NCBI GenBank assembly: GCA_035305585.1
Contig: DATGOV010000020.1
Location: forward strand, 39,325 to 103,324
Reading direction: 5' to 3'
From: Acidimicrobiia bacterium
Lineage (GTDB): Bacteria > Actinomycetota > Acidimicrobiia > Spongiisociales > ZC4RG35
Length of the DNA stretch: 64,000 bases
Part shown: one piece after another, positions 1-64,000 of the stretch
How the letters are laid out: every line of letters starts with the position of its first letter
Numbering within the stretch: position 1 is the first letter of the stretch
Translations under genes and position numbers: made by a program
The notes under the pieces: generated by a model
The model's database searches: none
Told to the model about the DNA's origin: nothing
What the model saw: the letters and a program-made list of their open reading frames with translations, nothing else

Positions 1-226
1 CTGCAACGCCATCGATCTGACAGACGTGCTGCGCCGGCGGGATGCTCCGATGGGGAGTGTGTCGCGGCGATGCGCTCATGAGCACGTTCAGTTGGCTGCC
101 GCGATCGAAGAGCGCCGAGTCGAGGACGCTCGAGCCCTGATAACGACACACATCGAGACCGTGCATCAGCGCGTCCTCGACGACTTCATGGAGAGAACCT
201 CGTCTGCCGCAGGGGATGCCCAGTGA
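1..226 (+). CDS. GntR-family regulator, C-terminal (FCD-like) fragment; 5' end lies outside the window
   Basis: The reading frame is open from the window edge. The helical tail CAHEHVQLAAAIEERRVEDARALITTHIETVHQRV resembles an FCD effector domain. Its stop overlaps the next gene's start (GTGA). Confidence 0.4.
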   Translation, partial: CNAIDLTDVLRRRDAPMGSVSRRCAHEHVQLAAAIEERRVEDARALITTHIETVHQRVLDDFMERTSSAAGDAQ

Positions 227-1026
227 CGGAACGGGTGGCGATCGCCAGTCTCGGGGCCGTCGGGCGAGTGATCGCCCGCCAAGTCAGCGAGAAGCTCCCC
301 GAGTATCGACTCTCGGCCGTGACCGCCCGCCGTCTGGACCGTGCCCGCGACTTCGTGCGGTCTCACGGCCTGGCCGCCGACGTCGTCGGGTTGGAAAGGA
401 TCTCCGAGAACGCCGACATCGTCATCGAATGTGCGCCTGCCCAGGTCTACAGAGAGATCGCCGAGCCCGTGATCGAGTCGGGCAAGACATTGATCACGCT
501 GAGTGTCGGTGCCCTTCTCGACCATTGGGACCTCGTGGACGTGGCGCGCGCCACGGGTGGCCGGATCCTCGTGCCTTCCGGAGCGATCCTCGCTCTCGAT
601 GCGGTCCAGGGCGTGAGCGAAGGCGTGGTGCACTCGGTGCGAATGGTGACCCGCAAACCGTTGGCGGGCCTCCGTGGAGCGCCGTTTCTCGAACGGCAGG
701 GGATCGATCTCGACCATGTCACAGAGCCGACGTTGCTTTTCGAGGGTACGGCCCGAGAAGCGGTCTCGGGCTTCCCCGCCAACCTCAACGTGTCGGTCGC
801 CCTCTCGCTGGCAGGGGTCGGACCGGACAAGACATTCATCGAGGTATGGGCAGATCCGACGGTGGAGCACAACACGCACCGGATCCAGGTGGATTCCGAT
901 TCGGCGAAGCTCGATTTCACGATCCAGAACATTCCGTCGGAGAACCCGGCCACCGGAAGGCTGACACCGTTGAGTGTCGTCGCGCTCCTACGAAAGCTGG
1001 CCAGTCCTCTTCAGATAGGCACCTGA
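223..1026 (+). CDS. L-aspartate dehydrogenase family protein
   Basis: 267 aa. N-terminal Rossmann segment VAIASLGAVG; C-terminal NLNVSVALSLAG...WADP...HNTHRIQV is typical of NadX-type aspartate dehydrogenases. Confidence 0.75.
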   Translation: MTERVAIASLGAVGRVIARQVSEKLPEYRLSAVTARRLDRARDFVRSHGLAADVVGLERISENADIVIECAPAQVYREIAEPVIESGKTLITLSVGALLDHWDLVDVARATGGRILVPSGAILALDAVQGVSEGVVHSVRMVTRKPLAGLRGAPFLERQGIDLDHVTEPTLLFEGTAREAVSGFPANLNVSVALSLAGVGPDKTFIEVWADPTVEHNTHRIQVDSDSAKLDFTIQNIPSENPATGRLTPLSVVALLRKLASPLQIGT

Positions 1027-1054
1027 TTCTCGCGTAACGCTCGGAGGGATATAC

Positions 1055-1831
1055 GTGGACCTAGGAATAGCTGACCGTACTGCCATCGTCACAGGGGCCG
1101 GTGGAGGCCTCGGCGGCGCCATCGTCAAGGCGCTGGCCGGTGAAGGCGCCAAAGTCGCTGCCTGCGACATCTCGGCCGAAGCATTGGAGAAGACGGTCGC
1201 GGAATCCGATGGGAGAGTCAGCCCCTATGCGTTCGATCTAGCCGACCTGGGAGCGTTGGAATCCGTCGTCGAGCGGGTGAGATCGGATCTGGGCACGCCT
1301 TCGATCCTCGTGGGCATCACAGGCGGCCCGCCACCGGCAGCGGCATTGGAGACACGCGTCGAGGACTGGGAGAAGTACTTCCGCGCCCTCGTCTCCCCTG
1401 TCATCCGGCTCGCGGGCCTGTTGCTCCCGGACATGCGAACCCAGGGTTGGGGCCGGATCATCACGAGCACCTCTTCCGGCGTGGTGACGCCCATACCGAA
1501 TCTCGCCCTCTCCAACGGGCTGCGCTCCTCACTCGTGGGATGGTCGAAGACCCTGGCAGGTGAGGTCGCCGAAGATGGCGTGACGGTCAATGTCGTCGTG
1601 CCCGGACGGATCGAAACCCAGCGAGTCCGCGCCCTGGATGAGGCGAAGGCGAAACGTGAGGGTCTCCCGGTTGAAGAGGTGACCGCCGCGAGCACCGCCA
1701 CCATTCCCGCTCGCCGATACGGAAGACCGGACGAGTACGCCGACGTCGTGGTGTTCCTCGCCAGCGAGAGGGCCTCGTACGTCAACGGAGCGATGATCCG
1801 CGTCGACGGCGGATTGATCCCGAGCATCTAG
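1055..1831 (+). CDS. SDR-family oxidoreductase
   Basis: TGAGGGLGGAIV dinucleotide motif, 258 aa, classical short-chain dehydrogenase layout. Confidence 0.8.
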   Translation: MDLGIADRTAIVTGAGGGLGGAIVKALAGEGAKVAACDISAEALEKTVAESDGRVSPYAFDLADLGALESVVERVRSDLGTPSILVGITGGPPPAAALETRVEDWEKYFRALVSPVIRLAGLLLPDMRTQGWGRIITSTSSGVVTPIPNLALSNGLRSSLVGWSKTLAGEVAEDGVTVNVVVPGRIETQRVRALDEAKAKREGLPVEEVTAASTATIPARRYGRPDEYADVVVFLASERASYVNGAMIRVDGGLIPSI

Positions 1832-1842
1832 GAGACATCACA

Positions 1843-2511
1843 GTGGACGCAGCACAGCGGAAGGAGATCCGAGAGCGCTTCTTGGCGGTCGATGCCGCGA
1901 ACGTGGCGGACGTGCTCGACGAGCTCGGCCATGGCAACTACGGCTTGTCATCGGAGATCCAAGGCATCACCGGCGAACGGATCGCGGGCTGGGCCTACAC
2001 GATCGCCGGGCAAATGATCCCCTACGAGGGGAGCGGCGACCCGAAGAAGATGGAGGCATGCCACGGCATCGGGCCGGATGAGATCTCCGTCTGGAGCGGC
2101 GCAGGTGAGGGGGTCTGCTACTTCGGGGAGCTGATCGCGCTGGGCATGAGAGAGCGAGGTTCGGTCGGCGCGATCGTCGACGGAGGGATCAGAGACACCC
2201 GCGCTCTCCGAGAACACGGATTTCCTGTGTTCGGGGCATACCGCACAGCGGTCCAATCGATCGGTCGCTGGCGTGTCACCGACTACCAGCAACCGGTGTA
2301 CCTGCCGGGGGCGACCACGGCTCGGGTCGTAGTGCGTCCCGGCGACTTCGTTCTCGGAGACGAGGACGGAGCAATCGTCATCCCCGCCGAGCTCGTTCCT
2401 GAAGTGCTCGGCAAGGCGGAGCGAATGACGCAAACGGAGCAGGAGGTGCGAGGAGCCATCAGGGATGGGATGTCCCTCGAGGATGCCCTCGATGAGTTCG
2501 GGCACGTCTGA
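1843..2511 (+). CDS. RraA-family protein (HMG/CHA-aldolase-like)
   Basis: ANVADVLDELG and GAIVDGGIRD motifs; 222 aa. Confidence 0.7.
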   Translation: MDAAQRKEIRERFLAVDAANVADVLDELGHGNYGLSSEIQGITGERIAGWAYTIAGQMIPYEGSGDPKKMEACHGIGPDEISVWSGAGEGVCYFGELIALGMRERGSVGAIVDGGIRDTRALREHGFPVFGAYRTAVQSIGRWRVTDYQQPVYLPGATTARVVVRPGDFVLGDEDGAIVIPAELVPEVLGKAERMTQTEQEVRGAIRDGMSLEDALDEFGHV

Positions 2512-2550
2512 GAAGCAGACGCGCCAACGAAGAAGGAGGAGAGGCACAAA

Positions 2551-3585
2551 GTGAAGAAGAGCGCTCGCAGTCTGATAGTTGGGGCGACAGTCATGGCAGC
2601 CGTGGTGGCGGCCTGTGGTGGTTCGCCGGCAGGTTCCGCCACCGATGACACTCAAGCGGCCACCAGCGGCGAGTCCGTCGTCATCACCGTCGAACCTTCG
2701 GCAATTCCGGCGTTCGTGGCTGAGCGGGAGGGATTCTTCGGCGACATCGATGTCGAGGTGACCACCGTCGGGTACGAGGAAGCGGAGAGCCTCCTGCTGG
2801 CGGGCCAGACCCACATCGCGTGGATGGGTCCCCTGGATGTCGCCAAGTTCGTTTCGGAAGGCGAGGAATTCCGCTACCTCTCGACGGCCGGTGCACTCAA
2901 CATGTACAACGGGATCGTTGTCCGCGCCGAAGACGGAGACGTCTACAACGATGTGACTGATCTCGTCGGGAAGCGCCTCGGTATCCCCGGCTTCGGAACC
3001 GGCACGTGGGCGACGTTCGACGTCTTCGCTCGGAGTGTCTTCGACATCGCCTCGCCCGAAGACGACTTCGAGATCGTCACCGCCGACTCCGGCGCTTTGC
3101 TCGCCATGCTGGAACGCGGCGAGATCGATGGGGCTCTTCTGTTCGCGGCTCAGTCGGCGGCCGGCCGGTACATGGAGCAGTTCAAGACCGTCTTCAGCTT
3201 CACAGAAGCCATGCAGGAGGAGTACGGCGTGCCTCTTGTGGTCAACGGGCCTGCCGCGACTCGTGAATGGATCGAAGCCAATCCCGACACCGTCGACGCC
3301 ATCGTGAGTGGGCTGGACCAGGCGGTGGCATGGATGAAGGACAACCCGGAGGCGTTCGACGTCGACGGGAAGTACGCCGACCTCGGTGAAGGGGACGGCT
3401 GGCACAACTCCGAGGAGACGACGGCAGGAATCCTCGCGCTCGTCGGTGAGGGCGAGTGGTACCGGACCTCCAACGATTTCACGGACGAGTGGCAGTCCGC
3501 CGTCTACGAGATCATCCAGGCCGGAGAAGGCAGCCTGGTCGACAGCGTTCCGCCCATGGAGGAAATATTCGCCGATGCCGGCTGA
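2551..3585 (+). CDS. ABC transporter substrate-binding lipoprotein (NMT1/SsuA/TauA-like)
   Basis: Signal peptide with lipobox VAAC-G. Lies immediately upstream of permease, ATPase and permease genes. Confidence 0.7.
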   Translation: MKKSARSLIVGATVMAAVVAACGGSPAGSATDDTQAATSGESVVITVEPSAIPAFVAEREGFFGDIDVEVTTVGYEEAESLLLAGQTHIAWMGPLDVAKFVSEGEEFRYLSTAGALNMYNGIVVRAEDGDVYNDVTDLVGKRLGIPGFGTGTWATFDVFARSVFDIASPEDDFEIVTADSGALLAMLERGEIDGALLFAAQSAAGRYMEQFKTVFSFTEAMQEEYGVPLVVNGPAATREWIEANPDTVDAIVSGLDQAVAWMKDNPEAFDVDGKYADLGEGDGWHNSEETTAGILALVGEGEWYRTSNDFTDEWQSAVYEIIQAGEGSLVDSVPPMEEIFADAG

Positions 3586-4459
3586 CGCGCCGACGCTCGA
3601 CCAGAAGCCAAACGCCGACGGCGGCATGACGCCGGCGTCGGAAGGCTCGGGACACGGTGCTCGAGAGCACCGTGTCCCGAGGTGGCTGCGACCCTGGATT
3701 CCGATGGGCGTGCTGGTCGTCGTGTGGTGGGTCGTAACCGACTTGGTGCTCCAGAAGCCGCGTATCTACCCGACTCCGCAGTTGGTGGCAGGCGAGCTGG
3801 GTCGAATCCTCTCGGGGGAGAGCCCGCTGGGGTCTACCTACGCCCACGCCGGCGCCACCCTCGCCAGGCTCCTGGTGGCATTCCTGGCCGCCTTCGTCAT
3901 CGGCACGGTGCTCGGGATCGTCGCGGGACGAGTGAAGTCTCTCTTCGACTTCTCCAACAGCCTCGTTTGGATCGGCTTGGCGGTGCCGTCGGTCGTCTGG
4001 GTGTTCGTCTTCCTGGTCGTCTTTGGAATCGGCGATGTGGTCCCAGTGGTCGCATTGGTCGTGATGCTCACGACGCCTGTCTTCCTGGGGTCGGCCGAGG
4101 GCGCCAAGGCCATCGACAGAGAACTACTCGAAATGGCGGCGTCCTATCGAGCCGATTGGAGGTCACGGCTGAGAGATCTCTATCTGCCAGCGATCCTGCC
4201 GTTCATGCTCGCCAACGGTCGCGTCGCGTTCGCCCTCGGGATCAAGGTCGTGATCATCGCCGAGGTCGTCGGCCTTCCGAACGGCATCGGTCTTCTCGTG
4301 AAGTACTGGAAGGACCAGCTCTACATGGCCCCAGTCGTCGCCTGGGGCGTGTTGCTCATCGTGATGGGCTTCGTCGTGGATAGGTGGCTGTTCGGGTACT
4401 TCGAGAAGCGCAGTCTCCGCCGTACGGGAGCCCGCGTGTCTGTCGTGTCCGCCGAGTGA
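3575..4459 (+). CDS. ABC transporter permease (NitT/TauT family)
   Basis: Multi-TM protein. ATG 3575 overlaps the SBP stop. The longer ORF-track start at 3386 lies inside the SBP gene and is rejected. Confidence 0.75.
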   Translation: MPADAPTLDQKPNADGGMTPASEGSGHGAREHRVPRWLRPWIPMGVLVVVWWVVTDLVLQKPRIYPTPQLVAGELGRILSGESPLGSTYAHAGATLARLLVAFLAAFVIGTVLGIVAGRVKSLFDFSNSLVWIGLAVPSVVWVFVFLVVFGIGDVVPVVALVVMLTTPVFLGSAEGAKAIDRELLEMAASYRADWRSRLRDLYLPAILPFMLANGRVAFALGIKVVIIAEVVGLPNGIGLLVKYWKDQLYMAPVVAWGVLLIVMGFVVDRWLFGYFEKRSLRRTGARVSVVSAE

Positions 4460-4469
4460 GGAGTCTTCC

Positions 4470-5258
4470 GTGGGTGAGATCGAGCTCCGAAACGTTTCCC
4501 TGTCCTTTCCCAATCCCAAGTCGCCCGAGCCGAACGTCGTCTACGAGAACTTCAGCATCAAGATCGAGAAGGGGAGTTTCACGTTCCTCCTCGGACCGTC
4601 CGGGTGCGGGAAGTCGACTTTCCTCAACATCATCAACGGCTTGCTGACACCGACGTCTGCCGACGCGGTCCTGGTGGACGGGCAGGACATTCGCAGGCAC
4701 CCGGAGTTGACCCGTCGGATGGGATACGTGTTCCAGGGTCCGCGCCTCTTGCCTTGGAAGACGCTGCGCGAGAACGTCGAGTTCGGCCTGAAGGGTCTAG
4801 GAGTACAACCGAAAGAGCGGTGGCCGGAGCTCATCGAGAAATACTTCGCAATGGCAGGGCTCTCGAAGTTCATGGACCACTATCCGAGCCAGGTGTCAGG
4901 CGGTATGCAACAGCGTGCCGCCATCGTCCGGGCTTGGGTGAACGAGCCTGAGATCCTGCTGATGGACGAGCCATTCAGCCATCTGGACGAGATCACAGCA
5001 GCGGAGCTGCGCTCCGAGCTGGTCTCCTTGTGGGCCCGAGAGGAAGAACGGCGGACCATCGTCTTCGTCACACACAACATCAGCGAAGCGGCTCAGATGG
5101 CTTCCGATGTCGTCGTGCTCACCCCCACTCCGTCGCAGATCTGCTACCGCCGCACGATCGACATTCCCTGGCCCCGCACCAGCACCGACGACGCGGTGTT
5201 CGAGATCGAAAAGGAGTTGCGTCACGTATTCGCCGAGCGCGCCGGTGTGCGGGTCTGA
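4470..5258 (+). CDS. ABC transporter ATP-binding protein
   Basis: Walker A GPSGCGKST, signature VSGGMQQR, Walker B LLMDEPFSHLD. Confidence 0.9.
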   Translation: MGEIELRNVSLSFPNPKSPEPNVVYENFSIKIEKGSFTFLLGPSGCGKSTFLNIINGLLTPTSADAVLVDGQDIRRHPELTRRMGYVFQGPRLLPWKTLRENVEFGLKGLGVQPKERWPELIEKYFAMAGLSKFMDHYPSQVSGGMQQRAAIVRAWVNEPEILLMDEPFSHLDEITAAELRSELVSLWAREEERRTIVFVTHNISEAAQMASDVVVLTPTPSQICYRRTIDIPWPRTSTDDAVFEIEKELRHVFAERAGVRV

Positions 5259-5270
5259 GGAGGGAAAGCG

Positions 5271-6014
5271 ATGGTTGCTCTGAAGGAGAGGTCCCTACAG
5301 CTTCTCTCGCTCGTCGTCGCCGTGTTGATCTGGGAGATCGTTGCTCGAGCAGTGGACCTCTCCTCGGCGATTCCCTCGCCTCTGGTCGTGTTCGAGTCCC
5401 TGTGGAATCTGGTGACCTCGGGCAAGGCCTGGGGACCGCTGACGGCGACCATTGCGAGGACGCTGATGGGCTTCCTGCTCGGCTTCGTCGCAGGCGTAGC
5501 CTACGGCGTCACGGTCTATGCCAAGCCCATCGTCGGTGATTACTCGCGAGGAATCTTCAACACCGCGATGTTCGCTCCGACACTCATAATCATCTTCTTG
5601 GGTCTCGTCATGTTCGGCCTGAGCAATCTCACCGTCGTGCTCATCGTCGGTTTCGTCATCTCGACCGACGTCGGTGTGTACATGCGAGACGCCTTCCAAA
5701 ACTTCGATGAGGAGCTCGCGGCGATGGCTCGTTCGTACAAGGCGAAGTTCATCCAACGAGTCCGGGATGTGTACTTCCCATTCCTGGTTCCTCCGATGCT
5801 GGCCGCGGGACGCATCGGCTTCAGCCTGGCCTGGAAAGTGGCGTTCCTGTGCGAGGTCTTCGGTTTCCCGAATGGACTGGGGTGGGAAGTGCGGGCCAGC
5901 TACCGGATCTACGACATGACCGGGCTTCTCGCCTGGCTGTTGGTCTTCATCATCACGTTGCTCGTGGTCGAACAGGTCATACGGGCATCGGAGAAGGCCC
6001 TCGTGAGGTGGTGA
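5271..6014 (+). CDS. ABC transporter permease (second subunit)
   Basis: Six-TM-like hydrophobic profile, paralogous in layout to 3575-4459. Confidence 0.75.
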   Translation: MVALKERSLQLLSLVVAVLIWEIVARAVDLSSAIPSPLVVFESLWNLVTSGKAWGPLTATIARTLMGFLLGFVAGVAYGVTVYAKPIVGDYSRGIFNTAMFAPTLIIIFLGLVMFGLSNLTVVLIVGFVISTDVGVYMRDAFQNFDEELAAMARSYKAKFIQRVRDVYFPFLVPPMLAAGRIGFSLAWKVAFLCEVFGFPNGLGWEVRASYRIYDMTGLLAWLLVFIITLLVVEQVIRASEKALVRW

Positions 6015-6019
6015 ACGGC

Positions 6020-6676
6020 ATGAACGCCTCAGAACGACCGGTGGGGCGGTTCGCTCCGGAAGACTCTCTGGTGGTGATCGTCGACGTGCAGAACGACTTC
6101 TGCCATCCCGACGGCACCATGTCAGGCCGCGGCAAGGACCTCTCGTTCGTTCACGAGGCCGTGCCGAAGATCCAGGAGCTGATAGCGGCAGCCCGCGAGC
6201 GCGACATTCCCGTAGTGTTCGTCCGAACGGCACATGACGACGTGCTGGACTCTGTCGTCTGGCGCCACAGGTTCCAGGACGGCACGGGAGCTCCCTACGT
6301 ACCGGCTGAGCCCAACTGCGTCACCGACAGCTGGGGAGCGGAGCTGTACGAGATCGAGCCGTCTCCCGAGGAGGCGGTGGTGACCAAGAGTCGCTACAGC
6401 GCTTTTAGTTCGCCGCAGTTCATCGAGACCGTGGCCGGGATCGGACGTCGATCTCTGTTCTTCGCAGGAGTGGCCACCAATGTATGCGTGGAGAGCTCGG
6501 CACGCGACGCCGTGGATCACGACTACTTCGCATCCATCGTGTCCGACGCCAGCGCCGCCTACCGGGAAGACGAGCATTCCGCTGCTCTGTCGGCCTTTGC
6601 GGAGCACTTCGGTCGGACCGTGACCGTGGAGGAGCTCCTAGGCCGATGGGACGCGGAGTCAGCAGCCGCCGGCTGA
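6020..6676 (+). CDS. Isochorismatase-family cysteine hydrolase
   Basis: VVIVDVQNDFCHPDG and GVATNVCVESSARDA motifs. The ATG at 6020 is in frame within ORF 5849-6676, whose 5' part overlaps the permease gene. Confidence 0.8.
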   Translation: MNASERPVGRFAPEDSLVVIVDVQNDFCHPDGTMSGRGKDLSFVHEAVPKIQELIAAARERDIPVVFVRTAHDDVLDSVVWRHRFQDGTGAPYVPAEPNCVTDSWGAELYEIEPSPEEAVVTKSRYSAFSSPQFIETVAGIGRRSLFFAGVATNVCVESSARDAVDHDYFASIVSDASAAYREDEHSAALSAFAEHFGRTVTVEELLGRWDAESAAAG

Positions 6677-6759
6677 ACCATCCCGTCCTGTGACCCTCCA
6701 TCCCGAGGGGCCACGGAGTAGCAAGGGCCACTCGGTGCAGTGCGATACGCTGAGACCAC

Positions 6760-7476
6760 ATGGCGATCCGCAACGACCAGGGCATCGTGCTGCGCGGCTA
6801 CCCGTTCGGTGAGGCCGACCGCGTCGTGGTGCTCCTCAGTCCCAACCACGGCAAGCTGCGCACGGTCGCCAAGGGAGTTCGCAAGACGACGAGCCGGTTC
6901 GGCGGGCGGCTGGAGCCGTTCACCCACGTCGACCTAGTCCTGTACGAGGGCAAGAACCTCGACACGATCACCCAGGTGTCGATCATCGAGGGCTTCCCCC
7001 GCCTCCGCGCCGACCTGGATCGGGTCGTGGTGGCGGGAAGCATGGTGGAAGCGGTCGATGCCGTCGCCCAAGAGGACCAATCCTCGCTGCGGCTGTTCCT
7101 GTTGCTCCAGCGGGGGCTGCGCGCCCTCGACGCCGGCATCGTCGGCACCCACCTGATCACCTCCTTCCTCCTCAAGCTCGCCGGCGTGGTCGGAGTGGCG
7201 CCGGCGCTCGACTCCTGTGCCGCCTGCGGGCGGCAGGAGGACCTCGCCACGTTCTCCTTCTCCAGCGGCGGTGTCCTCTGCCAACGCTGTAGGGGCGATC
7301 GGGGGATGAGACTGCGCCCCGGGCTCACCGACTACATGGCCGCCCTCGAACGCGCCGAGTTCACGGAGCTTCCCGAGGCGGAGACAGCGGTGATGGCGGA
7401 TGCGATGGGAGTCGCCCGCCGGTTCGTCGAGTACCACCTGGATCGCTCCCTGACCTCGTTGGCGGTGCTGGGGTGA
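6760..7476 (+). CDS. recO: DNA repair protein RecO
   Basis: N-terminal OB region GIVLRGYPFGEADRVVVLLS..GKLRTVAKGVRK; C-terminal Cys motif CAACG...CQRC. Confidence 0.9.
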   Translation: MAIRNDQGIVLRGYPFGEADRVVVLLSPNHGKLRTVAKGVRKTTSRFGGRLEPFTHVDLVLYEGKNLDTITQVSIIEGFPRLRADLDRVVVAGSMVEAVDAVAQEDQSSLRLFLLLQRGLRALDAGIVGTHLITSFLLKLAGVVGVAPALDSCAACGRQEDLATFSFSSGGVLCQRCRGDRGMRLRPGLTDYMAALERAEFTELPEAETAVMADAMGVARRFVEYHLDRSLTSLAVLG

Positions 7477-8228
7477 GCCTCGACCTGTCGGGAATCGACC
7501 TAAAACGCGTCCCCCGCCACGTCGGGCTGATCCTCGACGGCAACGGGCGGTGGGCCAACGCCCGGGGGTTGCCCCGCACCGCCGGCCACCTCGCCGGTGA
7601 AGCGGCGTTGTTCGACACCGTCGAAGGCGCACTCGAGCTCGGCATCGAGTGGCTGACTGCCTTCACCTTCTCGACGGAGAACTGGACTCGGTCCGATGAG
7701 GAGGTCGAGTTCCTCATGTGGTTCAACGAGGATCTGCTCCTCCGTCGCCGCGACGAACTGCACGAGCAGGGTGTGCGGATGCTCTTCGCCGGCGACATGG
7801 ACGACCCGCGGATCCCCGACCGGAACCGGCGCCACATGGCGGAAGCGGCGACGATGACGGCCGGCAACGGCCGCCTGAATCTCGTCTTCGCGTTCAACTA
7901 CGGCAGCCGGCGCGAGATCGCCCGAGCCGCCGCCCAGATCGCCGCCGAAGCGGCTCGAGGCCTCCTCGACCCGGACGCCGTCGACGAGGAGACCGTCGCC
8001 GCCCACCTGTGGATACCCGAGATGCCCGACGTCGACCTCGTCATCCGCTCCTCGGGGGAGCACCGGCTCTCGAATTTCCTCCTGTGGCAGTCGGCGTACG
8101 CCGAGTTCTGGTTCCCGGGAATCCTGTGGCCCGACTTCAACCGGCAGCACCTCGCCGACGCCGTTCGTGAGTACCAGGCTCGGGAACGGCGGTTCGGATC
8201 CGCCCGCGACGCCGTCGACGGAGCGTGA
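7473..8228 (+). CDS. uppS: Isoprenyl (Z-prenyl/undecaprenyl) diphosphate synthase
   Basis: HVGLILDGNGRWA, FTFSTENW and IRSSGEHRLSNFLLWQSAYAEF motifs. Overlaps the recO stop; the recO-uppS order matches actinobacterial synteny. Confidence 0.9.
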   Translation: MSLDLSGIDLKRVPRHVGLILDGNGRWANARGLPRTAGHLAGEAALFDTVEGALELGIEWLTAFTFSTENWTRSDEEVEFLMWFNEDLLLRRRDELHEQGVRMLFAGDMDDPRIPDRNRRHMAEAATMTAGNGRLNLVFAFNYGSRREIARAAAQIAAEAARGLLDPDAVDEETVAAHLWIPEMPDVDLVIRSSGEHRLSNFLLWQSAYAEFWFPGILWPDFNRQHLADAVREYQARERRFGSARDAVDGA

Positions 8229-8231
8229 GGA

Positions 8232-8891
8232 TCAGTCCCCGGGCTTGACGAGGCCGCTCTCGTAGGCGGCGATGACGAGACCCGCCCGGTCGTGGACACC
8301 GAGCTTCGTCATGGTCCGGTTGACGTGCGTCTTCACCGTCGCCGGGCTGAGGTAGAGCTCGTCGGCGATCTCGATGTTCGACTTCCCGGCGGCGACGAGA
8401 GCGAGGATCTCCCGCTCCCGATCGGTGAGTCCGTCGAGCATCTCCTCGCGTCCGGTGTTGAGGCTGTCGGCGAACGTCTCGAGCAGGCGACGAGTCACAG
8501 CGGGTGCGAGCAGGGCGTCGCCGCCTGCGACCACTCGGATCGCCCTGCGCAGATCGTCGGGCTCCACGTCTTTCAGGAGGAAGCCGGCCGCTCCGACTTT
8601 CAGTGACTCGAAGACCAGCTCGTCGTCGTCGAAGGTCGTGAGCATGATGACCCGCGTATCCGCCAACGCCGGATCAGCGACGATCCGCCGAGTGGCTTCG
8701 ATCCCGTCCATCTCCGGCATGCGGATGTCCATCAGGACGACGTCCGGGCGCAGACGGCGAGCCTCCGCCACCGCCTCCCGGCCGTCGGCCACCTCGCCCA
8801 CCACTTCCATGTCGTCGGTTCGGCGGATGAGCTGGGAAAGACCGGCTCGGACCAGGGTCTGGTCGTCGACGATCAGGACTTCGATGCTCAC
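8232..8891 (-). CDS. NarL/LuxR-family response regulator
   Basis: Receiver domain (VLMDIRMPEMDG) plus LuxR HTH (LTDREREILALVAAGKSNIEIADELYLSPATVKTHV). Confidence 0.9.
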   Translation of the reverse strand: MSIEVLIVDDQTLVRAGLSQLIRRTDDMEVVGEVADGREAVAEARRLRPDVVLMDIRMPEMDGIEATRRIVADPALADTRVIMLTTFDDDELVFESLKVGAAGFLLKDVEPDDLRRAIRVVAGGDALLAPAVTRRLLETFADSLNTGREEMLDGLTDREREILALVAAGKSNIEIADELYLSPATVKTHVNRTMTKLGVHDRAGLVIAAYESGLVKPGD

Positions 8892-9994
8892 CGTGGGATC
8901 CTCGCCGCTACTCGGAACCCGCCGCCATCGGCGGCGCCGGCCTCCAGTTTGCCTCCCAACGCCTCCGCCCGTTCGCGCATCCCCCGGATGCCATGGCCCT
9001 CGACGAAGTCGCCACTTCCCTGGCCGTCGTCAGTGACCTCCACGGACACCTCGTCAGGTCCGTGCACCACGGAGACCTTCGCCTTGGACGCACCCGAGTG
9101 GCGGATGACGTTGGTCAGTGATTCCCTCACGATCGAGGCGACGACCATCTCGGTCTCCGGGTCGGCGGGTTCGCCCTCCACTTCGAGGTCCACATCGAGT
9201 CCCCGGATCCCCGACACGAGCGTCTCGAGATCGGGTGGGGAAGCCGGCAGCGACCTCAGGCTCCCCACCGTTTCGCGTAGCTGGCCGATGGCGTCCGACG
9301 TTGCATCGATGATCGCGCGGATCGAGCGGCGCGCCTCGTTGGTGTCGGTGTCGAGGACTTCCTCGGCCACCCGCGCCTGAACGCCGATCCCGGCCAACGA
9401 GTGGGCGACGATGTCGTGGATCTCCCGGGCGATGTAGAGGCGCTGTTCGGTGAGACGAGTCCGGGCCTCGGCGTCCCGTTCGGCGGCGACGGCCCGCTCC
9501 CGCTCGCGGATCTCACGCTCCAGCAGCCGATGGTTGAGGATCATCGCCCCTGCCAGGATCACCGTCACCGCGACGAAGATCTCGGTGATCAGATCGGAGA
9601 ACGTGGCCAGGACATCGGACTCCGGTTCGTATACGAACCGCCAGTAGGACGAGCCGGCGATGACGCCGCCGGCCACCCAGCTCGCCGCCTTCCACTGTCC
9701 CAACAGCGCGGCGTTGAACAGAGCGGGAGCGATCGGCCAGGTCGCGCCCACCGCCCCGAACCCGTGGAGGTAGTAGATGCACAAGACAGCCAGGCTGGCG
9801 TAGAGGACGCCGAGGGGATATCTCCTCCGCACCAGGAGGAGGGCGCCCATGAGGACCATGAGACCGTAGGCGCGCCAGTCGGGAGGTCGAGCCTCCGCTT
9901 CCCAAGGTGTGGCGACCCGCAGGCACAGTGCGCCCGCCACGACGACCGCGGCGAGCGCATCTGTCGACCAACGCCGAGTGGCACTTCTGTCCAC
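8888..9994 (-). CDS. Membrane sensor histidine kinase (HisKA_3 type)
   Basis: Multi-TM N-terminus, H-box IAREIHDIVAHSL, HATPase motifs NVIRHS and GHGIRGMRERA. 4-nt overlap with the regulator gene. Confidence 0.9.
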   Translation of the reverse strand: MDRSATRRWSTDALAAVVVAGALCLRVATPWEAEARPPDWRAYGLMVLMGALLLVRRRYPLGVLYASLAVLCIYYLHGFGAVGATWPIAPALFNAALLGQWKAASWVAGGVIAGSSYWRFVYEPESDVLATFSDLITEIFVAVTVILAGAMILNHRLLEREIRERERAVAAERDAEARTRLTEQRLYIAREIHDIVAHSLAGIGVQARVAEEVLDTDTNEARRSIRAIIDATSDAIGQLRETVGSLRSLPASPPDLETLVSGIRGLDVDLEVEGEPADPETEMVVASIVRESLTNVIRHSGASKAKVSVVHGPDEVSVEVTDDGQGSGDFVEGHGIRGMRERAEALGGKLEAGAADGGGFRVAARIPR

Positions 9995-10027
9995 CGCGTC
10001 ACGTTATCCGTCCCGGGCTTCGTCGGC

Positions 10028-10390
10028 TCAGGCTCCATCCGCCTCTACGACGGTGATCGTGCCCTTCATGAACGGGTGTGGGGCGCAGTGGTAGTCGTAT
10101 ACCCCAGCCTCCTCGAACGTGTGGGCGAAGGTCCCTTCTGCCTGCAGAGGGCTTTCGAAGTCGTCGAACACGACGTTGTGCTCCATCGGGGCGTCGTCCC
10201 AGACCCAGGTGACGGTGGTTCCCTCCACGATCGTCACCGTTCCGTTCTCGAACTCCATGTCGGCGATGGTGATCACCGGGTCCTCCACCGGTGCGGAGGC
10301 GGCTGCCTCCGGTGTTCCGCGGGCATCGGTGTCCACACAGGCGCTCAGCGCCACGAGCGCGGCGGCCGCCAAGAGGGCGATTCTTCTCAT
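10028..10390 (-). CDS. Small cupredoxin (plastocyanin/amicyanin-like) lipoprotein
   Basis: Start MRRIALLAAAALVALSAC contains the lipobox LSAC. Type-1 copper ligand pattern ...HNVVF...YHCAPHPFM. The ORF-track start at 10579 adds 63 non-hydrophobic residues and is rejected. Confidence 0.75.
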   Translation of the reverse strand: MRRIALLAAAALVALSACVDTDARGTPEAAASAPVEDPVITIADMEFENGTVTIVEGTTVTWVWDDAPMEHNVVFDDFESPLQAEGTFAHTFEEAGVYDYHCAPHPFMKGTITVVEADGA

Positions 10391-10687
10391 GATCCGTCTC
10401 CTGTTTCTCTGGTTGCTGTCATTCGCCATTCCTGGTGCAGAGAGCCAGCGACGCCCGCCTGAGGGCCTGGTGACCGAGGGCTGTCGGTCCTGGAGCCCCG
10501 AGTCGTCTGGCTGCGGTCTCTGCCATGGCCCTGAACGTATGGATCGGCCGGCCCCATGTCGTCCCCCAGGTGAGGGCATGTCGTTACTCCAGTCGTGGTA
10601 CTCGAACCAGTGGTGTCTCAGGGGCCGGGTCGGGGGATCACCGGATGGGGCCCACTGCGGGCGGACCTACACTTGTCGCTCCGAACC

Positions 10688-11995
10688 ATGACTGCCTCTC
10701 TCGAGACCATCGCCAACCTCGCCAAACGCCGCGGCTTCGTCTTCCCTTCGTCGGAGATCTACGGAGGGATACGCTCCGCCTACGACTACGGGCCGGTCGG
10801 CGTGCTCATGCTCCGCAACGTCAAGGACGAGTGGTGGCGGTCCATGGTCCAGAGCCGAAGCGACGTCGTGGGTCTGGATTCGGCGATCATCCAAGCCCGG
10901 GCGGTGTGGAAGGCGTCGGGCCATGAGGACGCTTTCACCGACCCTCTCGTCGAGTGTCGCAACTGCAACGCCCGCCATCGTCTGGACAAGCTGGCAGACC
11001 CCGACCAGTGCCCCAACTGCGGGCAGCGAGGCACCTTCACCGAGCCGCGTCAGTTCAACCTGATGTTCAAGACGCACACCGGCCCGGTGGAGTCCGACGA
11101 CAACATGGTGTATCTGCGGCCGGAGACAGCCCAGGGCATCTTCATCAACTACGAGAACGTCCGGCGGACCAACCGCCTCAAGCTCCCGTTCGGCATCGCC
11201 CAGGTCGGCAAATCGTTCCGGAACGAGATCACGCCGGGCCAGTTCGTCTTCCGGACTCGGGAGTTCGAGCAGATGGAGATGGAGTTCTTCTGCCACCCCG
11301 AGGAGGCCTCCCGGTGGTTCGACTACTGGCAGGAGCAGCGCTTCGGCTGGTACACGGACCTGGGCATGCGCGAGGACAAGCTGCGCATCCGACCTCACGA
11401 TGCCGACGAGCTGTCGCACTACTCGGCTGGGACGGTCGACATCGAGTACGACTTCCCCTGGGGATGGGACGAGCTGGAGGGGATCGCCAACCGAACCGAC
11501 TACGACCTCAAGGCCCACACGGAGCATTCGGGCGAAGACCTCCGGTACTTCGACCAGGAGACCAACGAGCGGTTCTTCCCGTACGTCATCGAGCCGTCGG
11601 CCGGGGCGACGCGGGCGATGTTCGCCTTCCTCATCGACGCCTATCACGAGGAGGAGGTGCGAGGGGAGCAGCGCACCGTGCTGAAGCTCGACCCGCGTCT
11701 CGCCCCCTATCAGGTGGCGGTCCTTCCGCTGTCGAAGAAGCCCGAGCTCGTCGAGCCCGCATCGAAGATCGCCGACTCGCTGCGCAACGAGTTCATGCTC
11801 GAGTTCGACGAGACCCAGTCGATCGGGCGCCGTTACCGCCGCCAGGACGAGATCGGCACCCCGCTCTGCGTGACATACGACTTCGACTCGCTCGAGGACC
11901 ACTCCGTCACGATCCGCCACCGCGACACGATGGAACAGGAGCGGGTGTCGATCGACCGCCTCGCCGCGGCGCTGCGGTCTGCCCTCCGCCGCTGA
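10688..11995 (+). CDS. glyQS: Glycine--tRNA ligase (alpha2 type)
   Basis: [11 protein letters not shown] and [22 protein letters not shown] class II motifs. ATG at 10688 ([17 protein letters not shown]). Confidence 0.92.
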
Positions 11996-12015
11996 GCCGG
12001 GGTCGCGTCCCCCTC

Positions 12016-12068
12016 CGTTCTGTGGTCCGGAACCGGGCCCGCGAGCGCCCGATCCGCACCACAGAACG
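12016..12068 (+). terminator. Long stem-loop between glyQS and dnaG (putative terminator/attenuator)
   Basis: A perfect 11-bp inverted repeat, cgttctgtggt (12016-12026) and accacagaacg (12058-12068), encloses a GC-rich partly self-complementary 31-nt segment. It begins 21 nt after the glyQS stop codon (11993-11995). Confidence 0.4.
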
Positions 12069-12088
12069 TCGCCCCCCGGATCGAGCGC

Positions 12089-13825
12089 GTGGTTCCTTAT
12101 CATCTGAACGTGGCTTTCTCCCGTGACGACATCGACAGGGTCCGCCAGGCCACGGATCTCGTGGAGCTGTTCGGTGCCGTAACGAAGGTCAAACGCTCGG
12201 GGCGCTCCTACATGGCGATCTGCCCGTTCCACCAGGAGAAGTCCCCGTCGATGTCGATCGACCCCGCCAAGGGCGTCTACCACTGTTTCGGATGCCAGAA
12301 GTCGGGTGACGTGTACACGTTCCTCCAGGAGACTCAGGGGCTCGACTTCAACGAGGCAGTCGAAGAGCTCGCCCGACGGGCGGGGATCCATCTCGAATCG
12401 GACCCCGGTGCGCACCGCCGTCGGGGACGGCGCAACGCATTCCACGAGGCTGTCCGTCGGGCCATCGAGGTCTACCACCGGCGGCTCAAGGTCGCCCCGG
12501 AAGCCGGACCCGCTCGTGCGTACCTGCGCAGCCGAGGCTACGACGCCGACGTCGTCGACGAATACAAGCTCGGCTATGCCCCCGAGACCTGGGACACGCT
12601 CGTCAAGGAACTGCGCGCCGGGGGGATACCCGACCAGGTGATGGTCGAGGCCGGTCTGGCCCGCCGGGGGAGGGGAGCCCGCCTCTACGACTACTTCCGG
12701 GGGCGGGTGATGTTTCCCATCTACGACCTGAAAGGCGACCCCGCCGGGTTCGGGGCCCGATTGCTCAGCGGGGACGGCCCCAAGTACCTCAACTCACCGG
12801 ATTCGGTCATATACAACAAGTCCCGTCTCCTGTACGGCCTCGACAAGGCGCGGACGGCGATCGCCCGCAACGGCCGGTCGGTGGTCGTGGAGGGCTACAC
12901 AGATGTCATCGCCCTCCACCGCGCGGGAATCCCGGAGGCCGTCGCCACGTGCGGCACTGCCCTCACCGAAGAGCATTTCGACCTGTTGCGGCGGTTCGCC
13001 GAGCGGGTGGTGCTGGCGTTCGACGCCGACGAAGCCGGCACGGAAGCCGCCCGTCGGACCTCTGAGCTGGAGGTACCGGTGCGCCTGGACCTCGACATGA
13101 GGGTGGCGGTCATGCCGGATGGCGGCGACCCCGCCGACATCGTCCAAGCAGGCCGGGCCGGTGAAGTCTTCGACGCGATCGAGCAGTCCCGGCCTTTGCT
13201 CCAGTTCCGGCTGGAGCGCGAGGTGGCGGCGCTCGACCTCACCGAGCCGGAAGCCCGCGCCCGGGCTCTGCACTCGGCCGCCACCCAGGTGGCACGCATC
13301 TCCGATCCGATCGCCCGACGCGAATACGAGAGGTTCGTGGCCCGTCTCGTCGGTGTGGATCTGGAGACGGTGGAACGCGCCACGAGCGATATCCGCCGAC
13401 CGGCCACCGGTGGCCGCCCGGCCACGCGCCCGACCACGCCTCGGCGGCGCCTGGAGTCGGACTTCCTCCGGGTGATGATCGCCAACCCGCCCGGCGCCGA
13501 CGAGATCCGATCCGACCTGTTCCGGGAACCCGACCTGAGGAAGGCGGCCGAGGTCCTGGAGAGCGTGCGCAGTCCCGACGGAAGCGCCGTCGACGTGGCG
13601 GCCCTCGACCTCCCCGGTGAGCTTCGTAGCCTGGTGATGGCCCACGCCGTCGAGGCGACACCGGAATCGACGTCGGAGCTGATCGAGAGAGCGAGGATGC
13701 TGCGGATCGATGCCGAGATCGATCGTCTCGAGGCGCTGGTCGCCGCCACGGATCCCTCGGACGAGGACTATTCACGCGCCTTCGAACGGTTGATAGCGTT
13801 GCAGCGAGAGAAGCGACAGGCATGA
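12089..13825 (+). CDS. dnaG: DNA primase
   Basis: Zinc finger [13 protein letters not shown]...[11 protein letters not shown]; [18 protein letters not shown] and AFDADEAG. The start is GTG 12089 or GTG 12110. Confidence 0.92.
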
Positions 13826-14949
13826 ACGAAGCAGTCGAGCAGGTCATCTCGTCCCTCACCAAGCGAGGCCGCCAGCGCGGCTTCCTGACGATGGCCGAGG
13901 TGCAGCAGGAACTGGAAGACGCCGAGGCGCCGGCAGAGTCGTTCGAGTCGGTGCTCGACACGCTGCGCGGCCAGGGGATCAAGCTCACCGAGGAAGGTCC
14001 GGAAGTCGAGGTCGACCTCTCGGAGGTGAGCGAGGCGGCCGTCTCCGACCCGGTCCGCATGTACCTGAACGAGATCGGCCGGTACAAGCTGCTCACCACC
14101 CAGCAGGAAGTCGAGTTGTCGATGGCCCTCGAGGCGGGCCGTCGTGCCCAGGAGCGCCTCGACAACGAAGACCTGACCGACGAGGACATCGCCGTACTCC
14201 GCCAGACCGTCGAGGAAGGAGAGAAGGCCCACCGTCGCCTGGTCGAGGCGAACCTGCGGCTGGTGGTCTCGATCGCTCGCCGGTACGTCGGCCGGGGCTT
14301 GGCGATGCTCGACCTCATCCAGGAGGGGAACATGGGCCTGATGCGGGCCGTCGAGAGGTTCGACTACCGCAAGGGGTTCAAGTTCTCGACGTACGCCACC
14401 TGGTGGATCCGCCAGGCGATCTCCCGGGCGATCGCCGACCAGGGAAGAACCATCCGCATGCCCATCCACGTCCTCGACGTCGTCAACAAGCTGCGACGTG
14501 CTCGTCGGGACCTCGCCCAGGAACTGGGACGCGACCCGACGATCGACGAGCTCGCCGCAGATCTCGACATCCCGGCCGAGCGGGTAGAGGAGCTGATGCG
14601 CTTCGCTCAAGACACCGTGTCGCTCGAGACTCCCGTCGGTGAGGACTCCTCGGGGACTCTCGGCGATCTCGTGGAAGATCCCGATGGCGAGAGGCCGATC
14701 GACGCCGCCACGTTCGCCAGCCTCCAGGACCAATTGGCGCTCGCCCTCGAAGGGCTGAGCGAGCGGGAGCGCGAGGTGCTGATCATGCGGTTCGGGCTCG
14801 CCGACGGGAAGATGCGGACGCTGGAGGAGGTGGGGGCGGCGTTCAACGTGACGCGAGAGCGAGTGCGTCAGCTGGAGATGAAGGCGCTCGCTAAATTACG
14901 CCACCCCGACAAGTCCCAGCGGTTGGCGAGCTTCCTCGAAGAGGGGTGA
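13822..14949 (+). CDS. rpoD: RpoD-family sigma-70 factor (group 1/2)
   Basis: Region 2 [27 protein letters not shown]; region 4 [21 protein letters not shown] overlap with dnaG. Confidence 0.88.
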
Positions 14950-16160
14950 CGCTGCCCGGCTCTCGCTCCGTGGGCCATACTTCCGGGATGCGCGTCGACG
15001 CCGATGGCCATCGCATCCCCCTGTTCGAACGGGACGTCTATGGACGCCGCCGGAAGAGAGCGGCGATGGCGATGCAGGACGCCGGTCTCGATGTCCTCGT
15101 CGTCACCGCTCCGGAGAACATCTACTACCTCACGGGCCTGGACCACTTCGGCTACTTCGCCTTCCACATGCTCGTCATGGCCGTCGACGCCGACCCGGTG
15201 CTCGTCGCCCGGCAGATGGAGCAAGTGACGATCTCCCGCGATGTTCCCGACGTCGACTTTCGGGGTTACGGCGACAACGACGACCTGCCCGGCCATTGCG
15301 TCGAGGTGATCCGCTCAGTCGCCCCCCGCCCGCAGAGGATCGGCCTGGAGCTCGGGAGCCTCTATTTGATCCCCGGTGTCGCTCTCGCCCTGCGGGAGCG
15401 ATTCGACGAAACCGAGGTAGTCGATGCCACGGAGGTGATCACGGGACTCCGGCTGGTCCAGTCTCCCGAGGAGTTGGCGGTCACCCGCCGGGCCGCAGCC
15501 GTCACCGACGCCATGATTCGAGCAGCCATCGCAACGGCTGGGGTCGGCGTGACGGAGCGGGAAGTGGCCGCGGCGGCCCTCGAGGCGATGATGGACGCAG
15601 GAGGCGAGCCGCCGGGATTCTGGCCGTTCGTACGCTCGACCAACCGTCTCAACGAAGACCACACGACCTGGACGGACTACCGGCTCCAGGAGGGCGACGC
15701 GCTCTTCCTCGAGATGTCGGGCTCCATCGGCCGCTACCACGCTCCGATGGGGCGGATCGTATTCATCGGTGACGTCCCAGAAGGGTCGGAGTCCGTGGTG
15801 GGCGTGTGCCTGGAGGCGTTCGAGGCAGCCCGAGAGGCGGTTCGGCCGGGAGTGGAGGCCGGTCAGGTGTACGCCGCCTGGCAGAACGTGGTCGACCGAA
15901 ATGGATTGTCCCACTATCGCCGCCACCACTGCGGGTACCTCACCGGTATCGGGTTCCCCCCCAGTTGGAGCGGCAACGGCGTCCCGCGGGCGCTGCGCGA
16001 TGGATCCCACATGCCGCTGACCGCGGGCATGGTCGTCCACCTGATGTCGTGGACCATGGGGACTGGGCGGGGCGACTACTTCGTCTCCGATCCAGTGGTG
16101 ATAACAGTGGGCGGTGGAGAGCGGCTGAGTCGGACGCCACAGGATCTGGTGGTGAAGTAG
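14946..16160 (+). CDS. M24-family metallopeptidase (Xaa-Pro peptidase/creatinase-like)
   Basis: Creatinase-type N-domain ([17 protein letters not shown]) plus a pita-bread C-domain. GTG 14946 overlaps the rpoD stop; ATG 14988 is an alternative start. Confidence 0.75.
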
Positions 16161-16186
16161 CCCTTCGGTCCTGGCATGATTGCGCA

Positions 16187-16444
16187 ATGCGTTTTCGAGC
16201 GGGACTGATCATCGGCGGAGCAGTGGGCTACGTCCTCGGTGCCCGGGCCGGGCGCGACCGCTACGAGCAGATCATGCGGGCCACGAAGCGGTTGCGGGAT
16301 CATCCGGCGGTGACCCAACTGACCGACCAGGCCGTGGGTCTTGTCGACGTCGGCCGTCACGCCCTCGCCGGAGGGTTGTCGGCAGGCGGACGCGGGCTCC
16401 GCGTCGTCGCCGAGGGGAATCGTCCGGAGCGGCGCACGTCGTAG
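16187..16444 (+). CDS. Small YtxH-like membrane protein
   Basis: 85 aa, MRFRAGLIIGGAVGYVLGARAGRDRYEQI. In frame within the spurious long ORF 15806-16444. Confidence 0.45.
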   Translation: MRFRAGLIIGGAVGYVLGARAGRDRYEQIMRATKRLRDHPAVTQLTDQAVGLVDVGRHALAGGLSAGGRGLRVVAEGNRPERRTS

Positions 16445-16488
16445 CCCAGTTCGGGCCTTTTCCCGGTGCTGGTACGCTGGAGTGTCCT

Positions 16489-16561
16489 TCCGGGGTAGCT
16501 CAATCGGCAGAGCAGCGGGCTGTTAACCCGTTGGTTGTGAGTTCGAGTCTCACCCCCGGAG
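16489..16561 (+). tRNA. tRNA-Asn (anticodon GTT)
   Basis: Hand-folded cloverleaf: acceptor TCCGGGG/CCCCGGA, D arm GCTC-AATCGGCA-GAGC, anticodon arm GCGGG-CTGTTAA-CCCGT, T arm GTGAG-TTCGAGT-CTCAC, discriminator G. CCA is not encoded. Confidence 0.93.
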
Positions 16562-16655
16562 CTTTCTTCGGAACAGAACTCGGGATCCGTCGCGATGTCC
16601 GCGGCGGATCTCTTCGTATCCAGGGGTGTTCCTGTCGTCGACCGGATAAAACCCG

Positions 16656-16695
16656 TTGACCGGTATGTAAGTATCTACTTAAATAAGTGAATACT
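16656..16695 (+). promoter_or_regulatory. AT-rich promoter and operator candidate for the ArsR-family gene
   Basis: TTGACC (16656-16661), 17 nt, then TTAAAT (16679-16684). An imperfect 11-4-11 palindrome, AGTATCTACTT-AAAT-AAGTGAATACT (16670-16695), matches at 9 of 11 positions. This is the most AT-rich stretch I saw in the window. Confidence 0.4.
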
Positions 16696-16698
16696 GAC

Positions 16699-17055
16699 AT
16701 GAAGCCCGCATCAGGATCCGCCGATCGCTTGAGCCTGGTCTTCTCGGCCCTCGCCGACCCCACCCGGCGCGACATCCTCCAGAGGTTGGCCGCAGCCCGC
16801 GCCACTGTGGGGGAGTTGGCAGCCAACTACGACATCAGCCGCCCGGCGATCTCCCAGCACCTAGCGGTCCTGGAGAGGGCGGGGCTCATCGAACGCGTCG
16901 CCCGGGCGCAGTGGAGAGAGTGCCGGGTGCGCCGTGGAGGTCTCGACGAAGCCGCCGCCTGGCTGGCGCGGCAACGGGCCGAGTGGTCCGAACGATTCGA
17001 TCTTCTCGACGAGCACATTCGACACCGACGCATGGCGGGAGAGGAGACGACATGA
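16699..17055 (+). CDS. ArsR/SmtB-family transcriptional regulator
   Basis: LADPTRRDILQRL...VGELAANYDISRPAISQHLAVLERAGLI winged HTH. ATG 16699 is preferred over GTG 16687, which sits inside the palindrome. Confidence 0.85.
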   Translation: MKPASGSADRLSLVFSALADPTRRDILQRLAAARATVGELAANYDISRPAISQHLAVLERAGLIERVARAQWRECRVRRGGLDEAAAWLARQRAEWSERFDLLDEHIRHRRMAGEETT

Positions 17056-17510
17056 TCGACCTGACCGTGGGGTTCACTCTCGTGAGGGAGTTCCCGGCCA
17101 CACCCGCGGAGATGTGGCGCTACTGGACCGATCCCGCCGAAGCCACCCACTGGATGCATCCCCGGGGAGTCACCACCCCCCAGGAGACCATCCGCTTCGA
17201 TGTCCGTCCCGGCGGGAGGTACGAGTACGTGATGGTGAACGCCGAAACGGGGGAGCGGTACCCGACGGGGGGAGTGTTCCGGGAGGTGGTCCCCTACGAG
17301 CGAATGGTGTTCACCTGGGGCAAGCCGGACGACGACCCCGATGACTGCCCCCTGGTCACGGTCACCTTCCAGCCCACGGCGGCCGGCACCCAGATGACGT
17401 TCGACCTGCGGGGAGTGCCCGCCAAGCCCTCGGACGACATCTACGAAGGGTGGGAAGAAGCCCTCGATCGACTGGGGGAACACGTCTCTTCAGGAAAGGA
17501 CCATCGATGA
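17052..17510 (+). CDS. SRPBCC/AHSA1-domain protein
   Basis: 152 aa with W..W.DP....W and FTW patterns. ATGA overlap with the arsR-family gene; the ArsR+AHSA1 pairing is typical. Confidence 0.7.
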   Translation: MIDLTVGFTLVREFPATPAEMWRYWTDPAEATHWMHPRGVTTPQETIRFDVRPGGRYEYVMVNAETGERYPTGGVFREVVPYERMVFTWGKPDDDPDDCPLVTVTFQPTAAGTQMTFDLRGVPAKPSDDIYEGWEEALDRLGEHVSSGKDHR

Positions 17511-17998
17511 ACCAGGAGGAAGTCCTCGAACTGCTCAACGAGGACCCGTACGCCCAGAGATTGCTGACCTCGTCGATCCCTGCTCGACTCGCATATGTGG
17601 CGCTCGACGGCACTCCGCGAGTCATCCCGATCGCTTTCCACTTCGACGGTTCCCGGTTCGTGCTCGGCACCATCGACTTCTCCGCCAAGGTACGGGCGAT
17701 CCAGGCCAATCCGGCGGTTGCCCTGACCGTCGACACCTCCGACCAGCCGCCACTCGTGCTCATGGTTCGCGGTGTCGCCGAGGTGTCCTTCGTCGACGGT
17801 GTGCTTCCGGAGTACCTCGAGGCGAACCGCAAGATGTTCAGCGCGGCAGCCTTTCCCGCATTCGAAGCCGAGGTAACCCAGTTGTACGACCGGATGGCGA
17901 GGATCGACATCACACCGACATGGGCGAAGGTCCTCGATTTCGAGACCCGGGCTCCCGAAGCGGTGATGGAGCTCGCCGCGGCCAGGGCCGTGGCCTGA
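17507..17998 (+). CDS. Pyridoxamine 5'-phosphate oxidase (PPOX)-family protein
   Basis: ARLAYVALDGTPRVIPIAFHFDGSRFVL split-barrel N-terminus. ATGA overlap with the preceding gene. Confidence 0.65.
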   Translation: MNQEEVLELLNEDPYAQRLLTSSIPARLAYVALDGTPRVIPIAFHFDGSRFVLGTIDFSAKVRAIQANPAVALTVDTSDQPPLVLMVRGVAEVSFVDGVLPEYLEANRKMFSAAAFPAFEAEVTQLYDRMARIDITPTWAKVLDFETRAPEAVMELAAARAVA

Positions 17999-18020
17999 GG
18001 CGGCGACGCTTCGAGAGCCG

Positions 18021-18815
18021 TTGGTGAGGGATCTGTCCGTGCTCATCGATGCTCACGTCCACCTGGACGGCTACGGCGACCGACTCCCCGCGGCTCTCGG
18101 GGACATCGAGAGGCGACCGATCCTCACTTTCGCCGTCTCGATGGATCCCGGATCGTACGAGGTGGCGGAGCGCGTCTCGGTCGAGTCTCCACATGTGATC
18201 CCTGCGTTCGGCATCCATCCCTGGGAGGCGCATCGTTGGGCTGAGCGGCTGGAGGATGTCGACGCTCTGATCGAAGAGGCGCCGATGATCGGCGAGATCG
18301 GACTCGACCGTCGCTGGGTGGAGGAGCCGGAGAAATACGAGCCCCAGCGGCTGGTCTTCCGCCATTTTCTGCGGAGGGCGGCCGCATGCGACCGGATCAT
18401 CAACGTCCACACCTCCGGAGCCGAGACGGAATGCCTGGAAGAGATCGTCGACCACGGATGCCGCCGGGTGATCGTCCATTGGTACTCCGGACCGCTCGAC
18501 GTCCTCAGGGACATGATCGATGCCGGCTTCTACTTCACGGTCGGAGTCGAGCTTCGGTACTCCGAGTGGATCCGCCAGGTGGCGCTCGCCATACCGGACG
18601 ACCGGTTGCTCACGGAGACCGACAATCCCGGTGGGTTGGAGTGGCTGACGGGAGAAGCCGGGATGCCCGAGAAGATCGCCGACGTGGTGGCCGACCTGGC
18701 CGAGCTGCGCGACACGGCACCGGAAACGGTCGAGGCCCTCGTCGCCGAGAACGTGCGCCGTCTGATGGACGGTGATCCAGCTCTCGACGCCTGGGTCGAC
18801 TGCCTCGCCAGTTGA
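18021..18815 (+). CDS. TatD-family metal-dependent hydrolase
   Basis: IDAHVHLD metal motif, GEIGLD, ETDNP. Confidence 0.8.
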   Translation: MVRDLSVLIDAHVHLDGYGDRLPAALGDIERRPILTFAVSMDPGSYEVAERVSVESPHVIPAFGIHPWEAHRWAERLEDVDALIEEAPMIGEIGLDRRWVEEPEKYEPQRLVFRHFLRRAAACDRIINVHTSGAETECLEEIVDHGCRRVIVHWYSGPLDVLRDMIDAGFYFTVGVELRYSEWIRQVALAIPDDRLLTETDNPGGLEWLTGEAGMPEKIADVVADLAELRDTAPETVEALVAENVRRLMDGDPALDAWVDCLAS

Positions 18816-18899
18816 TCCCACAGGCGCCGAGAGGCGCAGAGGCCCGTTCGCCTCGGTGGTGGGGCAAGGTAGAGACCAGAGCGATATGCGAGGTGAGAG

Positions 18900-19853
18900 A
18901 TGAAGGTCGCGCTGGCAGGGGACACGATGCTCGGCCGGGCTGTCGGCACGGCGATCGAGCGCCGCTCCGCCGCTGCCATCGTCCATCCTGACGTCATCGA
19001 GGCCGTGAGCGACAACGACCTCTTCGTCCTCAATCTCGAATGCTGCATCTCGACCAGAGGAGTGCGTTGGCCGGATCCCCGCAAGCCCTTCTTCTTCCGC
19101 GCTCCACCCGAGGCGGTGGAAGTCCTGACCATTCTGGGCGTGGACTGTGTGACGCTCGCCAACAACCACGCCCTCGACTACGGCTACCAGGCGCTGGCCG
19201 ACACGCTCCACTACCTGGAAGAAGCCGGCATCGCGGTCGTGGGAGCAGGCGAGGACCAGGCGGCCGCCCGTCGACACCTGACGTTGGAAGCCGCCGGATC
19301 CCGACTGAGAGTCGTCGCATTCGCCGACCACCCAGCCGATTTCGCAGCCGGGCACGACACCCCAGGGATCGCCTACGTCGACCTCCTCCGCGGCGTGGGG
19401 GACTGGATTCGCGGAGCCGTCTCCGAGTCGCCCGACCCGGTGCTCGTCACTCCGCATTGGGGCCCCAACATGACGGAGTCCCCCGTTCCATCGGTCCGTC
19501 GGGCTGCCCGAGACCTGCGGGACGCCGGGGCGACCCTCGTCGCGGGCCACTCCGCCCACGTGTTCCACGGGGTCGCCGAGAGGATCATCTACGACATGGG
19601 TGACTTCGTCGACGACTACGCCGTCGACCCGATCCTCCGCAACGACTTGGGGCTGGTGTTCCTCGTCGATCTCACGCCGAGCGGGCCAGAGCGGATCGAA
19701 GCCATCCCGATCACTCTCGACTTCTGCCACACCCGTTTGGCGAGAGACGACGAGTTCGACTGGATCGAGTCGCGACTGCGTCGGGTCTGTGCAGCGATGG
19801 GGTCGACGGTGACCCGGGTCGGGAGCCGCCTCCTCGTCGAAACGGGTGGGTGA
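18900..19853 (+). CDS. CapA-family (PGA_cap metallophosphatase-like) protein
   Basis: LAGDTMLGR, NLECCIS, LANNHALDYG, HWGPN, GHSAHV. Confidence 0.8.
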   Translation: MKVALAGDTMLGRAVGTAIERRSAAAIVHPDVIEAVSDNDLFVLNLECCISTRGVRWPDPRKPFFFRAPPEAVEVLTILGVDCVTLANNHALDYGYQALADTLHYLEEAGIAVVGAGEDQAAARRHLTLEAAGSRLRVVAFADHPADFAAGHDTPGIAYVDLLRGVGDWIRGAVSESPDPVLVTPHWGPNMTESPVPSVRRAARDLRDAGATLVAGHSAHVFHGVAERIIYDMGDFVDDYAVDPILRNDLGLVFLVDLTPSGPERIEAIPITLDFCHTRLARDDEFDWIESRLRRVCAAMGSTVTRVGSRLLVETGG

Positions 19854-19855
19854 GC

Positions 19856-20980
19856 TCAGCTCTGGAAGGGATACCGCAGGATCGCCGCCAGGTCGCCACC
19901 ACCCGGGATGTCGTCTCGTCGGACAGCGAGGACGCGGCCATTGGCGTTCCAGACCCGACGGGCGACCTCGTCGATCACCGAGTACGCCTCGGCGTCGTCG
20001 GTTTCGGCGAACTCGACGGCGCCTCGCTCGTCGACGAAACCGGGTACGACCGCATCGATGTCGACGAACAGGGTGTCGACCATCCCGAACGTCGCCGCCC
20101 GGGCGACGTTGGCCACGTCGGTGCCCGCCCGGCCCTCCGTCATGCGCCTCTCGAACAGGTCGTGGAGGGCGGCGAGCTGGATGGCGTACAGCTCGTCGAG
20201 GATCGTCCGGGCGCGAGCGGCCAGCTCGGCGTCCGAGGTGTTCTCGGGATTGCCGTCGATGCCCTCGTCGACGAGATGGGGATAGGTGTTCACGGAGCGG
20301 TAGATGGACTGCAGAGGCTCCGCCGCGGCGAGGATCAAGGGCACGTTCTGGTCGGCCATGCCCGAGCGGACCGCGTCGGCGACGCTCCTGCAATAGATGC
20401 GAAGGTGGCTCCGCTCGGCCATCGAGCTCTGGGTCTTTCCCCGAGGCGCCCGGTCGTCGACGTGGACGATCCGGACCGCGTCGACCACCCCCTCCGGCAG
20501 CTCCGGTATGTCGACCTCGGTGGGCCCGCCCTCGGGCAGCACCTCGAGCAATCTCACCGAGTTCTGCGACAGGGCGAGGACGAACGCCACCTGCGGGAAC
20601 GTGATCGACCGCAACAGGGGCTTCATGTGGAACCGGTCGGAGACGTCGACGATCTCGGTGAGCCGGTTCGGAAGCCGGTATGTGACCAACCACTCGGGGG
20701 TGGCGAACACCGCCAGGCTCCGAGCCAGATAGCGCCAGAAGTACTCGTCGGCTAGGAGGTCGGAGAACTGCTCTTCCAGGGCAGTGATCTCGCGCTTGTC
20801 GGCGCCCGCTTCGGTGAGCTGGTCCACCGCCTCGGCAACGAGGTTCTTCAGTGCGATGCGTTCCGCCTGTCCGGGGCTCGTCGGCTCGGTGGGGAGGTAG
20901 ATCGACACGCACCTGGGCCCGATGGTCTCGAAGAGTCGGCTGACTTGCTCGTGGGTGGGTATGTCGATGTGGAGTGGCAT
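19856..20980 (-). CDS. eRF1/Vms1-like (baeRF-type) release-factor-fold protein
   Basis: N-terminal CVSIYLPT and RFHMKPLL. RGKTQSSMAERSHLRIYCRSVADAV aligns by eye with eRF1 RGGQSALRFARLR..HNYVRKVAE. C-terminal ...AAILRYPF. ATG 20980 is preceded by GAAGGAG. Confidence 0.55.
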   Translation of the reverse strand: MPLHIDIPTHEQVSRLFETIGPRCVSIYLPTEPTSPGQAERIALKNLVAEAVDQLTEAGADKREITALEEQFSDLLADEYFWRYLARSLAVFATPEWLVTYRLPNRLTEIVDVSDRFHMKPLLRSITFPQVAFVLALSQNSVRLLEVLPEGGPTEVDIPELPEGVVDAVRIVHVDDRAPRGKTQSSMAERSHLRIYCRSVADAVRSGMADQNVPLILAAAEPLQSIYRSVNTYPHLVDEGIDGNPENTSDAELAARARTILDELYAIQLAALHDLFERRMTEGRAGTDVANVARAATFGMVDTLFVDIDAVVPGFVDERGAVEFAETDDAEAYSVIDEVARRVWNANGRVLAVRRDDIPGGGDLAAILRYPFQS

Positions 20981-21041
20981 CACGGCTCCTTCGTGGTGGA
21001 TGGCCGGGGGTTCCGATTCGTACATGAGCTACCGCAGATAG

Positions 21042-22097
21042 TCACGATCGAACCAGGATCCCGGCCTCGGACTCTTCTGTGGCCAGGTTCGTGCGGAAGA
21101 ACGCTCGCAGAACGGCCGAATTCGTTTCGAAATGGCGGCTGGGGGAGTGGGTGAGGAAGCGGCTTCCTGATGCCCGGACGAGGGGAAGCTGGAGTTGGTC
21201 CGCCAGGTGTATCCCGACGGGAACCCCTGCCCGCAGGTAGGTCTCGACCTCGGCGGCCACCGACCCGGCCACCTGCTCGGCGGGGACGCCCCGCCGCCCG
21301 AACCCGGTGAACACCTCTGTGACGTGTTCACTTTCGACGACCGCCATCACGGCGTTCCCCGGACCGTCGGCTTCCACTTCTTCTGCCACCAGCGCGCTCC
21401 CCGGCCAGCCCAGGCGGTTCTCCAACACCGCCAGCTCGCGATGGGCGATCGAGATGGGAAGTCGCGAGACGATCGCCCGCGCTTCGACAGTGCGAATCTC
21501 TCCCCGATCGGTCAACTCGAGAGGTCGCCACCGCGTTCCCCGGATGGTGGCGACGATCCGCCCGCCGCCAGCAGGATGGAACCCGGGGCGCTCCAGATCC
21601 AAGTCCGCTTCGAGTCCCATCCTCCGGAGAACGGGAAGGAAGGCCAGATCGAGGAATTCGTATGACGGGGCGCCGGGGTTGTGGGTCCCGCCGACGATCG
21701 TCACCTCCGATTCCTGTCCGCTTTCGGCGAGAGGCACGAGCAGGGTCTGCAGCACCAAGGTGGCACTCCCCGCCGTGCCCACATCGAACCGATAGCGCCC
21801 TGGCCGTACGGGGCCTGGTCGGAAGACGAGGCGATCCGATCCGAGGCGAGCTCCCTCCACGGCGGCGTCCCCGATCCGGGCGGCGGCCCGGACGGCCGTG
21901 AGGTGTTGGGCCAGCAGGCCGGGCCGGCGCCGCCTCGCCCGGATGCGTCTCATCTCGAAAGCGATACCGGTGAGCAGCGACGCCGACAGCGACGTGCGCA
22001 GGATCTGGCCACCGCCCTCGCCCATCGAACCGTCGATGACGACCGGGGCAGCGGCGGGGCTCTCGTCGTTCGGTTTGGCCATAGACCTCGTCATCAT
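21042..22097 (-). CDS. rtcA: RNA 3'-terminal phosphate cyclase
   Basis: DGSMGEGGGQILRTSLSASLLTG..F....IRARRRRPGLLAQHLTAV and IVGGTHNPGAPSYEFL. The start is uncertain (22082, 22094, 22097 or 22121). Confidence 0.88.
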   Translation of the reverse strand: MMTRSMAKPNDESPAAAPVVIDGSMGEGGGQILRTSLSASLLTGIAFEMRRIRARRRRPGLLAQHLTAVRAAARIGDAAVEGARLGSDRLVFRPGPVRPGRYRFDVGTAGSATLVLQTLLVPLAESGQESEVTIVGGTHNPGAPSYEFLDLAFLPVLRRMGLEADLDLERPGFHPAGGGRIVATIRGTRWRPLELTDRGEIRTVEARAIVSRLPISIAHRELAVLENRLGWPGSALVAEEVEADGPGNAVMAVVESEHVTEVFTGFGRRGVPAEQVAGSVAAEVETYLRAGVPVGIHLADQLQLPLVRASGSRFLTHSPSRHFETNSAVLRAFFRTNLATEESEAGILVRS

Positions 22098-22133
22098 CTG
22101 GTCCCCCTGGAAGCAACGCATACCCGATGTGGC

Positions 22134-23753
22134 TCAGTCGAGCATCGCGATTCGTGTCGCTTCGTCGATCTTCTCCCCGGTTTCGGGATGGACGGCATCA
22201 CAGCCGCCGTCCACCACGGTGACGGCTTCCCCGCGGGCGACGGGATTGCCGACCAGGTAGGGGGCGTCGAGCAGGCCCGATCGGACCACTGCGCCTAGTT
22301 CCTTGGAGTCGCCTTCCATCGCGCCGGGGTAGCGGTCGGCGATGGTGTCGAGCAAGTACTCCGCCTCTTCGACCAGCCAGTCCCTCCTCGCCACGACCTC
22401 GGGGTCGGCGAGCGGGTCGGGGAGGCCCAGCAGTGCATCGTCGACGACTTGTCGCACCAGCGTGCACGAAGTGATCAGCTCGTCGGGCTCGATGGCATGG
22501 TCCGCCTCCGTGTGGCCGACGACGTGGAGGATGTCGGGCGACAGTGCCATGGCCGTGCGGGTCGCCGAGCCCAGTTGGCCGAGGGCTCGAACCGGGTCGG
22601 CCGGCAGCGAGAACAGGCCCGCTCGTAGCTCACGCAGGATCGTCAACCCGGAGCCGGCGCGCCGCTCCACGACGGCATGCATGGCTTCCATCTTGGCGAT
22701 GTCCATCGCCGGCGAGATCCCCGCCGGGTTGTTCAGCATCATCTGGATCACGTACGTGTCGACTCCAACGGAGGCGGACAGGCGCGCCGCCAACCCGGCC
22801 GCGGCCACCTGGACCGTGTCTGAGGCGGCGCGGAGCCCCCATTGGTTCTGATCGTTGCGTTCGACCGGGATGCCGTTGGCCGCACTCCAAGCCACCAACT
22901 CCTGGTTCTCGGCGATGGCGTCCTCCAGCGGGCGCTTCGAGCGTCCGTCCAGCTCCGAGTACCAGAACACCGGGATCGCGCACCAGGCGTTCTCGATGGT
23001 CTCGTGCAGCATCCGGCCGAACTCCACCAGGTCGTTGGTGCCGGCGTAGCACCGCAGAAGGGGGCGGTTCCCTCGCTGGGCAGCTTCGTACAGGCGTCGG
23101 AAGTCGTCGGGCGTGCGGACGGGCACGCCGCCGGCGCCGTCTTGGGACGGGTCCATGCGTTCCGGATGGAAGAAGTGCTCCTGGGCGTTCTGATCCGGGG
23201 CCAGCGAGATCACATCGACGACACCGGCTTCGGCGATCTCCTGGATGCCGCGGATCGTCCTCTCCAGCGAGGGGAGGCCGAAGTGATGCCTGATCAGAGG
23301 CCGCCGGCCGCTCAGCCGGCGGCGGGTCAACAGGTCCTGAGGACCGGAAAGGACTTCGAGCGACGCTGTCTCCTCCCCGGAGAGCCACTCGTCGATGTCC
23401 TCGTCGGGGCGATCGCCGAACACCCGGTCGAAGACTCCCGACCGGCGGGCCACTTCGGCTACCGGCGGCGGGCCACCGAACCAGGTCCTGGTCCCGGCGA
23501 GGCCAGCCCTCTCCAAGGCAGAGCCCAGCTCCGAGAACAGCCGCTCGGCCGCCTCGGGCGTGAGTCGGTAGGAGAGAGCCAGCACGTCCGGCTCCAGTCG
23601 CTTGGCCTCTTCGATCACCCGCTCGATGGGGGTCGCAGGGCCCAAGAACACAGTGCGGAATCCGTGGCGGCGGGTGGCGGCGAGGAAGTTGAGGATCCCG
23701 GCGACGTGGACGCAGTCGCCGATCGCCGCACCCAGTACGAGCTTCTCAGTCAT
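22134..23753 (-). CDS. Fused B12-binding-like domain / TIM-barrel mutase-like protein (function unknown)
   Basis: N-terminal flavodoxin-like B12-domain pattern LVLGAAIGDCVHVAGI...PDVLALSY. The C-terminal ~400 aa resemble the glutamate-mutase E chain by eye (IRHHFG...; VIQMMLNN..GISPAMDIAKMEA; GLLDAPYL). ATGA overlap with the upstream gene. Confidence 0.5.
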   Translation of the reverse strand: MTEKLVLGAAIGDCVHVAGILNFLAATRRHGFRTVFLGPATPIERVIEEAKRLEPDVLALSYRLTPEAAERLFSELGSALERAGLAGTRTWFGGPPPVAEVARRSGVFDRVFGDRPDEDIDEWLSGEETASLEVLSGPQDLLTRRRLSGRRPLIRHHFGLPSLERTIRGIQEIAEAGVVDVISLAPDQNAQEHFFHPERMDPSQDGAGGVPVRTPDDFRRLYEAAQRGNRPLLRCYAGTNDLVEFGRMLHETIENAWCAIPVFWYSELDGRSKRPLEDAIAENQELVAWSAANGIPVERNDQNQWGLRAASDTVQVAAAGLAARLSASVGVDTYVIQMMLNNPAGISPAMDIAKMEAMHAVVERRAGSGLTILRELRAGLFSLPADPVRALGQLGSATRTAMALSPDILHVVGHTEADHAIEPDELITSCTLVRQVVDDALLGLPDPLADPEVVARRDWLVEEAEYLLDTIADRYPGAMEGDSKELGAVVRSGLLDAPYLVGNPVARGEAVTVVDGGCDAVHPETGEKIDEATRIAMLD

Positions 23754-24844
23754 GAGCTGTACCCATAGCTAGCCACCCGCCGGATCTCGGCCGGGCTCAA
23801 ACCCGCCAAGCCGAGGCTCTCGAGCGTCCGCCCTCTGCTCCAGTAGTTCGTCTGGTGCACGATCCCGGCGAGCGTGATCACAGACTCGATCGCTCGGGGG
23901 TTCAGGCCGAAATGGCGTCCCGCCGATGCCATCGGAACCATGCTCATCGGCACGTCCTCGAGCATGTAGCGGTTCTCCATCGTCGGCGGCGCGGAGATCC
24001 CCCGGTAGCCTTCGTTCGCTTGGATCGCCTCGTAGAGATCCTTCCCTTGGGCACGATAGGCGATCATCAGCCAGTCACGCATGGAGCGTGTCGGCACACC
24101 GAGCAGGCTGGACACCGCCAGCCGTTCCCTGTCGACCGCCTCGAGGACGTTGGCGACGCCGGGGCTGACACCATCGAGGTAGAACTCGAACCGACCCTGC
24201 GTGTTCTCGATCCGAGCGGTGTTGAACAACGTGATCGCCGGATGGACCACGGCGCCGACGTTGGCGAAGCTCGTCTCGAGGGTGCACTCCGCAGGGTGGA
24301 ACTGGGGATACCAGGGCGCGAGCTGGGCGACCACGTCCGCGGTCCGAGTGCACGGGATCGCCGCGAGATTGACCGAACGCTTCACCCGGTTGATTCGGGA
24401 CTGCGCCGGGCCAGTGCTGCGGGATGCGAAGATGAAGGTGCCCGCCTCGGCCACCACCACGCCCTCGGAAGCCTCCTGGGCCCTCAGTTCGTGGAGGAAC
24501 TCGATGGCGCCGAAGGTGCGTCCCGGGTTGAGAACGACCGTCTGGCCGCTTCGGAGATACGGGGCCGCCTTCCGGGCGACTTCCCGGTGCCCGAAAGCCG
24601 GCACACAGACCATGACCAGGTTGGCATCGGCCAACGCCTCGCCGATGTCGGAAGTGACCAGGCGGATCTTCCCGAAACCTTCGATCTCGCCTTCCAGATC
24701 GACTCCGCCGTGCTCCGCGACCTCGGCTACGTGCTCGGGGGTCCGGTTCCACAGGACCACGTCGGCTCCCATGCGACCCAGATCTCCCGCGAGAGCCCGG
24801 CCCGCATGGCCTGCGCCTAGAACTGCAATCGATCCGTTGCTCAT
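23750..24844 (-). CDS. Opine (octopine/nopaline) dehydrogenase-family NAD(P) oxidoreductase
   Basis: IAVLGAGHAGRALAGDL Rossmann motif; C-terminal YMLEDVPMSMVPMAS...GL..P.IESVITLA. ATG 24844 is preceded by AAGGA. Confidence 0.8.
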   Translation of the reverse strand: MSNGSIAVLGAGHAGRALAGDLGRMGADVVLWNRTPEHVAEVAEHGGVDLEGEIEGFGKIRLVTSDIGEALADANLVMVCVPAFGHREVARKAAPYLRSGQTVVLNPGRTFGAIEFLHELRAQEASEGVVVAEAGTFIFASRSTGPAQSRINRVKRSVNLAAIPCTRTADVVAQLAPWYPQFHPAECTLETSFANVGAVVHPAITLFNTARIENTQGRFEFYLDGVSPGVANVLEAVDRERLAVSSLLGVPTRSMRDWLMIAYRAQGKDLYEAIQANEGYRGISAPPTMENRYMLEDVPMSMVPMASAGRHFGLNPRAIESVITLAGIVHQTNYWSRGRTLESLGLAGLSPAEIRRVASYGYSS

Positions 24845-25122
24845 CTCGATCCTTTCACTGCGCCGGGGCCCGGTCGTGACCATCGGATGCGGTCAACCGA
24901 ACCCCGAGACTGGGCTGTCCATACGGACGTCTCCTCTTCCGATTCCAAGCCGTGAACGGATCGGATGGCTGGTTCCGAGATGTCTTTCGGCGGTTCCTAG
25001 CCTTTCTCTTCTCCGTCTCGCCGCTCACAGCCCCTGTGTTTTCGACTCTGCCGTATCCAGGGGCCGCTGTTGAGGGCCTAAGGTCCCGCCGGGCTAGGGG
25101 CCTTCGTGAGAAATTCCGCCCG

Positions 25123-25167
25123 TCTGTGAAGATTTCTGCGGCGCTCAGCCGCAGAAATCTTCACAGA
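25123..25167 (-). terminator. Perfect AT-rich hairpin 15 nt downstream of the trmB-like stop
   Basis: ctgtgaagatttctgcggc (25124-25142), loop gctca, gccgcagaaatcttcacag (25148-25166), plus a flanking T:A pair. No U-tract follows. Confidence 0.5.
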
Positions 25168-25181
25168 GTGGGGGTCGGCGA

Positions 25182-26003
25182 TCAGCGGGCGATGTCGAGC
25201 GCCTGAAGGGCTTTTTCGAAGGTGATCGCCTGCTCCCACATCGCTTCGAAGGTGACGCGGAGGGCGGCAGCGAGGGCCGGGTGCTCGACCACCATCATCG
25301 TCGCCTCGGCGCCGGAGGCGACCGGGTCGTCGAGGGCGAACATCACCAACGAGCGGTCGACGATCCCCATCTTCAATGGCAGCTCTTCGACGAACCTCGC
25401 CTCCTCGCCGGCCTCGATGAATCGGCGGATGCCTTCGACCGTGGCGGGATCCGAGAGGAGCCCGATCTCGTAGATGGAACGGGCCCGGTAACGCTTCAAA
25501 CCGGCGATTCCCGTGACGTTCTCCTGGACCGGCAGGGCGATGGGGGGCTTCGTGAACACGAGGATCTCTTCGCGCACCTTCTCGGAGATCTCGGCGGTGT
25601 ACTGGGAGATCGTGGCGTTGCCCCGCAGGACCTGGATGAAGTCGAGAGGCTCGGTGTGGTCTCGCCCGGAGTCGAACTCCGGCTCCAGACGGTCGATGAG
25701 ATCGGAGCCGGTGCTCTCGATGTCTTTCATACGGCTGCGGTGCTCGTCGAGCAGTCGTCCCACGGCCGCGGCGGGCGGCATCGCCGAATAGCGGATCACG
25801 GCGCCGGGCCAACTCGAGGCGAACCCTCGGTCGATCAGGCTCCGCAGCACGTCGTAGATCCGAGCTCGCGGAATCGCCGCACGGCGGGCGATCTCTGCCG
25901 CGGTGAAGGAATCCCTGCCCAGCAAGGCGACATACGCCTTCGCCTCGTATGTCGTCAGGCCCAGGCTGGTGAGTTCGGCGATGCTCTGCGTGTAAGCCTC
26001 CAC
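25182..26003 (-). CDS. TrmB-family transcriptional regulator
   Basis: N-terminal LGLTTYEAKAYVALLGRDSFTAAEIARRAAIPRARIYDVLRSLIDRGF winged HTH, followed by a TrmB-type C-terminal domain. Confidence 0.8.
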   Translation of the reverse strand: MEAYTQSIAELTSLGLTTYEAKAYVALLGRDSFTAAEIARRAAIPRARIYDVLRSLIDRGFASSWPGAVIRYSAMPPAAAVGRLLDEHRSRMKDIESTGSDLIDRLEPEFDSGRDHTEPLDFIQVLRGNATISQYTAEISEKVREEILVFTKPPIALPVQENVTGIAGLKRYRARSIYEIGLLSDPATVEGIRRFIEAGEEARFVEELPLKMGIVDRSLVMFALDDPVASGAEATMMVVEHPALAAALRVTFEAMWEQAITFEKALQALDIAR

Positions 26004-26165
26004 AGAAAGACGTTAAGGCACAACTCTACTGGCCCGCAAGCGAGCGTCGAAGAACGCAACGTCCGATCTACTGGCGCCAGGTCAGCGTGTGACGAGGTCG
26101 GTGCCGAGCAGGCCCTGACGAGTCCTCTATGCTTCCTCCTCGTTTCCTGACCAGGGGGAGAGACC

Positions 26166-28544
26166 TTGTCCTCGAGAAGGGGTGTGATCGCGGCGGTCCT
26201 GATGTCGGCGGTCCTCGTCGCTTGCCAGGGCGACGACGGCTCCGCGGCCGACACGACGTCGGGCACCGGCTCGACCAACACGACCGTCGCCACGTCCACC
26301 ACCGTTACAGCCGCCACCACGACGCCGACGCCTCCCTCGACGACAACGACCGAACCGCAAGAAGTCCATCCGTTCGACTGGCAGGCGCTCGAGGTGGCCG
26401 AGTTCGAGAGCCGGGAGAAAGGGGGAGGGTTCGGGGCCATCGTTCCGACTCCCTCGGGCAACTGGCTGCTCGGCGGGTCGGTGATCGACGAAGATGGGAT
26501 ACCTCGGCCGATGGTGTGGCATTCGGCGGACGGCCTGGAGTGGGAGCCCAAGGAGCTCCCTACCACCGACCGCGGCATGACGGTGATGGGCGGCGCATGG
26601 TCGGGTGACACGGGTCTGCTCGCCGGCCACATGGCCGGTCCCGGCTCGAACACCACGGCTGTCGTGTGGACGGTCGACGAGAGCGGCAACGGCGATCTCG
26701 TGGAGGTCGACACCTTCCCCGTGGGGATGGAGGTCACGAAAGTGGAGGCCCAGCCGGGAGGCGGATTCGTGCTCGCTGGATGGTCCGCCGACCGGTCGGT
26801 GTTGTTCAGATCCGAAGACGGCCGGAATTGGACCCGGGATCCACGTGCGGACGAGATGCTCGACGACCTGACCTTTCCCTTCATCCGGGATCTCGCCGCC
26901 GGCGACCTCGGCCTCCTCGTCATGGTCGTGGACGAGCGGGGCCAGAACGACCTCGGTGTTCTGTTGCTCGATCGAGGAGATGGTCTCGAGGAGGTGGCCC
27001 GGATCGAACACGAATCCGACGTCGACCTCAACGGCGCCGTGGTCACCGGAGCCCAGTTCCAGGTCTACGGGGCCGTCCGTTCCGGGTCTGCCTACGAGAG
27101 CGCCATCTGGGTGTCACACGACGGCGACGAGTGGTCGAGGTCGACCCCGACGATCTCGATCGACGACGGTCATCTGGCGTCCAACGTCTACGGAAACGCC
27201 TTCATCGACGCCGTTCGTGACGCCGATGGGCTCGTCGGTGTGGTCTTCGAAGCCAACTCGTATCTGTTCGTTGGCTCCGAGGACGGAACCGATTGGACCG
27301 AGATCCCGATCGAAGGCGGCGTCGAAGGCGGCATCTTGGACACCGATGTCCCGTTCCTCGACGAGATGGCTGCATCCGGGGGAGTGGTGCTAGCGACGTC
27401 GACCGAACTGCCGACGCCTTTCCTCTTTCGAGTCGAAGGTGGCCGGGCAACCCAGGTGGTGCACGATGCACTGCCGATGCCCCTCGAGTCGGTGACGATC
27501 ACCGATTCGGTAGTGGACGGTAACCGGGTGGTGACGTTGGCCGACCGGGTCGGGGCGAGCCGCCACCTGTCCGAAGAAGGGTCAGCTTCCTCGCAGGTCG
27601 TTGCCGTCGGCCTGGACGGCGAGGTCGAAGCGAGCGAACCCGTTCCCGACCTCTTGATGTCTGGCATCGCCCTCACATCGGACGGAGTGGCTGTGGTCGG
27701 ATACGAGCGATTCATCGCCAGGTGGCTCGGTGAGGGCACGATCGATCCGAGAGCGTGGTGGGGCTCGACGATCCCCGAACTCACCGAAGTCGACACCGGG
27801 AGCCCTCCGGAGGAGCGAACGAAACGACTCGGGAACGTCGCCGTGATCGACGCCGGGCTGGTTGGGTTCGGGACTCATTTCATCGAGACCGGCGTCAATG
27901 CCCCGATCTTCTGGTACAGCGCCGACGGCAAGTCGTGGGAAGAAGTCCCGGCCCCCGACGAGCGGGCCACCATCAACGTGGCCCGACGAGGCCTGTGCGT
28001 CTTGCCCGACGGGGGAGCCATGGCGATCGGTCGTCACCAGACGGAGTCAGGGCCTGCCCCGGCGACCTGGGTGACGGCCGACGGCCGTTCGTGGGACCTC
28101 ACGGTGTCTGGGCCAGAGCGATTCGCAGCGGAGGGATTGGTCGAGTTGTGGGGATGCTTGGACGCCGGGGACCGTACGATCGTGCTGGGATCTGTCGGGA
28201 CTCCATCCGTAGCGTCTGCGTGGGAGACCACGGACGGCAGGGAGTTCACACCGATCGAGACGCCCGACGCGGGAGCCTCGAGCAGATGGTGGTCGGCGGC
28301 TGTCGGTCCGGATGGCTCCTTGTACCTGCTCGGGCGTTATGTCGTCGAGGGTGAGTCGCAGCAAGTGCTGGGCGTGGTGGGGCCCGATGGAACGGAGTCG
28401 TTGATCGGTCTCGAGGTCGAGGCCCTCATGGGTCCGACCGGGCCGGCGGCGCTGAGTGACCTGTACGTCGTCGACGACCATCTCGTGCTCCTGGGGACGA
28501 TGCTGGGCGATGCCCGGATCTGGACGGCGCCTCTGTCGCCTTGA
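26166..28544 (+). CDS. Secreted BNR/Asp-box repeat beta-propeller lipoprotein
   Basis: TTG start after GGGGGAG; lipobox LVAC; Thr/Pro-rich linker. Seven SxDGxxW-type boxes: HSADGLEW, RSEDGRNW, VSHDGDEW, GSEDGTDW, YSADGKSW, VTADGRSW, ETTDGREF. Confidence 0.7.
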   Translation: MSSRRGVIAAVLMSAVLVACQGDDGSAADTTSGTGSTNTTVATSTTVTAATTTPTPPSTTTTEPQEVHPFDWQALEVAEFESREKGGGFGAIVPTPSGNWLLGGSVIDEDGIPRPMVWHSADGLEWEPKELPTTDRGMTVMGGAWSGDTGLLAGHMAGPGSNTTAVVWTVDESGNGDLVEVDTFPVGMEVTKVEAQPGGGFVLAGWSADRSVLFRSEDGRNWTRDPRADEMLDDLTFPFIRDLAAGDLGLLVMVVDERGQNDLGVLLLDRGDGLEEVARIEHESDVDLNGAVVTGAQFQVYGAVRSGSAYESAIWVSHDGDEWSRSTPTISIDDGHLASNVYGNAFIDAVRDADGLVGVVFEANSYLFVGSEDGTDWTEIPIEGGVEGGILDTDVPFLDEMAASGGVVLATSTELPTPFLFRVEGGRATQVVHDALPMPLESVTITDSVVDGNRVVTLADRVGASRHLSEEGSASSQVVAVGLDGEVEASEPVPDLLMSGIALTSDGVAVVGYERFIARWLGEGTIDPRAWWGSTIPELTEVDTGSPPEERTKRLGNVAVIDAGLVGFGTHFIETGVNAPIFWYSADGKSWEEVPAPDERATINVARRGLCVLPDGGAMAIGRHQTESGPAPATWVTADGRSWDLTVSGPERFAAEGLVELWGCLDAGDRTIVLGSVGTPSVASAWETTDGREFTPIETPDAGASSRWWSAAVGPDGSLYLLGRYVVEGESQQVLGVVGPDGTESLIGLEVEALMGPTGPAALSDLYVVDDHLVLLGTMLGDARIWTAPLSP

Positions 28545-28590
28545 GAAGAAGAGCCGGGTTGACATCCGTCGTAGCGGGTAGGTCCGTTCC

Positions 28591-28797
28591 GTGACTCAGG
28601 AAACAACAGAACCGACCGTGATCCGAGCCTACCCCGACGGGCCCTTCCTCGTCCGAGGCGACTTCGTCCTGGAGGACACCGAGCAGGGCGAGGTGCCGCT
28701 ACGGCGTTCCGTGATCGCCCTGTGCCGCTGCGGCCTTTCCCGCAACGCTCCCATGTGCGACGGGAGTCACCGCTCGCGGTCCCGCTCGACGACGTAA
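28591..28797 (+). CDS. CDGSH iron-sulfur domain protein
   Basis: CRCGLSRNAPMCDGSH matches the CDGSH [2Fe-2S] signature. 68 aa, GTG start. Confidence 0.8.
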   Translation: MTQETTEPTVIRAYPDGPFLVRGDFVLEDTEQGEVPLRRSVIALCRCGLSRNAPMCDGSHRSRSRSTT

Positions 28798-29730
28798 CTC
28801 GGACAGGGAGTTCGCCGGCACCCGGAAGCGAGTCCCGGCATACGGAACCCCGCCACAGATCCGGTAGAGGAACGCCAGCCACACGCAGACGGCTCGCTCG
28901 GCGAACCAAAGCGGCGCGAACCACGACGTTCTGGCGGGAAAGAATCGGCGCCCACCGTGCCGCCTCCTTCCCGCCTCCGCCACGCCCACTGTCGCCAGCG
29001 CCGCCAGTGCCACGCCGCGGCCCGACCGGGCTAGGCGGGTCCACCCGATCGCCGGTACCACCGACAGGAACCCGATGAGCTTGCCCGGTTGGGCGAAGTC
29101 GTCGTAGGCCTGGCGGGGGCGCTGCTCGAGGAACCGCCGAAGTGTCCCGGGGAGGCGGCGAACATAGATGTCAGGACGTTCGGCGACCCGTCCCCCATGC
29201 GCCGTCACCGTCCGGATCAACTCGAGGTTCTCGTACATGACCTCGTCCGAGTAGCCGCCCATCGCAACGAAGAAGGATCGTCGTACGCCGAGCGTCCCGG
29301 GGCTGTCGGCAGCCAACGCCCGATTGAGGAGGGTGCGCGCCGTGTCCCATGCCGCGTACCAGGGCATCGGATCGAAGTAGTTCTGCGGTCGAACCAGGTC
29401 GGCGGTTCGCAGAGCCTCGCACATCGCTTCGAGTGCCGGACGCGAGTAGCGGACGTCATCGTCGGCGACGATCACTGCCTCGTGGGACGCAGCCTCCATG
29501 CCCACGTGGACGCCTATCACCTTCCCGTACCGCCGTGGCCGGTTCATCACCGGCAGGTGCCGCACGCGTGGGGCCCAGGCCTCCCGATTGGCGACGAAGA
29601 CATCGCGGTCGGACCCGTCCGCCACGATCACCTCGACGTGGTCGGACAGCCATCGCAGGTAGTCGGCCAATTCTTCGAGACCGGGCTCGTCGGCGGTCCG
29701 CCTGATCGGGAGGATGTAGGACGCTTCCAC
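28699..29730 (-). CDS. Family-2 glycosyltransferase with C-terminal membrane segment
   Basis: YILPIRR...VIVADGSD...VIVADDDVRY GT-A pattern, with a hydrophobic C-terminal third. Its 3' end overlaps the convergent CDGSH gene by 99 nt. Confidence 0.7.
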   Translation of the reverse strand: MEASYILPIRRTADEPGLEELADYLRWLSDHVEVIVADGSDRDVFVANREAWAPRVRHLPVMNRPRRYGKVIGVHVGMEAASHEAVIVADDDVRYSRPALEAMCEALRTADLVRPQNYFDPMPWYAAWDTARTLLNRALAADSPGTLGVRRSFFVAMGGYSDEVMYENLELIRTVTAHGGRVAERPDIYVRRLPGTLRRFLEQRPRQAYDDFAQPGKLIGFLSVVPAIGWTRLARSGRGVALAALATVGVAEAGRRRHGGRRFFPARTSWFAPLWFAERAVCVWLAFLYRICGGVPYAGTRFRVPANSLSELRRRAGPRAVTPVAHGSVAGKAAAAQGDHGTP

Positions 29731-29734
29731 TGGG

Positions 29735-30736
29735 TCAGGCTCGAGTGGTCGCCGCTTCGAGCAGGCTGCTGCGCCCCCCGCGCCACGACTCGAGCAACCG
29801 ATCGGACGCGGCCGCTTCCACGAAGGAGAGGGCTTGGGCGCCGAACAGGATGTCCGAGGCGAGGTCGGGCTCGTCTTCGGCCAGACGGCCGGCGAGGTCG
29901 TAGGTGGCGATCATCGAGTGGACGGCGTCGGCTTCCACGTGCTCGTCGTGGAAATCGGTCGTCTCCGGGCCGAAACCGAGTCGTCGGAGACCGTTGCCGT
30001 AGCGTCGGTTGGGGAGGGGAGACCCCAGCTCGAACAAGGCGAGATGGCCCACCGCCGCCGCGCGCCACCGGCGGTGGAGGCCGAACAGCGACATGAGATT
30101 GACGTTCGCGAGGGTCGTGCCGGGCACCGCCGCCAGATAGGCGCCGTTGCGGGTGTCCAAGCCCAGAGTCTCCATCATCGACACGAACAAGTGGGCGTGG
30201 ACACGCTCTGGCTTGCCGCCCCCGTATTCGTCGGCCTGGATCTCGGCGAACGCCGCCTTGGCGGTGCTCGACAGCCTCGGCAGGGCGAATGTATGGGGGT
30301 CGGCCTCTTTGAAGTGGTAGGTCGAGCGATGGACGACGAACTCCTCGAACTGGTCGAGGGTGGCCTCGTGTTCCATGTACACGCCGAACGGCGAGACCGC
30401 TTCGTCGAGATCGCGGAGCCGAGCCGGCACGTCCGCGGGGGCCACTGGCGTGGGGGGCACCGCCTGGAGGAGGGCGTCTTGGAAGGCACGCTCCATGCGA
30501 AGGCGGACCGCCAGCAGGTCGAGATCCCACTCCTTTTCCACCGGGACGCCCTCGAGGCCGCGGTACACGAGTTCGTAGCAGAGGTAGAGGGCGAGTTGCA
30601 TGTCGTCGTCGGCGAGCGGGTCGTCGGGATCCGGGGGAGGAGGCGAAACCGGCTCGTCTCGGGCGATGCGGATCACGAGGTCGGACCAGTCACCGCGGGC
30701 AGCGGGAATCGAAGAAGGAGCGTCGGACGGTCTCAT
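29735..30736 (-). CDS. Heme-oxygenase-like iron-containing redox enzyme family protein
   Basis: QLALYLCYELVYRG...AEIQADEYGGG....H..LF...M..LGL.....HLALFE....DEHVEADAVH helix-bundle ligand pattern. ATG 30736 is chosen because the longer ORF runs into sthA. Confidence 0.65.
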   Translation of the reverse strand: MRPSDAPSSIPAARGDWSDLVIRIARDEPVSPPPPDPDDPLADDDMQLALYLCYELVYRGLEGVPVEKEWDLDLLAVRLRMERAFQDALLQAVPPTPVAPADVPARLRDLDEAVSPFGVYMEHEATLDQFEEFVVHRSTYHFKEADPHTFALPRLSSTAKAAFAEIQADEYGGGKPERVHAHLFVSMMETLGLDTRNGAYLAAVPGTTLANVNLMSLFGLHRRWRAAAVGHLALFELGSPLPNRRYGNGLRRLGFGPETTDFHDEHVEADAVHSMIATYDLAGRLAEDEPDLASDILFGAQALSFVEAAASDRLLESWRGGRSSLLEAATTRA

Positions 30737-30770
30737 GCGAATCCGTATACCCTTCTCTGCCTGGTTCGAA

Positions 30771-32177
30771 TCAGGCTGGATCGCCGGCGCGATGTCTCGC
30801 CAGGTTCTGCAGGGCGTCGTAAGCGGCGTACTTGTAGAGCTCAGATCGGGTCGGGATGTTGAAGGTCGTGTGCAGGAACCGGTCGATCGGTCCCTTGGCA
30901 TGCATGACCGCTTGGCCGATGTGCACCAACTCGGCAGCGTCCTCGCCGATCACATGGACCCCGAGGAGACGCCGGTCCTCACGAGCCAACACGAGCTTGA
31001 TCATCCCGTCGGTCGACCCCACGATGTGGCTGCGAGCGTTGTGAGCGAACCAGGAGCGCCCCACCTCGTAGTCGATTCCGGCGGCCGCCGCGGACTCCTC
31101 CGTCATACCCACCATCGCCACCTCTGGAATCGAGTAGACACCCACCGGCGGCAGCCAGTCGAGCGTCAGGTCGAATGGAACTTGGAAGGCGTGACAGGCG
31201 GCGATGCGGCCCTGTTCTGCAGAAACCGAAGCCAGTGCCGGCGGGCCGATCACGTCGCCGGCGGCGTAGATCCGGGAAGCAGTGGTCTGGAAGTGCTCGT
31301 CGACGACGATCCGCCGTCGCTCGTCGAGTTGCACCCCTGCCTCCTCCAGACCCAGGTCGCCGGTGTTGCCGACCCGGCCGGCGGCGAACAGCACCTTCTC
31401 CGTGTGGAGCACCTGCCCCGACTCGGTTTCCACGACCAACGCACCGTCTCTCCGCTGGATCCGGGCTCCGGGGCTGTTGACGAGCACCCGCATGCCCATC
31501 TTCTCGAACGCGTCGCGCACCATCCGGGAGATCTCGGCGTCCATGGCTCCGAGGAGGCGATCGGCGCCATCGATCACTGTCACCTCCACGCCCAAGGCGG
31601 CGAAGATCGACGCGTATTCACATCCCACTGGCCCGCCTCCGATGACGACCAGGCTGGAGGGGATGGCGTCGATGTCGAGGATCGTGTCGGAGTCGAACAC
31701 GTCGGGGTCCTCGAACGGCACAGAAGCGGGCCGGAACGGACTGGACCCGGTGGCGATCAGGATCACGTCGGCCGTCACCACGACGACGTCGTCTCCTGTG
31801 TCGATGGCCACGGTGCGGTCCGGCTGCAGTCGGGCCGCCCCCCGCAACACCGTGACGTCGAGGCCTTCCAGATTGCGGCGGACCTCCTCACCCATCGTCT
31901 CGGAGACCTGGGCAGCCCGAGCACGGAGCCGCTCCAATGCGAAGTCCGGGGTCAGTTGGAAGCCGAGACCGTACACCTCGCGGCGTCGAAATCCGGTCAG
32001 ATACAGCGCAGTCTCACGCAACGTCTTGGTGGGGATCCCGCCACGGTTGACAGGTGCCCCGCCCAGCCTGGCTCCTTTGTCGACGACGGCGACGCTCTTG
32101 CCGAAGTAGGCAGCCAACGCCGCCGCCTTCTCTCCGGCCGGACCGGAGCCTACGACCAAGAGGTCGAAACCCTCCAT
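30771..32177 (-). CDS. sthA: Soluble pyridine nucleotide transhydrogenase-like flavoprotein
   Basis: FDLLVVGSGPAGEKAA FAD motif. NRGGIPTKTLRE occupies the position of the redox-active CxxxxC, as in SthA. ATG 32177 is preceded by GGGGAGG. Confidence 0.75.
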   Translation of the reverse strand: MEGFDLLVVGSGPAGEKAAALAAYFGKSVAVVDKGARLGGAPVNRGGIPTKTLRETALYLTGFRRREVYGLGFQLTPDFALERLRARAAQVSETMGEEVRRNLEGLDVTVLRGAARLQPDRTVAIDTGDDVVVVTADVILIATGSSPFRPASVPFEDPDVFDSDTILDIDAIPSSLVVIGGGPVGCEYASIFAALGVEVTVIDGADRLLGAMDAEISRMVRDAFEKMGMRVLVNSPGARIQRRDGALVVETESGQVLHTEKVLFAAGRVGNTGDLGLEEAGVQLDERRRIVVDEHFQTTASRIYAAGDVIGPPALASVSAEQGRIAACHAFQVPFDLTLDWLPPVGVYSIPEVAMVGMTEESAAAAGIDYEVGRSWFAHNARSHIVGSTDGMIKLVLAREDRRLLGVHVIGEDAAELVHIGQAVMHAKGPIDRFLHTTFNIPTRSELYKYAAYDALQNLARHRAGDPA

Positions 32178-32354
32178 ACGCGCCTCCCCGCGTCTCTGAC
32201 TACATGACGATAGGGCCGACACGGTCGGTCGACACCGCTGATTTCGGGGTCGATTCCACGGGCCTGCGAACGGCTCGATCTATACACTCGATGTGAGGCG
32301 GGGTACGAGAGGCGGTCTTCGGCTCCACCGCGTATCGACCGAGAGGCGGGTGCC

Positions 32355-33920
32355 ATGACCGAACGACCCCCGAAGCCCGGCGACTCCGGCGCCGAGTCGC
32401 ATACCTACGCCCTCCTCGGCCTCCACAAGATGGCGGGCGACTTCGAGGGGGTGGAGGTCCCTGGTCTGCGTCCGTCGTCGATCGGCACGCAGTTGCGGGC
32501 CGTCGCGGAAGCTCCCGAGCACGAGATCTCCCAGTCGGCGCGTCTCGCCGTGCTCCATTCGTTGGCCGAAGCCGGCTTTCCCGGACGGGAGGCACATGCG
32601 GCCGAGTACCGGATGCTGGCGGAGACCGTGGCCGGACCGCAGAACGTCGATTCCGACCGGCTGCTCGACGACCTGCGCCGCTCGGTGGAGACCCAGACCC
32701 CGTTCAGGGAATCCGAGGTCGGTCGCAACATCGATCACCACGTAGCCGCGTTCATCGGCGAGAACGTCTGTCATATTCGACGAGTCGAAGTCAACGGCCT
32801 CCCGGCGACCTGGATCTTCTCCGAGTTCGAGACCGACGCCCCGTTCGATGGCGTGGCGAACTGGGTCGACCCCCGCAACTGGCCGCAGCGCGGGCCGATG
32901 CTCTTCAAGAAGATGGACCTGGTGGGCTCGGCGACGCCCACACCCATCGCCGCCCTGTCAGAGGACCACTGGCACGGAGTCTTCCACGAGCAAGTGCAGC
33001 TGATCGATCGCGTCGACACGCTCCTCCATTGCGACTACTGGGAGGACGGCGAATCCGCCGGCATGACATACGACCTGGCGATCAGCCTCGACAACGCCCT
33101 GGAGGTGGACCGAGGCTTCCTCCTCGTCAACGACCTCGGCGACATGCGACGGGTGAAGGCATTGAAGATCGTCGGGTTCACGGATCGACGGTGGGACCGG
33201 ACGGCCCAGTTGGTGTGCCCCTACTGGACCGACTGGGTTCGGCGCGCAGTCGAAGGCGGGTCGTCGAGCACGCCCACGACCCCGACAGGAGAACCGACAG
33301 GGACTCCGGGGGGCTCCAGCGGTCCCATCGAAGACCTGATGAAAGCCTGGGTCGAGTTCTTCGGCGACGCGGCCGGTGAGTACATCGAACTCTTCTCCGA
33401 TGTGTTCGACCGCACCCGCGCGGGCGGATACTCCCTTTCGGACTGGCTCGAGGACGGGACCCGATATTGGGACCGCCTCGCCCGGGACTGGGCGAAGGCA
33501 TGGGCCTACGGGATCGACCTGCTGGACGACGTCGCCGAGGGCGGGTTGGCGAGCGATTTCAGCCCACCCGATGACCGACAGGAAGAACGAGCGCGGCCGT
33601 TGATGGCCACCGCCGCGGCCGGGGCTGCCGCCAACGCCGAGGGCACATTGGTCCCGGTTCGCGGTCTCCGGCCCGAAGACGGTCCGAGGTGCACCGAATT
33701 GGTGTCCATCGAAAGTGGAGGATTCACGATCTCTCCCTCGGATATCCAACTGTCCGTGGAGCAACTGGCGGACGGGACTTATGGAGTCCGCATCTCGACA
33801 GCCGCCGATGCGCCGCCCGGCCTCTACGTCGGCCGCCTGTCGAGTGCCGACGGGCGGACGCTCAGCCCGCTGCAGTTGTATCTGTCTCGTGCCACCAGCC
33901 GAGGAGCCACGGGACCATGA
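32355..33920 (+). CDS. Hypothetical protein (521 aa), first gene of a coupled five-gene operon
   Basis: Strong coding signal. I recognise no motif other than a possible SRPBCC-like core (NWVDPRNWP...) and a C-terminal beta-rich tail. Confidence 0.6.
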   Translation: MTERPPKPGDSGAESHTYALLGLHKMAGDFEGVEVPGLRPSSIGTQLRAVAEAPEHEISQSARLAVLHSLAEAGFPGREAHAAEYRMLAETVAGPQNVDSDRLLDDLRRSVETQTPFRESEVGRNIDHHVAAFIGENVCHIRRVEVNGLPATWIFSEFETDAPFDGVANWVDPRNWPQRGPMLFKKMDLVGSATPTPIAALSEDHWHGVFHEQVQLIDRVDTLLHCDYWEDGESAGMTYDLAISLDNALEVDRGFLLVNDLGDMRRVKALKIVGFTDRRWDRTAQLVCPYWTDWVRRAVEGGSSSTPTTPTGEPTGTPGGSSGPIEDLMKAWVEFFGDAAGEYIELFSDVFDRTRAGGYSLSDWLEDGTRYWDRLARDWAKAWAYGIDLLDDVAEGGLASDFSPPDDRQEERARPLMATAAAGAAANAEGTLVPVRGLRPEDGPRCTELVSIESGGFTISPSDIQLSVEQLADGTYGVRISTAADAPPGLYVGRLSSADGRTLSPLQLYLSRATSRGATGP

Positions 33921-36900
33921 CCGACCCCACATCGGCCGAAACCCGCCTGGGAAGACTCCTCGACCGACTGCTCAAGGCGGCAGAGGATTCGATGCATTCC
34001 GGGGACCTGGAGCAGGCTCGCGCCACGGCCGAGGAGGTCAGGGCGGTGGATCCCGACAACCGGCGGGCCGAGCGGATCCTCCGGTTGGTCGCCTCCCGTC
34101 AGCTGGCGCCGGCGGGCGAGAGGGCGCTGATGACGCTCCTCTTCTCGGACCTCGTCGGGTCCACCATGCTCTCGGAACGGGTGCAGCCCGAGGAACTGCG
34201 CGACCTGTTCGCCCTCTACCGGGCTGCCGCCCACGAAGCGGTCGAGCGCTACAGCGGCTCGGTGATGCACTACGCCGGCGACGGGATCCTCGCCGGGTTC
34301 GGGTATCCCAAGCCCCACGAGGACGATGCCCGCCGAGCGGTGCTCGCCGGCCTCGACCTGGTGACGGCCATGGCCGACGCCCGATCCGACCTCGAGCGGC
34401 GGTTTGGATCTGCAGTCGCCGTGCGGGTCGGCATCCACACGGGCCGTGTCGTCATCACCGACCTGCGTCGCAACGGCTCGGTGCGGGAGCGGGACAGCAT
34501 CGTCGGACTGGCGCCGAACCTCGCGGCTCGCATCCAGTCCGAGGCGGAACCCGACACCGTCGTGATCAGCGATGTCACCCACCAGCTAGTCGACACCGAT
34601 TTCGTCATGCACTCTCTCGGAGTTCGGGACCTGAAGGGAATCAGCCGGCCCGTCGAGGTCTACGTGGTGCAGCGTCCCCGGTACGCCGGCGCCCGCTTCG
34701 AGGCAGAGCGATACCGAAAGGGAGGGCTGGTCGGGCGCGAGACCCAGAAGCAGAGGCTCCTCGACGCTTGGGAGAAGGTGCGCGACGAGCAAGGGGGCGG
34801 CAGAGCGTTCCTCCTCGTCGGGGAGGCGGGAATCGGCAAGACCCGGCTCGTCGCCGAGGTGCTGGACCGCGTCGAGGCCGGAGGCGGGACCGCACTGGGG
34901 GCGGGCAGCTTGCCCTACTACTCGAACGTGTCGCTGTGGCCCATCACACGCGCCCTGGAACGGGCGATCGACGGGGAGGGCGACGAGGCCCTCGTCGCCT
35001 ACTTCGAGCGTCTCGAGTTGGATCCGGGCCGTTTGGTTCCTTTCCTCGCCCCGCTGCTCGGGGTCGACGCGTCGGAGTACCCCACGCCGGAGCTCGAGCC
35101 GAGCGCATTCCTCGACGAGACCCTCAACCGGATCGTGGAATGGCTCAGCGCCCTCGGGGAGTCGAAACCGCACCTCGTGATCTTGGAGGACCTCCATTGG
35201 GCCGACCCCTCGACGGTGACGTTGGCGGGACGTCTGGCGGCCAATTGCCCGTCGTCCGTCATGATGATCGCCACGACCCGCGACCCGACCACGATCCCGT
35301 GGCTGGACGACGTCGAGGTGGTGAACCTCGGGCGGCTCGACGCCGAGGCCTCCAGGCGCCTCGTCGAGAACGTGGCGGGGGGACGGGAGCTCAGCGAGGA
35401 TCTGCGCCAGTCGATCGTCGAGCGCGCCGCCGGTGTGCCGCTCTTCGTCGAGGAGTTGACCCGGTCGTGTCTCGATGCCGATCGCTCCGATCCCATTCCC
35501 CTTCGACTCCAGGAACTGTTCACCTGGAGGCTCAAGGCACCGGACGTCGATCTCGGCATCGTCCAGGTGGCGGCCACCGTGGGCCCCGGATTCTCAGCTT
35601 CCGTCGTCGCCGAGGTGGTCGGTGACGACGGGCGAGTGGCGGATCAGATCCAGGTGTTGCTCGACGAGGGGATCGTCGAGCCCGCGGTCGGTCCCGACTC
35701 CTACCGGTTCCGCCACGCGCTCATGCGCGATGCGGCGTACGAAACGCAGGTCCTCGACCTTCGCATCAGAACCCACGCCCGCCTCGCCGAGGTGCTCACC
35801 GCGAGGGGCGCGGAGCCCGCGGTCATCGCCGAGCATTTCGACCGTGCCGGCGATCCCGCTCAGGCAGCGAGCCTGTACCTCGTTGCCGGCCAGTCCGAAC
35901 AGGCGCGCGGCGCTCATACCGAGGCGGCTCGGCTCTTCACCCGCGCCATCGAACTGCTCGAACAGGTCCCCGAAGCCGAGGAGCGGGATCTGCAGGAACT
36001 GATGGCACGGATGATGCGAGGGCTGAGCGTCAGCTCCACCCAGGGGTACGCCGCACCGGAAGTACAGGCCGACCACCGGCGGGCCGAGGTGCTCGCTTCC
36101 CGGCTGGATGCCCGGCTCGAGGTCCTTCCGTCGTTGATCGCCATATGGGCCTACTGGCTGACTTCCGGTGACCTGTCGACGGCCCGGGGGTTGGTCGAGA
36201 GACTGGAGAACCTCGTCTCCCGCCCCGAGTTCGCCTGGTTCGAGCCCGAAGTCGACTCGTGCGCCGGGTGGCTCGACCTGTACCGAGGCGAGCTCGGCTC
36301 GGCCCGTGAGCACCTGGAACGCGCGGTGACGGGATTCAACGCCCGTCCGTTCGATCAGATCGTCTCCCCGTTCTGGCCGCTGCCCAACGACCCCGTCGCC
36401 GTCTCCGAGATCGCCCTCGCCTGCGTGTCCGCGATCCAGGGCGACCTGGAAGAGGCCGACCGGTGGCAGGTCGGCGCCATACGGCGTAGCGAGGAGGTCG
36501 GGTTTCCTCGCGGGCCGTTCAGCCTGGCGTTCGTGAAGACGTACGCGGCGTGGATCCAGCGCTTCCTCGGCGACCACGACAAAGCCCGGCTCCTCGGCGC
36601 CGAGGTCGTGGGGATCGGCCAGAGCTACGGCTACGCCTACTGGATGTTGCTCGGCTCGTCCTATGTCGCCGCCGGACGCCCCGGTGGGGCGCCGGAGCGC
36701 GGGTTCTTGGAGGAGACGATCGCCAACATCCGTCTGCTCGGCCAGGAAGCATTCGTCGCCTCCAACCTCTCCTACTTGGCGATCCTCAGCCACGAGGACG
36801 GCCTGGTGGAGGAGGCGCTCTCGCTCGTCGAAGAGGCGCTCGACGTCGTCGCCAAGACCGGCGAGTGCCTCCACCTTCCCGAGCTCCTCCGCCATCGTGC

Positions 36901-37147
36901 CCGCTACTCCCTGGAACTGGGGGGCGCCCCGACGGAGATCGTCGCCGACCTGCGAGAGGCGTTGGACGAGTCCCGACGCCAAGGGGCGAAGGTGGCTCAC
37001 CTGCGGGCTGCGTTGGCGATCGCCCGGCTCCCTGAAGAGCACCGACCGAAGGAGTGGCGGGAGTGGCTGGCTTCCGCCCGAGACGCGGTGACTGGAGCGA
37101 TAGGCGAGGTTCGAGAGGCTGACGAAGTCCTCGCCGGAGAGCGATGA
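33917..37147 (+). CDS. Class III adenylate/guanylate cyclase fused to a STAND P-loop NTPase and TPR-like repeats
   Basis: Cyclase motifs LFSDLVGST, GDGILAGFG, RVGIHTGRV. Walker A LLVGEAGIGKTRLV, then LEDLHWAD, then a long helical repeat C-terminus. I see no C-terminal HTH. ATGA overlap with the upstream gene. Confidence 0.85.
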   Translation: MTDPTSAETRLGRLLDRLLKAAEDSMHSGDLEQARATAEEVRAVDPDNRRAERILRLVASRQLAPAGERALMTLLFSDLVGSTMLSERVQPEELRDLFALYRAAAHEAVERYSGSVMHYAGDGILAGFGYPKPHEDDARRAVLAGLDLVTAMADARSDLERRFGSAVAVRVGIHTGRVVITDLRRNGSVRERDSIVGLAPNLAARIQSEAEPDTVVISDVTHQLVDTDFVMHSLGVRDLKGISRPVEVYVVQRPRYAGARFEAERYRKGGLVGRETQKQRLLDAWEKVRDEQGGGRAFLLVGEAGIGKTRLVAEVLDRVEAGGGTALGAGSLPYYSNVSLWPITRALERAIDGEGDEALVAYFERLELDPGRLVPFLAPLLGVDASEYPTPELEPSAFLDETLNRIVEWLSALGESKPHLVILEDLHWADPSTVTLAGRLAANCPSSVMMIATTRDPTTIPWLDDVEVVNLGRLDAEASRRLVENVAGGRELSEDLRQSIVERAAGVPLFVEELTRSCLDADRSDPIPLRLQELFTWRLKAPDVDLGIVQVAATVGPGFSASVVAEVVGDDGRVADQIQVLLDEGIVEPAVGPDSYRFRHALMRDAAYETQVLDLRIRTHARLAEVLTARGAEPAVIAEHFDRAGDPAQAASLYLVAGQSEQARGAHTEAARLFTRAIELLEQVPEAEERDLQELMARMMRGLSVSSTQGYAAPEVQADHRRAEVLASRLDARLEVLPSLIAIWAYWLTSGDLSTARGLVERLENLVSRPEFAWFEPEVDSCAGWLDLYRGELGSAREHLERAVTGFNARPFDQIVSPFWPLPNDPVAVSEIALACVSAIQGDLEEADRWQVGAIRRSEEVGFPRGPFSLAFVKTYAAWIQRFLGDHDKARLLGAEVVGIGQSYGYAYWMLLGSSYVAAGRPGGAPERGFLEETIANIRLLGQEAFVASNLSYLAILSHEDGLVEEALSLVEEALDVVAKTGECLHLPELLRHRARYSLELGGAPTEIVADLREALDESRRQGAKVAHLRAALAIARLPEEHRPKEWREWLASARDAVTGAIGEVREADEVLAGER

Positions 37148-39171
37148 CACCTCCTCGTGTCGCCATCCTGGGGGGTGGGATGGCCGGCTTGGCGACGGCG
37201 TGGGAGCTGAGCCGCGGGGACTGGAGGAAGGACTTCTCGTCGATCACCGTGTACCAACGCGGCTGGCGGCTGGGCGGAAAGGGAGCGAGCAGCAGGGGAG
37301 AGCACGGTCGCATCGAAGAGCACGGCCTGCACGTGCTGCTCGGGTACTACGACGCCACGTTCGAGCTCCTGCGGGAGGTCTACGCCGAGCTCGATCGCGC
37401 CACGACCGACCCGAACTGCCCACTCCGGAGTTGGCGCGACGCGGTCGAGCAGGCCCCCGACGTCGGCCTGACCGAGCTCCACGCTGGGTCGTGGAGGCAC
37501 TTCGTCACCCGTTTCTCGACCAACGACCGCCTTCCGGGCGAGCCGGGCGCGGCCAGCCGCCCCCTCCGGCCCCTCGAACTGGCCGTGAGGGCGCTCCGAT
37601 TGCTGATCGATTTCCACCGCGATGTCGGCGATCGGGGCGAGGTCTACCTGAGCGCCTCGCCGACACCTCGCGCTGCTCGCTCCGGGCTCGATCTGCTGAT
37701 GCGCACCGCTTCGTACACGACGCTCGGCGCCGCCCTCGAGGTGTTGCAGCGGGCCGCCACGGCGACGACTCCGCCCCGGTCGTCCACTGTCAGCAGGCTC
37801 GGAGCGATGCTGGAGGCGTGGCGATCCGGAATCCGCCGTGTCGTAGATGCCGACCCGACCGCACGTCGCACCTGGCAACTGGTGGACCTGGTGGCAACGA
37901 ACCTCGTGGGCATGGCAGCCGACGGCATCCTCCTCGGAGGCGACTACCGCCGGATCGACCACCTCGACTACCGAGACTGGCTGGCCGAGCACGGTGCGTC
38001 GGCGGAGACCCTCGACTCGCCGATCGTGCGGGGAATGTACGACCTCACCTTCGCCTACGAACGGGGCGACCGAAGCCGGCCCCGCTTCTCGGCGGGATTG
38101 GGCCTGGAACTCGCCCAGCGGATGCTCTTCGACTTCAAGGGAGCGATCTTCTGGCGGATGCGGGCCGGGATGGGCGAAACCGTCTTCGCTCCGCTCTATC
38201 AAGCACTGGCCCACCGCGGAGTGGCATTCGAGTTCTTCCATCGACTCGACGAAGTCGTCGTGGAGAACCGTGCCGTAGCTGCCCTCCGATTCACGCAGCA
38301 GGCCGAGCTGGCGGAAGGACGGACTGCCTACGAGCCTCTCATCCGAGTCCGGGGCATTCCTGCTTGGCCGGCGCGCCCGCTGGCCGCCCAACTCGCCGCC
38401 GATCCCGGCGACGACCTCGAGACCCACGGACCGAACCCGGGCGCGGGAACCCGACAGCTGCGGGCCGGCGAGGACTTCGACGTCGTCGTGATGGCAGTGC
38501 CGGTCGGCATGGTGCCCTATGTGGCCCGGGGTCTGACAGAAGCCGACTCTCGCTGGCGACAGATGGTCGACAACGTCGGAACCGTGGCCACCCGATCCGC
38601 CCAACTCTGGCTCCGCTCGTCCGAGCACCAGCTGGGGTGGGACGGCCCGGCGGGAGTCACGTTGAGCGGCTTCGGCGACACCTTCGACACTTGGGCATCG
38701 ATGTCACACCTCCTCTCCGTCGAGGAGTGGCCACCGGTCGACCCGCCCCGCAGCCTCGCCTACCTCTGCGGCGCGATGCCCGACGTCGGCCCGGGGACCG
38801 CCTCGGCGTCGGTGCGGGAGGCGGTGACCCGATTCCTCGACAACGACGTCGCCGCCCTGTGGCCCAGGGCTGTCGCAGATGGTGGATTCCGGTGGGACGA
38901 GCTGTGGGACGACAAGGCGAGGGTCGGCCCCGACCGCCTGCGAGCCCAGTACCTGCGGGCCAACGTCGACCCGTCCGACCGGTACGTCCAGTCCCTCCCC
39001 GGTTCGGGCCGATTCAGGATCGCTCCCGGCGACACCGGCTTCCGGCGCCTCGTCGTGGCAGGCGACTGGACCGCATGCGGCCTCGATGCCGGGTGCGTCG
39101 AGGCGGCTGTCCGGTCGGCTCGGCTGGCGGCCGACGCCGTACGGCAACCAGCCCGTTGGAGGGAACCATGA
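37144..39171 (+). CDS. FAD-dependent oxidoreductase, phytoene-desaturase/amine-oxidase superfamily (COG3349-like)
   Basis: VAILGGGMAGLATAWEL, GWRLGGK, EHGLHVLLGYYDATFELL. 675 aa. ATGA overlap with the upstream gene. Confidence 0.75.
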   Translation: MTPPRVAILGGGMAGLATAWELSRGDWRKDFSSITVYQRGWRLGGKGASSRGEHGRIEEHGLHVLLGYYDATFELLREVYAELDRATTDPNCPLRSWRDAVEQAPDVGLTELHAGSWRHFVTRFSTNDRLPGEPGAASRPLRPLELAVRALRLLIDFHRDVGDRGEVYLSASPTPRAARSGLDLLMRTASYTTLGAALEVLQRAATATTPPRSSTVSRLGAMLEAWRSGIRRVVDADPTARRTWQLVDLVATNLVGMAADGILLGGDYRRIDHLDYRDWLAEHGASAETLDSPIVRGMYDLTFAYERGDRSRPRFSAGLGLELAQRMLFDFKGAIFWRMRAGMGETVFAPLYQALAHRGVAFEFFHRLDEVVVENRAVAALRFTQQAELAEGRTAYEPLIRVRGIPAWPARPLAAQLAADPGDDLETHGPNPGAGTRQLRAGEDFDVVVMAVPVGMVPYVARGLTEADSRWRQMVDNVGTVATRSAQLWLRSSEHQLGWDGPAGVTLSGFGDTFDTWASMSHLLSVEEWPPVDPPRSLAYLCGAMPDVGPGTASASVREAVTRFLDNDVAALWPRAVADGGFRWDELWDDKARVGPDRLRAQYLRANVDPSDRYVQSLPGSGRFRIAPGDTGFRRLVVAGDWTACGLDAGCVEAAVRSARLAADAVRQPARWREP

Positions 39172-39707
39172 CCGCCGCGGCCGATCGTCTCGCCCGGGAC
39201 GTGCAGATGTATGGCGCCCTGTCGGCTGCGTCGGTGGTGGCACGCTACGCCGCCAAGGTCGAGCAGGCGATGGCATCCGTGGTCGACGAAGGCTGGGGCC
39301 CGGAAGCTGTCGCCTCGATGGTGATGTTCGTCCGCCGATCGATGCAGCCGCTCCTCGACACGGGAGCACGCCCGGAACGAGTAGAGCTTCCACCGGTGAG
39401 CGCCGGAGAAACTGCCGTCGGCGCGCTGTGGCTCCACAACACCGCCCCCGTCGCCGCCCAGGGCGGTGTGCGGCTCGCGGTGTCGGATCTCGTGGCGGCC
39501 GGGGGAGAGACGATCCCCGCCTCCGCCATCTCCGTATCCCCCCAGGAACTCGAGTCGCTCCCGTCACGAGCGAGACGAGACATCCGTCTCGTCGTCACCG
39601 TTCCGGTCGGCCAGCCCGCCGGGTGGTATCACGGCTGGGTCTTCCTGGAGTCGGCGCCGGAGGCACCCGTCATGGTGACACTGAGTGTTGAAGAGACGAG
39701 CCGATGA
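39168..39707 (+). CDS. Hypothetical protein (179 aa)
   Basis: The in-frame ATG 39168 overlaps the upstream stop (ATGA). Helical N-terminal half followed by a beta-rich tail (VTVPVGQPAGWYHGWVFL). Confidence 0.55.
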   Translation: MTAAADRLARDVQMYGALSAASVVARYAAKVEQAMASVVDEGWGPEAVASMVMFVRRSMQPLLDTGARPERVELPPVSAGETAVGALWLHNTAPVAAQGGVRLAVSDLVAAGGETIPASAISVSPQELESLPSRARRDIRLVVTVPVGQPAGWYHGWVFLESAPEAPVMVTLSVEETSR

Positions 39708-40735
39708 CGACGACCGACCGCGACGTCGAGACCCAGCTCGAGGAGTACGGACGGATCGCCCGGCGCAAGGCGCTCGGCTACCTCGACGTCGACGGCGACC
39801 CCGAGCACCTGCGAACCCCCGCCACCGACTACCTGCTTCGGCCCGGCAAGGCGTTGCGTCCTGCCCTCTGCCTGGCGACCTGCGGCGCCCTCGGTGGCGA
39901 CCCCGACCGTGCCCTGGTCACCGCCGCCGCTCTCGAACTCCTCCACACCGCATTCCTCGTCCACGACGACGTCGAGGACGACAGCGACCTGCGCCGAGGT
40001 GGGCCCACTCTCCACCGTCGATACGGGCGGGCAGTAGCCATCAACACCGGCGACGCCCTGTTCGTCTGTGCGATGGCGGCACTGGACGACAACCGAGAGG
40101 TACTCGGACGTCGACTCGCCACCCGGCTCGCCGGGGAATTCCGATTCATGGCCCGCCAGACCGTGGAGGGCCAGGCCATGGAACTGGGGTGGCAGCGGCA
40201 GGGACGGATCGACCTGACTCCCGACGACTACCTCGACCTCATCATGAAGAAGACCTGCTGGTACACGACCGTATTGCCGTTGCGTTCCGGCGCCCTCATC
40301 GCTGGACGCCGACCGGGCGAACTCGAGGCTCTCGTGCGATTCGGGTTCTTCCTCGGAGCCGCGTTCCAGATCCGCGACGACGTCCTCAACCTCACCGGCG
40401 GGCGCGCCTACGGCAAGGAGCTCCTCGGAGACATCCGCGAGGGGAAGAGGACCCTGATGCTCATCCACCTGTTGGCGGTAGCCGATCCGGGGGAGCGGCG
40501 CCGGCTGGAGCGCTTCGTGCGGTTGCCGGCCCACGAGCGACCGCCCCCGATGATCGAGGAGGTGGCGGCGATGATGCATCACCACGGGAGCGTCGCCTTC
40601 GCCGAGGAGTTCGGACGAGGGATCGCACGGTCCGCTTCGGTGGCGTTCGAAGAAGCGTTCGGCTCCGTGCCCCATTCGCCGGAGCGGCGATTCATCGCCG
40701 ATGTCGTTCCCTACATGGTCGAGCGGGACCGCTGA
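39704..40735 (+). CDS. Polyprenyl diphosphate synthase (GGPP synthase-like)
   Basis: First Asp-rich motif LVHDDVEDDSDLRRG. The second motif is FQIRDDVLN (DDxxN). ATGA overlap with the upstream gene. Confidence 0.85.
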   Translation: MTTTDRDVETQLEEYGRIARRKALGYLDVDGDPEHLRTPATDYLLRPGKALRPALCLATCGALGGDPDRALVTAAALELLHTAFLVHDDVEDDSDLRRGGPTLHRRYGRAVAINTGDALFVCAMAALDDNREVLGRRLATRLAGEFRFMARQTVEGQAMELGWQRQGRIDLTPDDYLDLIMKKTCWYTTVLPLRSGALIAGRRPGELEALVRFGFFLGAAFQIRDDVLNLTGGRAYGKELLGDIREGKRTLMLIHLLAVADPGERRRLERFVRLPAHERPPPMIEEVAAMMHHHGSVAFAEEFGRGIARSASVAFEEAFGSVPHSPERRFIADVVPYMVERDR

Positions 40736-41061
40736 GCGGAGCGAAAGGACGAGTACAGGCGCCTGGCGTTTCCCAGCGGATCGGAATAGTACGCGTCGGG
40801 TGTGACGTCGAGTGCCACCGTCCGCCGGGCTTCGGCGACTCTCGGTCGAGTAGGGGCGAAGCGCGTGAGCTCGGCGGCGCGGGGCTCGAGCGAGCCGTCG
40901 GGTCGCACCAGGCCGAAGTGCCTCTCGTGACGCGCTCCCGCGGGATCGTACGGTGGCCGGTCCCACAGTTCCTCGGCGTAGTCGGCGAAGCACCAGAGCA
41001 TCGCGAACCGGTCATCCATCCCCGGCCAGTCGGGCGATATGGTCCCGGTACCAGCGTCCAC
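40711..41061 (-). pseudogene. Possible C-terminal remnant of a glycoside hydrolase (or a small overlapping ORF)
   Basis: WCFADYAEELWDRPPYD....ERHFGLVRPDGSLEP resembles the C-terminal strand region of GH5/cellulase-like enzymes. There is no room for the catalytic N-terminus, because bglB occupies the upstream DNA. Confidence 0.3.
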
Positions 41062-42382
41062 TCGCCTTGATGGTCCGTTTCTGGGTCTTCAGATCGACGT
41101 GGATGATCCCGAATCGTATCGTGTAACCCTTCGCCCATTCGAAGTTGTCGAGCAGTGACCACACGAAATAGCCGCGCAGGTCGACACCCCCGCGGATGGC
41201 TTCGGCCAGGGCGTCGATGTGGCTCTCGAGGTAACGGATGCGGTCGGTGTCCTCGATCGTGCCGTCGACCGGCTCGGGGTCGGGATAGGCGGCGCCGTTC
41301 TCGCATACGACGAGCGGCACAGCCGGGTACTCGGTGGCGACCCGCTCGAGCATCCAGGTCAGCCCCTCGGGGTCGACCGCCCAGCCCATGTCGGTGAGCG
41401 GCCCTTCGGGTGTGACGATCACGGCTCCCTCCGCCCCCGGCCAAGGACCCGGGGCGGGAGCACCGGGCTCGTGGCGAACGCGGTTGACGTTGTAGTAGTT
41501 CACACCGAGGAAGTCGATGGGCTGGTGGGCGGCCGCCAACTCGTCGGGGTCGACGCGGTCGTCGACGCCGTAGCGGCGGTGGAACTCGAGGATCTGGTCC
41601 GGATACCGGCCGTGGAACACGGCCTCGGCGAACAACCTGTTCTGCACCGCGTCGACCGCGGCGGCCGCCTCCGCATCGGCGGGGTCGTCGGAAGCCGGCC
41701 AGGCGGGGATCAGGTTGAGGACGACACCCAGCTGATCTCGATCTCTCCGGCTCTCCCGCATCACGCCGATGGCGTCGTGGTGGGCGAGCATCAGGTTGTG
41801 GGCGGCGATGAACCCGGCCCCCGGGTCGGTCATGCCCGGAGCGTGCTCGCCGGCGCTGTGGCCGAGGAAGGCCGCGCACCAGGGCTCGTTGAGGGTGGCC
41901 CACACCTGGATCAAGTCGCCGAGCGCCTCCTTGGTTGTCGCGGCGTACTCGGCGAACCAATGACGCGACTCGGGAGACAGCCACCCGCCCCGGTCCTGGA
42001 GGACTTGGGGGAGGTCCCAGTGGTAGAGCGTCGCCACGGGAGTGATGCCGGACGCCAGCAGCTCTTCGCACAGCCGGCGGTAGAAGGCCACCCCCGCGTC
42101 GTTGATCGCGCCGGTGCCCTCGGGGAGTATGCGGGTCCAAGCGATCGAGAACCGATAGGCGTTGACTCCCAGTTCGCGCATCAGGCCGACGTCCTCGCGG
42201 AAGCGGTGGTAGTGGTCGGCCGTCACGTCGGCGTTGCTGCCGTCGCGGATCTTGCCGGGCGTGTGGGTGAACGTGTCCCAGATCGAGGGTGAGCGGCCGT
42301 CCTCGGCCACTGCCCCCTCCACCTGGAAAGCGGACGTCGCCACCCCCCACCAGAAGTCCTTCGGAAACGGATTCTCGCTCAT
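41012..42382 (-). CDS. GH1 beta-glucosidase
   Basis: FPKDFWWGVATSAFQVEG; TLNEPW (acid/base Glu); VCENGAAY (nucleophile Glu). Confidence 0.92.
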   Translation of the reverse strand: MSENPFPKDFWWGVATSAFQVEGAVAEDGRSPSIWDTFTHTPGKIRDGSNADVTADHYHRFREDVGLMRELGVNAYRFSIAWTRILPEGTGAINDAGVAFYRRLCEELLASGITPVATLYHWDLPQVLQDRGGWLSPESRHWFAEYAATTKEALGDLIQVWATLNEPWCAAFLGHSAGEHAPGMTDPGAGFIAAHNLMLAHHDAIGVMRESRRDRDQLGVVLNLIPAWPASDDPADAEAAAAVDAVQNRLFAEAVFHGRYPDQILEFHRRYGVDDRVDPDELAAAHQPIDFLGVNYYNVNRVRHEPGAPAPGPWPGAEGAVIVTPEGPLTDMGWAVDPEGLTWMLERVATEYPAVPLVVCENGAAYPDPEPVDGTIEDTDRIRYLESHIDALAEAIRGGVDLRGYFVWSLLDNFEWAKGYTIRFGIIHVDLKTQKRTIKASGRWYRDHIARLAGDG

Positions 42383-42465
42383 CCCACCTCACTCCTCGCC
42401 TTCCTGAGAGAACCACTGGAACTGAAAGCGCTCTCAGGCTTGAAGGCGGATCTTATGAGAAGGGT

Positions 42466-42746
42466 TCGTTGACATGCACCCACGACCTCGCCCTCGGCTA
42501 CTACATCAGCGACCGGACGATCATCCTCCGCCGAGGCTCCATCGTCGAGATGGGCGACACGAAGCTGGTCTTCGACGACCCTCGCCACCCGTACACGCAG
42601 ACCCTCCTCGTCTCCGTGCCACGGCGGAGTGGAGGTGGCAAGATCGTCCCGCCTTCACCGCTGCCGCCACCGGGGGCAGCGGAGCGGTCGGGCCGGCGGG
42701 GATCCTCGAGGAGGTGGAGCCCGGCCACTGGGTTGCCGGAGGCTGA
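42466..42746 (+). pseudogene. Decayed 3' remnant of an oligopeptide/dipeptide-type ABC ATPase gene
   Basis: THDLALGYYISDRTIILRRGSIVEMGDTKLVFDDPRHPYTQTLLVSVP...PSPLPPP is in one frame, and the expected following motif ILEEVEPGHWVAG is in another. Walker A and B and the signature motif are absent. Confidence 0.65.
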
Positions 42747-42834
42747 CCACGGAGCGGGAGACCAGGGGTCGTCGCCTTTGCCGGCCGTGGCGCGCCTTGG
42801 CACCATGCGCTCTGCAGCCGCTTGAGAGGAGAAG

Positions 42835-43854
42835 ATGCGACTCGACGACTATCCCCGTGTACAGCTGCTCTTCGGGCCTTCCCCGATCCATCCGCTGCCC
42901 CGGTTGAGCGAGGCGCTCGGCGGAGAAGTGGAGATCTGGGCGAAGCGGGAGGACTGCAACTCCGGAATCGCCTTCGGTGGCAACAAGGTCCGCAAGCTCG
43001 AGTATCTCGTCGCGGACGCGTTGGAGAAGGGATGCGACACGCTCGTGTCGATCGGCGGCATCCAGTCCAACCACACGCGCCAGGTCGCCGGAGTCGCCGC
43101 GCACCTCGGGCTGCGCTCGGTGACCGTCCAGGAGCACTGGGTCGACTGGCCTGATCCGCTCTACGACAAGGTCGGCAACATCCAGTTGACCCGCATTCTG
43201 GGAGGTGACATCCGTATCGACCCGGCCGGCTTCGACATCGGCATTCGGGACAGCTGGAAGAGGGCTCTGGAATCGGTCGAGGCGGACGGCGGCAAGCCGT
43301 ACCCGATTCCGGCGGGTGCCTCGGACCATCCGCTGGGCGGGCTCGGCTTCGCCAACTGGGCACAGGAGGTCGCCCAGCAAGAGAAGGAACACGACGTCTT
43401 CTTCGATCACGTCGTCGTGTGCACCGTTACGGGATCCACCCACGCGGGAATGGTCGCCGGATTCGCCCTCGAGGGACGTGACGACCGGCGCGTCGTCGGG
43501 ATCGACGCGTCGGCCACTATCGACAAGACACGTGAACAGGTGACCCGCATCGCCCGCGACACCGCCGAGAGGATCGGAGTGGGCCGCGATCTGCGAGACG
43601 ACGAGATCGTTCTCGTGTCGGGCTACGAAGGGCCGGCCTACGGGATCCCGGACCAGCAGACCATCGATGCCATCCACCTCGTCGCCCGCACCGAAGGCAT
43701 GCTCACCGATCCGGTGTACGAAGGGAAGTCGATGGCGGGTCTGATCGGGCTGGTCCGTTCCGGGGAGATTCCACCGGGATCGAAGGTCCTCTACGCCCAT
43801 CTCGGTGGACAGCCGGCTCTTCCCGCCTACGTCGGCGCTGAAAACCTAGGTTAG
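42835..43854 (+). CDS. acdS: 1-aminocyclopropane-1-carboxylate deaminase
   Basis: Near-colinear with Pseudomonas AcdS by eye ([35 protein letters not shown]). The discriminating residues are present: DPVYEGKS (Tyr-Glu) and YAHLGG (Leu). Confidence 0.88.
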
Positions 43855-43912
43855 AAATCCGACGAGATACGGGTTTGGAAGGGACCAAAGGAGGGTATGA
43901 GGGAGCGAGATC

Positions 43913-44034
43913 GGTGAGGCCCCGAAAGCGGCTTGCATGTCTTCTCTGGGAGGGGCTCACCGCAAGAGGAGAGACGGGTGGCCGGCATGCCTCCCGATCC
44001 GGACCCTAATCGGCTACGGTCACCGTCTCTCCTC
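43913..44034. other. Highly structured convergent intergenic region (terminators or unclassified small RNA)
   Basis: Stem 1: ggtgaggcccc (43913-43923) with ggggctcacc (43952-43961). Stem 2: a perfect 12-bp helix, 43966-43977 with 44023-44034, enclosing 45 nt. GGGAGG (43949-43954) is complementary to CCTCCC (43990-43995). Confidence 0.3.
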
Positions 44035-44083
44035 CATCTTCGTACCGACGACCACCCTCGTCACTGGGCCGGTAGGCCCCTCC

Positions 44084-45049
44084 TCAACCGCCCGAGGGCA
44101 GATGCGGGCGGATCTCCTTCTCGAAGAAGGCGACGAACCCTTCCTGGTCGTTGCCGATCTGGTGGAAGTAGATGTGGTCGATCCCGCCTTCTACCGCCGA
44201 CTGCACCGACTCGAGCAACGGCTCGGGGTCTGGGCCGCAAGGGATCGACTCCGCGATCAGCTCGGGTGTGACCAGTTCGCTAGCCATCTCGAAATGAGCC
44301 GGGGTGCGCAGATCCTGTGAGAGCTGGCCGGGGACGGAGGTGTTGGGCCAGATACGGTGGGCGGTCTCGACTGCTTCGTCCCGGTCTTCCGCCCAGCACA
44401 ATGTGAGCTGGCCATACACAGGTCCCGTCCCTCCCGCCTCACGAAACACGTCGACCGGCTCTCCTCCGGTTCCCGTCGTCCACAGCCCGTCTCCGATCCT
44501 CGCCGCCAGCTCCGCCGCTTTCGGGCCGAAGGCCGACACGACGATCGGAACGTCCCCGGGGGGCGGGTCGAAGATCGTGGCGTCGATGACCCAGAAGTAA
44601 CTCCCCCGGCGGGTGGTGCTCTCAGCCTTCCAGAGCAACCGAATGACTTCCACGGCTTCTTCGAGCATCTCCAACCGAACGTCGGCGGGCGGCCAGTGGT
44701 CACCCAATATCTGCTCGTTGAGGGCTTCGCCGCTGCCCACACCCCAGATGAAACGGTCGGGCAGCAGCCCGGCGGTGGTGGCGGTGGCTTGGGCCAGGAT
44801 CGCGGGATGGATCCGCATGATCGGACAGGTCACACCCACGCCCACTTCGATCGACTCGGTGGCCTCGGCGATGGCGCCGAGGACCGTCCATACGAAGGGG
44901 GAGTGGCCCTGCTCGCGGATCCAGGGGTGGAAGTGGTCCGAGATCGACACGAAGTCGAACCCGTTCTGCTCCGCGAGGATCGCTAGTTCGACGAGGCGCT
45001 TGGGACCGTGCTCTTCGCTCGACAGCGTGAGGCCGTATGAGATCGTCAT
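44084..45049 (-). CDS. LLM-class F420-dependent oxidoreductase (G6PDH-related family)
   Basis: FDFVSISDHFHPW...GHSPF.W..LGA...T..I..G.GVTCP..R.HPA..AQA.AT pattern. Confidence 0.8.
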   Translation of the reverse strand: MTISYGLTLSSEEHGPKRLVELAILAEQNGFDFVSISDHFHPWIREQGHSPFVWTVLGAIAEATESIEVGVGVTCPIMRIHPAILAQATATTAGLLPDRFIWGVGSGEALNEQILGDHWPPADVRLEMLEEAVEVIRLLWKAESTTRRGSYFWVIDATIFDPPPGDVPIVVSAFGPKAAELAARIGDGLWTTGTGGEPVDVFREAGGTGPVYGQLTLCWAEDRDEAVETAHRIWPNTSVPGQLSQDLRTPAHFEMASELVTPELIAESIPCGPDPEPLLESVQSAVEGGIDHIYFHQIGNDQEGFVAFFEKEIRPHLPSGG

Positions 45050-45609
45050 GAGCCCGATCGACGTGAGATCTCTTCTGCCAACTCTTCCTTCGTCATCGCC
45101 GACCGGCCCTCGATGTCGAGATCACGAGCCTGCTCCACCAACTCCTGCTTCGTCATCGCCGATGCCTCGTGGCGGGTCCTGGCGGCCTGGAGCTCTTCGC
45201 CCAGCGACTCGAGCTCGTTCTGGGAGAACAGCTCCCGCACCTGCGGGAACATCTCGTCCTCCTCTTCGGAGGCGTGGTGCTCCACGTTCTCCATCAGGAC
45301 CGTCATCTTCGCCTTGTAGGCCGGGTCGCTCGCTCCGAGCCCGCGGATCTCTTCGATGAGCACGTCGACGACGTGGTGCTCCTCGTAGCTCTCGTCGGTG
45401 TGCTCGGTGAGGTCCTCGCCGCCGGCGTCGTGGATCATCGGGTAGAAGACCTCTTCTTCGATCGCGGTGTGGACCTGGAGCTCGTGGAAGATCTCCCCGG
45501 TCAGACCTGCCATTCGGTCGGTGTCCTCGGCGTCGGCCGCCTCACGAAAGCTCGTGAACAGCGATCGCACCCGATCGTGGTCCTGCCGCAGCAACTCCAG
45601 GCCGTCCAT
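45046..45609 (-). CDS. Hemerythrin (HHE cation-binding) domain protein with a Rho_N-like C-terminal tail
   Basis: LLRQDHDRV...[11 protein letters not shown]...EEHHVVD...[16 protein letters not shown] metal-ligand pattern. The tail is [33 protein letters not shown] 45609 is preceded by GGAGGAG. ATGA overlap with the LLM gene. Confidence 0.75.
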
Positions 45610-45697
45610 GTCTCTCCTCCTACAGGAATGGGGAGCGCTCGCTACCCGTTGCACGGCTTCCCAAACATGGAGTCGTCGCCGCCCTAGCCTCTCAGAC

Positions 45698-46228
45698 GTG
45701 TTGCCTGCCGACCGTCATCTCGTGCTCACCGGGCCGATGGGCTCGGGAAAGACCACGGTCGGCAAGGAACTGGCTCGGCGTTTGGGTCGCCCCTTCTTCG
45801 ACTCCGACGAGCAGATTCGAGCGGCCTACCGCGTCACCGGCCGGGAACTGGCGGCCGCGCACGGTGTCGCGCGACTCCATCGAGTCGAGGCCGAAGCACT
45901 CCGGGTTGCATTGGCGTCTGATCGTCCTTCGGTGATCGCTGCCGCGGCGAGCGTCGCCGATTCACCCGATCTCGAAGTCGCTCTCTCCGATGTCTCGGTG
46001 GTCCTGCTCGGGGGCCAAGCGGAGGTCCTGGAGGCTCGGGCGCGGAAGGGTGGCCATCGACGCCCGGTGCCCGTGGAGGGCTACGCCGCCCTGTCGGCCC
46101 GACGCGCCGAGAGGCTGAGGCCCATCGTCTCGCTGGAAGTCGATGTCACCAACCTGGGGCCCGACGACGTCGTCTCTCGTATCTTGTCCGCCCTCAGGTC
46201 GCTGGGACCGGAAACGCCATCGTGCTGA
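45698..46228 (+). CDS. Shikimate-kinase-like P-loop kinase
   Basis: [33 protein letters not shown]. The GTG start at 45698 is inferred. Confidence 0.6.
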
Positions 46229-46580
46229 GCAGGGCGTTCTCCGCTTGGCGAGAATCCAGCCGCGTGTGCTGGACGACGATCGGCTGGTCGGACTCCACGA
46301 CGAAGGCGTAGTCGGTGCCCAATGGAACAGGTTCTGGGTCGGTGAGGTCGTTGAACCGAAGGTGTTTCGTTCGCCGACCGCCGACGGTCACGCGGTACGG
46401 TCCCGCCGGGTCCCGGTCCGAGTAGAAGATCGTCAAGCGGACCTGAGCGGGCCGCGGTCCGGTGTTGAGCAGGCACACCGTCTCGTGACTGAGCATCTCC
46501 GGCTGCGGTCCCGTGCTCGTCGGGGGGATGTAGCCCTCCGCCACCGCCCACACTCGATGCCCGATCGCCTCAGCTGTCAT
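46194..46580 (-). CDS. Sensory rhodopsin transducer (ASRT)-family protein
   Basis: Colinear with Anabaena ASRT as I recall it: [61 protein letters not shown]. Preceded by GGAGGAGGAAGG. Confidence 0.85.
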
Positions 46581-46722
46581 GTCCTTCCTCCTCCCGACGG
46601 TCGTCGGTCGAGCTCAGTTTCTCGTGCTTCTGCCAGTGGCGGCGCCGGGGCCCGAACCAAGCGACGACCACCACGACGGCGACGATGGCGACGCTGAGGA
46701 GGACGATCAGAAGAGATTCCAT
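46570..46722 (-). CDS. Possible 50-aa single-pass membrane protein
   Basis: MESLLIVLLSVAIVAVVVVVAWFGPRRRHWQK... is a TM helix followed by a basic then acidic tail. It overlaps the ASRT start by 11 nt. Confidence 0.35.
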   Translation of the reverse strand: MESLLIVLLSVAIVAVVVVVAWFGPRRRHWQKHEKLSSTDDRREEEGHDS

Positions 46723-46816
46723 TCCTCTCGCTCTACCCGTGCCCACCTCGCGTAATCCGAGTTTCGGCGCGCCGGGGAGTGGGCATCGAAGGCTGGATCG
46801 AAAGCCTGATGACGAC

Positions 46817-47113
46817 ATGACAACGACGAACATCGCCGAAACCGCCCAGGACTACTTCCGCTACGCATCGCCCACCGTCACCCGAGTCGATCTCGAAAGG
46901 GCCGCGTGCCGCGACACGGATCTCGAGCTCTTCTTTTCCATCGACGAGGCGGACGAGGCCCGAGCCAAGAGCGTTTGCCAGAGATGCCCCGTCCGATGGG
47001 AGTGCCTCACGTACGCCCTCGAGACCCGTCAGAGGCATGGGGTGTGGGGTGGGCTCAACCCAGAGGAACGAACCCTCTTGGTGCGTCGCATCCGTCAGGA
47101 GATGACGCTCTGA
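46817..47113 (+). CDS. WhiB-family (Wbl) transcriptional regulator
   Basis: Four Cys (C..D.DLFF ... CQRCPVRWEC) and GVWGG. Confidence 0.88.
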   Translation: MTTTNIAETAQDYFRYASPTVTRVDLERAACRDTDLELFFSIDEADEARAKSVCQRCPVRWECLTYALETRQRHGVWGGLNPEERTLLVRRIRQEMTL

Positions 47114-47247
47114 GCCGCCGAGGTCGGTCCGGGCGCGGTGCCGACGGGCAAACCTACACTGCATCCGCAGGGGGGTCGCCGTCCCGGCCCGTACGGGATG
47201 GTTCATCGGGGCGTCATCCGATCTCGGCGAGGGCGCACGCAGCGCGC

Positions 47248-47637
47248 ATGGGACCACATACATCGCAGCGAGAGATCCGTCTCTGCGTTCCTGGTGAGGA
47301 TCGCTTCCTCGAGATGCTGCGGGGAGTGGTGGGCCGCGCCGCCCGCGTCGCCGGGTTCTCCTTCGCCGGGATCGAGGATTTCACTCTCGCTGTGGACGAG
47401 GCGGCCGTTCTCCTCCTCGAAACCCGGCCCACTGCCTTGCATCTCGTGGTCCGTGGCGTGGAACCGGGAGCCTCGGGTCTCGACGCCGTGGTCAGCGTCG
47501 ACCAGCCGTCGCAGCCTTGGCCGCCGCCGGGCCTCGCGGAAGACACCCGCTGGCAGATCCTCGGTGCCCTCTCCGACACGGTACGGTTCCTCGAGCCTCC
47601 GGCGACAGGGATCCGTCTGGCGCAGAAAGTCCGCTGA
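47248..47637 (+). CDS. Anti-sigma-factor-like (RsbW-type N-terminal fold) protein
   Basis: IRLCVPGEDRFLEMLRGVVGRAARVAGFSFAGIEDFTLAVDEAAVLLLE. Short (129 aa), with no clear ATP-lid motifs. Confidence 0.4.
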   Translation: MGPHTSQREIRLCVPGEDRFLEMLRGVVGRAARVAGFSFAGIEDFTLAVDEAAVLLLETRPTALHLVVRGVEPGASGLDAVVSVDQPSQPWPPPGLAEDTRWQILGALSDTVRFLEPPATGIRLAQKVR

Positions 47638-47710
47638 GCCGCGAAGACGTTTCGGGGCGTTGCCGCCGGGGTAGGAGCGTCCTCGGGAACCAGGGGGAGA
47701 GAACGGGCCG

Positions 47711-47747
47711 GCGACGATCTTCGTCCCCGGCCCGTTCCCCTGTAGGG
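47711..47747 (+). terminator. Stem-loop terminator candidate
   Basis: Perfect 11-bp stem, gaacgggccgg and ccggcccgttc, with a 15-nt loop, about 70 nt after the stop at 47637. Confidence 0.45.
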
Positions 47748-47802
47748 GGCTACCGCCGGCGGTACTGGTGTGGCAACGACGCCGGCGGGGTAGGGATGCC
47801 GA

Positions 47803-48339
47803 ATGTCGACGGAGACCTGTCCGGACCTCAGCACACTTCCTCCGGATCCCTCACCACGCTGGAGCACCTTCGACAGGTGGCTCCGGCGCATCGCCTCCAT
47901 CGCGATCGCGGCGACTGCCCTCGCCGCTCTGGCGGGTGTGCTCGGGGTCCGGACCGCCACGGCCACCTCGTCGGCCGACGGCTACGACCTGGAGGTGCGA
48001 TACGCCCGGGTGAGTCGGGCGGGGCTCGAAACGCCGTTCACCATCGATGTCCGTGCCGACTCGGGTCGTTTGCCGGACTCGGTGACATTGAGAATCGACA
48101 CCGCCTACCTCGGCATCTTCGACGAGAACGGCCTCGACCCCCAGCCGGCGTCAGCGTTCAGTGACTCCGTTGAGACCGAATGGACCTTCGATGTTCCCGT
48201 CCAGCGAGGCGAACTGAGTGTCGACTTCGACGCCCGGCTGTCGCCGGCTGTCCAATGGGGCAGGGAAGGAAGGGTGGTGCTGGTCCTCGACGGAGAGGAA
48301 GTGACCAGCGTCGTGTTCAAGACCTGGGTGATGCCCTGA
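47803..48339 (+). CDS. Membrane-anchored hypothetical protein
   Basis: One TM segment (IASIAIAATALAALAGVLGV) followed by a beta-rich extracytoplasmic domain. Confidence 0.55.
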   Translation: MSTETCPDLSTLPPDPSPRWSTFDRWLRRIASIAIAATALAALAGVLGVRTATATSSADGYDLEVRYARVSRAGLETPFTIDVRADSGRLPDSVTLRIDTAYLGIFDENGLDPQPASAFSDSVETEWTFDVPVQRGELSVDFDARLSPAVQWGREGRVVLVLDGEEVTSVVFKTWVMP

Positions 48340-48348
48340 GGAGGCGGA

Positions 48349-48795
48349 ATGGAACTCTTCGTACGCGCCACGGTCGTCTACTGGTTCCTGTGGCTGGTGG
48401 TCCGAGGAACCGGCAAGCGATCACTCGCTGAACTGACTCCCCTCGACATGTTGCTGATCGTGGTGCTGGGAGACATCGTCCAGCAGGGGGTGACCCAAGA
48501 GGACATGTCGATCACGGGAGCGGTCGTGGCCGTGTCCGTGTTCGTGGGCTGGACGATGCTCGGTGACGCCCTGAGCCGGCGTTCGAAATCGGCTGGAGTG
48601 GTGCTCGACGGGTTCCCTGTAGTCATCTTGCGAGGTGGCGAGCCCCTCGCCGCCCGCCTGGAGCGGGAGCGAATGACACTCGCAGACCTGAAGGAGGCCG
48701 CTCGAATGGAGGGTTATGGCGACCTCGGGGAACTGGAGTGGGCGATATTGGAGCCGGACGGCCGGTTCAGTTTCATCGCCAAGAAAGGCGACTGA
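48349..48795 (+). CDS. DUF421 (YetF-like) membrane protein
   Basis: VVYWFLWLVVRGTGKRSLAELTPLDMLLIVVLGD. Confidence 0.7.
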   Translation: MELFVRATVVYWFLWLVVRGTGKRSLAELTPLDMLLIVVLGDIVQQGVTQEDMSITGAVVAVSVFVGWTMLGDALSRRSKSAGVVLDGFPVVILRGGEPLAARLERERMTLADLKEAARMEGYGDLGELEWAILEPDGRFSFIAKKGD

Positions 48796-48807
48796 CTGCA
48801 AGCCGGC

Positions 48808-49008
48808 TCAGGACTCGACCACCGCACCCCGTACTCGTGGGAACCTGACCGGACGATGCTGGTGGCACATGTCGCTCTGGTTGTAGCGGCTCAACACGGT
48901 TTCGCATTCGGGTTCGGCGCAAACGCGATGGCCCTCGACCGTGCGGGGACGACGGCGGCTGCTTCCCAAACGAGAGGCTCGAAGGGTAGGAGCTTCTTGC
49001 GTCATCAC
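48808..49008 (-). CDS. Small zinc-ribbon-like protein
   Basis: C-x4-C...LSRYN....C-x2-H motif (CAEPECETVLSRYNQSDMCHQH). Preceded by GGAGGAAG. Confidence 0.5.
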   Translation of the reverse strand: MMTQEAPTLRASRLGSSRRRPRTVEGHRVCAEPECETVLSRYNQSDMCHQHRPVRFPRVRGAVVES

Positions 49009-49180
49009 GTCTCTTCCTCCTTGAACAGGTGGAAGATCGGCTACCCAAACGCCAGCATTTCAAACAAGCTCAATTCGGGATCCGTAGCGTCCGTCGGAGT
49101 GCGTAAAGAGCGAACGAATTCGGCGTTTGTTTCGCCACCTCAGGGGTAGTTCCCCCCGACGCTATCCCGAATGGAGCACC

Positions 49181-49240
49181 ATGTACATCGGCATCGGAAC
49201 CCTCATCCTGATCATCCTCATCGTCCTCATCGTCACGTGA
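49181..49240 (+). CDS. 19-aa hydrophobic micro-ORF (MYIGIGTLILIILIVLIVT)
   Basis: ATG 4 nt after GGAG. 15 of the 18 sense codons after the start end in C. Absent from the ORF track, which lists nothing shorter than 60 aa. Confidence 0.3.
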   Translation: MYIGIGTLILIILIVLIVT

Positions 49241-49296
49241 GGCGATGCGGCGCCACCCGTATCCTGCGTTCGATCGGGTCCCGCCTCGGGGGCTGA

Positions 49297-51681
49297 TCAG
49301 CGAAAGACCAGTTCGTCGGAGCCGGGGACTCGTGCCAATTGGCGCGTGAGCTCATAGAACTGGGCACGGGCGTACCTCTTCGGTGGTGCGAGTTCGCCCT
49401 CCAAGGAGAAGAACCGACTCACACATCCGGTTCTCGTCCGGCAGTTCCTCACCGCCAGCGCCTCGACCGGGCCCGATTCGCTGTAGCGGCGCAACACCAA
49501 GTCCGTGACCGGCGTCGGCACCGTGGCCACGATCCGATAGCGGGTCAGCTTCTCTCCTCGTAGTTCCCTCAGTTCGATCGACGACCCTTCCTCCAGAGGG
49601 GCGGCCGACAGCATGTCGGCCCTGCCGTCCCCGTCGAAGTCGAACAGCCTCTTCAGTTGTAGCTCCGACCGGCGAGCCTCACCCAAGCGGATCGGAGCGT
49701 CGAAGCCGGCGCCAGTCGAGCCCTGCATGAACCAGCACGTCCCGGCGTCGCACTCCGCGGCGTAGACGATGTCGTCGCGGCCGTCGCCGTCCATGTCAGC
49801 GGCCTCGGGGGCGATGTCGTAGCCCTCGAGCGGAGGACCCCAGTCGGCGCCCTCGGAGAAGGACTCACCCGTGCTCAGGTGTGTCCGCCAGCACGGACGC
49901 GAAGGCTCCGCTCCGCATTGTCCCGAGTAGGTGATGTCGGCGAGCCCGTCCCCGTCGAAGTCACCTGCCACCAAGCGACTGGCGGGGGAGAAGCGGGCGC
50001 CGTCGCCCCAATCCTCCCCCGGTCCCAACGTCGACCCCCCACCTCGGTGCACGCGCCAGCAGCGCTCCGATCGCCCACAGCGGCCGCGATACACGACGTC
50101 TCCTTTTCCGTTTCCATCGACATCGGCTACGACGACTCCCAGTCGGCCGGTCTCCAGGCTGAACCAGGCGCCGTTGCCCAGAGATCTCGTCGCCACCCCG
50201 TCTTCTGTGGTGGAGCGCAAGTGGAAGCACGGCCCTGTGGAGCATTCGGTCCAGGAGATCCAGTCGGCGAATCCGTCTCCGGTGTAGTCGCCGGTCCCCG
50301 GCGGGATCTCGCCCGGGCCGGTGCCGCAGCCGATGCGCTTGCCGTCGACCGCTACCTCGTCGAAGGTCAGCCCGAGATCCTTGTTCGCGGTCGGCTTGCC
50401 GCCGTAGTAGACGTTGAACCAGAACGACTCGATCCGGATCTCGGGCTCGCCGGGGCGACGGAACTCGATGCCGGCAGCCTCGAACGCCGGAGTGCCGTCC
50501 ACCCATCCGCGCAGGGCACCGTCGGCGACTCCCGGATTGTTGAGCTGGATCTGCCCTTCGATGCAGTACCACTCGCCCGGCTGGAGCATGCCTGCCTGGT
50601 TCCACTGCATGCCGTCGCCGTAGCGCCGCTCCTGGCCGAGGTGATACACGTAGTAGCCGAGCCGGGCCCGCGGGTCGTCAGGGCGGTTGCCGGCGAACTT
50701 CATCCGCGCCGACCAGCCCGGTGCGGTCGGCTTCGACGGGTAGCCGCCCTTGCCGGTGTGGTTGTAGATGCCCGAGAACCCTGGGAGCTTCCCGCTCGCT
50801 TTCGGATCCCAACCCGGCTCCACCCGCAGGAAGTACCGGAAGAAGAGGGTTTCCGGGTCCTCACCCACGATGCGGTCCAGGTCCAATTCGAAATCGGCGC
50901 CGTAGTGGGAGCCGCGGGGGATCCGCACCGTCATTCCTTTGCCCTGGTATCCGGCGTGGGTCAGAGCCACCCGGTTGCGGGGGCTGGGCTTCTTGCCGTC
51001 CCACAGGCGCAGGCGGTCGAACGAGTCGATGAAGCCGAGGTCAGGCCCGTCGGGCCGGTCGGCGATCTCGATCGGGGGCAATCCGATCGCCTGACTGAGG
51101 GCGAACGCTGCTTCGTCGCGGGTGACGGGAGCGTCGGGGCAGAGACGGCGGTCATCGGGCAGATCGCAAGGCTCGATACCGCCTCGGGAGGCGAGAGCTG
51201 TCATCGAGCCTGCGTACGGTGAATCCCTCAGGTCACGATATCTCTCAGTGTTGGCCCTCAGCTTCCAGCCGAGGGAGTCGGCGATCAGCTGGGCCATCTG
51301 GCCACGGGACAACGGCGAATCGGGGCAGAACCGGCCGCCACCGCACCCGTTGGTGATCCCGGCCGCGGCGAGGGCGTTGATGGACGGTTCGGCGGTTGTC
51401 CCGTCGTCGTCCGAGAAGTAGTCGGCGCCATCGGGACGGAGGCCCACAGCGCGGACGAGCATGATCGCCATCTCGGCACGGCTGACGACACGGTGGGGGC
51501 AGAAGCGGTTGTTCTCCGGCGGGTTGCATCCACTCACCAGCCCGGCCGCCGACGCCGCCTCGATGTAGCCCTCGTAGCGGCTCCGGTCGTCGTCCACGTA
51601 GGTGTCCGGTGTCGAGGCGAGAGCCGGCACGGCCGCGAGGGCGAGCCAGAGCACGACGAAGCCGAAGAGGGTCCGGACCAT
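49297..51681 (-). CDS. Secreted multidomain protein: 3 SLH-like repeats, polysaccharide-lyase-like jelly roll, FG-GAP/VCBS repeats
   Basis: Signal peptide MVRTLFGFVVLWLALAAVPALA. Three repeats of the form ...C(P)...S/TR.E.A..L. Mid-domain GKLPGFSG...WSARMKF...LNNPGVADGALRGWVDG. Four DxDGDG-type loops. Confidence 0.65.
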   Translation of the reverse strand: MVRTLFGFVVLWLALAAVPALASTPDTYVDDDRSRYEGYIEAASAAGLVSGCNPPENNRFCPHRVVSRAEMAIMLVRAVGLRPDGADYFSDDDGTTAEPSINALAAAGITNGCGGGRFCPDSPLSRGQMAQLIADSLGWKLRANTERYRDLRDSPYAGSMTALASRGGIEPCDLPDDRRLCPDAPVTRDEAAFALSQAIGLPPIEIADRPDGPDLGFIDSFDRLRLWDGKKPSPRNRVALTHAGYQGKGMTVRIPRGSHYGADFELDLDRIVGEDPETLFFRYFLRVEPGWDPKASGKLPGFSGIYNHTGKGGYPSKPTAPGWSARMKFAGNRPDDPRARLGYYVYHLGQERRYGDGMQWNQAGMLQPGEWYCIEGQIQLNNPGVADGALRGWVDGTPAFEAAGIEFRRPGEPEIRIESFWFNVYYGGKPTANKDLGLTFDEVAVDGKRIGCGTGPGEIPPGTGDYTGDGFADWISWTECSTGPCFHLRSTTEDGVATRSLGNGAWFSLETGRLGVVVADVDGNGKGDVVYRGRCGRSERCWRVHRGGGSTLGPGEDWGDGARFSPASRLVAGDFDGDGLADITYSGQCGAEPSRPCWRTHLSTGESFSEGADWGPPLEGYDIAPEAADMDGDGRDDIVYAAECDAGTCWFMQGSTGAGFDAPIRLGEARRSELQLKRLFDFDGDGRADMLSAAPLEEGSSIELRELRGEKLTRYRIVATVPTPVTDLVLRRYSESGPVEALAVRNCRTRTGCVSRFFSLEGELAPPKRYARAQFYELTRQLARVPGSDELVFR

Positions 51682-51742
51682 GGGCGTAGGAACGTACCCA
51701 CCTGATGGGAGGTTCCCAATATCTTCCGGTGGGGCGGGAGGA

Positions 51743-52915
51743 TCAGATTCGAACCGGTTCGAAGTCGGGTGCGGCGAATCGGGCCAGCACCGCTCCGGCT
51801 CCGGCGAGGACGGCCGCTCCTGCCCAGGCGACGGTGAACGACAGCTGCTCCGCCGCAACTCCGAACGCCAGAGGTCCCAGACCGTTGCCGATCGCCAGGC
51901 CCAGGAGGCCGAGCCCCGCCCCCGCGCCCGGTGCCGACGGGTTGGCGCGGACCAGGGTCAGGAACAAGAGGCCGGTCCATCCCCATCCGCCGGCGAACGC
52001 TCCAACGGCGCCCACCACGAGCAGTGGAAGCGACCCGGCCGCGGCGAGGGCCATCGACACCGCTCCCACCGCCATCATCACCCAGATCGTGTGCAGCTGG
52101 GGGCCGCCGTCGCGGTCGGCGCGGATGCCGGTCGTCACGCGGGTGACGATGCCGGCCACGCTTCCCGCCGCCAGCAGCAATCCGGCCGCTCCCTCGGCCA
52201 TGCCCATCGCCACCGCGCTCTCGGTCAGGAACACTCCGATCCCGCTGGACGCCGTCGAGGCGCAGGCCGCGGAGGCGGCCACGATCCCGAGCGTTCGCCG
52301 CGACACCGACGTTGCCGATGCGTCCGTCGTCGGCGGGGCCGCTCGCCGTTGACCGTCCACTCGACGCAAGCCGACGGCGACCACCGCCAACGGCACGACT
52401 CCGAGCAGGAACGCCCAGCGCCATCCGTGTTCGAGGGCGATCACCGGTACCGCCAACCCGGCGAGGAGCGTGGCGGTGGGAATGGACGCCTCCTTGACCC
52501 CGAAGGCCAGGCCTTGGCTCCTCGGATCGACGTGGGAATCGATCACGACCGCCAGGCCTGGGTCCAAGAAGGCGAACGAGAGGCCGCCGAGGACGAGGCA
52601 GCCCAAGAGCATCTCCCAACTTCGGGCGAACAGCGCGGTGCCGGCGAGGGAGAGGCTGGCCAGGGCCGCTCCACAGGCGATGGCGATTCGCCCTCCCACT
52701 CGGTCGGCCACCCTCCCGCCGATCGGCCCGGCTACCGCCCCGAACAGGAACGCGACTGTCACGGCGGCGCCCAACTGGGTTTCTGTGAACCCGAGGTCGT
52801 GGCGGATCTGCACCGCCAGTCCGCCGACGAGGAAGATCGGGAGGGCCGACAGGACCAACCCGCCGGCGGAGAGGAGCCCGGTCCTCCAGAGGCTCGGGAA
52901 TCGGTCGTCCGTCAC
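51743..52915 (-). CDS. MFS transporter
   Basis: About 12 TM segments. The GTG start at 52915 forms a GTGA overlap with the soxD stop. The ORF-track 5' extension overlaps soxD and is rejected. Confidence 0.75.
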   Translation of the reverse strand: MTDDRFPSLWRTGLLSAGGLVLSALPIFLVGGLAVQIRHDLGFTETQLGAAVTVAFLFGAVAGPIGGRVADRVGGRIAIACGAALASLSLAGTALFARSWEMLLGCLVLGGLSFAFLDPGLAVVIDSHVDPRSQGLAFGVKEASIPTATLLAGLAVPVIALEHGWRWAFLLGVVPLAVVAVGLRRVDGQRRAAPPTTDASATSVSRRTLGIVAASAACASTASSGIGVFLTESAVAMGMAEGAAGLLLAAGSVAGIVTRVTTGIRADRDGGPQLHTIWVMMAVGAVSMALAAAGSLPLLVVGAVGAFAGGWGWTGLLFLTLVRANPSAPGAGAGLGLLGLAIGNGLGPLAFGVAAEQLSFTVAWAGAAVLAGAGAVLARFAAPDFEPVRI

Positions 52916-53145
52916 AGCCACTCGTAGGTCGTCCGGTCGCGCGCCGTGTAGGTCCATCGCCGGCATCCGGCGGCGTGGAACCACGCCTCGGTGGCCGGTC
53001 CGGTGGGGTTGCTGCGCATGTACACCCGGTCCAGGTCGCGGGCGTCGGGGTCGGTGAGGTGTTCGGGAACCTGGGGGATCTCCCCGTAGACGAACTCTTC
53101 TACCGGTCGGGAGCCGCAGTGGTCGCAAGGGACGAAGAGCGCCAT
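52912..53145 (-). CDS. soxD: Sarcosine oxidase delta-subunit family protein
   Basis: 77 aa. CDHCG...EF.YGE...H..GC Zn-ribbon pattern. Confidence 0.7.
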   Translation of the reverse strand: MALFVPCDHCGSRPVEEFVYGEIPQVPEHLTDPDARDLDRVYMRSNPTGPATEAWFHAAGCRRWTYTARDRTTYEWL

Positions 53146-53146
53146 G

Positions 53147-54358
53147 TCAGTGGGTTCCCGCCGAACCGGCGTCAGCCATGATTCGGTCCTTCTCGAAGCG
53201 GTCGTACGAGAACGGGGCGATCAACTCCGGAGTGCGTCCGGTGGCGATGAGCTCGGCCATCTGCTCGCCGCCCGCCGGGATCGCCTTGAACCCCCACGTG
53301 CCCCAGCCGGTGGTGATGAGGAAGTCCTCGATGGGCGTGAATCCCATGATGGGAGAGGCGTCGGGCGATATGTCGCACACCCCGGCCCATTGACGGAGGA
53401 TCCGCAGGGAGGCGAGGAATGGCAGGTAGGCGACCGCCTTCGCCGAGCACGACGAGAGCAGATCGAACGACGTGTCCCACGAATAGCCTGGCGCCCGCTC
53501 GTACTCCGCCCCGATGAGCATCTCGCCGCGGGCCGTCTGGCTCAGATAGAAGGGGATCTCGACCGAGCCGATGATGTAGGGGAAGGTCTGCTCGTAGTGG
53601 TTCGTGACGTACGCCTGCAGCGGATGGGTGATGATCGGGAGGCGCAGCCCGGCCATCGCCGCGATGTCGCTGGCGAAACCGCCGACGGCGCTGACCACCA
53701 CGCCGGCCGAGAACCGGCCCCGATCCGTCTCCACGCCGACGACTCGGTCTCCATCCATCGTCAGCCCGGTGACGGTGGTTCTCTGATGCACCGCCACTCC
53801 CGCTTCCATCGCACCCTCGGCGAGCGCCCACACGACTCGGTCGTGGCGGGCGGTCGCCGCTCGCGGGTGGTAGGACGCGCCCATCACCGGGTAGCCGTTG
53901 TCGCCTCCGGTGAGGTCGACCTGTGGAACCAGTTCGGCTATCTCCTCGGGGGTGAGGAACACCGTCTCGGCTCCCGCCGCCGTGTTCAGGAGCGCCCGCC
54001 TCCTCTCGCCCCGCACTCCGGCTTCGGAGTGGACCATCCAGATCAGGCCCTTCTCGGAGTGCATGATCCAGCGCCCTGTTTCCTCTTCGAGTTGCTGGTA
54101 CAACTCGAGGGACCGCTGGTAGAAGCGGATCGACTCGGGGATGCCGTAGTTGGCCCGGATCACCGTTGTGTTCCGGCCCGTGTTCCCGGACCCGATGTAG
54201 CCCCGCTCCAGCACTGCGACGTCGGTGATTCCGTGGCGTTTCGCCAGGTGATAGGCGATGGACAGGCCATGACCGCCGCCACCGATGATCACGACGTCGT
54301 AGGTCGGTTTGGGGTCCCGCCACGTGAGCCGGATGCTCCGCTCGACGAACTCGTTCAC
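53147..54358 (-). CDS. soxB: Sarcosine oxidase beta-subunit family flavoprotein
   Basis: YDVVIIGGGGHGLSIAYHLAKRHGITDVAVLERGYIGSGNTGRNTTVIRANY. Confidence 0.88.
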   Translation of the reverse strand: MNEFVERSIRLTWRDPKPTYDVVIIGGGGHGLSIAYHLAKRHGITDVAVLERGYIGSGNTGRNTTVIRANYGIPESIRFYQRSLELYQQLEEETGRWIMHSEKGLIWMVHSEAGVRGERRRALLNTAAGAETVFLTPEEIAELVPQVDLTGGDNGYPVMGASYHPRAATARHDRVVWALAEGAMEAGVAVHQRTTVTGLTMDGDRVVGVETDRGRFSAGVVVSAVGGFASDIAAMAGLRLPIITHPLQAYVTNHYEQTFPYIIGSVEIPFYLSQTARGEMLIGAEYERAPGYSWDTSFDLLSSCSAKAVAYLPFLASLRILRQWAGVCDISPDASPIMGFTPIEDFLITTGWGTWGFKAIPAGGEQMAELIATGRTPELIAPFSYDRFEKDRIMADAGSAGTH

Positions 54359-54732
54359 AGCCGCTCCTCCAAGTCATGGGCTAGAGAGGCGCGGGTGATG
54401 AGAAGCCCACGGTCGCCCTCGACCCAGACTTTCACCGGTAGCCCGGCGGCGCTTCCCTGAGCGAAGTACCGGTCGCCTTTCGGCAGCGTCCATTCTGCCG
54501 TGCGGGCTAGCCAGGCCTCGAGCCGGGCCCGATCCATCGTCACTGCGCAGAAGCCGTCTTCGGGTTCGACGATGGCGTAGGGATCGCCGATGTCGAAGCC
54601 CGGTTCCCCGATCACCAGCACCTCGTCGGGGGCGATTCGCAACACCACCGCTTCCGAAGGCCACGTTGCCGCGTCCAACGCCGCCGGCTCGGCGATGGCT
54701 CGCCACGCCACCAGGGGCTCAGGCACGGGCAC
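54355..54732 (-). CDS. soxG: Sarcosine oxidase gamma-subunit-like protein (short form)
   Basis: Called from its position between the alpha and beta genes with overlapping stops, plus weak similarity to the SoxG C-terminal half. 125 aa. Confidence 0.45.
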   Translation of the reverse strand: MPVPEPLVAWRAIAEPAALDAATWPSEAVVLRIAPDEVLVIGEPGFDIGDPYAIVEPEDGFCAVTMDRARLEAWLARTAEWTLPKGDRYFAQGSAAGLPVKVWVEGDRGLLITRASLAHDLEERL

Positions 54733-56899
54733 GGGCTCCCTCCGGGTCGTAGAACGGGATGGGCACGTGTCGGGCGGGCCGCCCGTCGACGACGACGATG
54801 GGAGGGACCGACCCGTCGAAGAGGTCCACCCAGGCGAGCATCACGGCCGTCCCCAGGACTGGCGACCACCCCGACGACGTGACATAGCCGACGATCTCGC
54901 CGTCGAGGAAGACGGCCGAGCCTTCCGTGGGGGCGGGCGCATCCGTGGTGAGACCCACCAGGCGTCGGTCGAGCGGAAGGGGATCCGTGCGCGCCAGCGC
55001 CGCTCGCCCCACGAAGTCCTTGTCCATCCGCACCGCCCACTCCATGCCCAGGCGGCGGGGGGTGCTGTCCATCTCGGTGTCCATGCCGACGATCACGTGC
55101 CCCTTCTCGAGGCGGAGCGCCATGAGCGCTTCGAGGCCGTGCGGCCGCACACCGAGGTCGGCTCCCAGATCCATCAGGCGAGTCCACAGATCCACCGAAC
55201 TGCTCCGCGGGTGGTGGAGCTCGTAGGACACTTCGCCAGTGAAGCTGAGGCGGAACACCCGGCACGGCACGCCGGCGATCGTGGTCGGCGTGTGTCGCAT
55301 GAAGGGAAGCGGCTCGGTGAGCCCGGCCCGCCCCAACAACTCTGTGGCCTGGGGGCCGGTGACGTTGATCGCTCCCAGCGAGTGGGTCCTGTCCATGATC
55401 CGCACGTCGGCGCCGCGTCCCCGCGCCCAGTCCCGCAGCCATGCCTCGGCGGTCCCGGCACCGCCGGTGGTGAAGGTGAGCGAGAACGTGTGCTCGTCGA
55501 TGCGGGAAATCAGCCCGTCGTCCAACAGGCCACCCGATTCGGCGAGGACGAGGGCGTAGCGGGACCGGCCGGGGGTCAGGTCGCCGACCCGGCAGGGATA
55601 GATGTACTCGAGGAAGTCGACGACGTCTGGTCCCCGGACGAGGATCTTGCCGAGCGTGCTCACGTCGCCGAGTGAGACGGCGCGACGGACCGCCCAGTAC
55701 TCGCCTTCGGTGTCTCCGTAGCTCCACGGCCGCCACCAGCCACCCATGCGATCCATCGTCGCTCCGAGCTCCCTATGCAGGCCGTCGAGTGCCGTGCGGT
55801 GGATCGGCGGCCAATGGGTCGCCGCCGCCGCTTCCCCCATCGTCATTTGGCGGGCGAGTGGTCGGGCGGTGAACGACGGCTGCAAATCCCCGCCCCGGTC
55901 GGCGACGAACGACCGCAGGTAGGGACCGCACACGCCGCCCTGGCATGTGCCGGTACCGGCGAGGGTGGCCCGCTTCATGAGCTCCAGCTCCCGGAATCCT
56001 CGTTCCCACACCGAATCGAGGTCCTCCACTGTCACGCCTGCGCACGGACACACGACACCCCGATCCGGACAGCGCGGAATCGTTCCGCGCTCGGCCGCGG
56101 ACCCGATCACGCGTACCTGGCCAGGCACACCCATGCGAGCGAGGACGTCCCGGGGATACGTGCCGAGATCGACCACCGCCGCGTCGCACTCCCGGCAGAC
56201 CTCCTCACCGCTCTCGTCGCGGACGACCACCGCCGCCACTCGAGCCTCGCCTTCGAAGCGAACGAGCTCTCCCGCCAGCAGGTCGCATTCCATGCCTTGC
56301 GGAGGCGTTCCCACCGCCACGACCCGTCCCAGATCGACTCCCGCCCGGGCGAGCCGCTCGGCGGCCCTCCTCGTGAGGATGCCGGCGAGCTGGGATCCGG
56401 GAACCACCGGCTGGATCTCCATCGATCCAGTGGCGATCACCACCTCCGAGGCGAAGTAGCGCACGATCTCGCCTTCCGATCGGACGACGACCTCAGGACC
56501 GGGGTACACGGCGAGCACCTCGTCGCCCTGCTGGTCGTCCAGCGCCACCACGCGGCGGCCCTCGGCACGGAGGTTCTCGGCCTCGGCGGTACCGGCGGCG
56601 CCCGCCCCCACGACGACGACGTCGACGTGCTGGTTGCGGTAGGGAACCGGCTCGGTGCGGCCGGCATCTGGCAGCGGAGGAGGTTCGGACACCGGGAAGG
56701 GGCGGATGTCCAATCCGGGCCGGACGGGCGTCCGGCACATGCGGACGTAGGCGACGCCGTCGACCACCGCCAGGCAGTTGGGGCAGTCGCCGGCGAAGCA
56801 CAAGCATCCCGCCGGCGCTTTCCCGGCGCGCACCAGGGCGGTGAGGAGGTCGTCTCCGTCCCGCGCTCCTACAGCTTCGCCGTCGACGATGAGTTCCAC
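54719..56899 (-). CDS. soxA: Sarcosine oxidase alpha-subunit family protein (compact, 726 aa)
   Basis: N-terminal Cys-rich 2Fe-2S-like segment (GCLCFAGDCPNC...MCRT), VVVVGAGAAG, and a C-terminal GcvT folate-binding domain (YWAVRRAVSLGDVSTLGKILVRGPD...). Confidence 0.8.
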   Translation of the reverse strand: MELIVDGEAVGARDGDDLLTALVRAGKAPAGCLCFAGDCPNCLAVVDGVAYVRMCRTPVRPGLDIRPFPVSEPPPLPDAGRTEPVPYRNQHVDVVVVGAGAAGTAEAENLRAEGRRVVALDDQQGDEVLAVYPGPEVVVRSEGEIVRYFASEVVIATGSMEIQPVVPGSQLAGILTRRAAERLARAGVDLGRVVAVGTPPQGMECDLLAGELVRFEGEARVAAVVVRDESGEEVCRECDAAVVDLGTYPRDVLARMGVPGQVRVIGSAAERGTIPRCPDRGVVCPCAGVTVEDLDSVWERGFRELELMKRATLAGTGTCQGGVCGPYLRSFVADRGGDLQPSFTARPLARQMTMGEAAAATHWPPIHRTALDGLHRELGATMDRMGGWWRPWSYGDTEGEYWAVRRAVSLGDVSTLGKILVRGPDVVDFLEYIYPCRVGDLTPGRSRYALVLAESGGLLDDGLISRIDEHTFSLTFTTGGAGTAEAWLRDWARGRGADVRIMDRTHSLGAINVTGPQATELLGRAGLTEPLPFMRHTPTTIAGVPCRVFRLSFTGEVSYELHHPRSSSVDLWTRLMDLGADLGVRPHGLEALMALRLEKGHVIVGMDTEMDSTPRRLGMEWAVRMDKDFVGRAALARTDPLPLDRRLVGLTTDAPAPTEGSAVFLDGEIVGYVTSSGWSPVLGTAVMLAWVDLFDGSVPPIVVVDGRPARHVPIPFYDPEGARARA

Positions 56900-56940
56900 G
56901 TGCGCGGCACCTTATAACAGGTGCGATCCCGCCGAATCGC

Positions 56941-58344
56941 TCACGTCTCGGGCTCGGGATTGGTGATCATCGTCCAGGCCAAGACGGCCCCGAGCGCGCA
57001 GAGTACGGCGGAGACGATCATCGCGACCCGGAACCCGGCGGCGAACGCCACGGGGTCGGCGAAATCGCCTCCAGTCAGCCCGGCAGCTGCCGGCAATGCG
57101 GCCACGGCCAAGAGCTGGCCGGTGCGGGCGACGGCGTTGTTGACTCCCGACGCCAATCCCGAGAAGCGGTCCTCGATGGCGGACAGGACGGTGGCCGTGA
57201 CCGGCGTGACCATCAGGGTGAGGCCGATGCCGAAGACCACGAGCGGGGGGAGGACGCCGGTGAGGTACGAGGAGCCTTCGCCGATCGAGATCATCATCAG
57301 CATGCCGGCGGCCAGGAGGGCGTTGCCGACCGTGAGGGGCAGACGCGGGCCGATCCGTTGCATCACTCGCCCCATCGGTGGTGACCCGACGAGGAGCAAT
57401 GCGCTCACCGGCATGGTCGCCGCCCCCGCACCGGTGGCCGAGTAGCCGACCACGGTCTGGAGATGGACGATGAGCATGAAGAACACGCCGCCGAGAGCCG
57501 CGTAGACCACGAAGGTGATCAAGTTGGCGGCGGTGAACTGGCGGGAACCGAACACGCTGAGGGGAAGCATCGGATCGTCGGCTACTCGCTCTCGTACGAC
57601 GAACCCGGCCAGGAACACGAGGCCCAAGATCCCCGAGGTCACCACTGTCGGCGCCCACCCGGCTTCGGGGTAGGCGATGATGGCGTAGCTGAGGGTTCCC
57701 AGCCCGGCGACGGTGAGGAGAGCGCCTGGCCAATCGAGGCGCGGCGGGGCCGGGTCACGGGACTCGGGCACGTGGCGCGATCCTGCCCAGATCACCGCCA
57801 CCGCCAGCGGCAGAGGCAGGAAGAAGACCGCCCGCCACCCGAAACCGTCGACGAGCAAGCCACCTACCACTGGCCCGATCACGGCGGCGATGCCGGTCAG
57901 GCCCGACCAGGCGCCGATCGCAGTCGACCTGTCGTCGGGATGGAAACACGACTGGAGGATGGCGAGGCTGCCTGGGGTGAGGAGGGCTCCGCCGACGCCC
58001 TGGAGGATCCGGGCCGCCACCAACCAACCGGGGGAGGGCGCCAGAGCACACAGAACCGACGCGGCGGTGAACCAGGCCACGCCGAGCAGGTAGATCCTCC
58101 GCCGGCCGTAACGGTCGGCCAGGGAACCCCCGACGAGGATCAGCGAGGCGAGGGTGAGCATGTACCCGTTGAGGACCCACTGCAAGGCGGCGACGCTGGC
58201 GTCGAGGTCGGCCCCCAGGGCAGGAAGAGCGACGGACACGTCCGTGCCGTTCAGCATCGCCACGCCCGTCCCCATCACGGTCGTGGCCACCACCCACCGA
58301 CCTTCCGAGGTGCCGAGTCGGAGGGGCTGAGGAGGCGCCGTCAC
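56941..58344 (-). CDS. MFS transporter, DHA2 (14-TMS, EmrB/QacA-like) family
   Basis: LNGYMLTLASLILVGGSLADRYGRRRIYLLG and ARILQGVGGALLTPGSLAIL. Confidence 0.85.
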   Translation of the reverse strand: MTAPPQPLRLGTSEGRWVVATTVMGTGVAMLNGTDVSVALPALGADLDASVAALQWVLNGYMLTLASLILVGGSLADRYGRRRIYLLGVAWFTAASVLCALAPSPGWLVAARILQGVGGALLTPGSLAILQSCFHPDDRSTAIGAWSGLTGIAAVIGPVVGGLLVDGFGWRAVFFLPLPLAVAVIWAGSRHVPESRDPAPPRLDWPGALLTVAGLGTLSYAIIAYPEAGWAPTVVTSGILGLVFLAGFVVRERVADDPMLPLSVFGSRQFTAANLITFVVYAALGGVFFMLIVHLQTVVGYSATGAGAATMPVSALLLVGSPPMGRVMQRIGPRLPLTVGNALLAAGMLMMISIGEGSSYLTGVLPPLVVFGIGLTLMVTPVTATVLSAIEDRFSGLASGVNNAVARTGQLLAVAALPAAAGLTGGDFADPVAFAAGFRVAMIVSAVLCALGAVLAWTMITNPEPET

Positions 58345-58363
58345 GGCGCCAGCCTAGGAGCCT

Positions 58364-59476
58364 TCAGTCGCGAACGATCCAGAAAAGCCGAGCAGGCTCC
58401 GGCAGGAGGTTCCGCCAACCGGAGATGGCGTCACGTGTGACGAGGAGAGCGTCGCCCGCTCGCATGACCGGGGCTTCCTCGCTGAGCTCGATCTGGACGA
58501 GGCCGGCGCTCACCATGATCAACTCGGCACCCTTGTGCACCACGGGTGGCCCGCCTGCTTCGCCGGGCCCGAGGGTGATGAGATGGGCGCGCATTCCGGC
58601 GTTGGGGTCGTCGAGGAGGGCCACGATCCCGCGGCGAGGCGGAATCCGATCCCGGCGGGCGAGCACATAGCCGGTGTCAGGCGTGTGGCCGAAGAGGTCG
58701 TCGAGTGAGACGCCGAGGGCCGAGGAGATGTTCAGGAGTGTCTCCACCCCGAGCCCGCGGTGGCCGGCCTCGGCCTGGGAGATCGCACTGGGTGACACTC
58801 CCGCCATGCGTGCGATCTCGGTCTGGGTCATTCCGCGTTCGGCCCTCAGCCGACGCAGTCCCTCGGCGAGCCGGCTGGCGGCCCGGATCTCGGTCAGCGC
58901 GATGTCGCCGTCGTCGACCTGCATGTCGAAGATCTGGCCGCGGATGGCGGGACGGCCCTCTGCTTTTCGCACGCGCAGGCGGCCTCCCGAGAGTTCGAAC
59001 ACGCACTGTGTCACGCGCTGTACTTCGTCCAGGATCCTGCCCGAACCCACCCTGGTGGCCCGCCAGTAGGCGATCGCCCCCTGGTCGAAGAGCCGCGGGC
59101 ACGTGCGGGAGAAGAAGGTGACGGCCCGTTCTTCGCCGAGTCGACGCACGAGCACATCGAGGTCGCGGACGACTATCCGGGCTCGGCGGTGGCTTCCGAG
59201 CTCGACGATCGTCCGCTCGAGCTCGAGGGGATCGGCGTGTGGTCGACCCGGACGGGCATCCACCACGTCCACCCCGTCGGGGACCACGGGGTCGTCACCG
59301 GCGAGAACGATCAGGGTCCGGGGCTGGTCACCCACGGCCAGAAACCGGTCCTCGAACAAATCGTGGATCCCTCGGTCGTCGCCAATCCACACGACGTTGT
59401 CGCCCACCAACAGCCCGCCCAGCCGGTCGTCGAAGGCCCTGACGCCGCTCGACTCTCGCTCATGTTCACCTGGCAT
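58364..59476 (-). CDS. XRE-family regulator with C-terminal cupin and an uncharacterised ~200-aa N-terminal domain
   Basis: HTH MTQTEIARMAGVSPSAISQAEAG; cupin HKGAELIMVSAG...AGDALLV. ATG 59476 is chosen because the 545-aa ORF-track version overlaps the divergent dksA-like gene. Confidence 0.75.
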   Translation of the reverse strand: MPGEHERESSGVRAFDDRLGGLLVGDNVVWIGDDRGIHDLFEDRFLAVGDQPRTLIVLAGDDPVVPDGVDVVDARPGRPHADPLELERTIVELGSHRRARIVVRDLDVLVRRLGEERAVTFFSRTCPRLFDQGAIAYWRATRVGSGRILDEVQRVTQCVFELSGGRLRVRKAEGRPAIRGQIFDMQVDDGDIALTEIRAASRLAEGLRRLRAERGMTQTEIARMAGVSPSAISQAEAGHRGLGVETLLNISSALGVSLDDLFGHTPDTGYVLARRDRIPPRRGIVALLDDPNAGMRAHLITLGPGEAGGPPVVHKGAELIMVSAGLVQIELSEEAPVMRAGDALLVTRDAISGWRNLLPEPARLFWIVRD

Positions 59477-59625
59477 GGTCTTTAGCCATGCTAATAGCGG
59501 CCCGGCATGTGACCAGGGTCGCCCGGGGTACAGTTCGCGCTGCTTACGGATCGTTGCCGCAACTCCGGCTTTGGTGTGGGCTTTGCGTCGAACCGGCTCA
59601 TTCCGAGCAGAGGAGATGATTCCTG

Positions 59626-59952
59626 ATGACCATGCCGCAAACGTCACCGGAGCCGGGCTCCGGGTTGGATCCTTCGGTCCTGGACGAGTTGCGCACTCGA
59701 CTCCTCGAAGCCCGGGACTTCCACAGGTCCCGCATCGAGGAGGGGTCTGACGCCGTCGACGACATCGCCCGGGCCATCGCTTCGCGCAGCGAAGCGGCCC
59801 TCGAGGAGGTCGAAGCCGCCCTCGCGGCGATGGAAGACGGAACCTACGGCACGTGCCAGGCGTGTGGTGAGAGTGTGGGAGAGGAGAGACTCCAGGCGAT
59901 TCCTCACGCCCGCCTGTGCGCAGCTTGCGCTTCGACCACGGCGAGGCGCTGA
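59626..59952 (+). CDS. TraR/DksA-family C4 zinc-finger protein
   Basis: GTYGTCQACGESVGEERLQAIPHARLCAACAS. AGGAG lies 10 nt upstream. Confidence 0.85.
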   Translation: MTMPQTSPEPGSGLDPSVLDELRTRLLEARDFHRSRIEEGSDAVDDIARAIASRSEAALEEVEAALAAMEDGTYGTCQACGESVGEERLQAIPHARLCAACASTTARR

Positions 59953-60762
59953 ATGAGGAAACGCCCTCCCGTTCTCGTCGTCGCACCCGGCGCCGAGACA
60001 TCCTGGGCGGGCGACGCCGAGGTCACCACCCAAGCGACGGTTGTCGCGGTCGACGGTGAGGGTCGTCTCGCCGGATTCGGATCCGAGGCTGCACTGGCTG
60101 CCGCGGCCCGAGGAGACGCCCTCCGTTTGTTCCAGCCGTTCTCGGCGACGGAGATCTTTTCCGTCGATTTGACCCGCGCCTATCTCCGCTGGGTCATCGA
60201 GAGCTGGCCTGCCGGAGGCCGCCATCCAGTGTTGGCTTTCCTGCTCCCCGACTGCGCCGCCGACGGTGTGGACCGCTGGAAGGCCGTCTGCGACTCACTC
60301 GGTGTGGGTTTCATCACCATCTCCCGTCCGGTGGCAGCTGCCGCCGGTCTCGGCCTCGACGTCGACTCGGGCGCGGCCGACATGATCGTCGACGTTCGCT
60401 CCGACGCCGCCGAAGTCGCCGTCGTCGCCGACGGTGGAGTGCTCTTTTCCCGGACCTGCTACGACCCGACCCCGTCGACGGTGGCGTCGACGGTACGCAG
60501 CGCCCTCGTCCAGATCGACCCCGACCTCGAATGGGATGTCTTGAGCGGAGGCATCCACCTGCTGGGTCGGATTCCGGGGAAGGAGTGGACCGACGAGCTG
60601 TCGAAGACCCTCGGTGTGCGAGTCGGATTCTCCTCGGAGGCGGAACGGGTCCTCATCGCCGGCGCCCGGTCCAACCTCGAGGGTCTCGAGTCGTACCTGT
60701 GGTCGGTGACGCCGGGAGTTGGCCGTCTCCTCAGAGGCGTCCTGGCCGGCTTCGGACACTGA
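59953..60762 (+). CDS. MreB/actin-fold protein with degenerate nucleotide-binding motifs
   Basis: ISRPVAAAAGLGLDVDSGAADMIVDVRSDAAEVAVVADGGVL is colinear with MreB [14 protein letters not shown]....G.[19 protein letters not shown]. Phosphate-1, phosphate-2 and adenosine motifs are all replaced. The ATG directly follows the dksA-like TGA. Confidence 0.6.
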   Translation: MRKRPPVLVVAPGAETSWAGDAEVTTQATVVAVDGEGRLAGFGSEAALAAAARGDALRLFQPFSATEIFSVDLTRAYLRWVIESWPAGGRHPVLAFLLPDCAADGVDRWKAVCDSLGVGFITISRPVAAAAGLGLDVDSGAADMIVDVRSDAAEVAVVADGGVLFSRTCYDPTPSTVASTVRSALVQIDPDLEWDVLSGGIHLLGRIPGKEWTDELSKTLGVRVGFSSEAERVLIAGARSNLEGLESYLWSVTPGVGRLLRGVLAGFGH

Positions 60763-61186
60763 AGAAGCTTCCCGAACTACGCCCGGCGGCGATGTCCACA
60801 GGTATCCGAATCTCCACGCCCTCCTTGGGCAACTGCTGTGCCGGGTTCAATGGGGACCCGAGGACGTTCCGGTACTTCTCGAAGAACGCGGTGATTATCT
60901 CCTGCGATGTCCGCGGGTCCTCTACGAACTCCGCGTCGCCCCACAGGATCACCGACTCCCAGTCGCCGCTCGACTGGTCGTAGTCCGAGACCGTCAGGCA
61001 CACCCGGGGATTCTCCCGCAGCGCTTCGACGCGGCGCCCGTCCATCGTCCGAACGCAGATGGCGTCGTCGAGCATCACGTACGAGATGGGAGTCACGTAG
61101 GGCTCACCCCGGGAGATGACGGCCAGGTGGGCGACGGGCGCCGACTCGAGAAGCCGACGGCACCGATCCACCGTCAGTTCGTTCAT
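60731..61186 (-). CDS. Pyridoxamine 5'-phosphate oxidase-family (PPOX/Pyridox_ox_2) protein
   Basis: LTVDRCRRLLESAPVAHLAVISRGEPYVTPISYV...VILWGDAEFV. Confidence 0.7.
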   Translation of the reverse strand: MNELTVDRCRRLLESAPVAHLAVISRGEPYVTPISYVMLDDAICVRTMDGRRVEALRENPRVCLTVSDYDQSSGDWESVILWGDAEFVEDPRTSQEIITAFFEKYRNVLGSPLNPAQQLPKEGVEIRIPVDIAAGRSSGSFFSVRSRPGRL

Positions 61187-61218
61187 GCATCGACGTTACC
61201 TGTCGATGACGGAGCGGG

Positions 61219-63491
<2,273 letters not shown>

Positions 63492-63667
63492 TTGCTGTCA
63501 CTCCTAACCGGTGGACCGGCCAATTCTGGTACAGGTGTCAATGCTGGCCGCGGATCGGGACCGGTGGCAGGGGCCATGGTCCCGGCCAGGGGGGACCTTG
63601 TCCCCTAGGAGCGGTGATCCGGACTGGACGATGGTTCGCCCAAAAGTCGATCCACGGAGTGAATCAA

Positions 63668-64000
63668 GTGCCATCGTCCGACTCAAGCAAGGCGTTCGAT
63701 CGCTTCCTCGTGCTCCTCGCCATCATGGGCGTGTTGACCGTTGCCCTCGCCCTGGTGGCGGCTGTGCGCGCCCCTGCAGGTGGGGCGGCCGGCGCCGAGG
63801 GCGTCTCCGCCGCGGGCGAGGCCGCGGCCACCAACGAGGTCACGGCCCGCATCGAGATGTCCGAGTTCGAGTTCACCGGCACCCTCACGGTGCCCGCCGG
63901 GAACCTCACCATCGAGTTGACCAATGCGGGGTCCATGGTCCACAACCTCGCATTCGAGGGCGGACCCACTTCGCCGGATGTCCAGCCCGGGGAGACGATC
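63668..64000 (+). CDS. Membrane-anchored cupredoxin-like protein; 3' end lies outside the window
   Basis: GTG 63668, with the frame open to the window end. TM anchor FLVLLAIMGVLTVALALVAAV, then ARIEMSEFEFTGTLTVPAGNLTIELTNAGSMVHNLAFEG. Absent from the ORF track because no stop codon is present. Confidence 0.55.
   Translation, partial: MPSSDSSKAFDRFLVLLAIMGVLTVALALVAAVRAPAGGAAGAEGVSAAGEAAATNEVTARIEMSEFEFTGTLTVPAGNLTIELTNAGSMVHNLAFEGGPTSPDVQPGETI

Follow-up and report, generated by a model that had tools for sequence, protein, structure and literature searches.

We identified a gene for a Balon-type protein directly downstream of rtcA, the gene for RNA 3'-terminal phosphate cyclase, in the window, the whole 64-kb stretch of Acidimicrobiia DNA analysed here. 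By homology to known ribosome-bound relatives, we consider it rather probable that the protein is a hibernation factor, loosely paired with RtcA in a stress or dormancy setting. Descriptions of the baeRF families date from 2019 (PMC6514570) and that of Balon as a hibernation factor from 2024 (PMC10901736). Balon-type proteins are a recently recognised third family of bacterial hibernation factors, in which the tested members belong to family 3 and the mycobacterial type only (PMC10901736).

The Balon-type gene (19856..20980, minus strand) encodes a three-domain protein of 374 aa that falls in the baeRF-1 clade, Pfam family 11/8. It follows rtcA (21042..22097, minus strand), whose 351-aa product has its likely start at 22097, the same in independent gene callers, within a reading frame that stays open to 22121. 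The two genes are separated by 61 nt (20981..21041, minus strand) with no predicted terminator. A Shine-Dalgarno sequence, AAGGAG (20991-20986), precedes the ATG at 20980, and both are kept in relatives. Upstream of rtcA in the cluster lies a gene for a 539-aa protein (22134..23753, minus strand) with a Pfam B12-binding domain at its N-terminus (1.6e-12) and an unassigned C-terminal stretch of ~420 aa. The cluster opens with an octopine/opine-dehydrogenase-like NAD(P) oxidoreductase gene (23750..24883, minus strand; Pfam Octopine_DH, 3.6e-41), whose stop codon and the start of the B12-binding gene share a 4-nt overlap. These two upstream genes are metabolic in appearance. Short intergenic gaps, a conserved Shine-Dalgarno sequence and the lack of a predicted terminator make it probable that rtcA and the Balon-type gene, the last two of the four genes in this same-strand cluster, are co-transcribed. 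Scanning 19500-25500 for sigma-70 promoters and terminators gave nothing informative, and no promoter was detected. We rejected a riboswitch or regulatory RNA upstream of the cluster, as the sole Rfam match in the window was a tRNA-Asn, and dropped a defence-system reading of the locus after PADLOC returned 0 hits among the window genes. The gene coordinates in a preliminary description of this DNA, the 61-nt gap to the rtcA stop and the GKTQ codons at 20429-20440 all proved exact, and the motifs it had picked out (CVSIYLPT, RFHMKPLL and a final ILRYPF) are present in the 374-aa protein.

Family and fold of the Balon-type protein

Profile searches place the protein in the bacterial aeRF1 (baeRF-1) clade, in keeping with the baeRF-type assignment made in the preliminary description. 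It scored 155 bits against Pfam baeRF_family11 (PF18855; 1.8e-45, cutoff 27.2), a branch with 6903 clusters at 50% identity (E <= 1e-3), and it also exceeded the cutoffs of families 8 (146 bits) and 3 (94 bits). Balon itself belongs to Pfam family 3, whereas the window protein fits families 11 and 8 best. The NCBIfam Balon model NF052287, built for the AOC03_06830 family, matched over the full length (E = 9e-40) with 137 bits against an equivalog cutoff of 330, which marks the protein, as judged from sequence, as a Balon homologue and not an orthologue-level member. Among PDB sequences, Balon (8RD8_B) was the only solid hit, covering the full length at 7.6e-14, or 2.5e-18 by profile. The same profile barely saw Msmeg1130 (E = 0.11), so the window protein stands nearer to Psychrobacter Balon in sequence; aeRF1 and Pelota were reached by fold search alone, not by the HMM profile search of PDB sequences.

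The AlphaFold2 (AF2) model (pLDDT 90.2, pTM 0.85) used an input widened beyond 30 close homologues, which alone gave a pLDDT of 55.7, by additional members of the family and 28 orthologues of Balon from Psychrobacter. Foldseek ranked Balon first (Psychrobacter urativorans AOC03_06830; PDB 8RD8, 8RDV and 8RDW; 1e-24, TM ~0.6), followed by Msmeg1130 and Rv2629 (PDB 8V9J, 8V9K and 8V9L; E 7e-20 to 3e-14, TM 0.58-0.65). Chains of these three proteins, all ribosome-bound hibernation factors, filled the top six places (E 1e-24 to 3e-14). Below them came aRF1/eRF1 and Pelota/Dom34 (1e-13 to 1e-7), which share ancestry and fold with the window protein; Pelota differs in that the window protein retains an eRF1-type N domain. 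The kinship with baeRF proteins and eRF1 that the preliminary description anticipated was recovered by HMM and fold searches, with E values far from what chance would give (1.8e-45 for baeRF_family11, 1e-24 for Balon), but no Vms1 chain appeared among the best 50 Foldseek matches.

At 21-23% identity, Balon and the window protein share the predicted three-domain aeRF1-like fold, a conserved linker motif (DRFHLKPLLR versus NRFATRDLVR), a basic helix after the loop on the side of the peptidyl-transferase centre (PTC), and the lack of both NIKS and GGQ. In the 374-aa protein, the loops at these two places read PTEPTSPG and DDRAPRGKTQ. The first is the N-domain tip loop (residues 30-37; 20870..20893, minus strand), which aligns with THREHPAN of Balon and is presumed from this alignment to be the HP, or decoding-centre, loop. 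Where Balon has EHP, the window protein has T-S-P (family consensus PTxPxS), and T31 and P33 are conserved. In the C domain, a predicted beta-hairpin insertion (residues 313-325, PGFVDERGAVEFA; 20006..20044, minus strand; AF2 strands 314-316 and 322-324) aligns with the matching Balon segment, and its P313, G314 and G320 are invariant. This site holds a zinc ribbon in aeRF1 and in baeRF family 10, and an EF-Tu-contacting hairpin in Balon (PMC6514570, PMC10901736); the hairpin thus replaces the eRF1 zinc ribbon in both Balon and the window protein, whereas a family 10 relative has CxxC...CxxC there. Further hallmarks of the Balon type are a bL27-trap loop, A-site binding and translation inhibition, and A-site occupancy and translation inhibition have been reported for Msmeg1130 and Rv2629 (PMC10901736).

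The hibernation reading is supported by the family and fold match, the absence of NIKS and GGQ, the C-domain hairpin and a PTC-side loop whose conservation resembles that of an RNA contact, as discussed below. The low identity to Balon, the score of 137 against 330 bits and an HP motif that does not appear to be reproduced, the aligned residues being S-P, weigh against it.

Neighbourhoods of rtcA

By sequence, the window RtcA is an intact, fully equipped cyclase. It matched Pfam RTC (2e-66) and RTC_insert, exceeded the cutoffs of NCBIfam NF003246 (397 bits, cutoff 352) and TIGR03399 (335 bits, cutoff 250), and is 43% identical to E. coli RtcA. No variation was seen at E27, R34, R53, R56, Q64, H65 or H322, which line up with the E. 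coli catalytic residues, with H322 (codon 21132-21134) as the catalytic, adenylylated His.

According to the preliminary description, rtcA is usually accompanied by RtcB and RtcR, and this window has neither. The absence was borne out: tblastn of the 64-kb window with E. coli RtcB, E. coli RtcR and an Acidimicrobiia RtcB gave a best E of 0.14. The usual arrangement held for most of 20 broadly sampled RtcA loci, each with at least 2.5 kb on either side (RtcB in 14, RtcR in 13), but 6 of the 20 had neither, so that rtcA on its own, although in the minority, is common. RtcR requires sigma-54, a factor that actinobacteria are not expected to have. The window RtcA is orthologous to that of the E. 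coli rtcBA-rtcR operon (PMC7790460, PMC3854526), from which the locus differs in lacking RtcB and RtcR. Other Acidimicrobiia carry an RtcA-RtcB pair near HSP20.

Coupling between rtcA and the Balon-type gene is loose. A family 11 gene directly follows rtcA in the window and at loci L001 and L002; at least 61 contig blocks with the identical protein show this order too. Among 80 species-level family 11 loci, 2 have the adjacency and 78 are without rtcA. At L003, the octopine dehydrogenase, B12-binding and Balon-type genes form a syntenic block with a Balon-type protein 81% identical to that of the window and no rtcA; across L001-L003, the B12-binding gene keeps its synteny with the Balon-type gene whether rtcA is present or not. 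At L185, rtcA is a pseudogene, and the remnant and the family 11 gene stand together between different flanking genes. One protein call, P0004, had looked like an RtcA-Balon fusion; we rejected it as a decayed rtcA that lacks its N-terminal 160 aa, carries frameshifts and an in-frame stop, and has a miscalled start. The hibernation factor would not need RtcA, given that sister lineages either lack rtcA or keep it only as a decayed gene.

When the genes around the 80 loci of family 11 were clustered, none recurred at more than 10 of them. This clustering relied on a crude GC3-filtered ORF caller that admits some spurious ORFs, so we used it solely to establish the absence of a conserved partner. 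In one close relative of the window RtcA, an IS30-like transposase gene follows rtcA, and in another a convergent gene of unrelated type does. An HMM search around 80 RtcA genes from a broad sample found no baeRF gene.

A second arrangement brings rtcA and a baeRF gene together again. Another Acidimicrobiia lineage has a conserved cluster of a YbaK-like tRNA_edit deacylase, RtcA, baeRF_family10 and a long HPF, represented by several 90% protein clusters on dozens of contigs. The family 10 protein of this cluster resembles Rv2629 and MSMEG_1130, which are nearer to it than to the window protein; mycobacterial Balon homologues lie in hypoxia (DosR) operons (PMC10901736). A YbaK-like tRNA_edit gene also sits immediately after the family 11 gene at L001. 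The rtcA module put forward in the preliminary description accordingly survives in part: direct adjacency is limited to the window's clade, with rtcA lost or decayed in its sisters, but rtcA recurs beside baeRF_family10 and HPF.

The main alternative accepts a Balon-type factor and takes the adjacency to be functionless, a labile rtcA having landed between the B12-binding and Balon-type genes in one lineage. The intact block at L003 and the pseudogene at L185 would be expected from such an event, as would the transposase or convergent gene downstream of rtcA in the window RtcA clade, the 78 of 80 loci without rtcA, the lack of a conserved neighbour and the metabolic-looking genes upstream; together with the empty search around 80 RtcA genes, these weigh against any link. 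Against chance stand the recurrence of rtcA beside baeRF_family10 and HPF in a different genomic setting and lineage, the YbaK-like gene in both settings, and the rtcA remnant that stayed with the family 11 gene at L185 amid different flanks. Since a genome has a few baeRF genes among a few thousand in all, two independent immediate adjacencies are improbable by chance (~0.2% per event by a rough, informal estimate), and a Balon-RtcB neighbourhood is already published (PMC10901736). We regard a functionless adjacency as possible but unlikely. The favoured pairing of RtcA with hibernation draws on the adjacency in the window, L001 and L002, the family 10 and HPF cluster, the tRNA_edit gene at L001 and the published RtcB neighbourhood, which together suggest a modest link of RNA-end healing with ribosome hibernation genes, previously unreported for RtcA.

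Published Balon neighbours include RaiA and RtcB (PMC10901736); the window protein has rtcA where Balon has RaiA. Neither RtcA nor 'cyclase' is mentioned in the main text of PMC6514570 or in the main and supplement text of PMC10901736. The novelty claimed for the pairing in the preliminary description thus holds for RtcA, which is not among the published Balon neighbours, but not for its surroundings, as RtcB is among them and both baeRF proteins and Balon had been described. A similar concept is found in the prfH/RFH-RtcB pair (PMC6514570), in which a release-factor-related A-site protein is paired with an RNA-end repair enzyme. RFH differs in having an unrelated bacterial RF fold with a catalytic GGQ, and its partner is the ligase RtcB, not a cyclase.

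The GKTQ loop

The preliminary description had also read the GKTQ string as a Vms1-like, catalytic motif in place of GGQ. The position was confirmed from the AF2 model: the middle-domain loop (residues 172-184, VHVDDRAPRGKTQ; 20429..20467, minus strand), with GKTQ at 20429-20440, lies between the third middle-domain strand and helix 184-207, and model and alignment make it the predicted positional equivalent of the GGQ loop in eRF1 and of the 'lasso' loop in Balon. It is disordered and the sole low-confidence segment of the model. The catalytic reading was not borne out, as the nearest solved relatives are the non-catalytic Balon, Msmeg1130 and Rv2629 and the Gln is not invariant.

Among 199 close relatives, 190 (95%) have Q at the position of the loop Gln (184); the other 9 have R, K, H or E. 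At position 181, 145 (73%) have Gly and 53 (27%) Arg. The Gln is preceded by L, I, T or V, not by a tiny residue, and in the window's own clade the string RGKTQSS does not vary. Further out, 33 of 97 family representatives (32-64% identity) retain the Gln, and the 97 differ in loop length through deletions and through insertions of up to ~20 residues. Downstream of the loop, Y/F196 and R198 are conserved. The window loop (DRxPxGxxQ(G/S)S) is shorter than that of Balon, whose segment GDGGSDRS places an Arg at the position aligned to the Gln. Given the interchange of Q, R and K at 184, the Gln in only 33 of 97 representatives, the variable length and the retained Y/F196 and R198, the conservation pattern fits RNA contact better than catalysis. 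Such a pattern has been described for inactive baeRF-1 families (PMC6514570).

Resemblance to Vms1/ANKZF1 (VLRF-1) is confined to a shared G-x-x-Q string in a middle-domain loop, at the level of pattern and in the window's own clade only. Loops of active clades follow GGQ, GxuQ or GGxSQ, and the VLRF-1 pattern, GxuQ, calls for a Gly that never varies and, just ahead of the Gln, a tiny residue (PMC6514570); the window family departs from both, with Gly in 73% and a bulky residue next to the Gln.

It has nonetheless to be asked whether the family 11 protein could be an active rescue factor, whose GxxQ loop would hydrolyse peptidyl-tRNA or cut the CCA end, leaving RtcA, joined in relatives by the YbaK-like deacylase, to process the tRNA 3' end. 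The near-invariance of the Gln in close relatives, the fixed RGKTQSS and the location of the loop would suit such an enzyme, both neighbours act on RNA or tRNA 3' ends, and activity is considered possible for a small number of baeRF-1 families in which the Gln is conserved (PMC6514570). Yet the Gln is replaced even among close relatives, it is present in only 33 of 97 representatives, some of which have up to ~20 extra residues in the loop, and Arg at 181 together with L, I, T or V before the Gln fits neither GGQ nor GxuQ. Balon, which leaves the nascent peptide intact (PMC10901736), has Arg at the aligned position. In addition, the fold ranking favours hibernation factors over aRF1/eRF1 with no Vms1 in the best 50, the protein has no NIKS or other codon-reading motif, and RtcA is dispensable in sister lineages. 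With the Gln in 33 of 97 representatives, Arg in Balon, a bulky residue before the Gln and a loop of variable length, we consider catalysis improbable, and the protein is most likely not a peptide-releasing enzyme. Retention of the Gln in 95% of close relatives leaves room for a role of this residue specific to the subfamily.

We give equally little credence to a broader scheme for Acidimicrobiia in which RtcA, the free-standing YbaK-like aminoacyl-tRNA deacylase, a family 10 or 11 Balon-type factor and HPF would form one tRNA-3'-end service system on parked or stalled ribosomes, in its strongest form with the subfamily-conserved Gln loop of the family 11 protein releasing or clipping P-site tRNA as Vms1 does and RtcA cyclising the end for repair or signalling.

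A proposed link between ribosome parking and RNA-end healing

Under the hibernation reading, the family 11 protein would, by homology, enter the A site when ribosomes are idle or stalled, with its N-domain tip loop at the decoding centre but not reading mRNA. The middle-domain loop and the arginine-rich helix would rest close to the peptidyl-transferase centre and the P-site tRNA 3' end, and the C-domain hairpin would contact EF-Tu. Translation would be blocked and the ribosome protected, with the peptide not released. While ribosomes are parked, RtcA may turn broken 3'-phosphate ends of rRNA or tRNA into 2',3'-cyclic ends, which could then be ligated by RtcB, encoded elsewhere if present.

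The locus cautions against taking a GxxQ string in a baeRF protein as a sign of release-factor chemistry. It reveals a very large family 11 branch that is predicted to have the Balon fold with different ribosome-contact loops, and it adds RtcA and a YbaK-like deacylase, in two independent gene arrangements, to the Balon-RtcB neighbourhood already published. If the link proves not to be functional, the protein would be a further Balon paralogue whose gene surroundings vary. If it is functional, dormant actinobacteria would couple ribosome parking to the healing of damaged RNA ends.

Identity and fold of the 374-aa protein

The gene directly downstream of rtcA (20980..19856, minus strand) encodes a 374-aa protein that the preliminary description had likened to eRF1 and to the bacterial release-factor-fold (baeRF) families. 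Database searches confirmed this identity. The middle domain matched Pfam baeRF_family11 at 155 bits, family 8 at 146 bits and family 3, to which the Psychrobacter urativorans ribosome hibernation factor Balon itself belongs, at 94 bits. The best NCBIfam match was the 'AOC03_06830 family ribosome hibernation factor' model, which represents Balon; it extended over the full length (E = 9e-40) with a score far under the equivalog cutoff. Among all PDB sequences, the sole solid match was P. urativorans Balon (8RD8 chain B), which aligned end to end with E = 7.6e-14 from the single sequence and 2.5e-18 from a family profile, while the mycobacterial homologue Msmeg1130 was marginal (E = 0.11). A good structure model (pLDDT 90.2, pTM 0.85) was built from 146 sequences including Balon orthologues; 30 close homologues alone yielded a poor one. 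Foldseek searches of the PDB with this model ranked Balon top (three entries, E about 1e-24), followed by Msmeg1130 (7e-20), mycobacterial Rv2629 (3e-14), aRF1/eRF1 (1e-13 to 1e-10) and then Pelota/Dom34, with no Vms1 chain among the 50 best matches. Because Pfam, NCBIfam, PDB sequence and Foldseek matches all point to it, the eRF1-like identification is right. The 374-aa protein is a new, uncharacterised Balon/baeRF protein, and its nearest characterised relatives are non-catalytic ribosome hibernation factors, which sit in the A site, associate with EF-Tu and keep the nascent chain intact (PMC10901736).

Further features were compared with those of Balon and other baeRF proteins. The NIKS motif is absent from the 374-aa protein. 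Its N-domain tip loop, PTEPTSPG (family consensus PTxPxS), aligns with the conserved THREHPAN of Balon but does not reproduce the H-P pair, a motif whose location we take from the alignment. In the C-terminal domain, two strands (314-316, 322-324) form a hairpin in which P313, G314 and G320 are invariant. At this position the family 10 relative bears a zinc ribbon (CxxC...CxxC). The hairpin agrees with the insertion reported in many baeRF families and at the EF-Tu contact of Balon.

Conservation of the GKTQ loop

The GKTQ codons (20429-20440), like the 61 nt separating the gene from rtcA, lie where the preliminary description put them. In the model, the loop spanning residues 172-184 (VHVDDRAPRGKTQ) is the sole disordered part and joins the middle-domain strands to a long helix (184-207). 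The catalytic loop of the release-factor fold has the same strand-loop-helix topology (PMC6514570), and the 'lasso' loop of Balon corresponds to this segment; GKTQ is therefore positionally equivalent to GGQ, and the earlier alignment by eye holds up.

The catalytic, Vms1-like reading of this loop was not supported. Across 97 full-length representatives (one per 50%-identity cluster, sharing 32-64% identity with the window protein), the loop Gln occurs in only 33, and loop length varies through deletions and through insertions that reach about 20 residues. Still conserved in this set are G185, E187, G188, K/R190, Y/F196 and R198. Balon has an Arg aligned with the Gln. Such loop variability and helix conservation fit the inactive baeRF-1 signature of Burroughs and Aravind, namely a variable loop of unconstrained length with conserved basic residues in the next helix (PMC6514570), and differ from the GGQ, GxuQ and GGxSQ patterns of active families. 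Loop conservation, as read from these alignments, argues against catalysis, and together with the Arg in Balon and the lack of Vms1 among the 50 best structural matches it makes a Vms1-like activity unlikely. An activity specific to the subfamily could account for the Gln being kept in 190 of 199 close relatives (non-redundant, at least 52% identity), where L, I, T or V precedes it and R, K, H or E replaces it in the other nine; yet its scarcity among distant representatives and the departure from active-family patterns render this quite improbable. Within the same close relatives, Gly181 is replaced by Arg in 53; this change, the residue preceding the Gln and the nine replacements of the Gln also count against catalysis.

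Gene order and the lability of rtcA

The locus, in a window of ~67% G+C, comprises four closely spaced minus-strand genes with no terminator predicted between them. An octopine-dehydrogenase-like oxidoreductase gene (OcDH; 24883..23750) and the gene for a 539-aa protein (B12; 23753..22134), whose start overlaps the OcDH stop by 4 nt, are a translationally coupled pair (22134-24883). The 539-aa protein has an N-terminal B12-binding domain (residues 6-114), and no Pfam or NCBIfam model matched its residual ~420 aa. Both genes look metabolic; the pair is kept at 86-90% identity in three related loci (L001-L003) and is syntenic with the Balon-type gene both with and without rtcA. The rtcA frame is open from 22121, has its likeliest start at 22097 and its stop at 21042, and gives a 351-aa product. 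AAGGAG lies 5 nt before the ATG of the Balon-type gene; three related loci conserve both, and at sequence level this start codon is well supported. On other assemblies, independent gene callers agreed on these 351-aa and 374-aa products and on their order. We rejected a 1000-aa open frame (17910-20912, minus strand), which runs across TatD, PGA_cap and the Balon-type gene in a different frame, as a spurious high-GC ORF. Elsewhere in the 64 kb, the sole Rfam or ARAGORN match was a lone tRNA-Asn (GTT) gene (16489-16562, plus strand).

RtcA converts RNA 3'-phosphate ends to 2',3'-cyclic ends (PMC3854526, PMC7790460). The window copy matches Pfam RTC and RTC_insert, clears the equivalog threshold of two NCBIfam models and shares 43% identity with its E. 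coli counterpart. Every position that aligns to a catalytic residue of the E. coli enzyme, the adenylylated histidine (here H322) among them, is invariant in 23 homologues, and the protein is a functional-looking cyclase. Searches with E. coli proteins and an Acidimicrobiia RtcB found neither RtcB nor RtcR in the 64-kb window, as first noted. The accompanying premise that rtcA usually sits with both needs a caveat: in a broad sample of 20 RtcA loci flanked by 2.5 kb or more on each side, RtcB was present in 14 and RtcR in 13, but six had neither, so an rtcA without them is not exceptional.

Conservation of the rtcA adjacency proved limited. We surveyed family 11 with one genome per species, which gave 80 loci whose encoded relatives are 52-81% identical, and found rtcA adjacent in only two, the Acidimicrobiia MAGs L001 and L002 (Balon-type protein 80% identical; order OcDH, B12, RtcA, Balon-type). 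L003 (81% identical) has OcDH, B12, a 111-nt spacer and the Balon-type gene, with no rtcA. In L185 (about 80% identical), an rtcA pseudogene lies upstream of an intact Balon-type gene (L185:1651-2259); the N-terminal part is gone and the remainder is broken by at least two frameshifts and an in-frame stop, although a MAG assembly error is possible. The flanks there differ from the window's (isochorismatase, HSP70), and the N-terminal extension of the 460-aa NCBI protein VF183_03995 is the RtcA C-terminus of the decayed gene. In a neighbour-joining tree, the window's RtcA clade includes copies followed by an IS30-like transposase or an unrelated convergent gene. Given this absence, this pseudogene and these other neighbours, rtcA is a labile partner of the Balon-type gene, which is retained where rtcA is missing or decayed. 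No neighbour was common to more than 10 of the 80 loci. The transposase (HTH_38 and rve; L168:2474-3760) begins where an rtcA with 74% identity to the window copy ends, at its stop codon, suggesting that rtcA moved around within the clade.

RtcA beside Balon-type genes in Acidimicrobiia

The RtcA proteins that come next in similarity (about 60% identity, also from Acidimicrobiia) are encoded in a conserved same-strand cluster of YbaK-like tRNA_edit, RtcA, baeRF_family10 and long HPF genes (L174:4516-8294; also L173, L175, L176 and L177, with variants in L082-L085). It was found for four 90%-identity RtcA clusters, one of them in at least 59 contig blocks, and we found no description of it in the literature searched. 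The family 10 protein has a zinc ribbon and resembles the hibernation factors Rv2629 and MSMEG_1130. One variant has a Prim-Pol/DnaG-zinc-ribbon gene between rtcA and the family 10 gene (L082:4574-5851, L083:1234-2337), and another retains a mere remnant of the baeRF gene next to HPF. In PADLOC, the Prim-Pol gene weakly matched models associated with DRT (RTasDnaG-like, 8.7e-10). In L001 the family 11 gene is also followed directly by a YbaK-like gene (6640-7101) that shares 56-60% identity with its counterpart in the family 10 cluster; the window and L002 lack it. In a third Acidimicrobiia arrangement, RtcA is followed by an archaeal-type RtcB near HSP20 (L170:170-3606, L178:2909-7774), with a phosphoribosyltransferase-hydrolase gene on the opposite strand between HSP20 and RtcA; on these short contigs the E. 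coli RtcB query missed the archaeal-type RtcB.

Thus rtcA became the immediate neighbour of two Balon-type families in two genomic settings within one bacterial class. By a rough estimate, two such adjacencies are unlikely by chance, since a genome holds only a handful of baeRF genes. These independent settings, along with RaiA and RtcB as known neighbours of Balon (PMC10901736), suggest a real but loose functional theme. The RNA-damage or ribosome-rescue module proposed earlier survives only in a weak, lineage-restricted sense; L003 lacks rtcA, and in a broad sample of 80 RtcA genes at 44-56% identity, neither tblastn nor HMM searches turned up an adjacent baeRF gene. Neither RtcA nor 'cyclase' occurs in the main texts of PMC6514570 and PMC10901736 or in the supplement text of the Balon paper, beyond which our literature searches linked neither RtcA nor RtcB to hibernation or Balon. 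The association with RtcA and YbaK is an apparently unreported, modest extension of known stress-operon contexts.

For this locus, the analysis demonstrates the fold and family of the 374-aa protein and how its loop is conserved, as well as an intact cyclase, the gene order and the spread of that order among relatives. By homology, the 374-aa protein would bind the ribosomal A site independently of mRNA, block translation and protect the ribosome, probably with EF-Tu. Gene context suggests that it may be expressed with RtcA under stress, when RtcA would act on the 3'-phosphate ends of damaged RNA in the translation machinery and turn them into 2',3'-cyclic ends. An RtcB encoded elsewhere could in turn ligate these cyclic ends, or they could be used for protection or signalling.

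Follow-up and report, generated by a model that had tools for sequence, protein, structure and literature searches.

A conserved five-gene operon of Actinomycetota that may link a predicted isoprenoid module to cyclic nucleotide signalling

The window analysed here is a stretch of 64,000 nucleotides from contig DATGOV010000020.1 of an Acidimicrobiia bacterium (assembly GCA_035305585.1). Within it, five consecutive open reading frames lie on the plus strand, preceded by a short intergenic region and a divergent gene:

30771-32222, minus strand: divergent gene upstream of gene 1 (Pyr_redox_2)
32223-32354, no strand assigned: intergenic region of 132 bp, the presumed promoter region of the operon (open reading frame map and sequence)
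32355-33920, plus strand: gene 1, 521 aa (open reading frame map, as for genes 2 to 5)
33917-37147, plus strand: gene 2, 1076 aa
37144-39171, plus strand: gene 3, 675 aa
39168-39707, plus strand: gene 4, 179 aa
39704-40735, plus strand: gene 5, 343 aa

The preliminary description of this locus, made from its letters alone, had placed ATGA overlaps at all four junctions (33917-33920, 37144-37147, 39168-39171 and 39704-39707), and all four lie at exactly these positions. A single ATGA junction is weak evidence, as the window contains 131 ATGA in total, but four consecutive junctions in the correct frame, together with their retention in relatives, are above chance. Among loci in which the junctions could be evaluated, the 4-nt overlap was found in 33 of 52 between genes 3 and 4 and in 41 of 51 between genes 4 and 5, and the junctions of gene 2 with genes 1 and 3 are mostly a 4-nt overlap or a gap of at most 10 nt. 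In all five reading frames the GC content is 0.78–0.86 at the third codon position versus 0.47–0.54 at the second, which indicates that all are coding, including the two that lack any database match, and gene callers run independently on other assemblies of this organism predict the same five products. The five genes thus form a genuine, tightly packed operon. In and beside the set, sigma-70-like promoter sites were found on neither strand, and the plus strand has no terminator-like site; there is no Rfam element either. The missing sigma-70 consensus upstream of gene 1 says little in an actinobacterial host with 67% GC.

A check of gene neighbourhoods across Actinobacteria, which the preliminary description had proposed and had named as able to refute it, showed the set to be strongly syntenic. 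Of 66 non-redundant loci with enough sequence, 57 contain all five genes in the same order, and in another seven all but gene 4, the member that evolves fastest, were detected. One locus lacks only the cyclase gene (gene 2), and a second such locus lies on a shorter contig; these two (L056 and L143) retain genes 1, 3, 4 and 5, suggesting that the cyclase is an add-on to a core formed by those four genes, which can do without signalling. In the remaining locus (L051), gene 1 occurs without the enzymes, beside a different cyclase-AAA_16-TPR gene, an adjacency that could be due to chance because this gene shares only about 25% identity with gene 2 and is encoded on the other strand. The earlier claim of a co-expressed five-gene unit therefore holds, while the claim that co-expression is obligate for all five products does not. 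A reading frame of about 185 aa between genes 4 and 5 at three loci (L040, L042 and L049) has no Pfam match and is unrelated to genes 1 and 4.

The same gene order with different flanks was seen in Ornithinimicrobium, Pedococcus, Blastococcus, Intrasporangium and many Acidimicrobiia metagenome-assembled genomes. The percent identities of the five genes co-vary (Spearman 0.70–0.92), and the enzymes are 50–68% identical between the classes Acidimicrobiia and Actinomycetes. No flanking family is common to more than 10 of about 70 loci, the annotated flanks being housekeeping genes, among them transporters, peptidases and two-component systems. The operon is specific to Actinomycetota, is intact in distantly related members of the phylum, and its parts have evolved together. 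A literature search of limited coverage found no published description of it, nor does the set fit any described pathway.

The largest product, that of gene 2, consists of a class III nucleotidyl cyclase domain followed by a STAND P-loop NTPase and TPR-type repeats (TPR_12, 35.3 bits against a threshold of 30.1), with two domains placed as follows:

34130-34669, plus strand: cyclase catalytic domain, aa 72-251 (Guanylate_cyc, 63.6 bits against a gathering threshold of 21.9)
34727-35245, plus strand: STAND NTPase core, aa 271-443 (AAA_16, 71.7 bits)

No helix-turn-helix or other DNA-binding domain was found with Pfam, which agrees throughout with the domains assigned to this protein in the preliminary description. 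Matches in the PDB are the cyclase domains of Cya2, CyaB and CyaC (E 3e-19 and weaker). Alignment to 3r5g and 2w01 shows that the metal-binding aspartates (in FSD and GDG) and the transition-state Asn...Arg pair (NLAAR) are present and are kept in 57 homologues. The position of the base-specifying lysine is occupied by histidine (mostly glutamine in the family) and that of the aspartate by serine; as this is neither the canonical Lys/Asp pair for adenine nor the Glu/Cys pair for guanine, the nucleotide used cannot be predicted. The NTPase core carries a Walker A motif, GEAGIGKT, and a Walker B motif, LVILEDLHW, conserved in the 57 homologues as GEAGIGKT and hhhhEDLHW. With this core placed between an effector domain at the N-terminus and a repeat sensor at the C-terminus, gene 2 has the features by which STAND proteins are recognised.

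This effector-STAND-TPR layout fits the logic of Avs proteins, and one may ask whether the locus is an anti-phage or conflict system in which gene 2 would act as an Avs-like sensor with a Pycsar-like cyclase producing a cyclic nucleotide (cNMP) alarm, the other four products being effectors. The patchy distribution of the set, its differing neighbourhoods and weak PADLOC matches of the cyclase domain to PycC (best E 3.6e-14) are consistent with such a role. The PycC matches, however, do not exceed what generic class III similarity gives, and PADLOC matches nothing else in the set. Pfam and NCBIfam searches detected no cNMP-binding domain, and hence no candidate cNMP-binding effector, in any of the five products; there are no relatives among 2.9 million viral contigs or in PHROGs; and no integrase or defence gene, and thus no defence-island context, was seen in the annotated housekeeping flanks. 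Unlike defence genes with their fast turnover, the enzymes show high conservation and diverge in step with the other members of the set, and the presumed sensor is absent from two variants. We consider a defence function highly improbable.

Gene 5 was described earlier as a trans-polyprenyl diphosphate synthase, and this identification is borne out by its match to Pfam polyprenyl_synt (203.6 bits, E 3.9e-60) and by both Asp-rich motifs, HDDVEDD (aa 87-93) and RDDVLN (aa 224-229), which are invariant in 53 homologues. Its best match in the PDB is the geranylgeranyl diphosphate (GGPP) synthase of Thermus thermophilus, 1wmw (E 1.4e-49), and it reaches no NCBIfam equivalog cutoff, the best being IdsA at 186 versus 468. 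The idea that the DDxxN form of the second motif marks a loss of function was rejected; the active enzyme 1wmw carries the same motif. Judging from its closest relatives, gene 5 is probably a GGPP synthase with a C20 product.

Gene 3, the most conserved member of the set (59–76% identity to its top 120 homologues), likewise belongs where it had been placed, among FAD-dependent oxidoreductases of the phytoene desaturase (PDS)/amine oxidase superfamily. Pfam assigns it to Amino_oxidase/NAD_binding_8, and its AlphaFold2 (AF2) model (pLDDT 79, pTM 0.82) has the fold of this superfamily; Foldseek ranks rice phytoene desaturase, 5mog (E 8e-13, TM 0.67), first and amine oxidases next. The Pfam and NCBIfam matches are confined to the N-terminal FAD-binding part, and a large helical insertion occupies about aa 140-330. 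A PDB search with the family profile gave only spurious matches because many of the aligned sequences start after the GxGxxG motif. As the likeness to PDS and HpnE lies in the fold and in the FAD-binding N-terminus, with amine oxidases nearly as close, the substrate of gene 3 may not be an isoprenoid.

These two enzymes might instead belong to a known carotenoid, hopanoid/squalene or menaquinone side-chain pathway whose other genes lie at other sites of the genome, gene 5 as a prenyl synthase of the CrtE or HopD type and gene 3 as a CrtI or HpnE that has diverged. In keeping with this, HpnE is the best NCBIfam match of gene 3 and PDS its best structural match, the closest solved relative of gene 5 is 1wmw, which we take to be the CrtE of the T. 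thermophilus carotenoid pathway, and genes for HpnE-type proteins and polyprenyl synthases adjoin in Streptomyces hopanoid clusters. Yet all equivalog scores of gene 3 fall far below their cutoffs (HpnE, 70.1 versus 283; PDS, 24.4 versus 569; zeta-carotene desaturase, 34.3 versus 622). The preliminary description had found no terpene cyclase or phytoene/squalene synthase at the locus, had been unable to assign the five genes to any described pathway, and had regarded nearby genes of a known pathway as the finding that would undo its reading. In line with its account, within about 10 kb the window contains no gene for a phytoene/squalene synthase (CrtB and HpnC/D included), a cyclase or a UbiA-type protein; at about 70 other loci no isoprenoid pathway gene is conserved beside the set, which is not accompanied by any terpene, phytoene or squalene synthase. 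Membership in a known pathway would also leave the strict linkage to genes 1, 2 and 4 unexplained, and we regard it as improbable.

The products of genes 1 and 4 had been listed as unknown, and neither has a match in Pfam, NCBIfam, PADLOC, PHROGs or, by phmmer, the PDB; for gene 1 Pfam was searched to E 10. A profile search of 1.84 billion protein representatives returned just 287 clusters at 50% identity for the gene 1 family and no informative domain fusion, a single apparent fusion to LysE looking like a gene-call artefact. Structure searches, also proposed in the preliminary description, were informative for gene 1, whose AF2 model (pLDDT 82.5) divides into four parts:

aa 11-131: N-terminal helical domain (AF2 model)
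aa 139-300, positions 32769-33254, plus strand: START/Bet v 1-like (SRPBCC) helix-grip domain (AF2 model, Foldseek)
aa 324-399: long helical hairpin (AF2 model)
aa 429-510, positions 33639-33884, plus strand: C-terminal beta-sandwich (hhalign to gene 4)

Foldseek searches of the PDB with this model returned norcoclaurine synthase, StarD13, StAR, cytokinin- and abscisic acid (ABA)-binding proteins and the aromatase/cyclase ZhuI among the top matches, with TM 0.5–0.64, and searches of BFVD returned START-domain proteins. The helix-grip matches are consistent in both databases (TM 0.5–0.66), with marginal significance (E about 1e-3). Among the structural neighbours are proteins that bind isoprenoid-derived ligands such as ABA, gibberellin, cytokinin, sterol and lutein; the predicted fold is not that of HK97. 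The START-like domain holds most of the invariant residues of the family, many of them polar (E157, E159, H207, E212, D252, R253, K268, K271, C139, C226 and Y239). A domain with so many invariant polar positions could be that of an enzyme or equally that of a receptor. Gene 1 is a new protein family with a predicted START/Bet v 1-like fold of the kind that binds hydrophobic ligands, marginal as the matches are, and this fold makes a hydrophobic ligand more plausible. The preliminary description had offered two functional readings, a cNMP-controlled modification of isoprenoid lipids and a STAND-type sensor system whose ligand or effector derives from a lipid, and either may hold.

Gene 4 encodes a conserved N-terminal helical segment, LxxDVQxYGxLSAAxVxxRY, followed by a C-terminal Ig-like beta-sandwich, and is a new, fast-evolving family. 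Only four homologues were found by shared words, while homologues identified by position do align; in Pfam searches up to E 10 these homologues gave sub-threshold matches to NPCBM_assoc, FixG_C and PapD_N. When deep family alignments were compared with hhalign, gene 4 matched the C-terminus of gene 1 at 95.1% (E 3.1e-8), against 30% with shallower profiles. By this profile comparison, the C-terminal beta-sandwiches of the two proteins are homologous.

The START-like domain also bears on whether the operon is a small terpenoid natural-product cluster, in which gene 1 would be a non-canonical Bet v 1/SRPBCC enzyme, for example a cyclase, with gene 4 as an auxiliary subunit and gene 2 as no more than the pathway regulator. 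In such a cluster gene 1 would act on a GGPP-derived substrate after the flavoenzyme step. Its many invariant polar and charged residues, the enzymes norcoclaurine synthase and ZhuI among its top structural matches, the dispensability of gene 2 in two variants and the naming of the nearest NCBIfam model of gene 2 for a link to a natural-product (TOMM) system are all consistent with this proposal, and STAND regulators of the SARP or LAL type do sit inside actinobacterial biosynthetic clusters. Against it, our literature search found no terpene cyclase of START/Bet v 1 fold, and we know of none; genes for tailoring enzymes, transport or resistance are absent from the set; gene 2 lacks a DNA-binding output; and the enzyme identity between the two classes is high for a secondary-metabolite cluster. 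We hold a natural-product cluster to be rather unlikely. It overlaps with the reading that we favour and differs from it in the role of gene 1.

We suggest, with a probability of roughly 45%, that genes 1, 3, 4 and 5 constitute a self-contained C20-isoprenoid module that is coupled to cNMP signalling through the STAND cyclase. With these four genes as the core, gene 5 would supply an all-trans prenyl diphosphate of short chain length, probably GGPP (C20), and gene 3 would carry out a redox step on the C20 chain or a derivative of it (desaturation, saturation, isomerisation or dehydroxylation). The hydrophobic product would be taken up by the START/Bet v 1-like pocket of gene 1, as carrier, receptor or possibly catalyst, and the beta-sandwich common to genes 1 and 4 would serve as a docking module that keeps the assembly together. 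Binding of a ligand or partner by the TPR region of gene 2 would then lead to nucleotide-dependent STAND oligomerisation, much as MalT and other STAND proteins oligomerise upon inducer binding. Since class III cyclases are active only as dimers, this would bring the N-terminal cyclase domains together as catalysis requires and yield a cNMP, the identity of which is uncertain owing to the non-canonical base-specifying pair. The organisation of the operon, its conservation and modularity, the folds and the catalytic motifs are what the analysis shows; the substrate, the product, the binding partners and the direction of the signal, from lipid to cNMP or the reverse, are the parts of this model that we infer.

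A bolder version, which we think unlikely, is that the operon encodes a complete bacterial isoprenoid-signal pathway, in which a C20-derived small molecule made by genes 5 and 3 would have gene 1 as its receptor. Once loaded with this ligand, gene 1 would attach to the TPR arm of gene 2 and thereby turn on the nucleotide cyclase. Such a pathway would be a prokaryotic counterpart of the PYR/PYL-abscisic acid logic of plants with a cyclic nucleotide as its output. Producer and receiver modules could then also occur apart, the variants without gene 2 and the locus with a solitary gene 1 being possible examples.

Cyclase-STAND-TPR proteins are abundant in Actinomycetota, but to our knowledge few of them have been assigned an activating ligand or a physiological role. 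The subfamily described here is firmly tied to a particular module of four proteins, predicted to be isoprenoid-related, that offers candidate ligands and partners. The operon also defines two new protein families, one with a START-like fold, that have a domain in common, and a clade of PDS/HpnE-related flavoenzymes encoded next to a probable GGPP synthase without a terpene or phytoene synthase. The set is carried by the cultured strains Ornithinimicrobium pekingense DSM 21552, Pedococcus cremeus CGMCC 1.6963 and Blastococcus sp. CT_GayMR16, so that genetics and lipidomics are feasible. If the signal does run from lipid to cNMP, an isoprenoid input would be added to bacterial second-messenger signalling.

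Among known systems, gene 2 most resembles the Rv0386-type mycobacterial proteins and TIGR03903 ('TOMM system kinase/cyclase fusion protein'), which have the same order of class III cyclase, AAA_16 STAND NTPase and TPR. TIGR03903 aligns over aa 68-1034 of gene 2 with a score of 377.6 versus a cutoff of 705.75, the match starting at model position 284. The Rv0386 type carries a C-terminal LuxR helix-turn-helix and TIGR03903 an N-terminal kinase, whereas gene 2 has neither. The base-specifying pair of Rv0386, Gln/Asn, is non-canonical like that of gene 2. We know of no member of either group that is translationally coupled to isoprenoid-type enzymes, as gene 2 is. Gene 5 aligns over its full length with 1wmw and has the same VHDD[IV]ED and DDVLN motifs; it is not linked to crtB or crtI. 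Gene 3 shares with PDS (5mog), CrtI and HpnE the FAD-binding Rossmann N-terminus and the overall three-domain fold, but it is about 200 residues longer, with its helical insertion, has no partner phytoene/squalene synthase, and resembles them in sequence only in the FAD-binding parts; in fold, amine oxidases are nearly as close.

For gene 1, the PYR/PYL, cytokinin- and gibberellin-binding proteins and StAR have the helix-grip fold that is predicted for aa 139-300; unlike these START/Bet v 1 proteins, gene 1 carries the domain within a 521-aa protein with three further domains and has no Pfam match. PYL has to bind its ligand before it gates a signalling enzyme, and we use this as a working analogy for gene 1. 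An association of cNMP signalling with isoprenoid enzymes, like that in the five-gene set, is seen in family 2B encapsulin and 2-methylisoborneol clusters, the family 2B encapsulins of Actinobacteria having cNMP-binding domains and a polyprenyl transferase or terpene cyclase as cargo (PMC8346489). Gene 5 scores 179 versus 450 against the model of the family 2 encapsulin cargo polyprenyl transferase and has no adjacent shell gene. Those systems combine a cNMP receptor with an HK97-fold shell, whereas the five-gene set has no shell gene and would encode a cNMP producer; should the lipid-to-cNMP reading be true, it would bear on why cNMP-binding domains lie beside terpenoid enzymes in the encapsulin and 2-methylisoborneol operons.

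Five plus-strand reading frames of the window, whose GC content is about 67%, form a close-packed chain in which, as the preliminary description had claimed, an ATGA stands at every junction, so that every start codon shares bases with the stop codon before it:

32355-33920, plus strand: gene 1, an unclassified protein of 521 aa
33917-37147, plus strand: gene 2, a cyclase-STAND-TPR protein of 1076 aa
37144-39171, plus strand: gene 3, a flavoenzyme of 675 aa
39168-39707, plus strand: gene 4, an unclassified protein of 179 aa
39704-40735, plus strand: gene 5, a polyprenyl synthase of 343 aa

In all five, including genes 1 and 4, which lack a database match, GC is 0.78–0.86 at third and 0.47–0.54 at second codon positions, and the same five products were called independently on other assemblies of the same organism. 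The set is interrupted neither by a sigma-70-like promoter site on either strand, nor by a terminator-like site on the plus strand, nor by an Rfam element. Pfam bore out the domains first assigned to genes 2, 3 and 5 and, finding no HTH, the lack of a DNA-binding domain in gene 2, while genes 1 and 4, described as unknown, matched nothing in Pfam or NCBIfam. Automatic callers also place a 116-aa antisense ORF (40711-41061, minus strand) over the 3' end of gene 5, with a counterpart at 18357-18707 of L081, one of the other loci carrying a gene 1 homologue; it is probably spurious.

A search with gene 1 returned 239 homologues from Acidimicrobiia, Jiangellales and Ornithinimicrobium, all annotated 'hypothetical' and without Pfam domains. 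The possibility had been raised that such homologues would not be syntenic elsewhere, but every context inspected, from an Ornithinimicrobium sp. (L001), two Actinomycetota MAGs (L002-L005), Pedococcus cremeus (L006) and a Blastococcus sp. (L007), has the order gene 1, cyclase/AAA_16 gene, flavoenzyme, small ORF and polyprenyl synthase between differing flanks. Scanning one genome per species across 185,579 species gave 73 loci, and metagenomes yielded 77 more. All 73 are labelled Actinomycetota except L011, a 604 kb contig of a MAG labelled Acidobacteriota, where mis-binning or mislabelling is probably responsible and horizontal transfer is less probable. Completeness was counted by tblastn with the five window proteins over the non-redundant loci that continue for 8.6 kb or more downstream of gene 1 (n=66). 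All five genes are in order in 57, only gene 4 is undetected in seven (the four checked retain a gap of 650–760 nt at its position), gene 2 is absent from one (L056), and gene 1 stands alone in another (L051); L143, a metagenome contig, is a further locus without gene 2. The neighbourhood is thus conserved, as had been proposed for checking, with a spread that, the label of L011 excepted, is that of Actinomycetota.

Across these loci gene 1 is 28% to 79% identical to the window protein, gene 4 is the fastest-evolving member (26–58% identity), and the percent identities co-vary between genes (Spearman 0.70–0.92), which fits inheritance of the set as a unit. The genes stay closely joined across the whole family: the 4-nt overlap recurs at the gene 3/4 junction in 33 of 52 evaluable loci and at the gene 4/5 junction in 41 of 51; the gene 1/2 and 2/3 junctions, where evaluable, mostly show the same overlap or a gap of at most 10 nt. 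The departures from the common arrangement are as follows:

L056, 9977-15088: genes 1, 3, 4 and 5, the cyclase-STAND gene being missing from its place between the first two
L143, 3355-8429: the same arrangement
L051, 9959-15414: a 500-aa homologue of gene 1, 35% identical, without genes 3-5
L040, 17703-18260: a 185-aa ORF within roughly 1 kb of sequence inserted after gene 4 and before gene 5, found also in L042 and L049 and probably in L104

L056 and L143, which lack gene 2, mark genes 1, 3, 4 and 5 as the core and the cyclase as accessory; the two loci, which belong to an Acidimicrobiaceae-type branch, look like a natural variant minus the regulator. At L051 the gene 1 homologue and a paralogous cyclase-AAA_16-TPR gene (1101 aa) are convergent, a hint that genes 1 and 2 are paired, with coincidence as another possible explanation; FecCD and PALP genes flank the pair. 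The inserted 185-aa ORF resembles neither gene 1 nor gene 4 and has no Pfam match. Two MAGs carry two copies of the cassette on separate contigs, MFD01716.bin.3.63 (L066, L068) and MFD05377.bin.2.102 (L073, L080). The tblastn matches in L073-L075 and L078-L080 are fragmentary, for which frameshifts in the assemblies or decay of the copies may account.

Within about 10 kb, the upstream side of the operon in the window holds the following genes, and GH1, PALP and luciferase-like oxidoreductase genes lie downstream:

22134-26003, minus strand: a B12-binding-domain protein (539 aa), an octopine/nopaline-dehydrogenase-like gene overlapping it, and an adjoining TrmB-family regulator
26166-28544, plus strand: a 792-aa ORF whose only Pfam match, to DUF6242_C, is faint
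28699-32222, minus strand, divergent from the operon: a GT2 glycosyltransferase, Haem_oxygenas_2 (an iron-containing redox enzyme) and Pyr_redox_2 (a flavoprotein disulfide reductase)

At least the Pyr_redox_2 gene is seen again in a few close relatives, such as L008, outside the conserved set. When flanking ORFs within 7 kb were clustered, no family reached more than 10 of the roughly 70 loci, and the five-gene set is therefore self-contained. The preliminary description had also envisaged that genes of a known pathway might lie nearby; the window neighbours within about 10 kb include no isoprenoid gene. Membership in a carotenoid, hopanoid or menaquinone pathway is unlikely, since no synthase partner is linked within that distance in the window or conserved beside the roughly 70 loci, and every equivalog score fails.

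Gene 5 is matched by polyprenyl_synt over Pfam (E 3.9e-60) and aligns over its full length with its closest solved relative, the GGPP synthase of Thermus thermophilus (1wmw, E 1.4e-49), with which it has alike a first motif VHDD[IV]ED and a second motif DDVLN. Both Asp-rich motifs are intact and are invariant in 53 homologues, and the nearest NCBIfam models, short-chain IdsA and GGPP synthases, all miss their equivalog cutoffs. Judged from its sequence, gene 5 is taken to be an active short-chain synthase, with C20 as the probable product. Gene 3, better conserved than the other four (its top 120 homologues are 59–76% identical), has an intact FAD-binding motif. Its Pfam matches (Amino_oxidase, NAD_binding_8, DAO) are all N-terminal, sequence models match its FAD-binding parts only (best HpnE, with 70 bits where the cutoff is 283), and sequence searches of the PDB were negative. 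The AF2 model (pLDDT 79, pTM 0.82) is closest to rice phytoene desaturase (5mog, E 8e-13, TM 0.67), followed by nicotine, monoamine, putrescine and L-amino-acid oxidases and protoporphyrinogen oxidase. Its distinguishing feature is a helical insertion, about 190 residues long (aa 140-330).

Gene 2 carries Guanylate_cyc (aa 72-251), AAA_16 (aa 271-443) and TPR_12 domains in Pfam. Aligned to the cyclase domains of CyaB (3r5g) and Cya2 (2w01), it has the two Asp residues that bind metal (FSD, GDG) as well as the Asn...Arg pair (NLAAR), and 57 homologues keep these residues together with Walker A (GxxGxGK[ST]) and Walker B (hhhhEDLHW). At the purine-specifying positions Lys is replaced by His (mostly Gln in the family) and Asp by Ser; the enzyme is probably active, and its nucleotide preference is not readable from the sequence. 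TIGR03903 aligns to the cyclase-STAND-TPR part with a score under its cutoff, and has a kinase that gene 2 lacks. An Avs- or Pycsar-like defence system, with gene 2 as presumed sensor, is unlikely: similarity to PycC is only of the generic kind, neither an effector nor viral relatives were found, the annotated loci are flanked by housekeeping genes, the set is highly conserved, and variants exist without the sensor.

The AF2 model of gene 1 (pLDDT 82.5) has four parts:

aa 11-131: a helical N-terminal domain
aa 139-300: a helix-grip domain
aa 324-399: a long helical hairpin
aa 429-510: a C-terminal beta-sandwich

The helix-grip domain, which holds most of the family's invariant residues, many of them polar, was matched by Foldseek without exception to START/Bet v 1 proteins (E about 1e-3, TM 0.5–0.64), among them StarD13, StAR, CERT, cytokinin-, gibberellin- and ABA-binding proteins, norcoclaurine synthase and the ZhuI cyclase; matches in a viral structure library were START-domain proteins of giant viruses. 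A terpenoid cluster with gene 1 as one of its enzymes is a serious alternative that overlaps our own model. The family is rare, comprising 287 clusters (50% identity) in a collection of 1.84 billion representatives, within which it showed no informative domain fusion. In a distant Acidimicrobiaceae branch (L052-L080, e.g. L052 9953-11137) gene 1 has about 390 aa and no N-terminal helical domain; the missing segment, present in the window, is about 135 residues. In gene 4 a conserved helical segment at the N-terminus is followed by a C-terminal half rich in beta structure, and gene 4 homologues give below-threshold Ig-like matches to NPCBM_assoc, FixG_C and PapD_N. Because aa 100-175 of gene 4 are homologous to aa 441-511 of gene 1 (hhalign with deep alignments, probability 95.1%, E 3.1e-8), the two proteins have a family-specific beta-sandwich in common.

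We class the five-gene set as an isoprenoid operon in which a signalling protein of the STAND family is embedded. Gene 5 would supply GGPP, gene 3 would carry out a redox step on a prenyl chain, and the hydrophobic product might be held in the START-like pocket of gene 1, with the common beta-sandwich of genes 1 and 4 as a docking module. The state of this module may be passed on as a cNMP signal through gene 2, whose STAND part would oligomerise on contact with a ligand or partner and so let the cyclase domains dimerise, a mechanism proposed because MalT-type STAND proteins and class III cyclases provide an established basis for it. A complete pathway from an isoprenoid ligand through a START receptor to a STAND cyclase is a more radical reading, and we think it rather improbable.

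The component superfamilies are already known. New are their strictly conserved combination and two protein families, together with the START-like fold assigned to one of them and the domain common to both; no description of the five-gene set was found in the searchable literature. For an association of cNMP with isoprenoid enzymes, Actinobacteria offer a precedent in the family 2B encapsulins, which have cNMP-binding domains and a polyprenyl transferase or terpene cyclase as cargo (PMC8346489).

Follow-up and report, generated by a model that had tools for sequence, protein, structure and literature searches.

What does a protein of the MreB fold that has lost every motif for nucleotide binding do next to a zinc-finger protein of the TraR/DksA family, and do the two belong together? 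The question is raised by a locus in a 64,000-nucleotide stretch of DNA from an Acidimicrobiia bacterium (the window), in which the genes for both proteins directly abut. They constitute a two-gene operon, encoding the zinc-finger protein and an MreB paralog lacking subdomain IIB, and the gene for a regulator with an XRE-type helix-turn-helix (HTH) and a cupin domain lies divergently to this operon (Table 1).

Table 1. Features of the locus, with positions counted from the first nucleotide of the window.
Feature	Position	Strand	Remarks
Divergent regulator, 370 aa	58364..59476	-	~200-aa N-terminal domain, XRE-type HTH, cupin
Palindrome TTAGCCATGCTAA (TTAGC-n3-GCTAA), also given as TTAGCnnnGCTAA	59482..59494		Invariant
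TraR/DksA-family C4 zinc-finger protein, 108 aa	59626..59952	+	PF01258; kept at orthologous loci
Hairpin tip D42-A-V-D45-D46-I-A48	59749..59769	+	Between two predicted helices
Junction TGA/ATG	59950..59955	+	Zero spacer, shared frame; GAGG 6-9 nt 5' of ATG
Short MreB-fold paralog, 269 aa, without IIB, degenerate nucleotide site	59953..60762	+	PF06723, AF2, Foldseek
Degenerate phosphate-1 loop A11-PGAETS-W18	59983..60006	+	MreB D-LGTANT-xV; two residues shorter, Asp to Ala
R125-P126, replacing E-P of MreB	60325..60330	+	EEPMAAAIG to SRPVAAAAG
Degenerate phosphate-2 motif DVRSDAAE	60391..60414	+	MreB DIGGGTTE
IIB deletion site	60460..60474	+	3-residue loop 171-173 between strand 162-170 and helix 174-187
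Family signature DPDLEWD, residues 189-195	60517..60537	+	P190 and E193 invariant; counterpart of MreB tPPELaaD
Degenerate adenosine motif LGRIP	60562..60576	+	MreB TGGGA (LTGGGA to LLGRIP)
Basic amphipathic C-terminal tail GRLLRGVLAGFGH	60721..60759	+	Invariant in close orthologues
PPOX-class (F420/FMN-type) oxidoreductase	60731..61186	-	Pfam Pyridox_ox_2, 1.3e-22
NarL/LuxR-family response regulator	61219-61884	-	Accessory, 'type 1' synteny
GAF histidine kinase	61923-63044	+	Accessory, 'type 1' synteny

Two abutting genes under purifying selection

The first-pass annotation, made from the letters of the sequence, had placed the TGA of the dksA-like gene immediately before the ATG of a 269-aa protein, which is borne out by the coordinates of the two open reading frames. 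In orthologues, the spacer between the genes measures 0, 0, 1, 2, 4 and up to ~50 nt, the closer orthologues falling between 0 and 4 nt. The geometry of the junction suggests translational coupling. Because the frame varies between loci (the spacer is 1 nt in L002), a read-through fusion is not a conserved feature. Purifying selection acts on both genes: the dN/dS ratio of the window compared with two orthologues was 0.09-0.13 for the MreB-like gene, which is therefore no chance open reading frame, and 0.11-0.19 for the zinc-finger gene. A search of positions 59300-60900 against Rfam yielded no RNA family match, a sigma-70 consensus scan detected no promoter at the locus, and the two terminator-like matches found there lie within coding sequence and are no more than expected by chance. 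As PADLOC matched neither of the two proteins, a role as a defence system is unsupported.

An MreB fold without subdomain IIB

The 269-aa protein matched the MreB_Mbl profile (PF06723) with 49.3 bits (cut-off 27), the alignment being confined to residues 21-167 (profile positions 20-171). It missed the NCBIfam cut-offs for MreB (NF010539, 47.3 vs 293 bits; TIGR00904, 32.2 vs 365.75 bits), and its identity to the canonical MreB of its own genome is 28% over the N-terminal half. The structure predicted by AlphaFold2 (AF2) is confident and compact (pLDDT 90.3, pTM 0.87); when it was compared with the PDB by Foldseek, the best 25 matches were all MreB, with E-values down to 7e-17 and a TMq of 0.75-0.81. 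Profile and structure searches alike hence confirm that the core of the protein is colinear with MreB and adopts the actin fold, as had been proposed from the sequence.

Canonical MreB/Mbl proteins (PF06723; PDB 1jce and 4czk) share subdomains IA, IB and IIA with the paralog, but the latter lacks IIB, according to alignments, the AF2 model and Foldseek. The earlier proposal that ~80 residues of the IB/IIB region are missing was therefore right as to IIB and wrong as to IB, which is represented by strands and a helix at residues 31-60 of the model. The missing ~75-85 residues are IIB alone (MreB 171-255 of 1jce), and the position of the deletion is identical in all members of the family. Also unlike canonical MreB, the paralog carries an extra basic C-terminal tail, GRLLRGVLAGFGH, which is conserved within the zinc-finger-linked subclade; related basic tails occur in the wider family alignment. 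With a hydrophobic moment of 0.65, and a pLDDT below 50 in both AF2 models, the tail is a possible candidate for a membrane-targeting or partner-binding peptide.

A canonical MreB is encoded in every genome that contains the MreB-like gene; in the genome of the window, its gene sits on another contig, adjoining an mreC-like gene. No mreC or mreD was found near the MreB-like gene at any surveyed locus, again in contrast to canonical mreB. Since a canonical MreB with mreC exists elsewhere in the genome, the paralog is not the shape-determining MreB.

The nucleotide-binding site is degenerate throughout the family

The motifs for nucleotide binding were aligned with those of the canonical MreB encoded in the same genome, and they were compared across a family of 26 sequences. 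All five motifs of the ASKHA nucleotide site are altered in the window paralog (Table 1). At phosphate-1, IDLGTANT aligns with VA--PGAET, that is, a two-residue deletion is combined with an exchange of D for A. The GGG of phosphate-2 is missing in 26/26 members, and the phosphate-1, phosphate-2 and adenosine motifs are degenerate in every one of the 26. The replacement of all nucleotide-binding motifs noted in the first-pass annotation consequently holds for the window as well as for the family, in which no homologue with intact ATP-binding motifs was found. Four residues, R125, P190, E193 and G237, are invariant across the family. Judged from these sequences, the ATP-binding site of the family is destroyed, and its members probably do not bind ATP. 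The lack of IIB is another matter, as AlfA shows that an actin-like protein without IIB can still bind nucleotide, given intact phosphate motifs.

A zinc-finger protein with an acidic hairpin tip

The 108-aa protein matched the profile zf-dskA_traR (PF01258) with 51.9 bits (cut-off 24.9), and its best match in the PDB was 2kq9, a DksA-like protein of 112 aa (1.7e-10). Its zinc ribbon has the form CxxC-x17-CxxC, and C77, C80, C98 and C101 are invariant among the zinc fingers partnered with the MreB-like protein; the N-terminus, MTMPQ, is conserved as well. In the AF2 model of an in-frame fusion of both proteins (see the Discussion), two helices (residues 16-41 and 46-70) are predicted to form a hairpin ahead of the ribbon (pLDDT 82-96). 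The protein thereby resembles DksA, TraR and YlyA, in which an acidic-tipped helical hairpin is likewise followed by a C4 zinc ribbon. All partner zinc fingers keep the acidic pair, DD[IV], at the position of the DxxDxA of DksA. The protein differs from this group in that its hairpin helices comprise ~25 residues, compared with ~35 in DksA of Escherichia coli, in that its tip reads DxxDDIA instead of DxxDxA, and in that no C-terminal helix follows the ribbon. The function of the tip is well established for DksA. For a treatment of DksA-type tip function, see PMC3643593. Membership in the family and the acidic hairpin tip suggest that the protein may act in the secondary channel of RNA polymerase, which is uncertain because the hairpin helices are short and because the NCBIfam cut-offs were missed (DksA_like, 53.8 vs 105 bits; dksA, 43.9 vs 115.5 bits).

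A divergent regulator and an invariant palindrome

The regulator is the third conserved component beside the gene pair. Its gene is divergent and adjoins the zinc-finger gene at every locus with sufficient flank, and of the 17 genomes in the taxonomic family with an MreB-like gene, 16 also encode the regulator. Pfam matches identified the HTH (HTH_3, 1.3e-16) and the cupin domain (Cupin_2, 3.4e-8). The N-terminal domain contains a GGLLxGDNVVWxGD motif and no P-loop; it matched nothing in Pfam or the PDB, either as a single sequence or as a 13-sequence profile.

The palindrome TTAGCCATGCTAA is located 6 nt before the start codon of the regulator gene and 131 nt before that of the zinc-finger gene. 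It provides the sole invariant columns in an intergenic alignment of eight loci, the proteins of which are down to ~35-60% identical; a variant, TTAGCATGGCTAA, occurs at the same site in genome G294. TTAGCnnnGCTAA is likely to be the operator to which the HTH regulator would bind.

On the other side of the pair, the convergently oriented PPOX gene shares 32 nt with the 3' end of the MreB-like gene. Such an overlap is present at about half of the loci; PPOX is conserved in 'type 1' synteny only, and it is missing from type 2 loci. The response regulator and the histidine kinase that follow are kept in the window and in L001, L002, G802, G800 and G910, whereas six other genomes have neither gene close to the module. 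All three are accessory neighbours, PPOX lying outside the core.

The MreB-like gene depends on the zinc-finger gene

The family was defined by an exhaustive HMM search, in which the short proteins scored clearly above canonical MreB; word-index protein searches recovered only 5-7 members. The HMM search yielded roughly 30 clusters at 50% identity, with length conserved throughout. Within one Acidimicrobiia family, 17/201 genomes have the MreB-like gene; among 400 other Actinomycetota, no genome does. A profile of the C-terminal half, when applied phylum-wide, still matched canonical MreB and yielded zero new members. The family is rare and located in uncultured thermophilic Acidimicrobiia, the MAGs of which come from compost.

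In 20 of the 22 informative loci, at identities down to 31%, the MreB-like gene is immediately preceded by a zinc-finger gene, so that the link to TraR/DksA genes is conserved; the zinc finger is absent only from a tandem pair of MreB-like genes in G387. G294 and G250 have the regulator and the orthologous zinc finger but no MreB-like gene, and G362, G035 and G322 are looser cases of the same kind. The dependence is one-way: the MreB-like gene is almost never present without the zinc finger, and the reverse occurs. This one-sidedness fits the earlier view of an MreB-like protein dedicated to the zinc-finger factor. The MreB-like gene is dispensable in some lineages, as the copies in G909, G870 and G918 carry in-frame stops.

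A counterpart in Streptomyces

Streptomyces possesses a third, short MreB homologue, SCO6166, also called Mbl2. Its expression is reported for vegetative mycelium, and deletion mutants reportedly have a wild-type phenotype, with no visible change. The pairing described here, which had not been recognised from the literature in the first-pass annotation, has a precedent in Streptomyces coelicolor, where the dksA-like genes SCO6164 and SCO6165 adjoin SCO6166 and are co-regulated with it (PMC6629963; PMC3643593). In RNA-seq data, SCO6164-6167 were up together by 1.5-2.8 log2-fold, and SCO6164-6166 by 2.5-2.8 (PMC6629963). SCO6166 is annotated as a regulator of cell-wall synthesis, and its expression shifts with hyphal morphology (PMC6629963). 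An OsdR box is predicted for sco6164-6166.

The order of two zinc-finger genes followed by a short MreB gene was found in three of six Streptomyces genomes (loci L097, L098 and L100); genes for a histidine kinase and a NarL-type response regulator are found divergently upstream of the Streptomyces cluster. The likeness to the window consists in DksA/TraR-type genes that immediately precede, in the same orientation, an MreB-like gene of ~255 aa without IIB, and in an adjoining NarL-type two-component system (PMC5069765). There are also differences. The Streptomyces protein lacks IB too, which is kept in the window protein, and it retains recognisable DLGS, DIGA and GGGA motifs where those of the window protein are degenerate; the cluster has two zinc-finger genes instead of one and, unlike the window, no XRE-cupin regulator within 10 kb. 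The Streptomyces MreB-like proteins matched the HMM of the window family at 1e-5 to 1e-10, scoring below canonical MreB, and the best maximum-likelihood tree placed them with that family on one side of a branch with a support of 0. On the HMM of the partner zinc fingers, the Streptomyces zinc fingers reached 53-69 bits, compared with 47-68 bits for unrelated paralogs from the genome of the window. SCO6164-6166 is the nearest described counterpart of the Acidimicrobiia module.

Discussion

Tentatively, and giving it somewhat less than an even chance, we read the locus as a module with its own regulator, a zinc-finger effector, and a nucleotide-independent partner of the MreB fold. The regulator would sense a small ligand via its cupin or N-terminal domain and control both promoters via the palindrome TTAGCnnnGCTAA. 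The zinc-finger protein would be the effector, most likely an RNA polymerase-binding factor of the DksA/TraR/YlyA kind, and the MreB-like protein an actin-fold scaffold made in step with it through translational coupling. By binding the zinc-finger protein, this scaffold could modulate its availability or location, the latter perhaps at the membrane, through the basic amphipathic C-terminal tail. We infer both the physical complex and the effect on RNA polymerase. When positions 59626-60759 were translated with the TGA read as Gly, and modeled by AF2 with an unpaired block alignment, the fusion reached a pTM of 0.71, compared with about 0.66-0.67 as roughly estimated for two undocked domains; the C-terminal tail of the MreB-like protein was still disordered, and we draw no support for the complex from this model. 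A more specific version is rather unlikely: that the MreB-like protein is a nucleotide-free, perhaps membrane-tethered anti-factor or chaperone, which sequesters or releases a DksA/TraR-type RNA polymerase-binding protein on a signal, and which Acidimicrobiia and Streptomyces (SCO6164-6166) share in diverged form. ASKHA folds that work without IIB or without nucleotide exist in AlfA (no IIB) and TsaB/YeaZ (a nucleotide-free partner subunit). Neither has a sequence or context relationship to the window paralog; AlfA retains ATP-driven polymerisation, and TsaB pairs with an ASKHA enzyme instead of a zinc-finger factor.

The paralog might alternatively cap, or co-assemble with, filaments of canonical MreB via the one longitudinal contact surface it would have kept, and thereby alter wall synthesis or shape under particular conditions, the zinc finger being an adaptor or co-regulator and not a transcription factor. 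MreB is by far its closest relative in fold and sequence, canonical MreB accompanies it in every carrier genome, and FtsA and MinD also reach the membrane by a C-terminal amphipathic tail. The cell-wall annotation and morphology-linked expression of the counterpart SCO6166 point in the same direction (PMC6629963). Such a role in the cytoskeleton, however, leaves the dependence on a DksA/TraR gene unexplained, and the MreB-like gene is never near mreCD or PBP genes at the surveyed loci. Considering also that the SCO6166 deletion reportedly has no morphological phenotype, we regard this explanation as unlikely. The same holds for the idea that the two proteins are co-expressed without touching, with the MreB-like protein serving as a pseudo-enzyme scaffold for another partner (e.g., the N-terminal domain of the regulator, or PPOX) and the zinc finger acting alone. 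It would account for the genomes that have zinc finger and regulator without the MreB-like gene (G294 and G250), for the lack of confident docking in the fusion model, and for the overlap with PPOX at about half of the loci; yet type 2 loci do without PPOX, and junctions of 0-4 nt, together with a near-absolute order of zinc finger, then MreB-like gene, over about 70% divergence, are typical of subunits of a complex.

That the pair is what remains of a type II (ParM/AlfA-like) DNA-segregation system or of a mobile-element cassette, composed of an actin motor and a zinc-finger DNA-binding adaptor, is very improbable, despite the fact that AlfA has ~275 aa and no IIB, and that such systems pair the actin with a small adaptor gene. 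With phosphate and adenosine motifs destroyed, ATP-driven polymerisation is implausible; in addition, the fold search was topped by MreB and not by ParM or AlfA, the chromosomal synteny is stable, PADLOC gave no match, and the intergenic region holds one palindrome only and no iteron- or centromere-like repeat. Hardly credible, finally, is an MreB duplicate decaying without a function of its own. The loss of the catalytic motifs, the patchy occurrence (17/201 genomes) and the in-frame stops in three copies would be expected of it, but it is contradicted by the selection analysis (dN/dS 0.09-0.13), and it does not agree with the family-specific invariant residues (R125, P190, E193 and G237), with a confident and compact AF2 model, or with lengths that are all conserved in roughly 30 clusters at 50% identity.

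The practical reach is limited, as the family is rare, its hosts are uncultured, and the sole studied counterpart has no known phenotype. MreB paralogs are usually read as cytoskeletal ATPases, and here IIB and every nucleotide motif have been lost while selection is strong. If the anti-factor version were true, control would be analogous to that by anti-sigma factors, with a secondary-channel factor as the target. If the complex exists, the actin fold would have been reused as the nucleotide-independent partner of a transcription factor, and SCO6166 and its two dksA-like neighbours would gain a testable function in Streptomyces, where genetics is easy.

Organization of the locus

The genes for the zinc-finger protein (zf) and the MreB-like protein abut exactly as the first-pass annotation had claimed, the TGA of the former being followed immediately by the ATG of the latter. 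The zf product matches Pfam family zf-dskA_traR (PF01258) with 51.9 bits (cut-off 24.9), and the MreB-like protein matches MreB_Mbl (PF06723) with 49.3 bits (cut-off 27), through residues 21-167 only; neither comes anywhere near the cut-off of the corresponding NCBIfam equivalog model (DksA or MreB). Compared with two orthologues, dN/dS was 0.11-0.19 for zf and 0.09-0.13 for the MreB-like gene, which indicates that both are real genes under selection. As the two share one frame with zero spacer, read-through of the TGA would yield a 378-aa fusion (59626-60762), likewise in locus L001; this frame is not conserved, the spacer being 1 nt in locus L002 and 2-50 nt in others.

Features of the locus in window coordinates
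Feature	Position	Strand	Description
Regulator	58364-59476	-	370 aa; XRE-type HTH, cupin domain and ~200-aa N-terminal domain
Palindrome	59482-59494		TTAGCnnnGCTAA
zf	59626-59952	+	108 aa; TGA at 59950-59952
MreB-like gene	59953-60762	+	269 aa; ATG at 59953-59955, same frame as zf
Overlap with PPOX-class gene	60731-60762		32 nt at the 3' end of the MreB-like gene
Response regulator and histidine kinase	61219-63044		NarL-type; GAF

Two arrangements were observed. In type 1 (the window, L001, L002 and genomes G802, G800 and G910), the order is a sarcosine-oxidase-alpha-like gene, an MFS transporter (usual; not found in G800), the regulator, zf and the MreB-like gene, followed by a convergent PPOX-class oxidoreductase, a NarL-type response regulator, a GAF histidine kinase and an SRPBCC-like gene. 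The type 2 loci (six genomes) have only regulator, zf and MreB-like gene in common. The overlap of the PPOX-class gene with the MreB-like 3' end recurs in relatives as distant as 36-40% identity (L010, L042) and leaves no space for an intergenic terminator. In both type 1 Acidimicrobiia and Streptomyces (L110-L112), the zf/MreB-like genes have a histidine kinase and a NarL-type response regulator within ~1 kb, which may be coincidence or may reflect a common stress/dormancy link. PADLOC (both proteins), Rfam (59300-60900) and a consensus promoter scan yielded nothing useful.

An MreB fold with a degenerate nucleotide site

An exhaustive HMM search of 1.84 billion representative proteins delineated a distinct MreB-like family of ~30 clusters (250-290 aa; E 1e-63 to 1e-17); canonical MreBs (330-350 aa) start only at ~1e-13 to 1e-16, with the N-terminal half alone matching. 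The AlphaFold2 model, built from a 26-sequence family alignment, was confident (pLDDT 90.3, pTM 0.87), and a Foldseek search of the PDB with it placed MreB structures in all of the top 25 positions (E down to 7e-17, query TM-score 0.75-0.81), with actins and MamK next at ~1e-10. Together with the Pfam match, this bears out the MreB fold initially proposed. When the protein is aligned with the MreB of T. maritima and with the canonical one of its own genome, the equivalent of MreB 171-255 is reduced to a three-residue loop. The segment thus replaced is subdomain IIB, whereas IB, which had also been thought missing, is retained. The canonical MreB of the same genome (496 bits) is encoded on another contig adjoining an mreC-like gene, so the 269-aa protein is an extra paralog. 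Other short MreB derivatives of low-GC origin (proteins P0044, P0046 and P0066; 262-275 aa) keep DLGT and have lost the phosphate-2 GGG; because they nest inside canonical MreB in the tree, loss of IIB also arose independently elsewhere.

Nucleotide-binding motifs compared with the canonical MreB of the same genome
Motif	Own MreB	Window protein	Remark
Phosphate-1	IDLGTANT	VA--PGAET	two residues shorter, Asp to Ala
Connect	EEPMAAAIG	SRPVAAAAG	Arg125 family-invariant
Phosphate-2	DIGGGTTE	DVRSDAAE	
Adenosine	LTGGGA	LLGRIP	

This alignment upheld the suspected replacement of the phosphate-1, phosphate-2 and adenosine motifs, and the homologues do not keep them intact either: the phosphate-2 GGG and the adenosine GGGA are lost in 26/26 family members, and the phosphate-1 Asp is kept only by the more distant ones. 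The family has invariant residues of its own (R125, P190, E193 and G237, plus the signature DPDLEWD). At the level of sequence the nucleotide site is dead, and the protein would be unable to bind ATP in the manner of MreB. Members of the zinc-finger-linked subclade carry a basic amphipathic C-terminal tail, GRLLRGVLAGFGH (hydrophobic moment 0.65), which is disordered in the models and might, speculatively, serve in membrane targeting or in binding a partner.

The zinc-finger protein

The best solved-structure match of the zf product was 2kq9, a DksA-like protein of 112 aa (1.7e-10), followed by DksA structures. When an in-frame zf/MreB-like fusion was folded (pTM 0.71, read without PAE), zf helices 16-41 and 46-70 formed a hairpin, followed by a C4 ribbon. 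Orthologues begin with MT(M/A)PQ and have in common, at the tip of the hairpin, the acidic motif (D/E)x(x)DD(I/V), where DksA has DxxDxA; the helices of E. coli DksA are, in addition, about ten residues longer. Binding to RNA polymerase is plausible. The window's genome (G000; assembly 1.8 Mb, ~70% complete) encodes three further DksA/TraR paralogs, on contigs C33, C40 and C3 (L007-L009), and four such zinc-finger proteins are a high number for an actinobacterium.

Conservation of the pairing and a dedicated regulator

When the HMMs of both families were run on all fetched loci, zf was found directly upstream of the MreB-like gene, on the same strand, in 20/22 informative loci, including relatives 31-40% identical, as expected if homologues are linked to TraR/DksA genes. 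(Automatic gene calling had overlooked zf on two metagenome contigs.) The two genes are 0, 0, 1, 2 and 4 nt apart in closer orthologues; elsewhere the spacer reaches ~50 nt. The exceptions were a fragment at a contig end and genome G387, where two diverged family members (280 and 268 aa; contig C66, L015/L056) stand in tandem behind a MarR-type gene without zf; they belong to a subclade lacking the basic tail.

The MreB-like gene is rare, patchy and sometimes lost. The family occurs in 6/401 Acidimicrobiia genomes, all six from one taxonomic family, and in 17/201 genomes when all species genomes of that family are considered (7/38 genera); none was found at E <= 1e-32 in 400 further Actinomycetota genomes. 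Three copies contain in-frame stops (L047, L054 and L055, from G909, G870 and G918, respectively), and the accessory gene appears to be undergoing loss there; the remnant in G918 is partial and inverted relative to zf.

The regulator is divergent from zf in every locus with enough flank and is present in 16/17 of the MreB-like-bearing genomes of the taxonomic family. Its N-terminal domain had no Pfam or PDB match, profile search included; it contains the strongly conserved motifs GGLLPGDNVVWxGD, RTCPRLFDxGAIAYWR and VQRVTQCV. In the alignment of the intergenic regions, only the palindrome forms an invariant block; it precedes the regulator start codon by 6 nt and is likely the operator. As TTAGCCATGCTAA it is unchanged even between loci with as little as 35-60% protein identity, and its position suggests a leaderless or very-short-leader regulator mRNA and autoregulation.

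The regulator family is broader than the MreB-like family, occurring in several Acidimicrobiia families, usually adjoining a DksA/TraR gene. In genomes G294 and G250 it is divergently paired with an orthologous zf that no MreB-like gene follows, and three more distant genomes show a looser regulator-zinc-finger adjacency. Hence, regulator and zf are the older, wider unit, and the MreB-like gene is an accessory almost never found without zf.

Discussion

The pairing, at first not recognised from the literature, has a precedent: an uncharacterised counterpart had already been noted in Streptomyces coelicolor, where SCO6164 (dksA-like zinc finger), SCO6165 (dksA-like), SCO6166 ("mreB/mbl2", which belongs to a set of three MreB homologues) and SCO6167 are adjacent and rise jointly in RNA-seq (2.5-2.8 log2-fold for SCO6164-6166, 1.5 for SCO6167; PMC6629963). 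SCO6164 and SCO6165 are DksA paralogs with altered tip residues in a likely operon (PMC3643593); an OsdR (DevR/DosR-like) box is predicted for SCO6164, with a divergent sensor kinase and response regulator upstream (PMC5069765). Two zinc-finger genes, a short MreB gene and a divergent histidine kinase with a NarL-type response regulator were found in 3/6 Streptomyces genomes. Like the window protein, the Streptomyces proteins lack IIB, but with other deletion boundaries; unlike it, they also lack IB and keep DLGS, DIGA and GGGA. They reach only 1e-5 to 1e-10 against the window family's HMM. In the tree, the window family forms a clade (SH-aLRT 89) separate from canonical MreB, with the Streptomyces group on a long branch; this topology speaks neither for nor against one common origin of the two. 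Heichlinger and colleagues reportedly found in 2011 that vegetative mycelium expresses SCO6166 and that strains deleted for it show no visible phenotype. The window family itself is distinct and fully motif-dead.

The locus is a three-gene module in which zf and the MreB-like gene are tightly coupled, both under purifying selection, with one-way dependence. This lends partial support to the notion of a pseudo-ATPase actin fold dedicated to the zinc-finger factor, to which the dedicated regulator and that dependence are now added. We tentatively propose, at somewhat less than even confidence, that the regulator would sense a ligand and act on the divergent promoters via the palindrome, that zf would be the effector, probably on RNA polymerase, and that the MreB-like protein would be a nucleotide-independent scaffold which binds zf and modulates its availability or location.

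Alternatively, the MreB-like protein might modulate the filaments of canonical MreB, which the genome also encodes; this we consider unlikely. It is similarly doubtful that zf and MreB-like proteins are co-regulated without interacting. A remnant of a ParM/AlfA-like segregation system is very improbable, the best structural matches being all MreB, and a decaying duplicate is hardly credible for a gene with the dN/dS observed here. As for the proposed scaffold, the strongest case at present for the actin-fold protein serving the zinc-finger factor, and not the reverse, comes from the one-way dependence.
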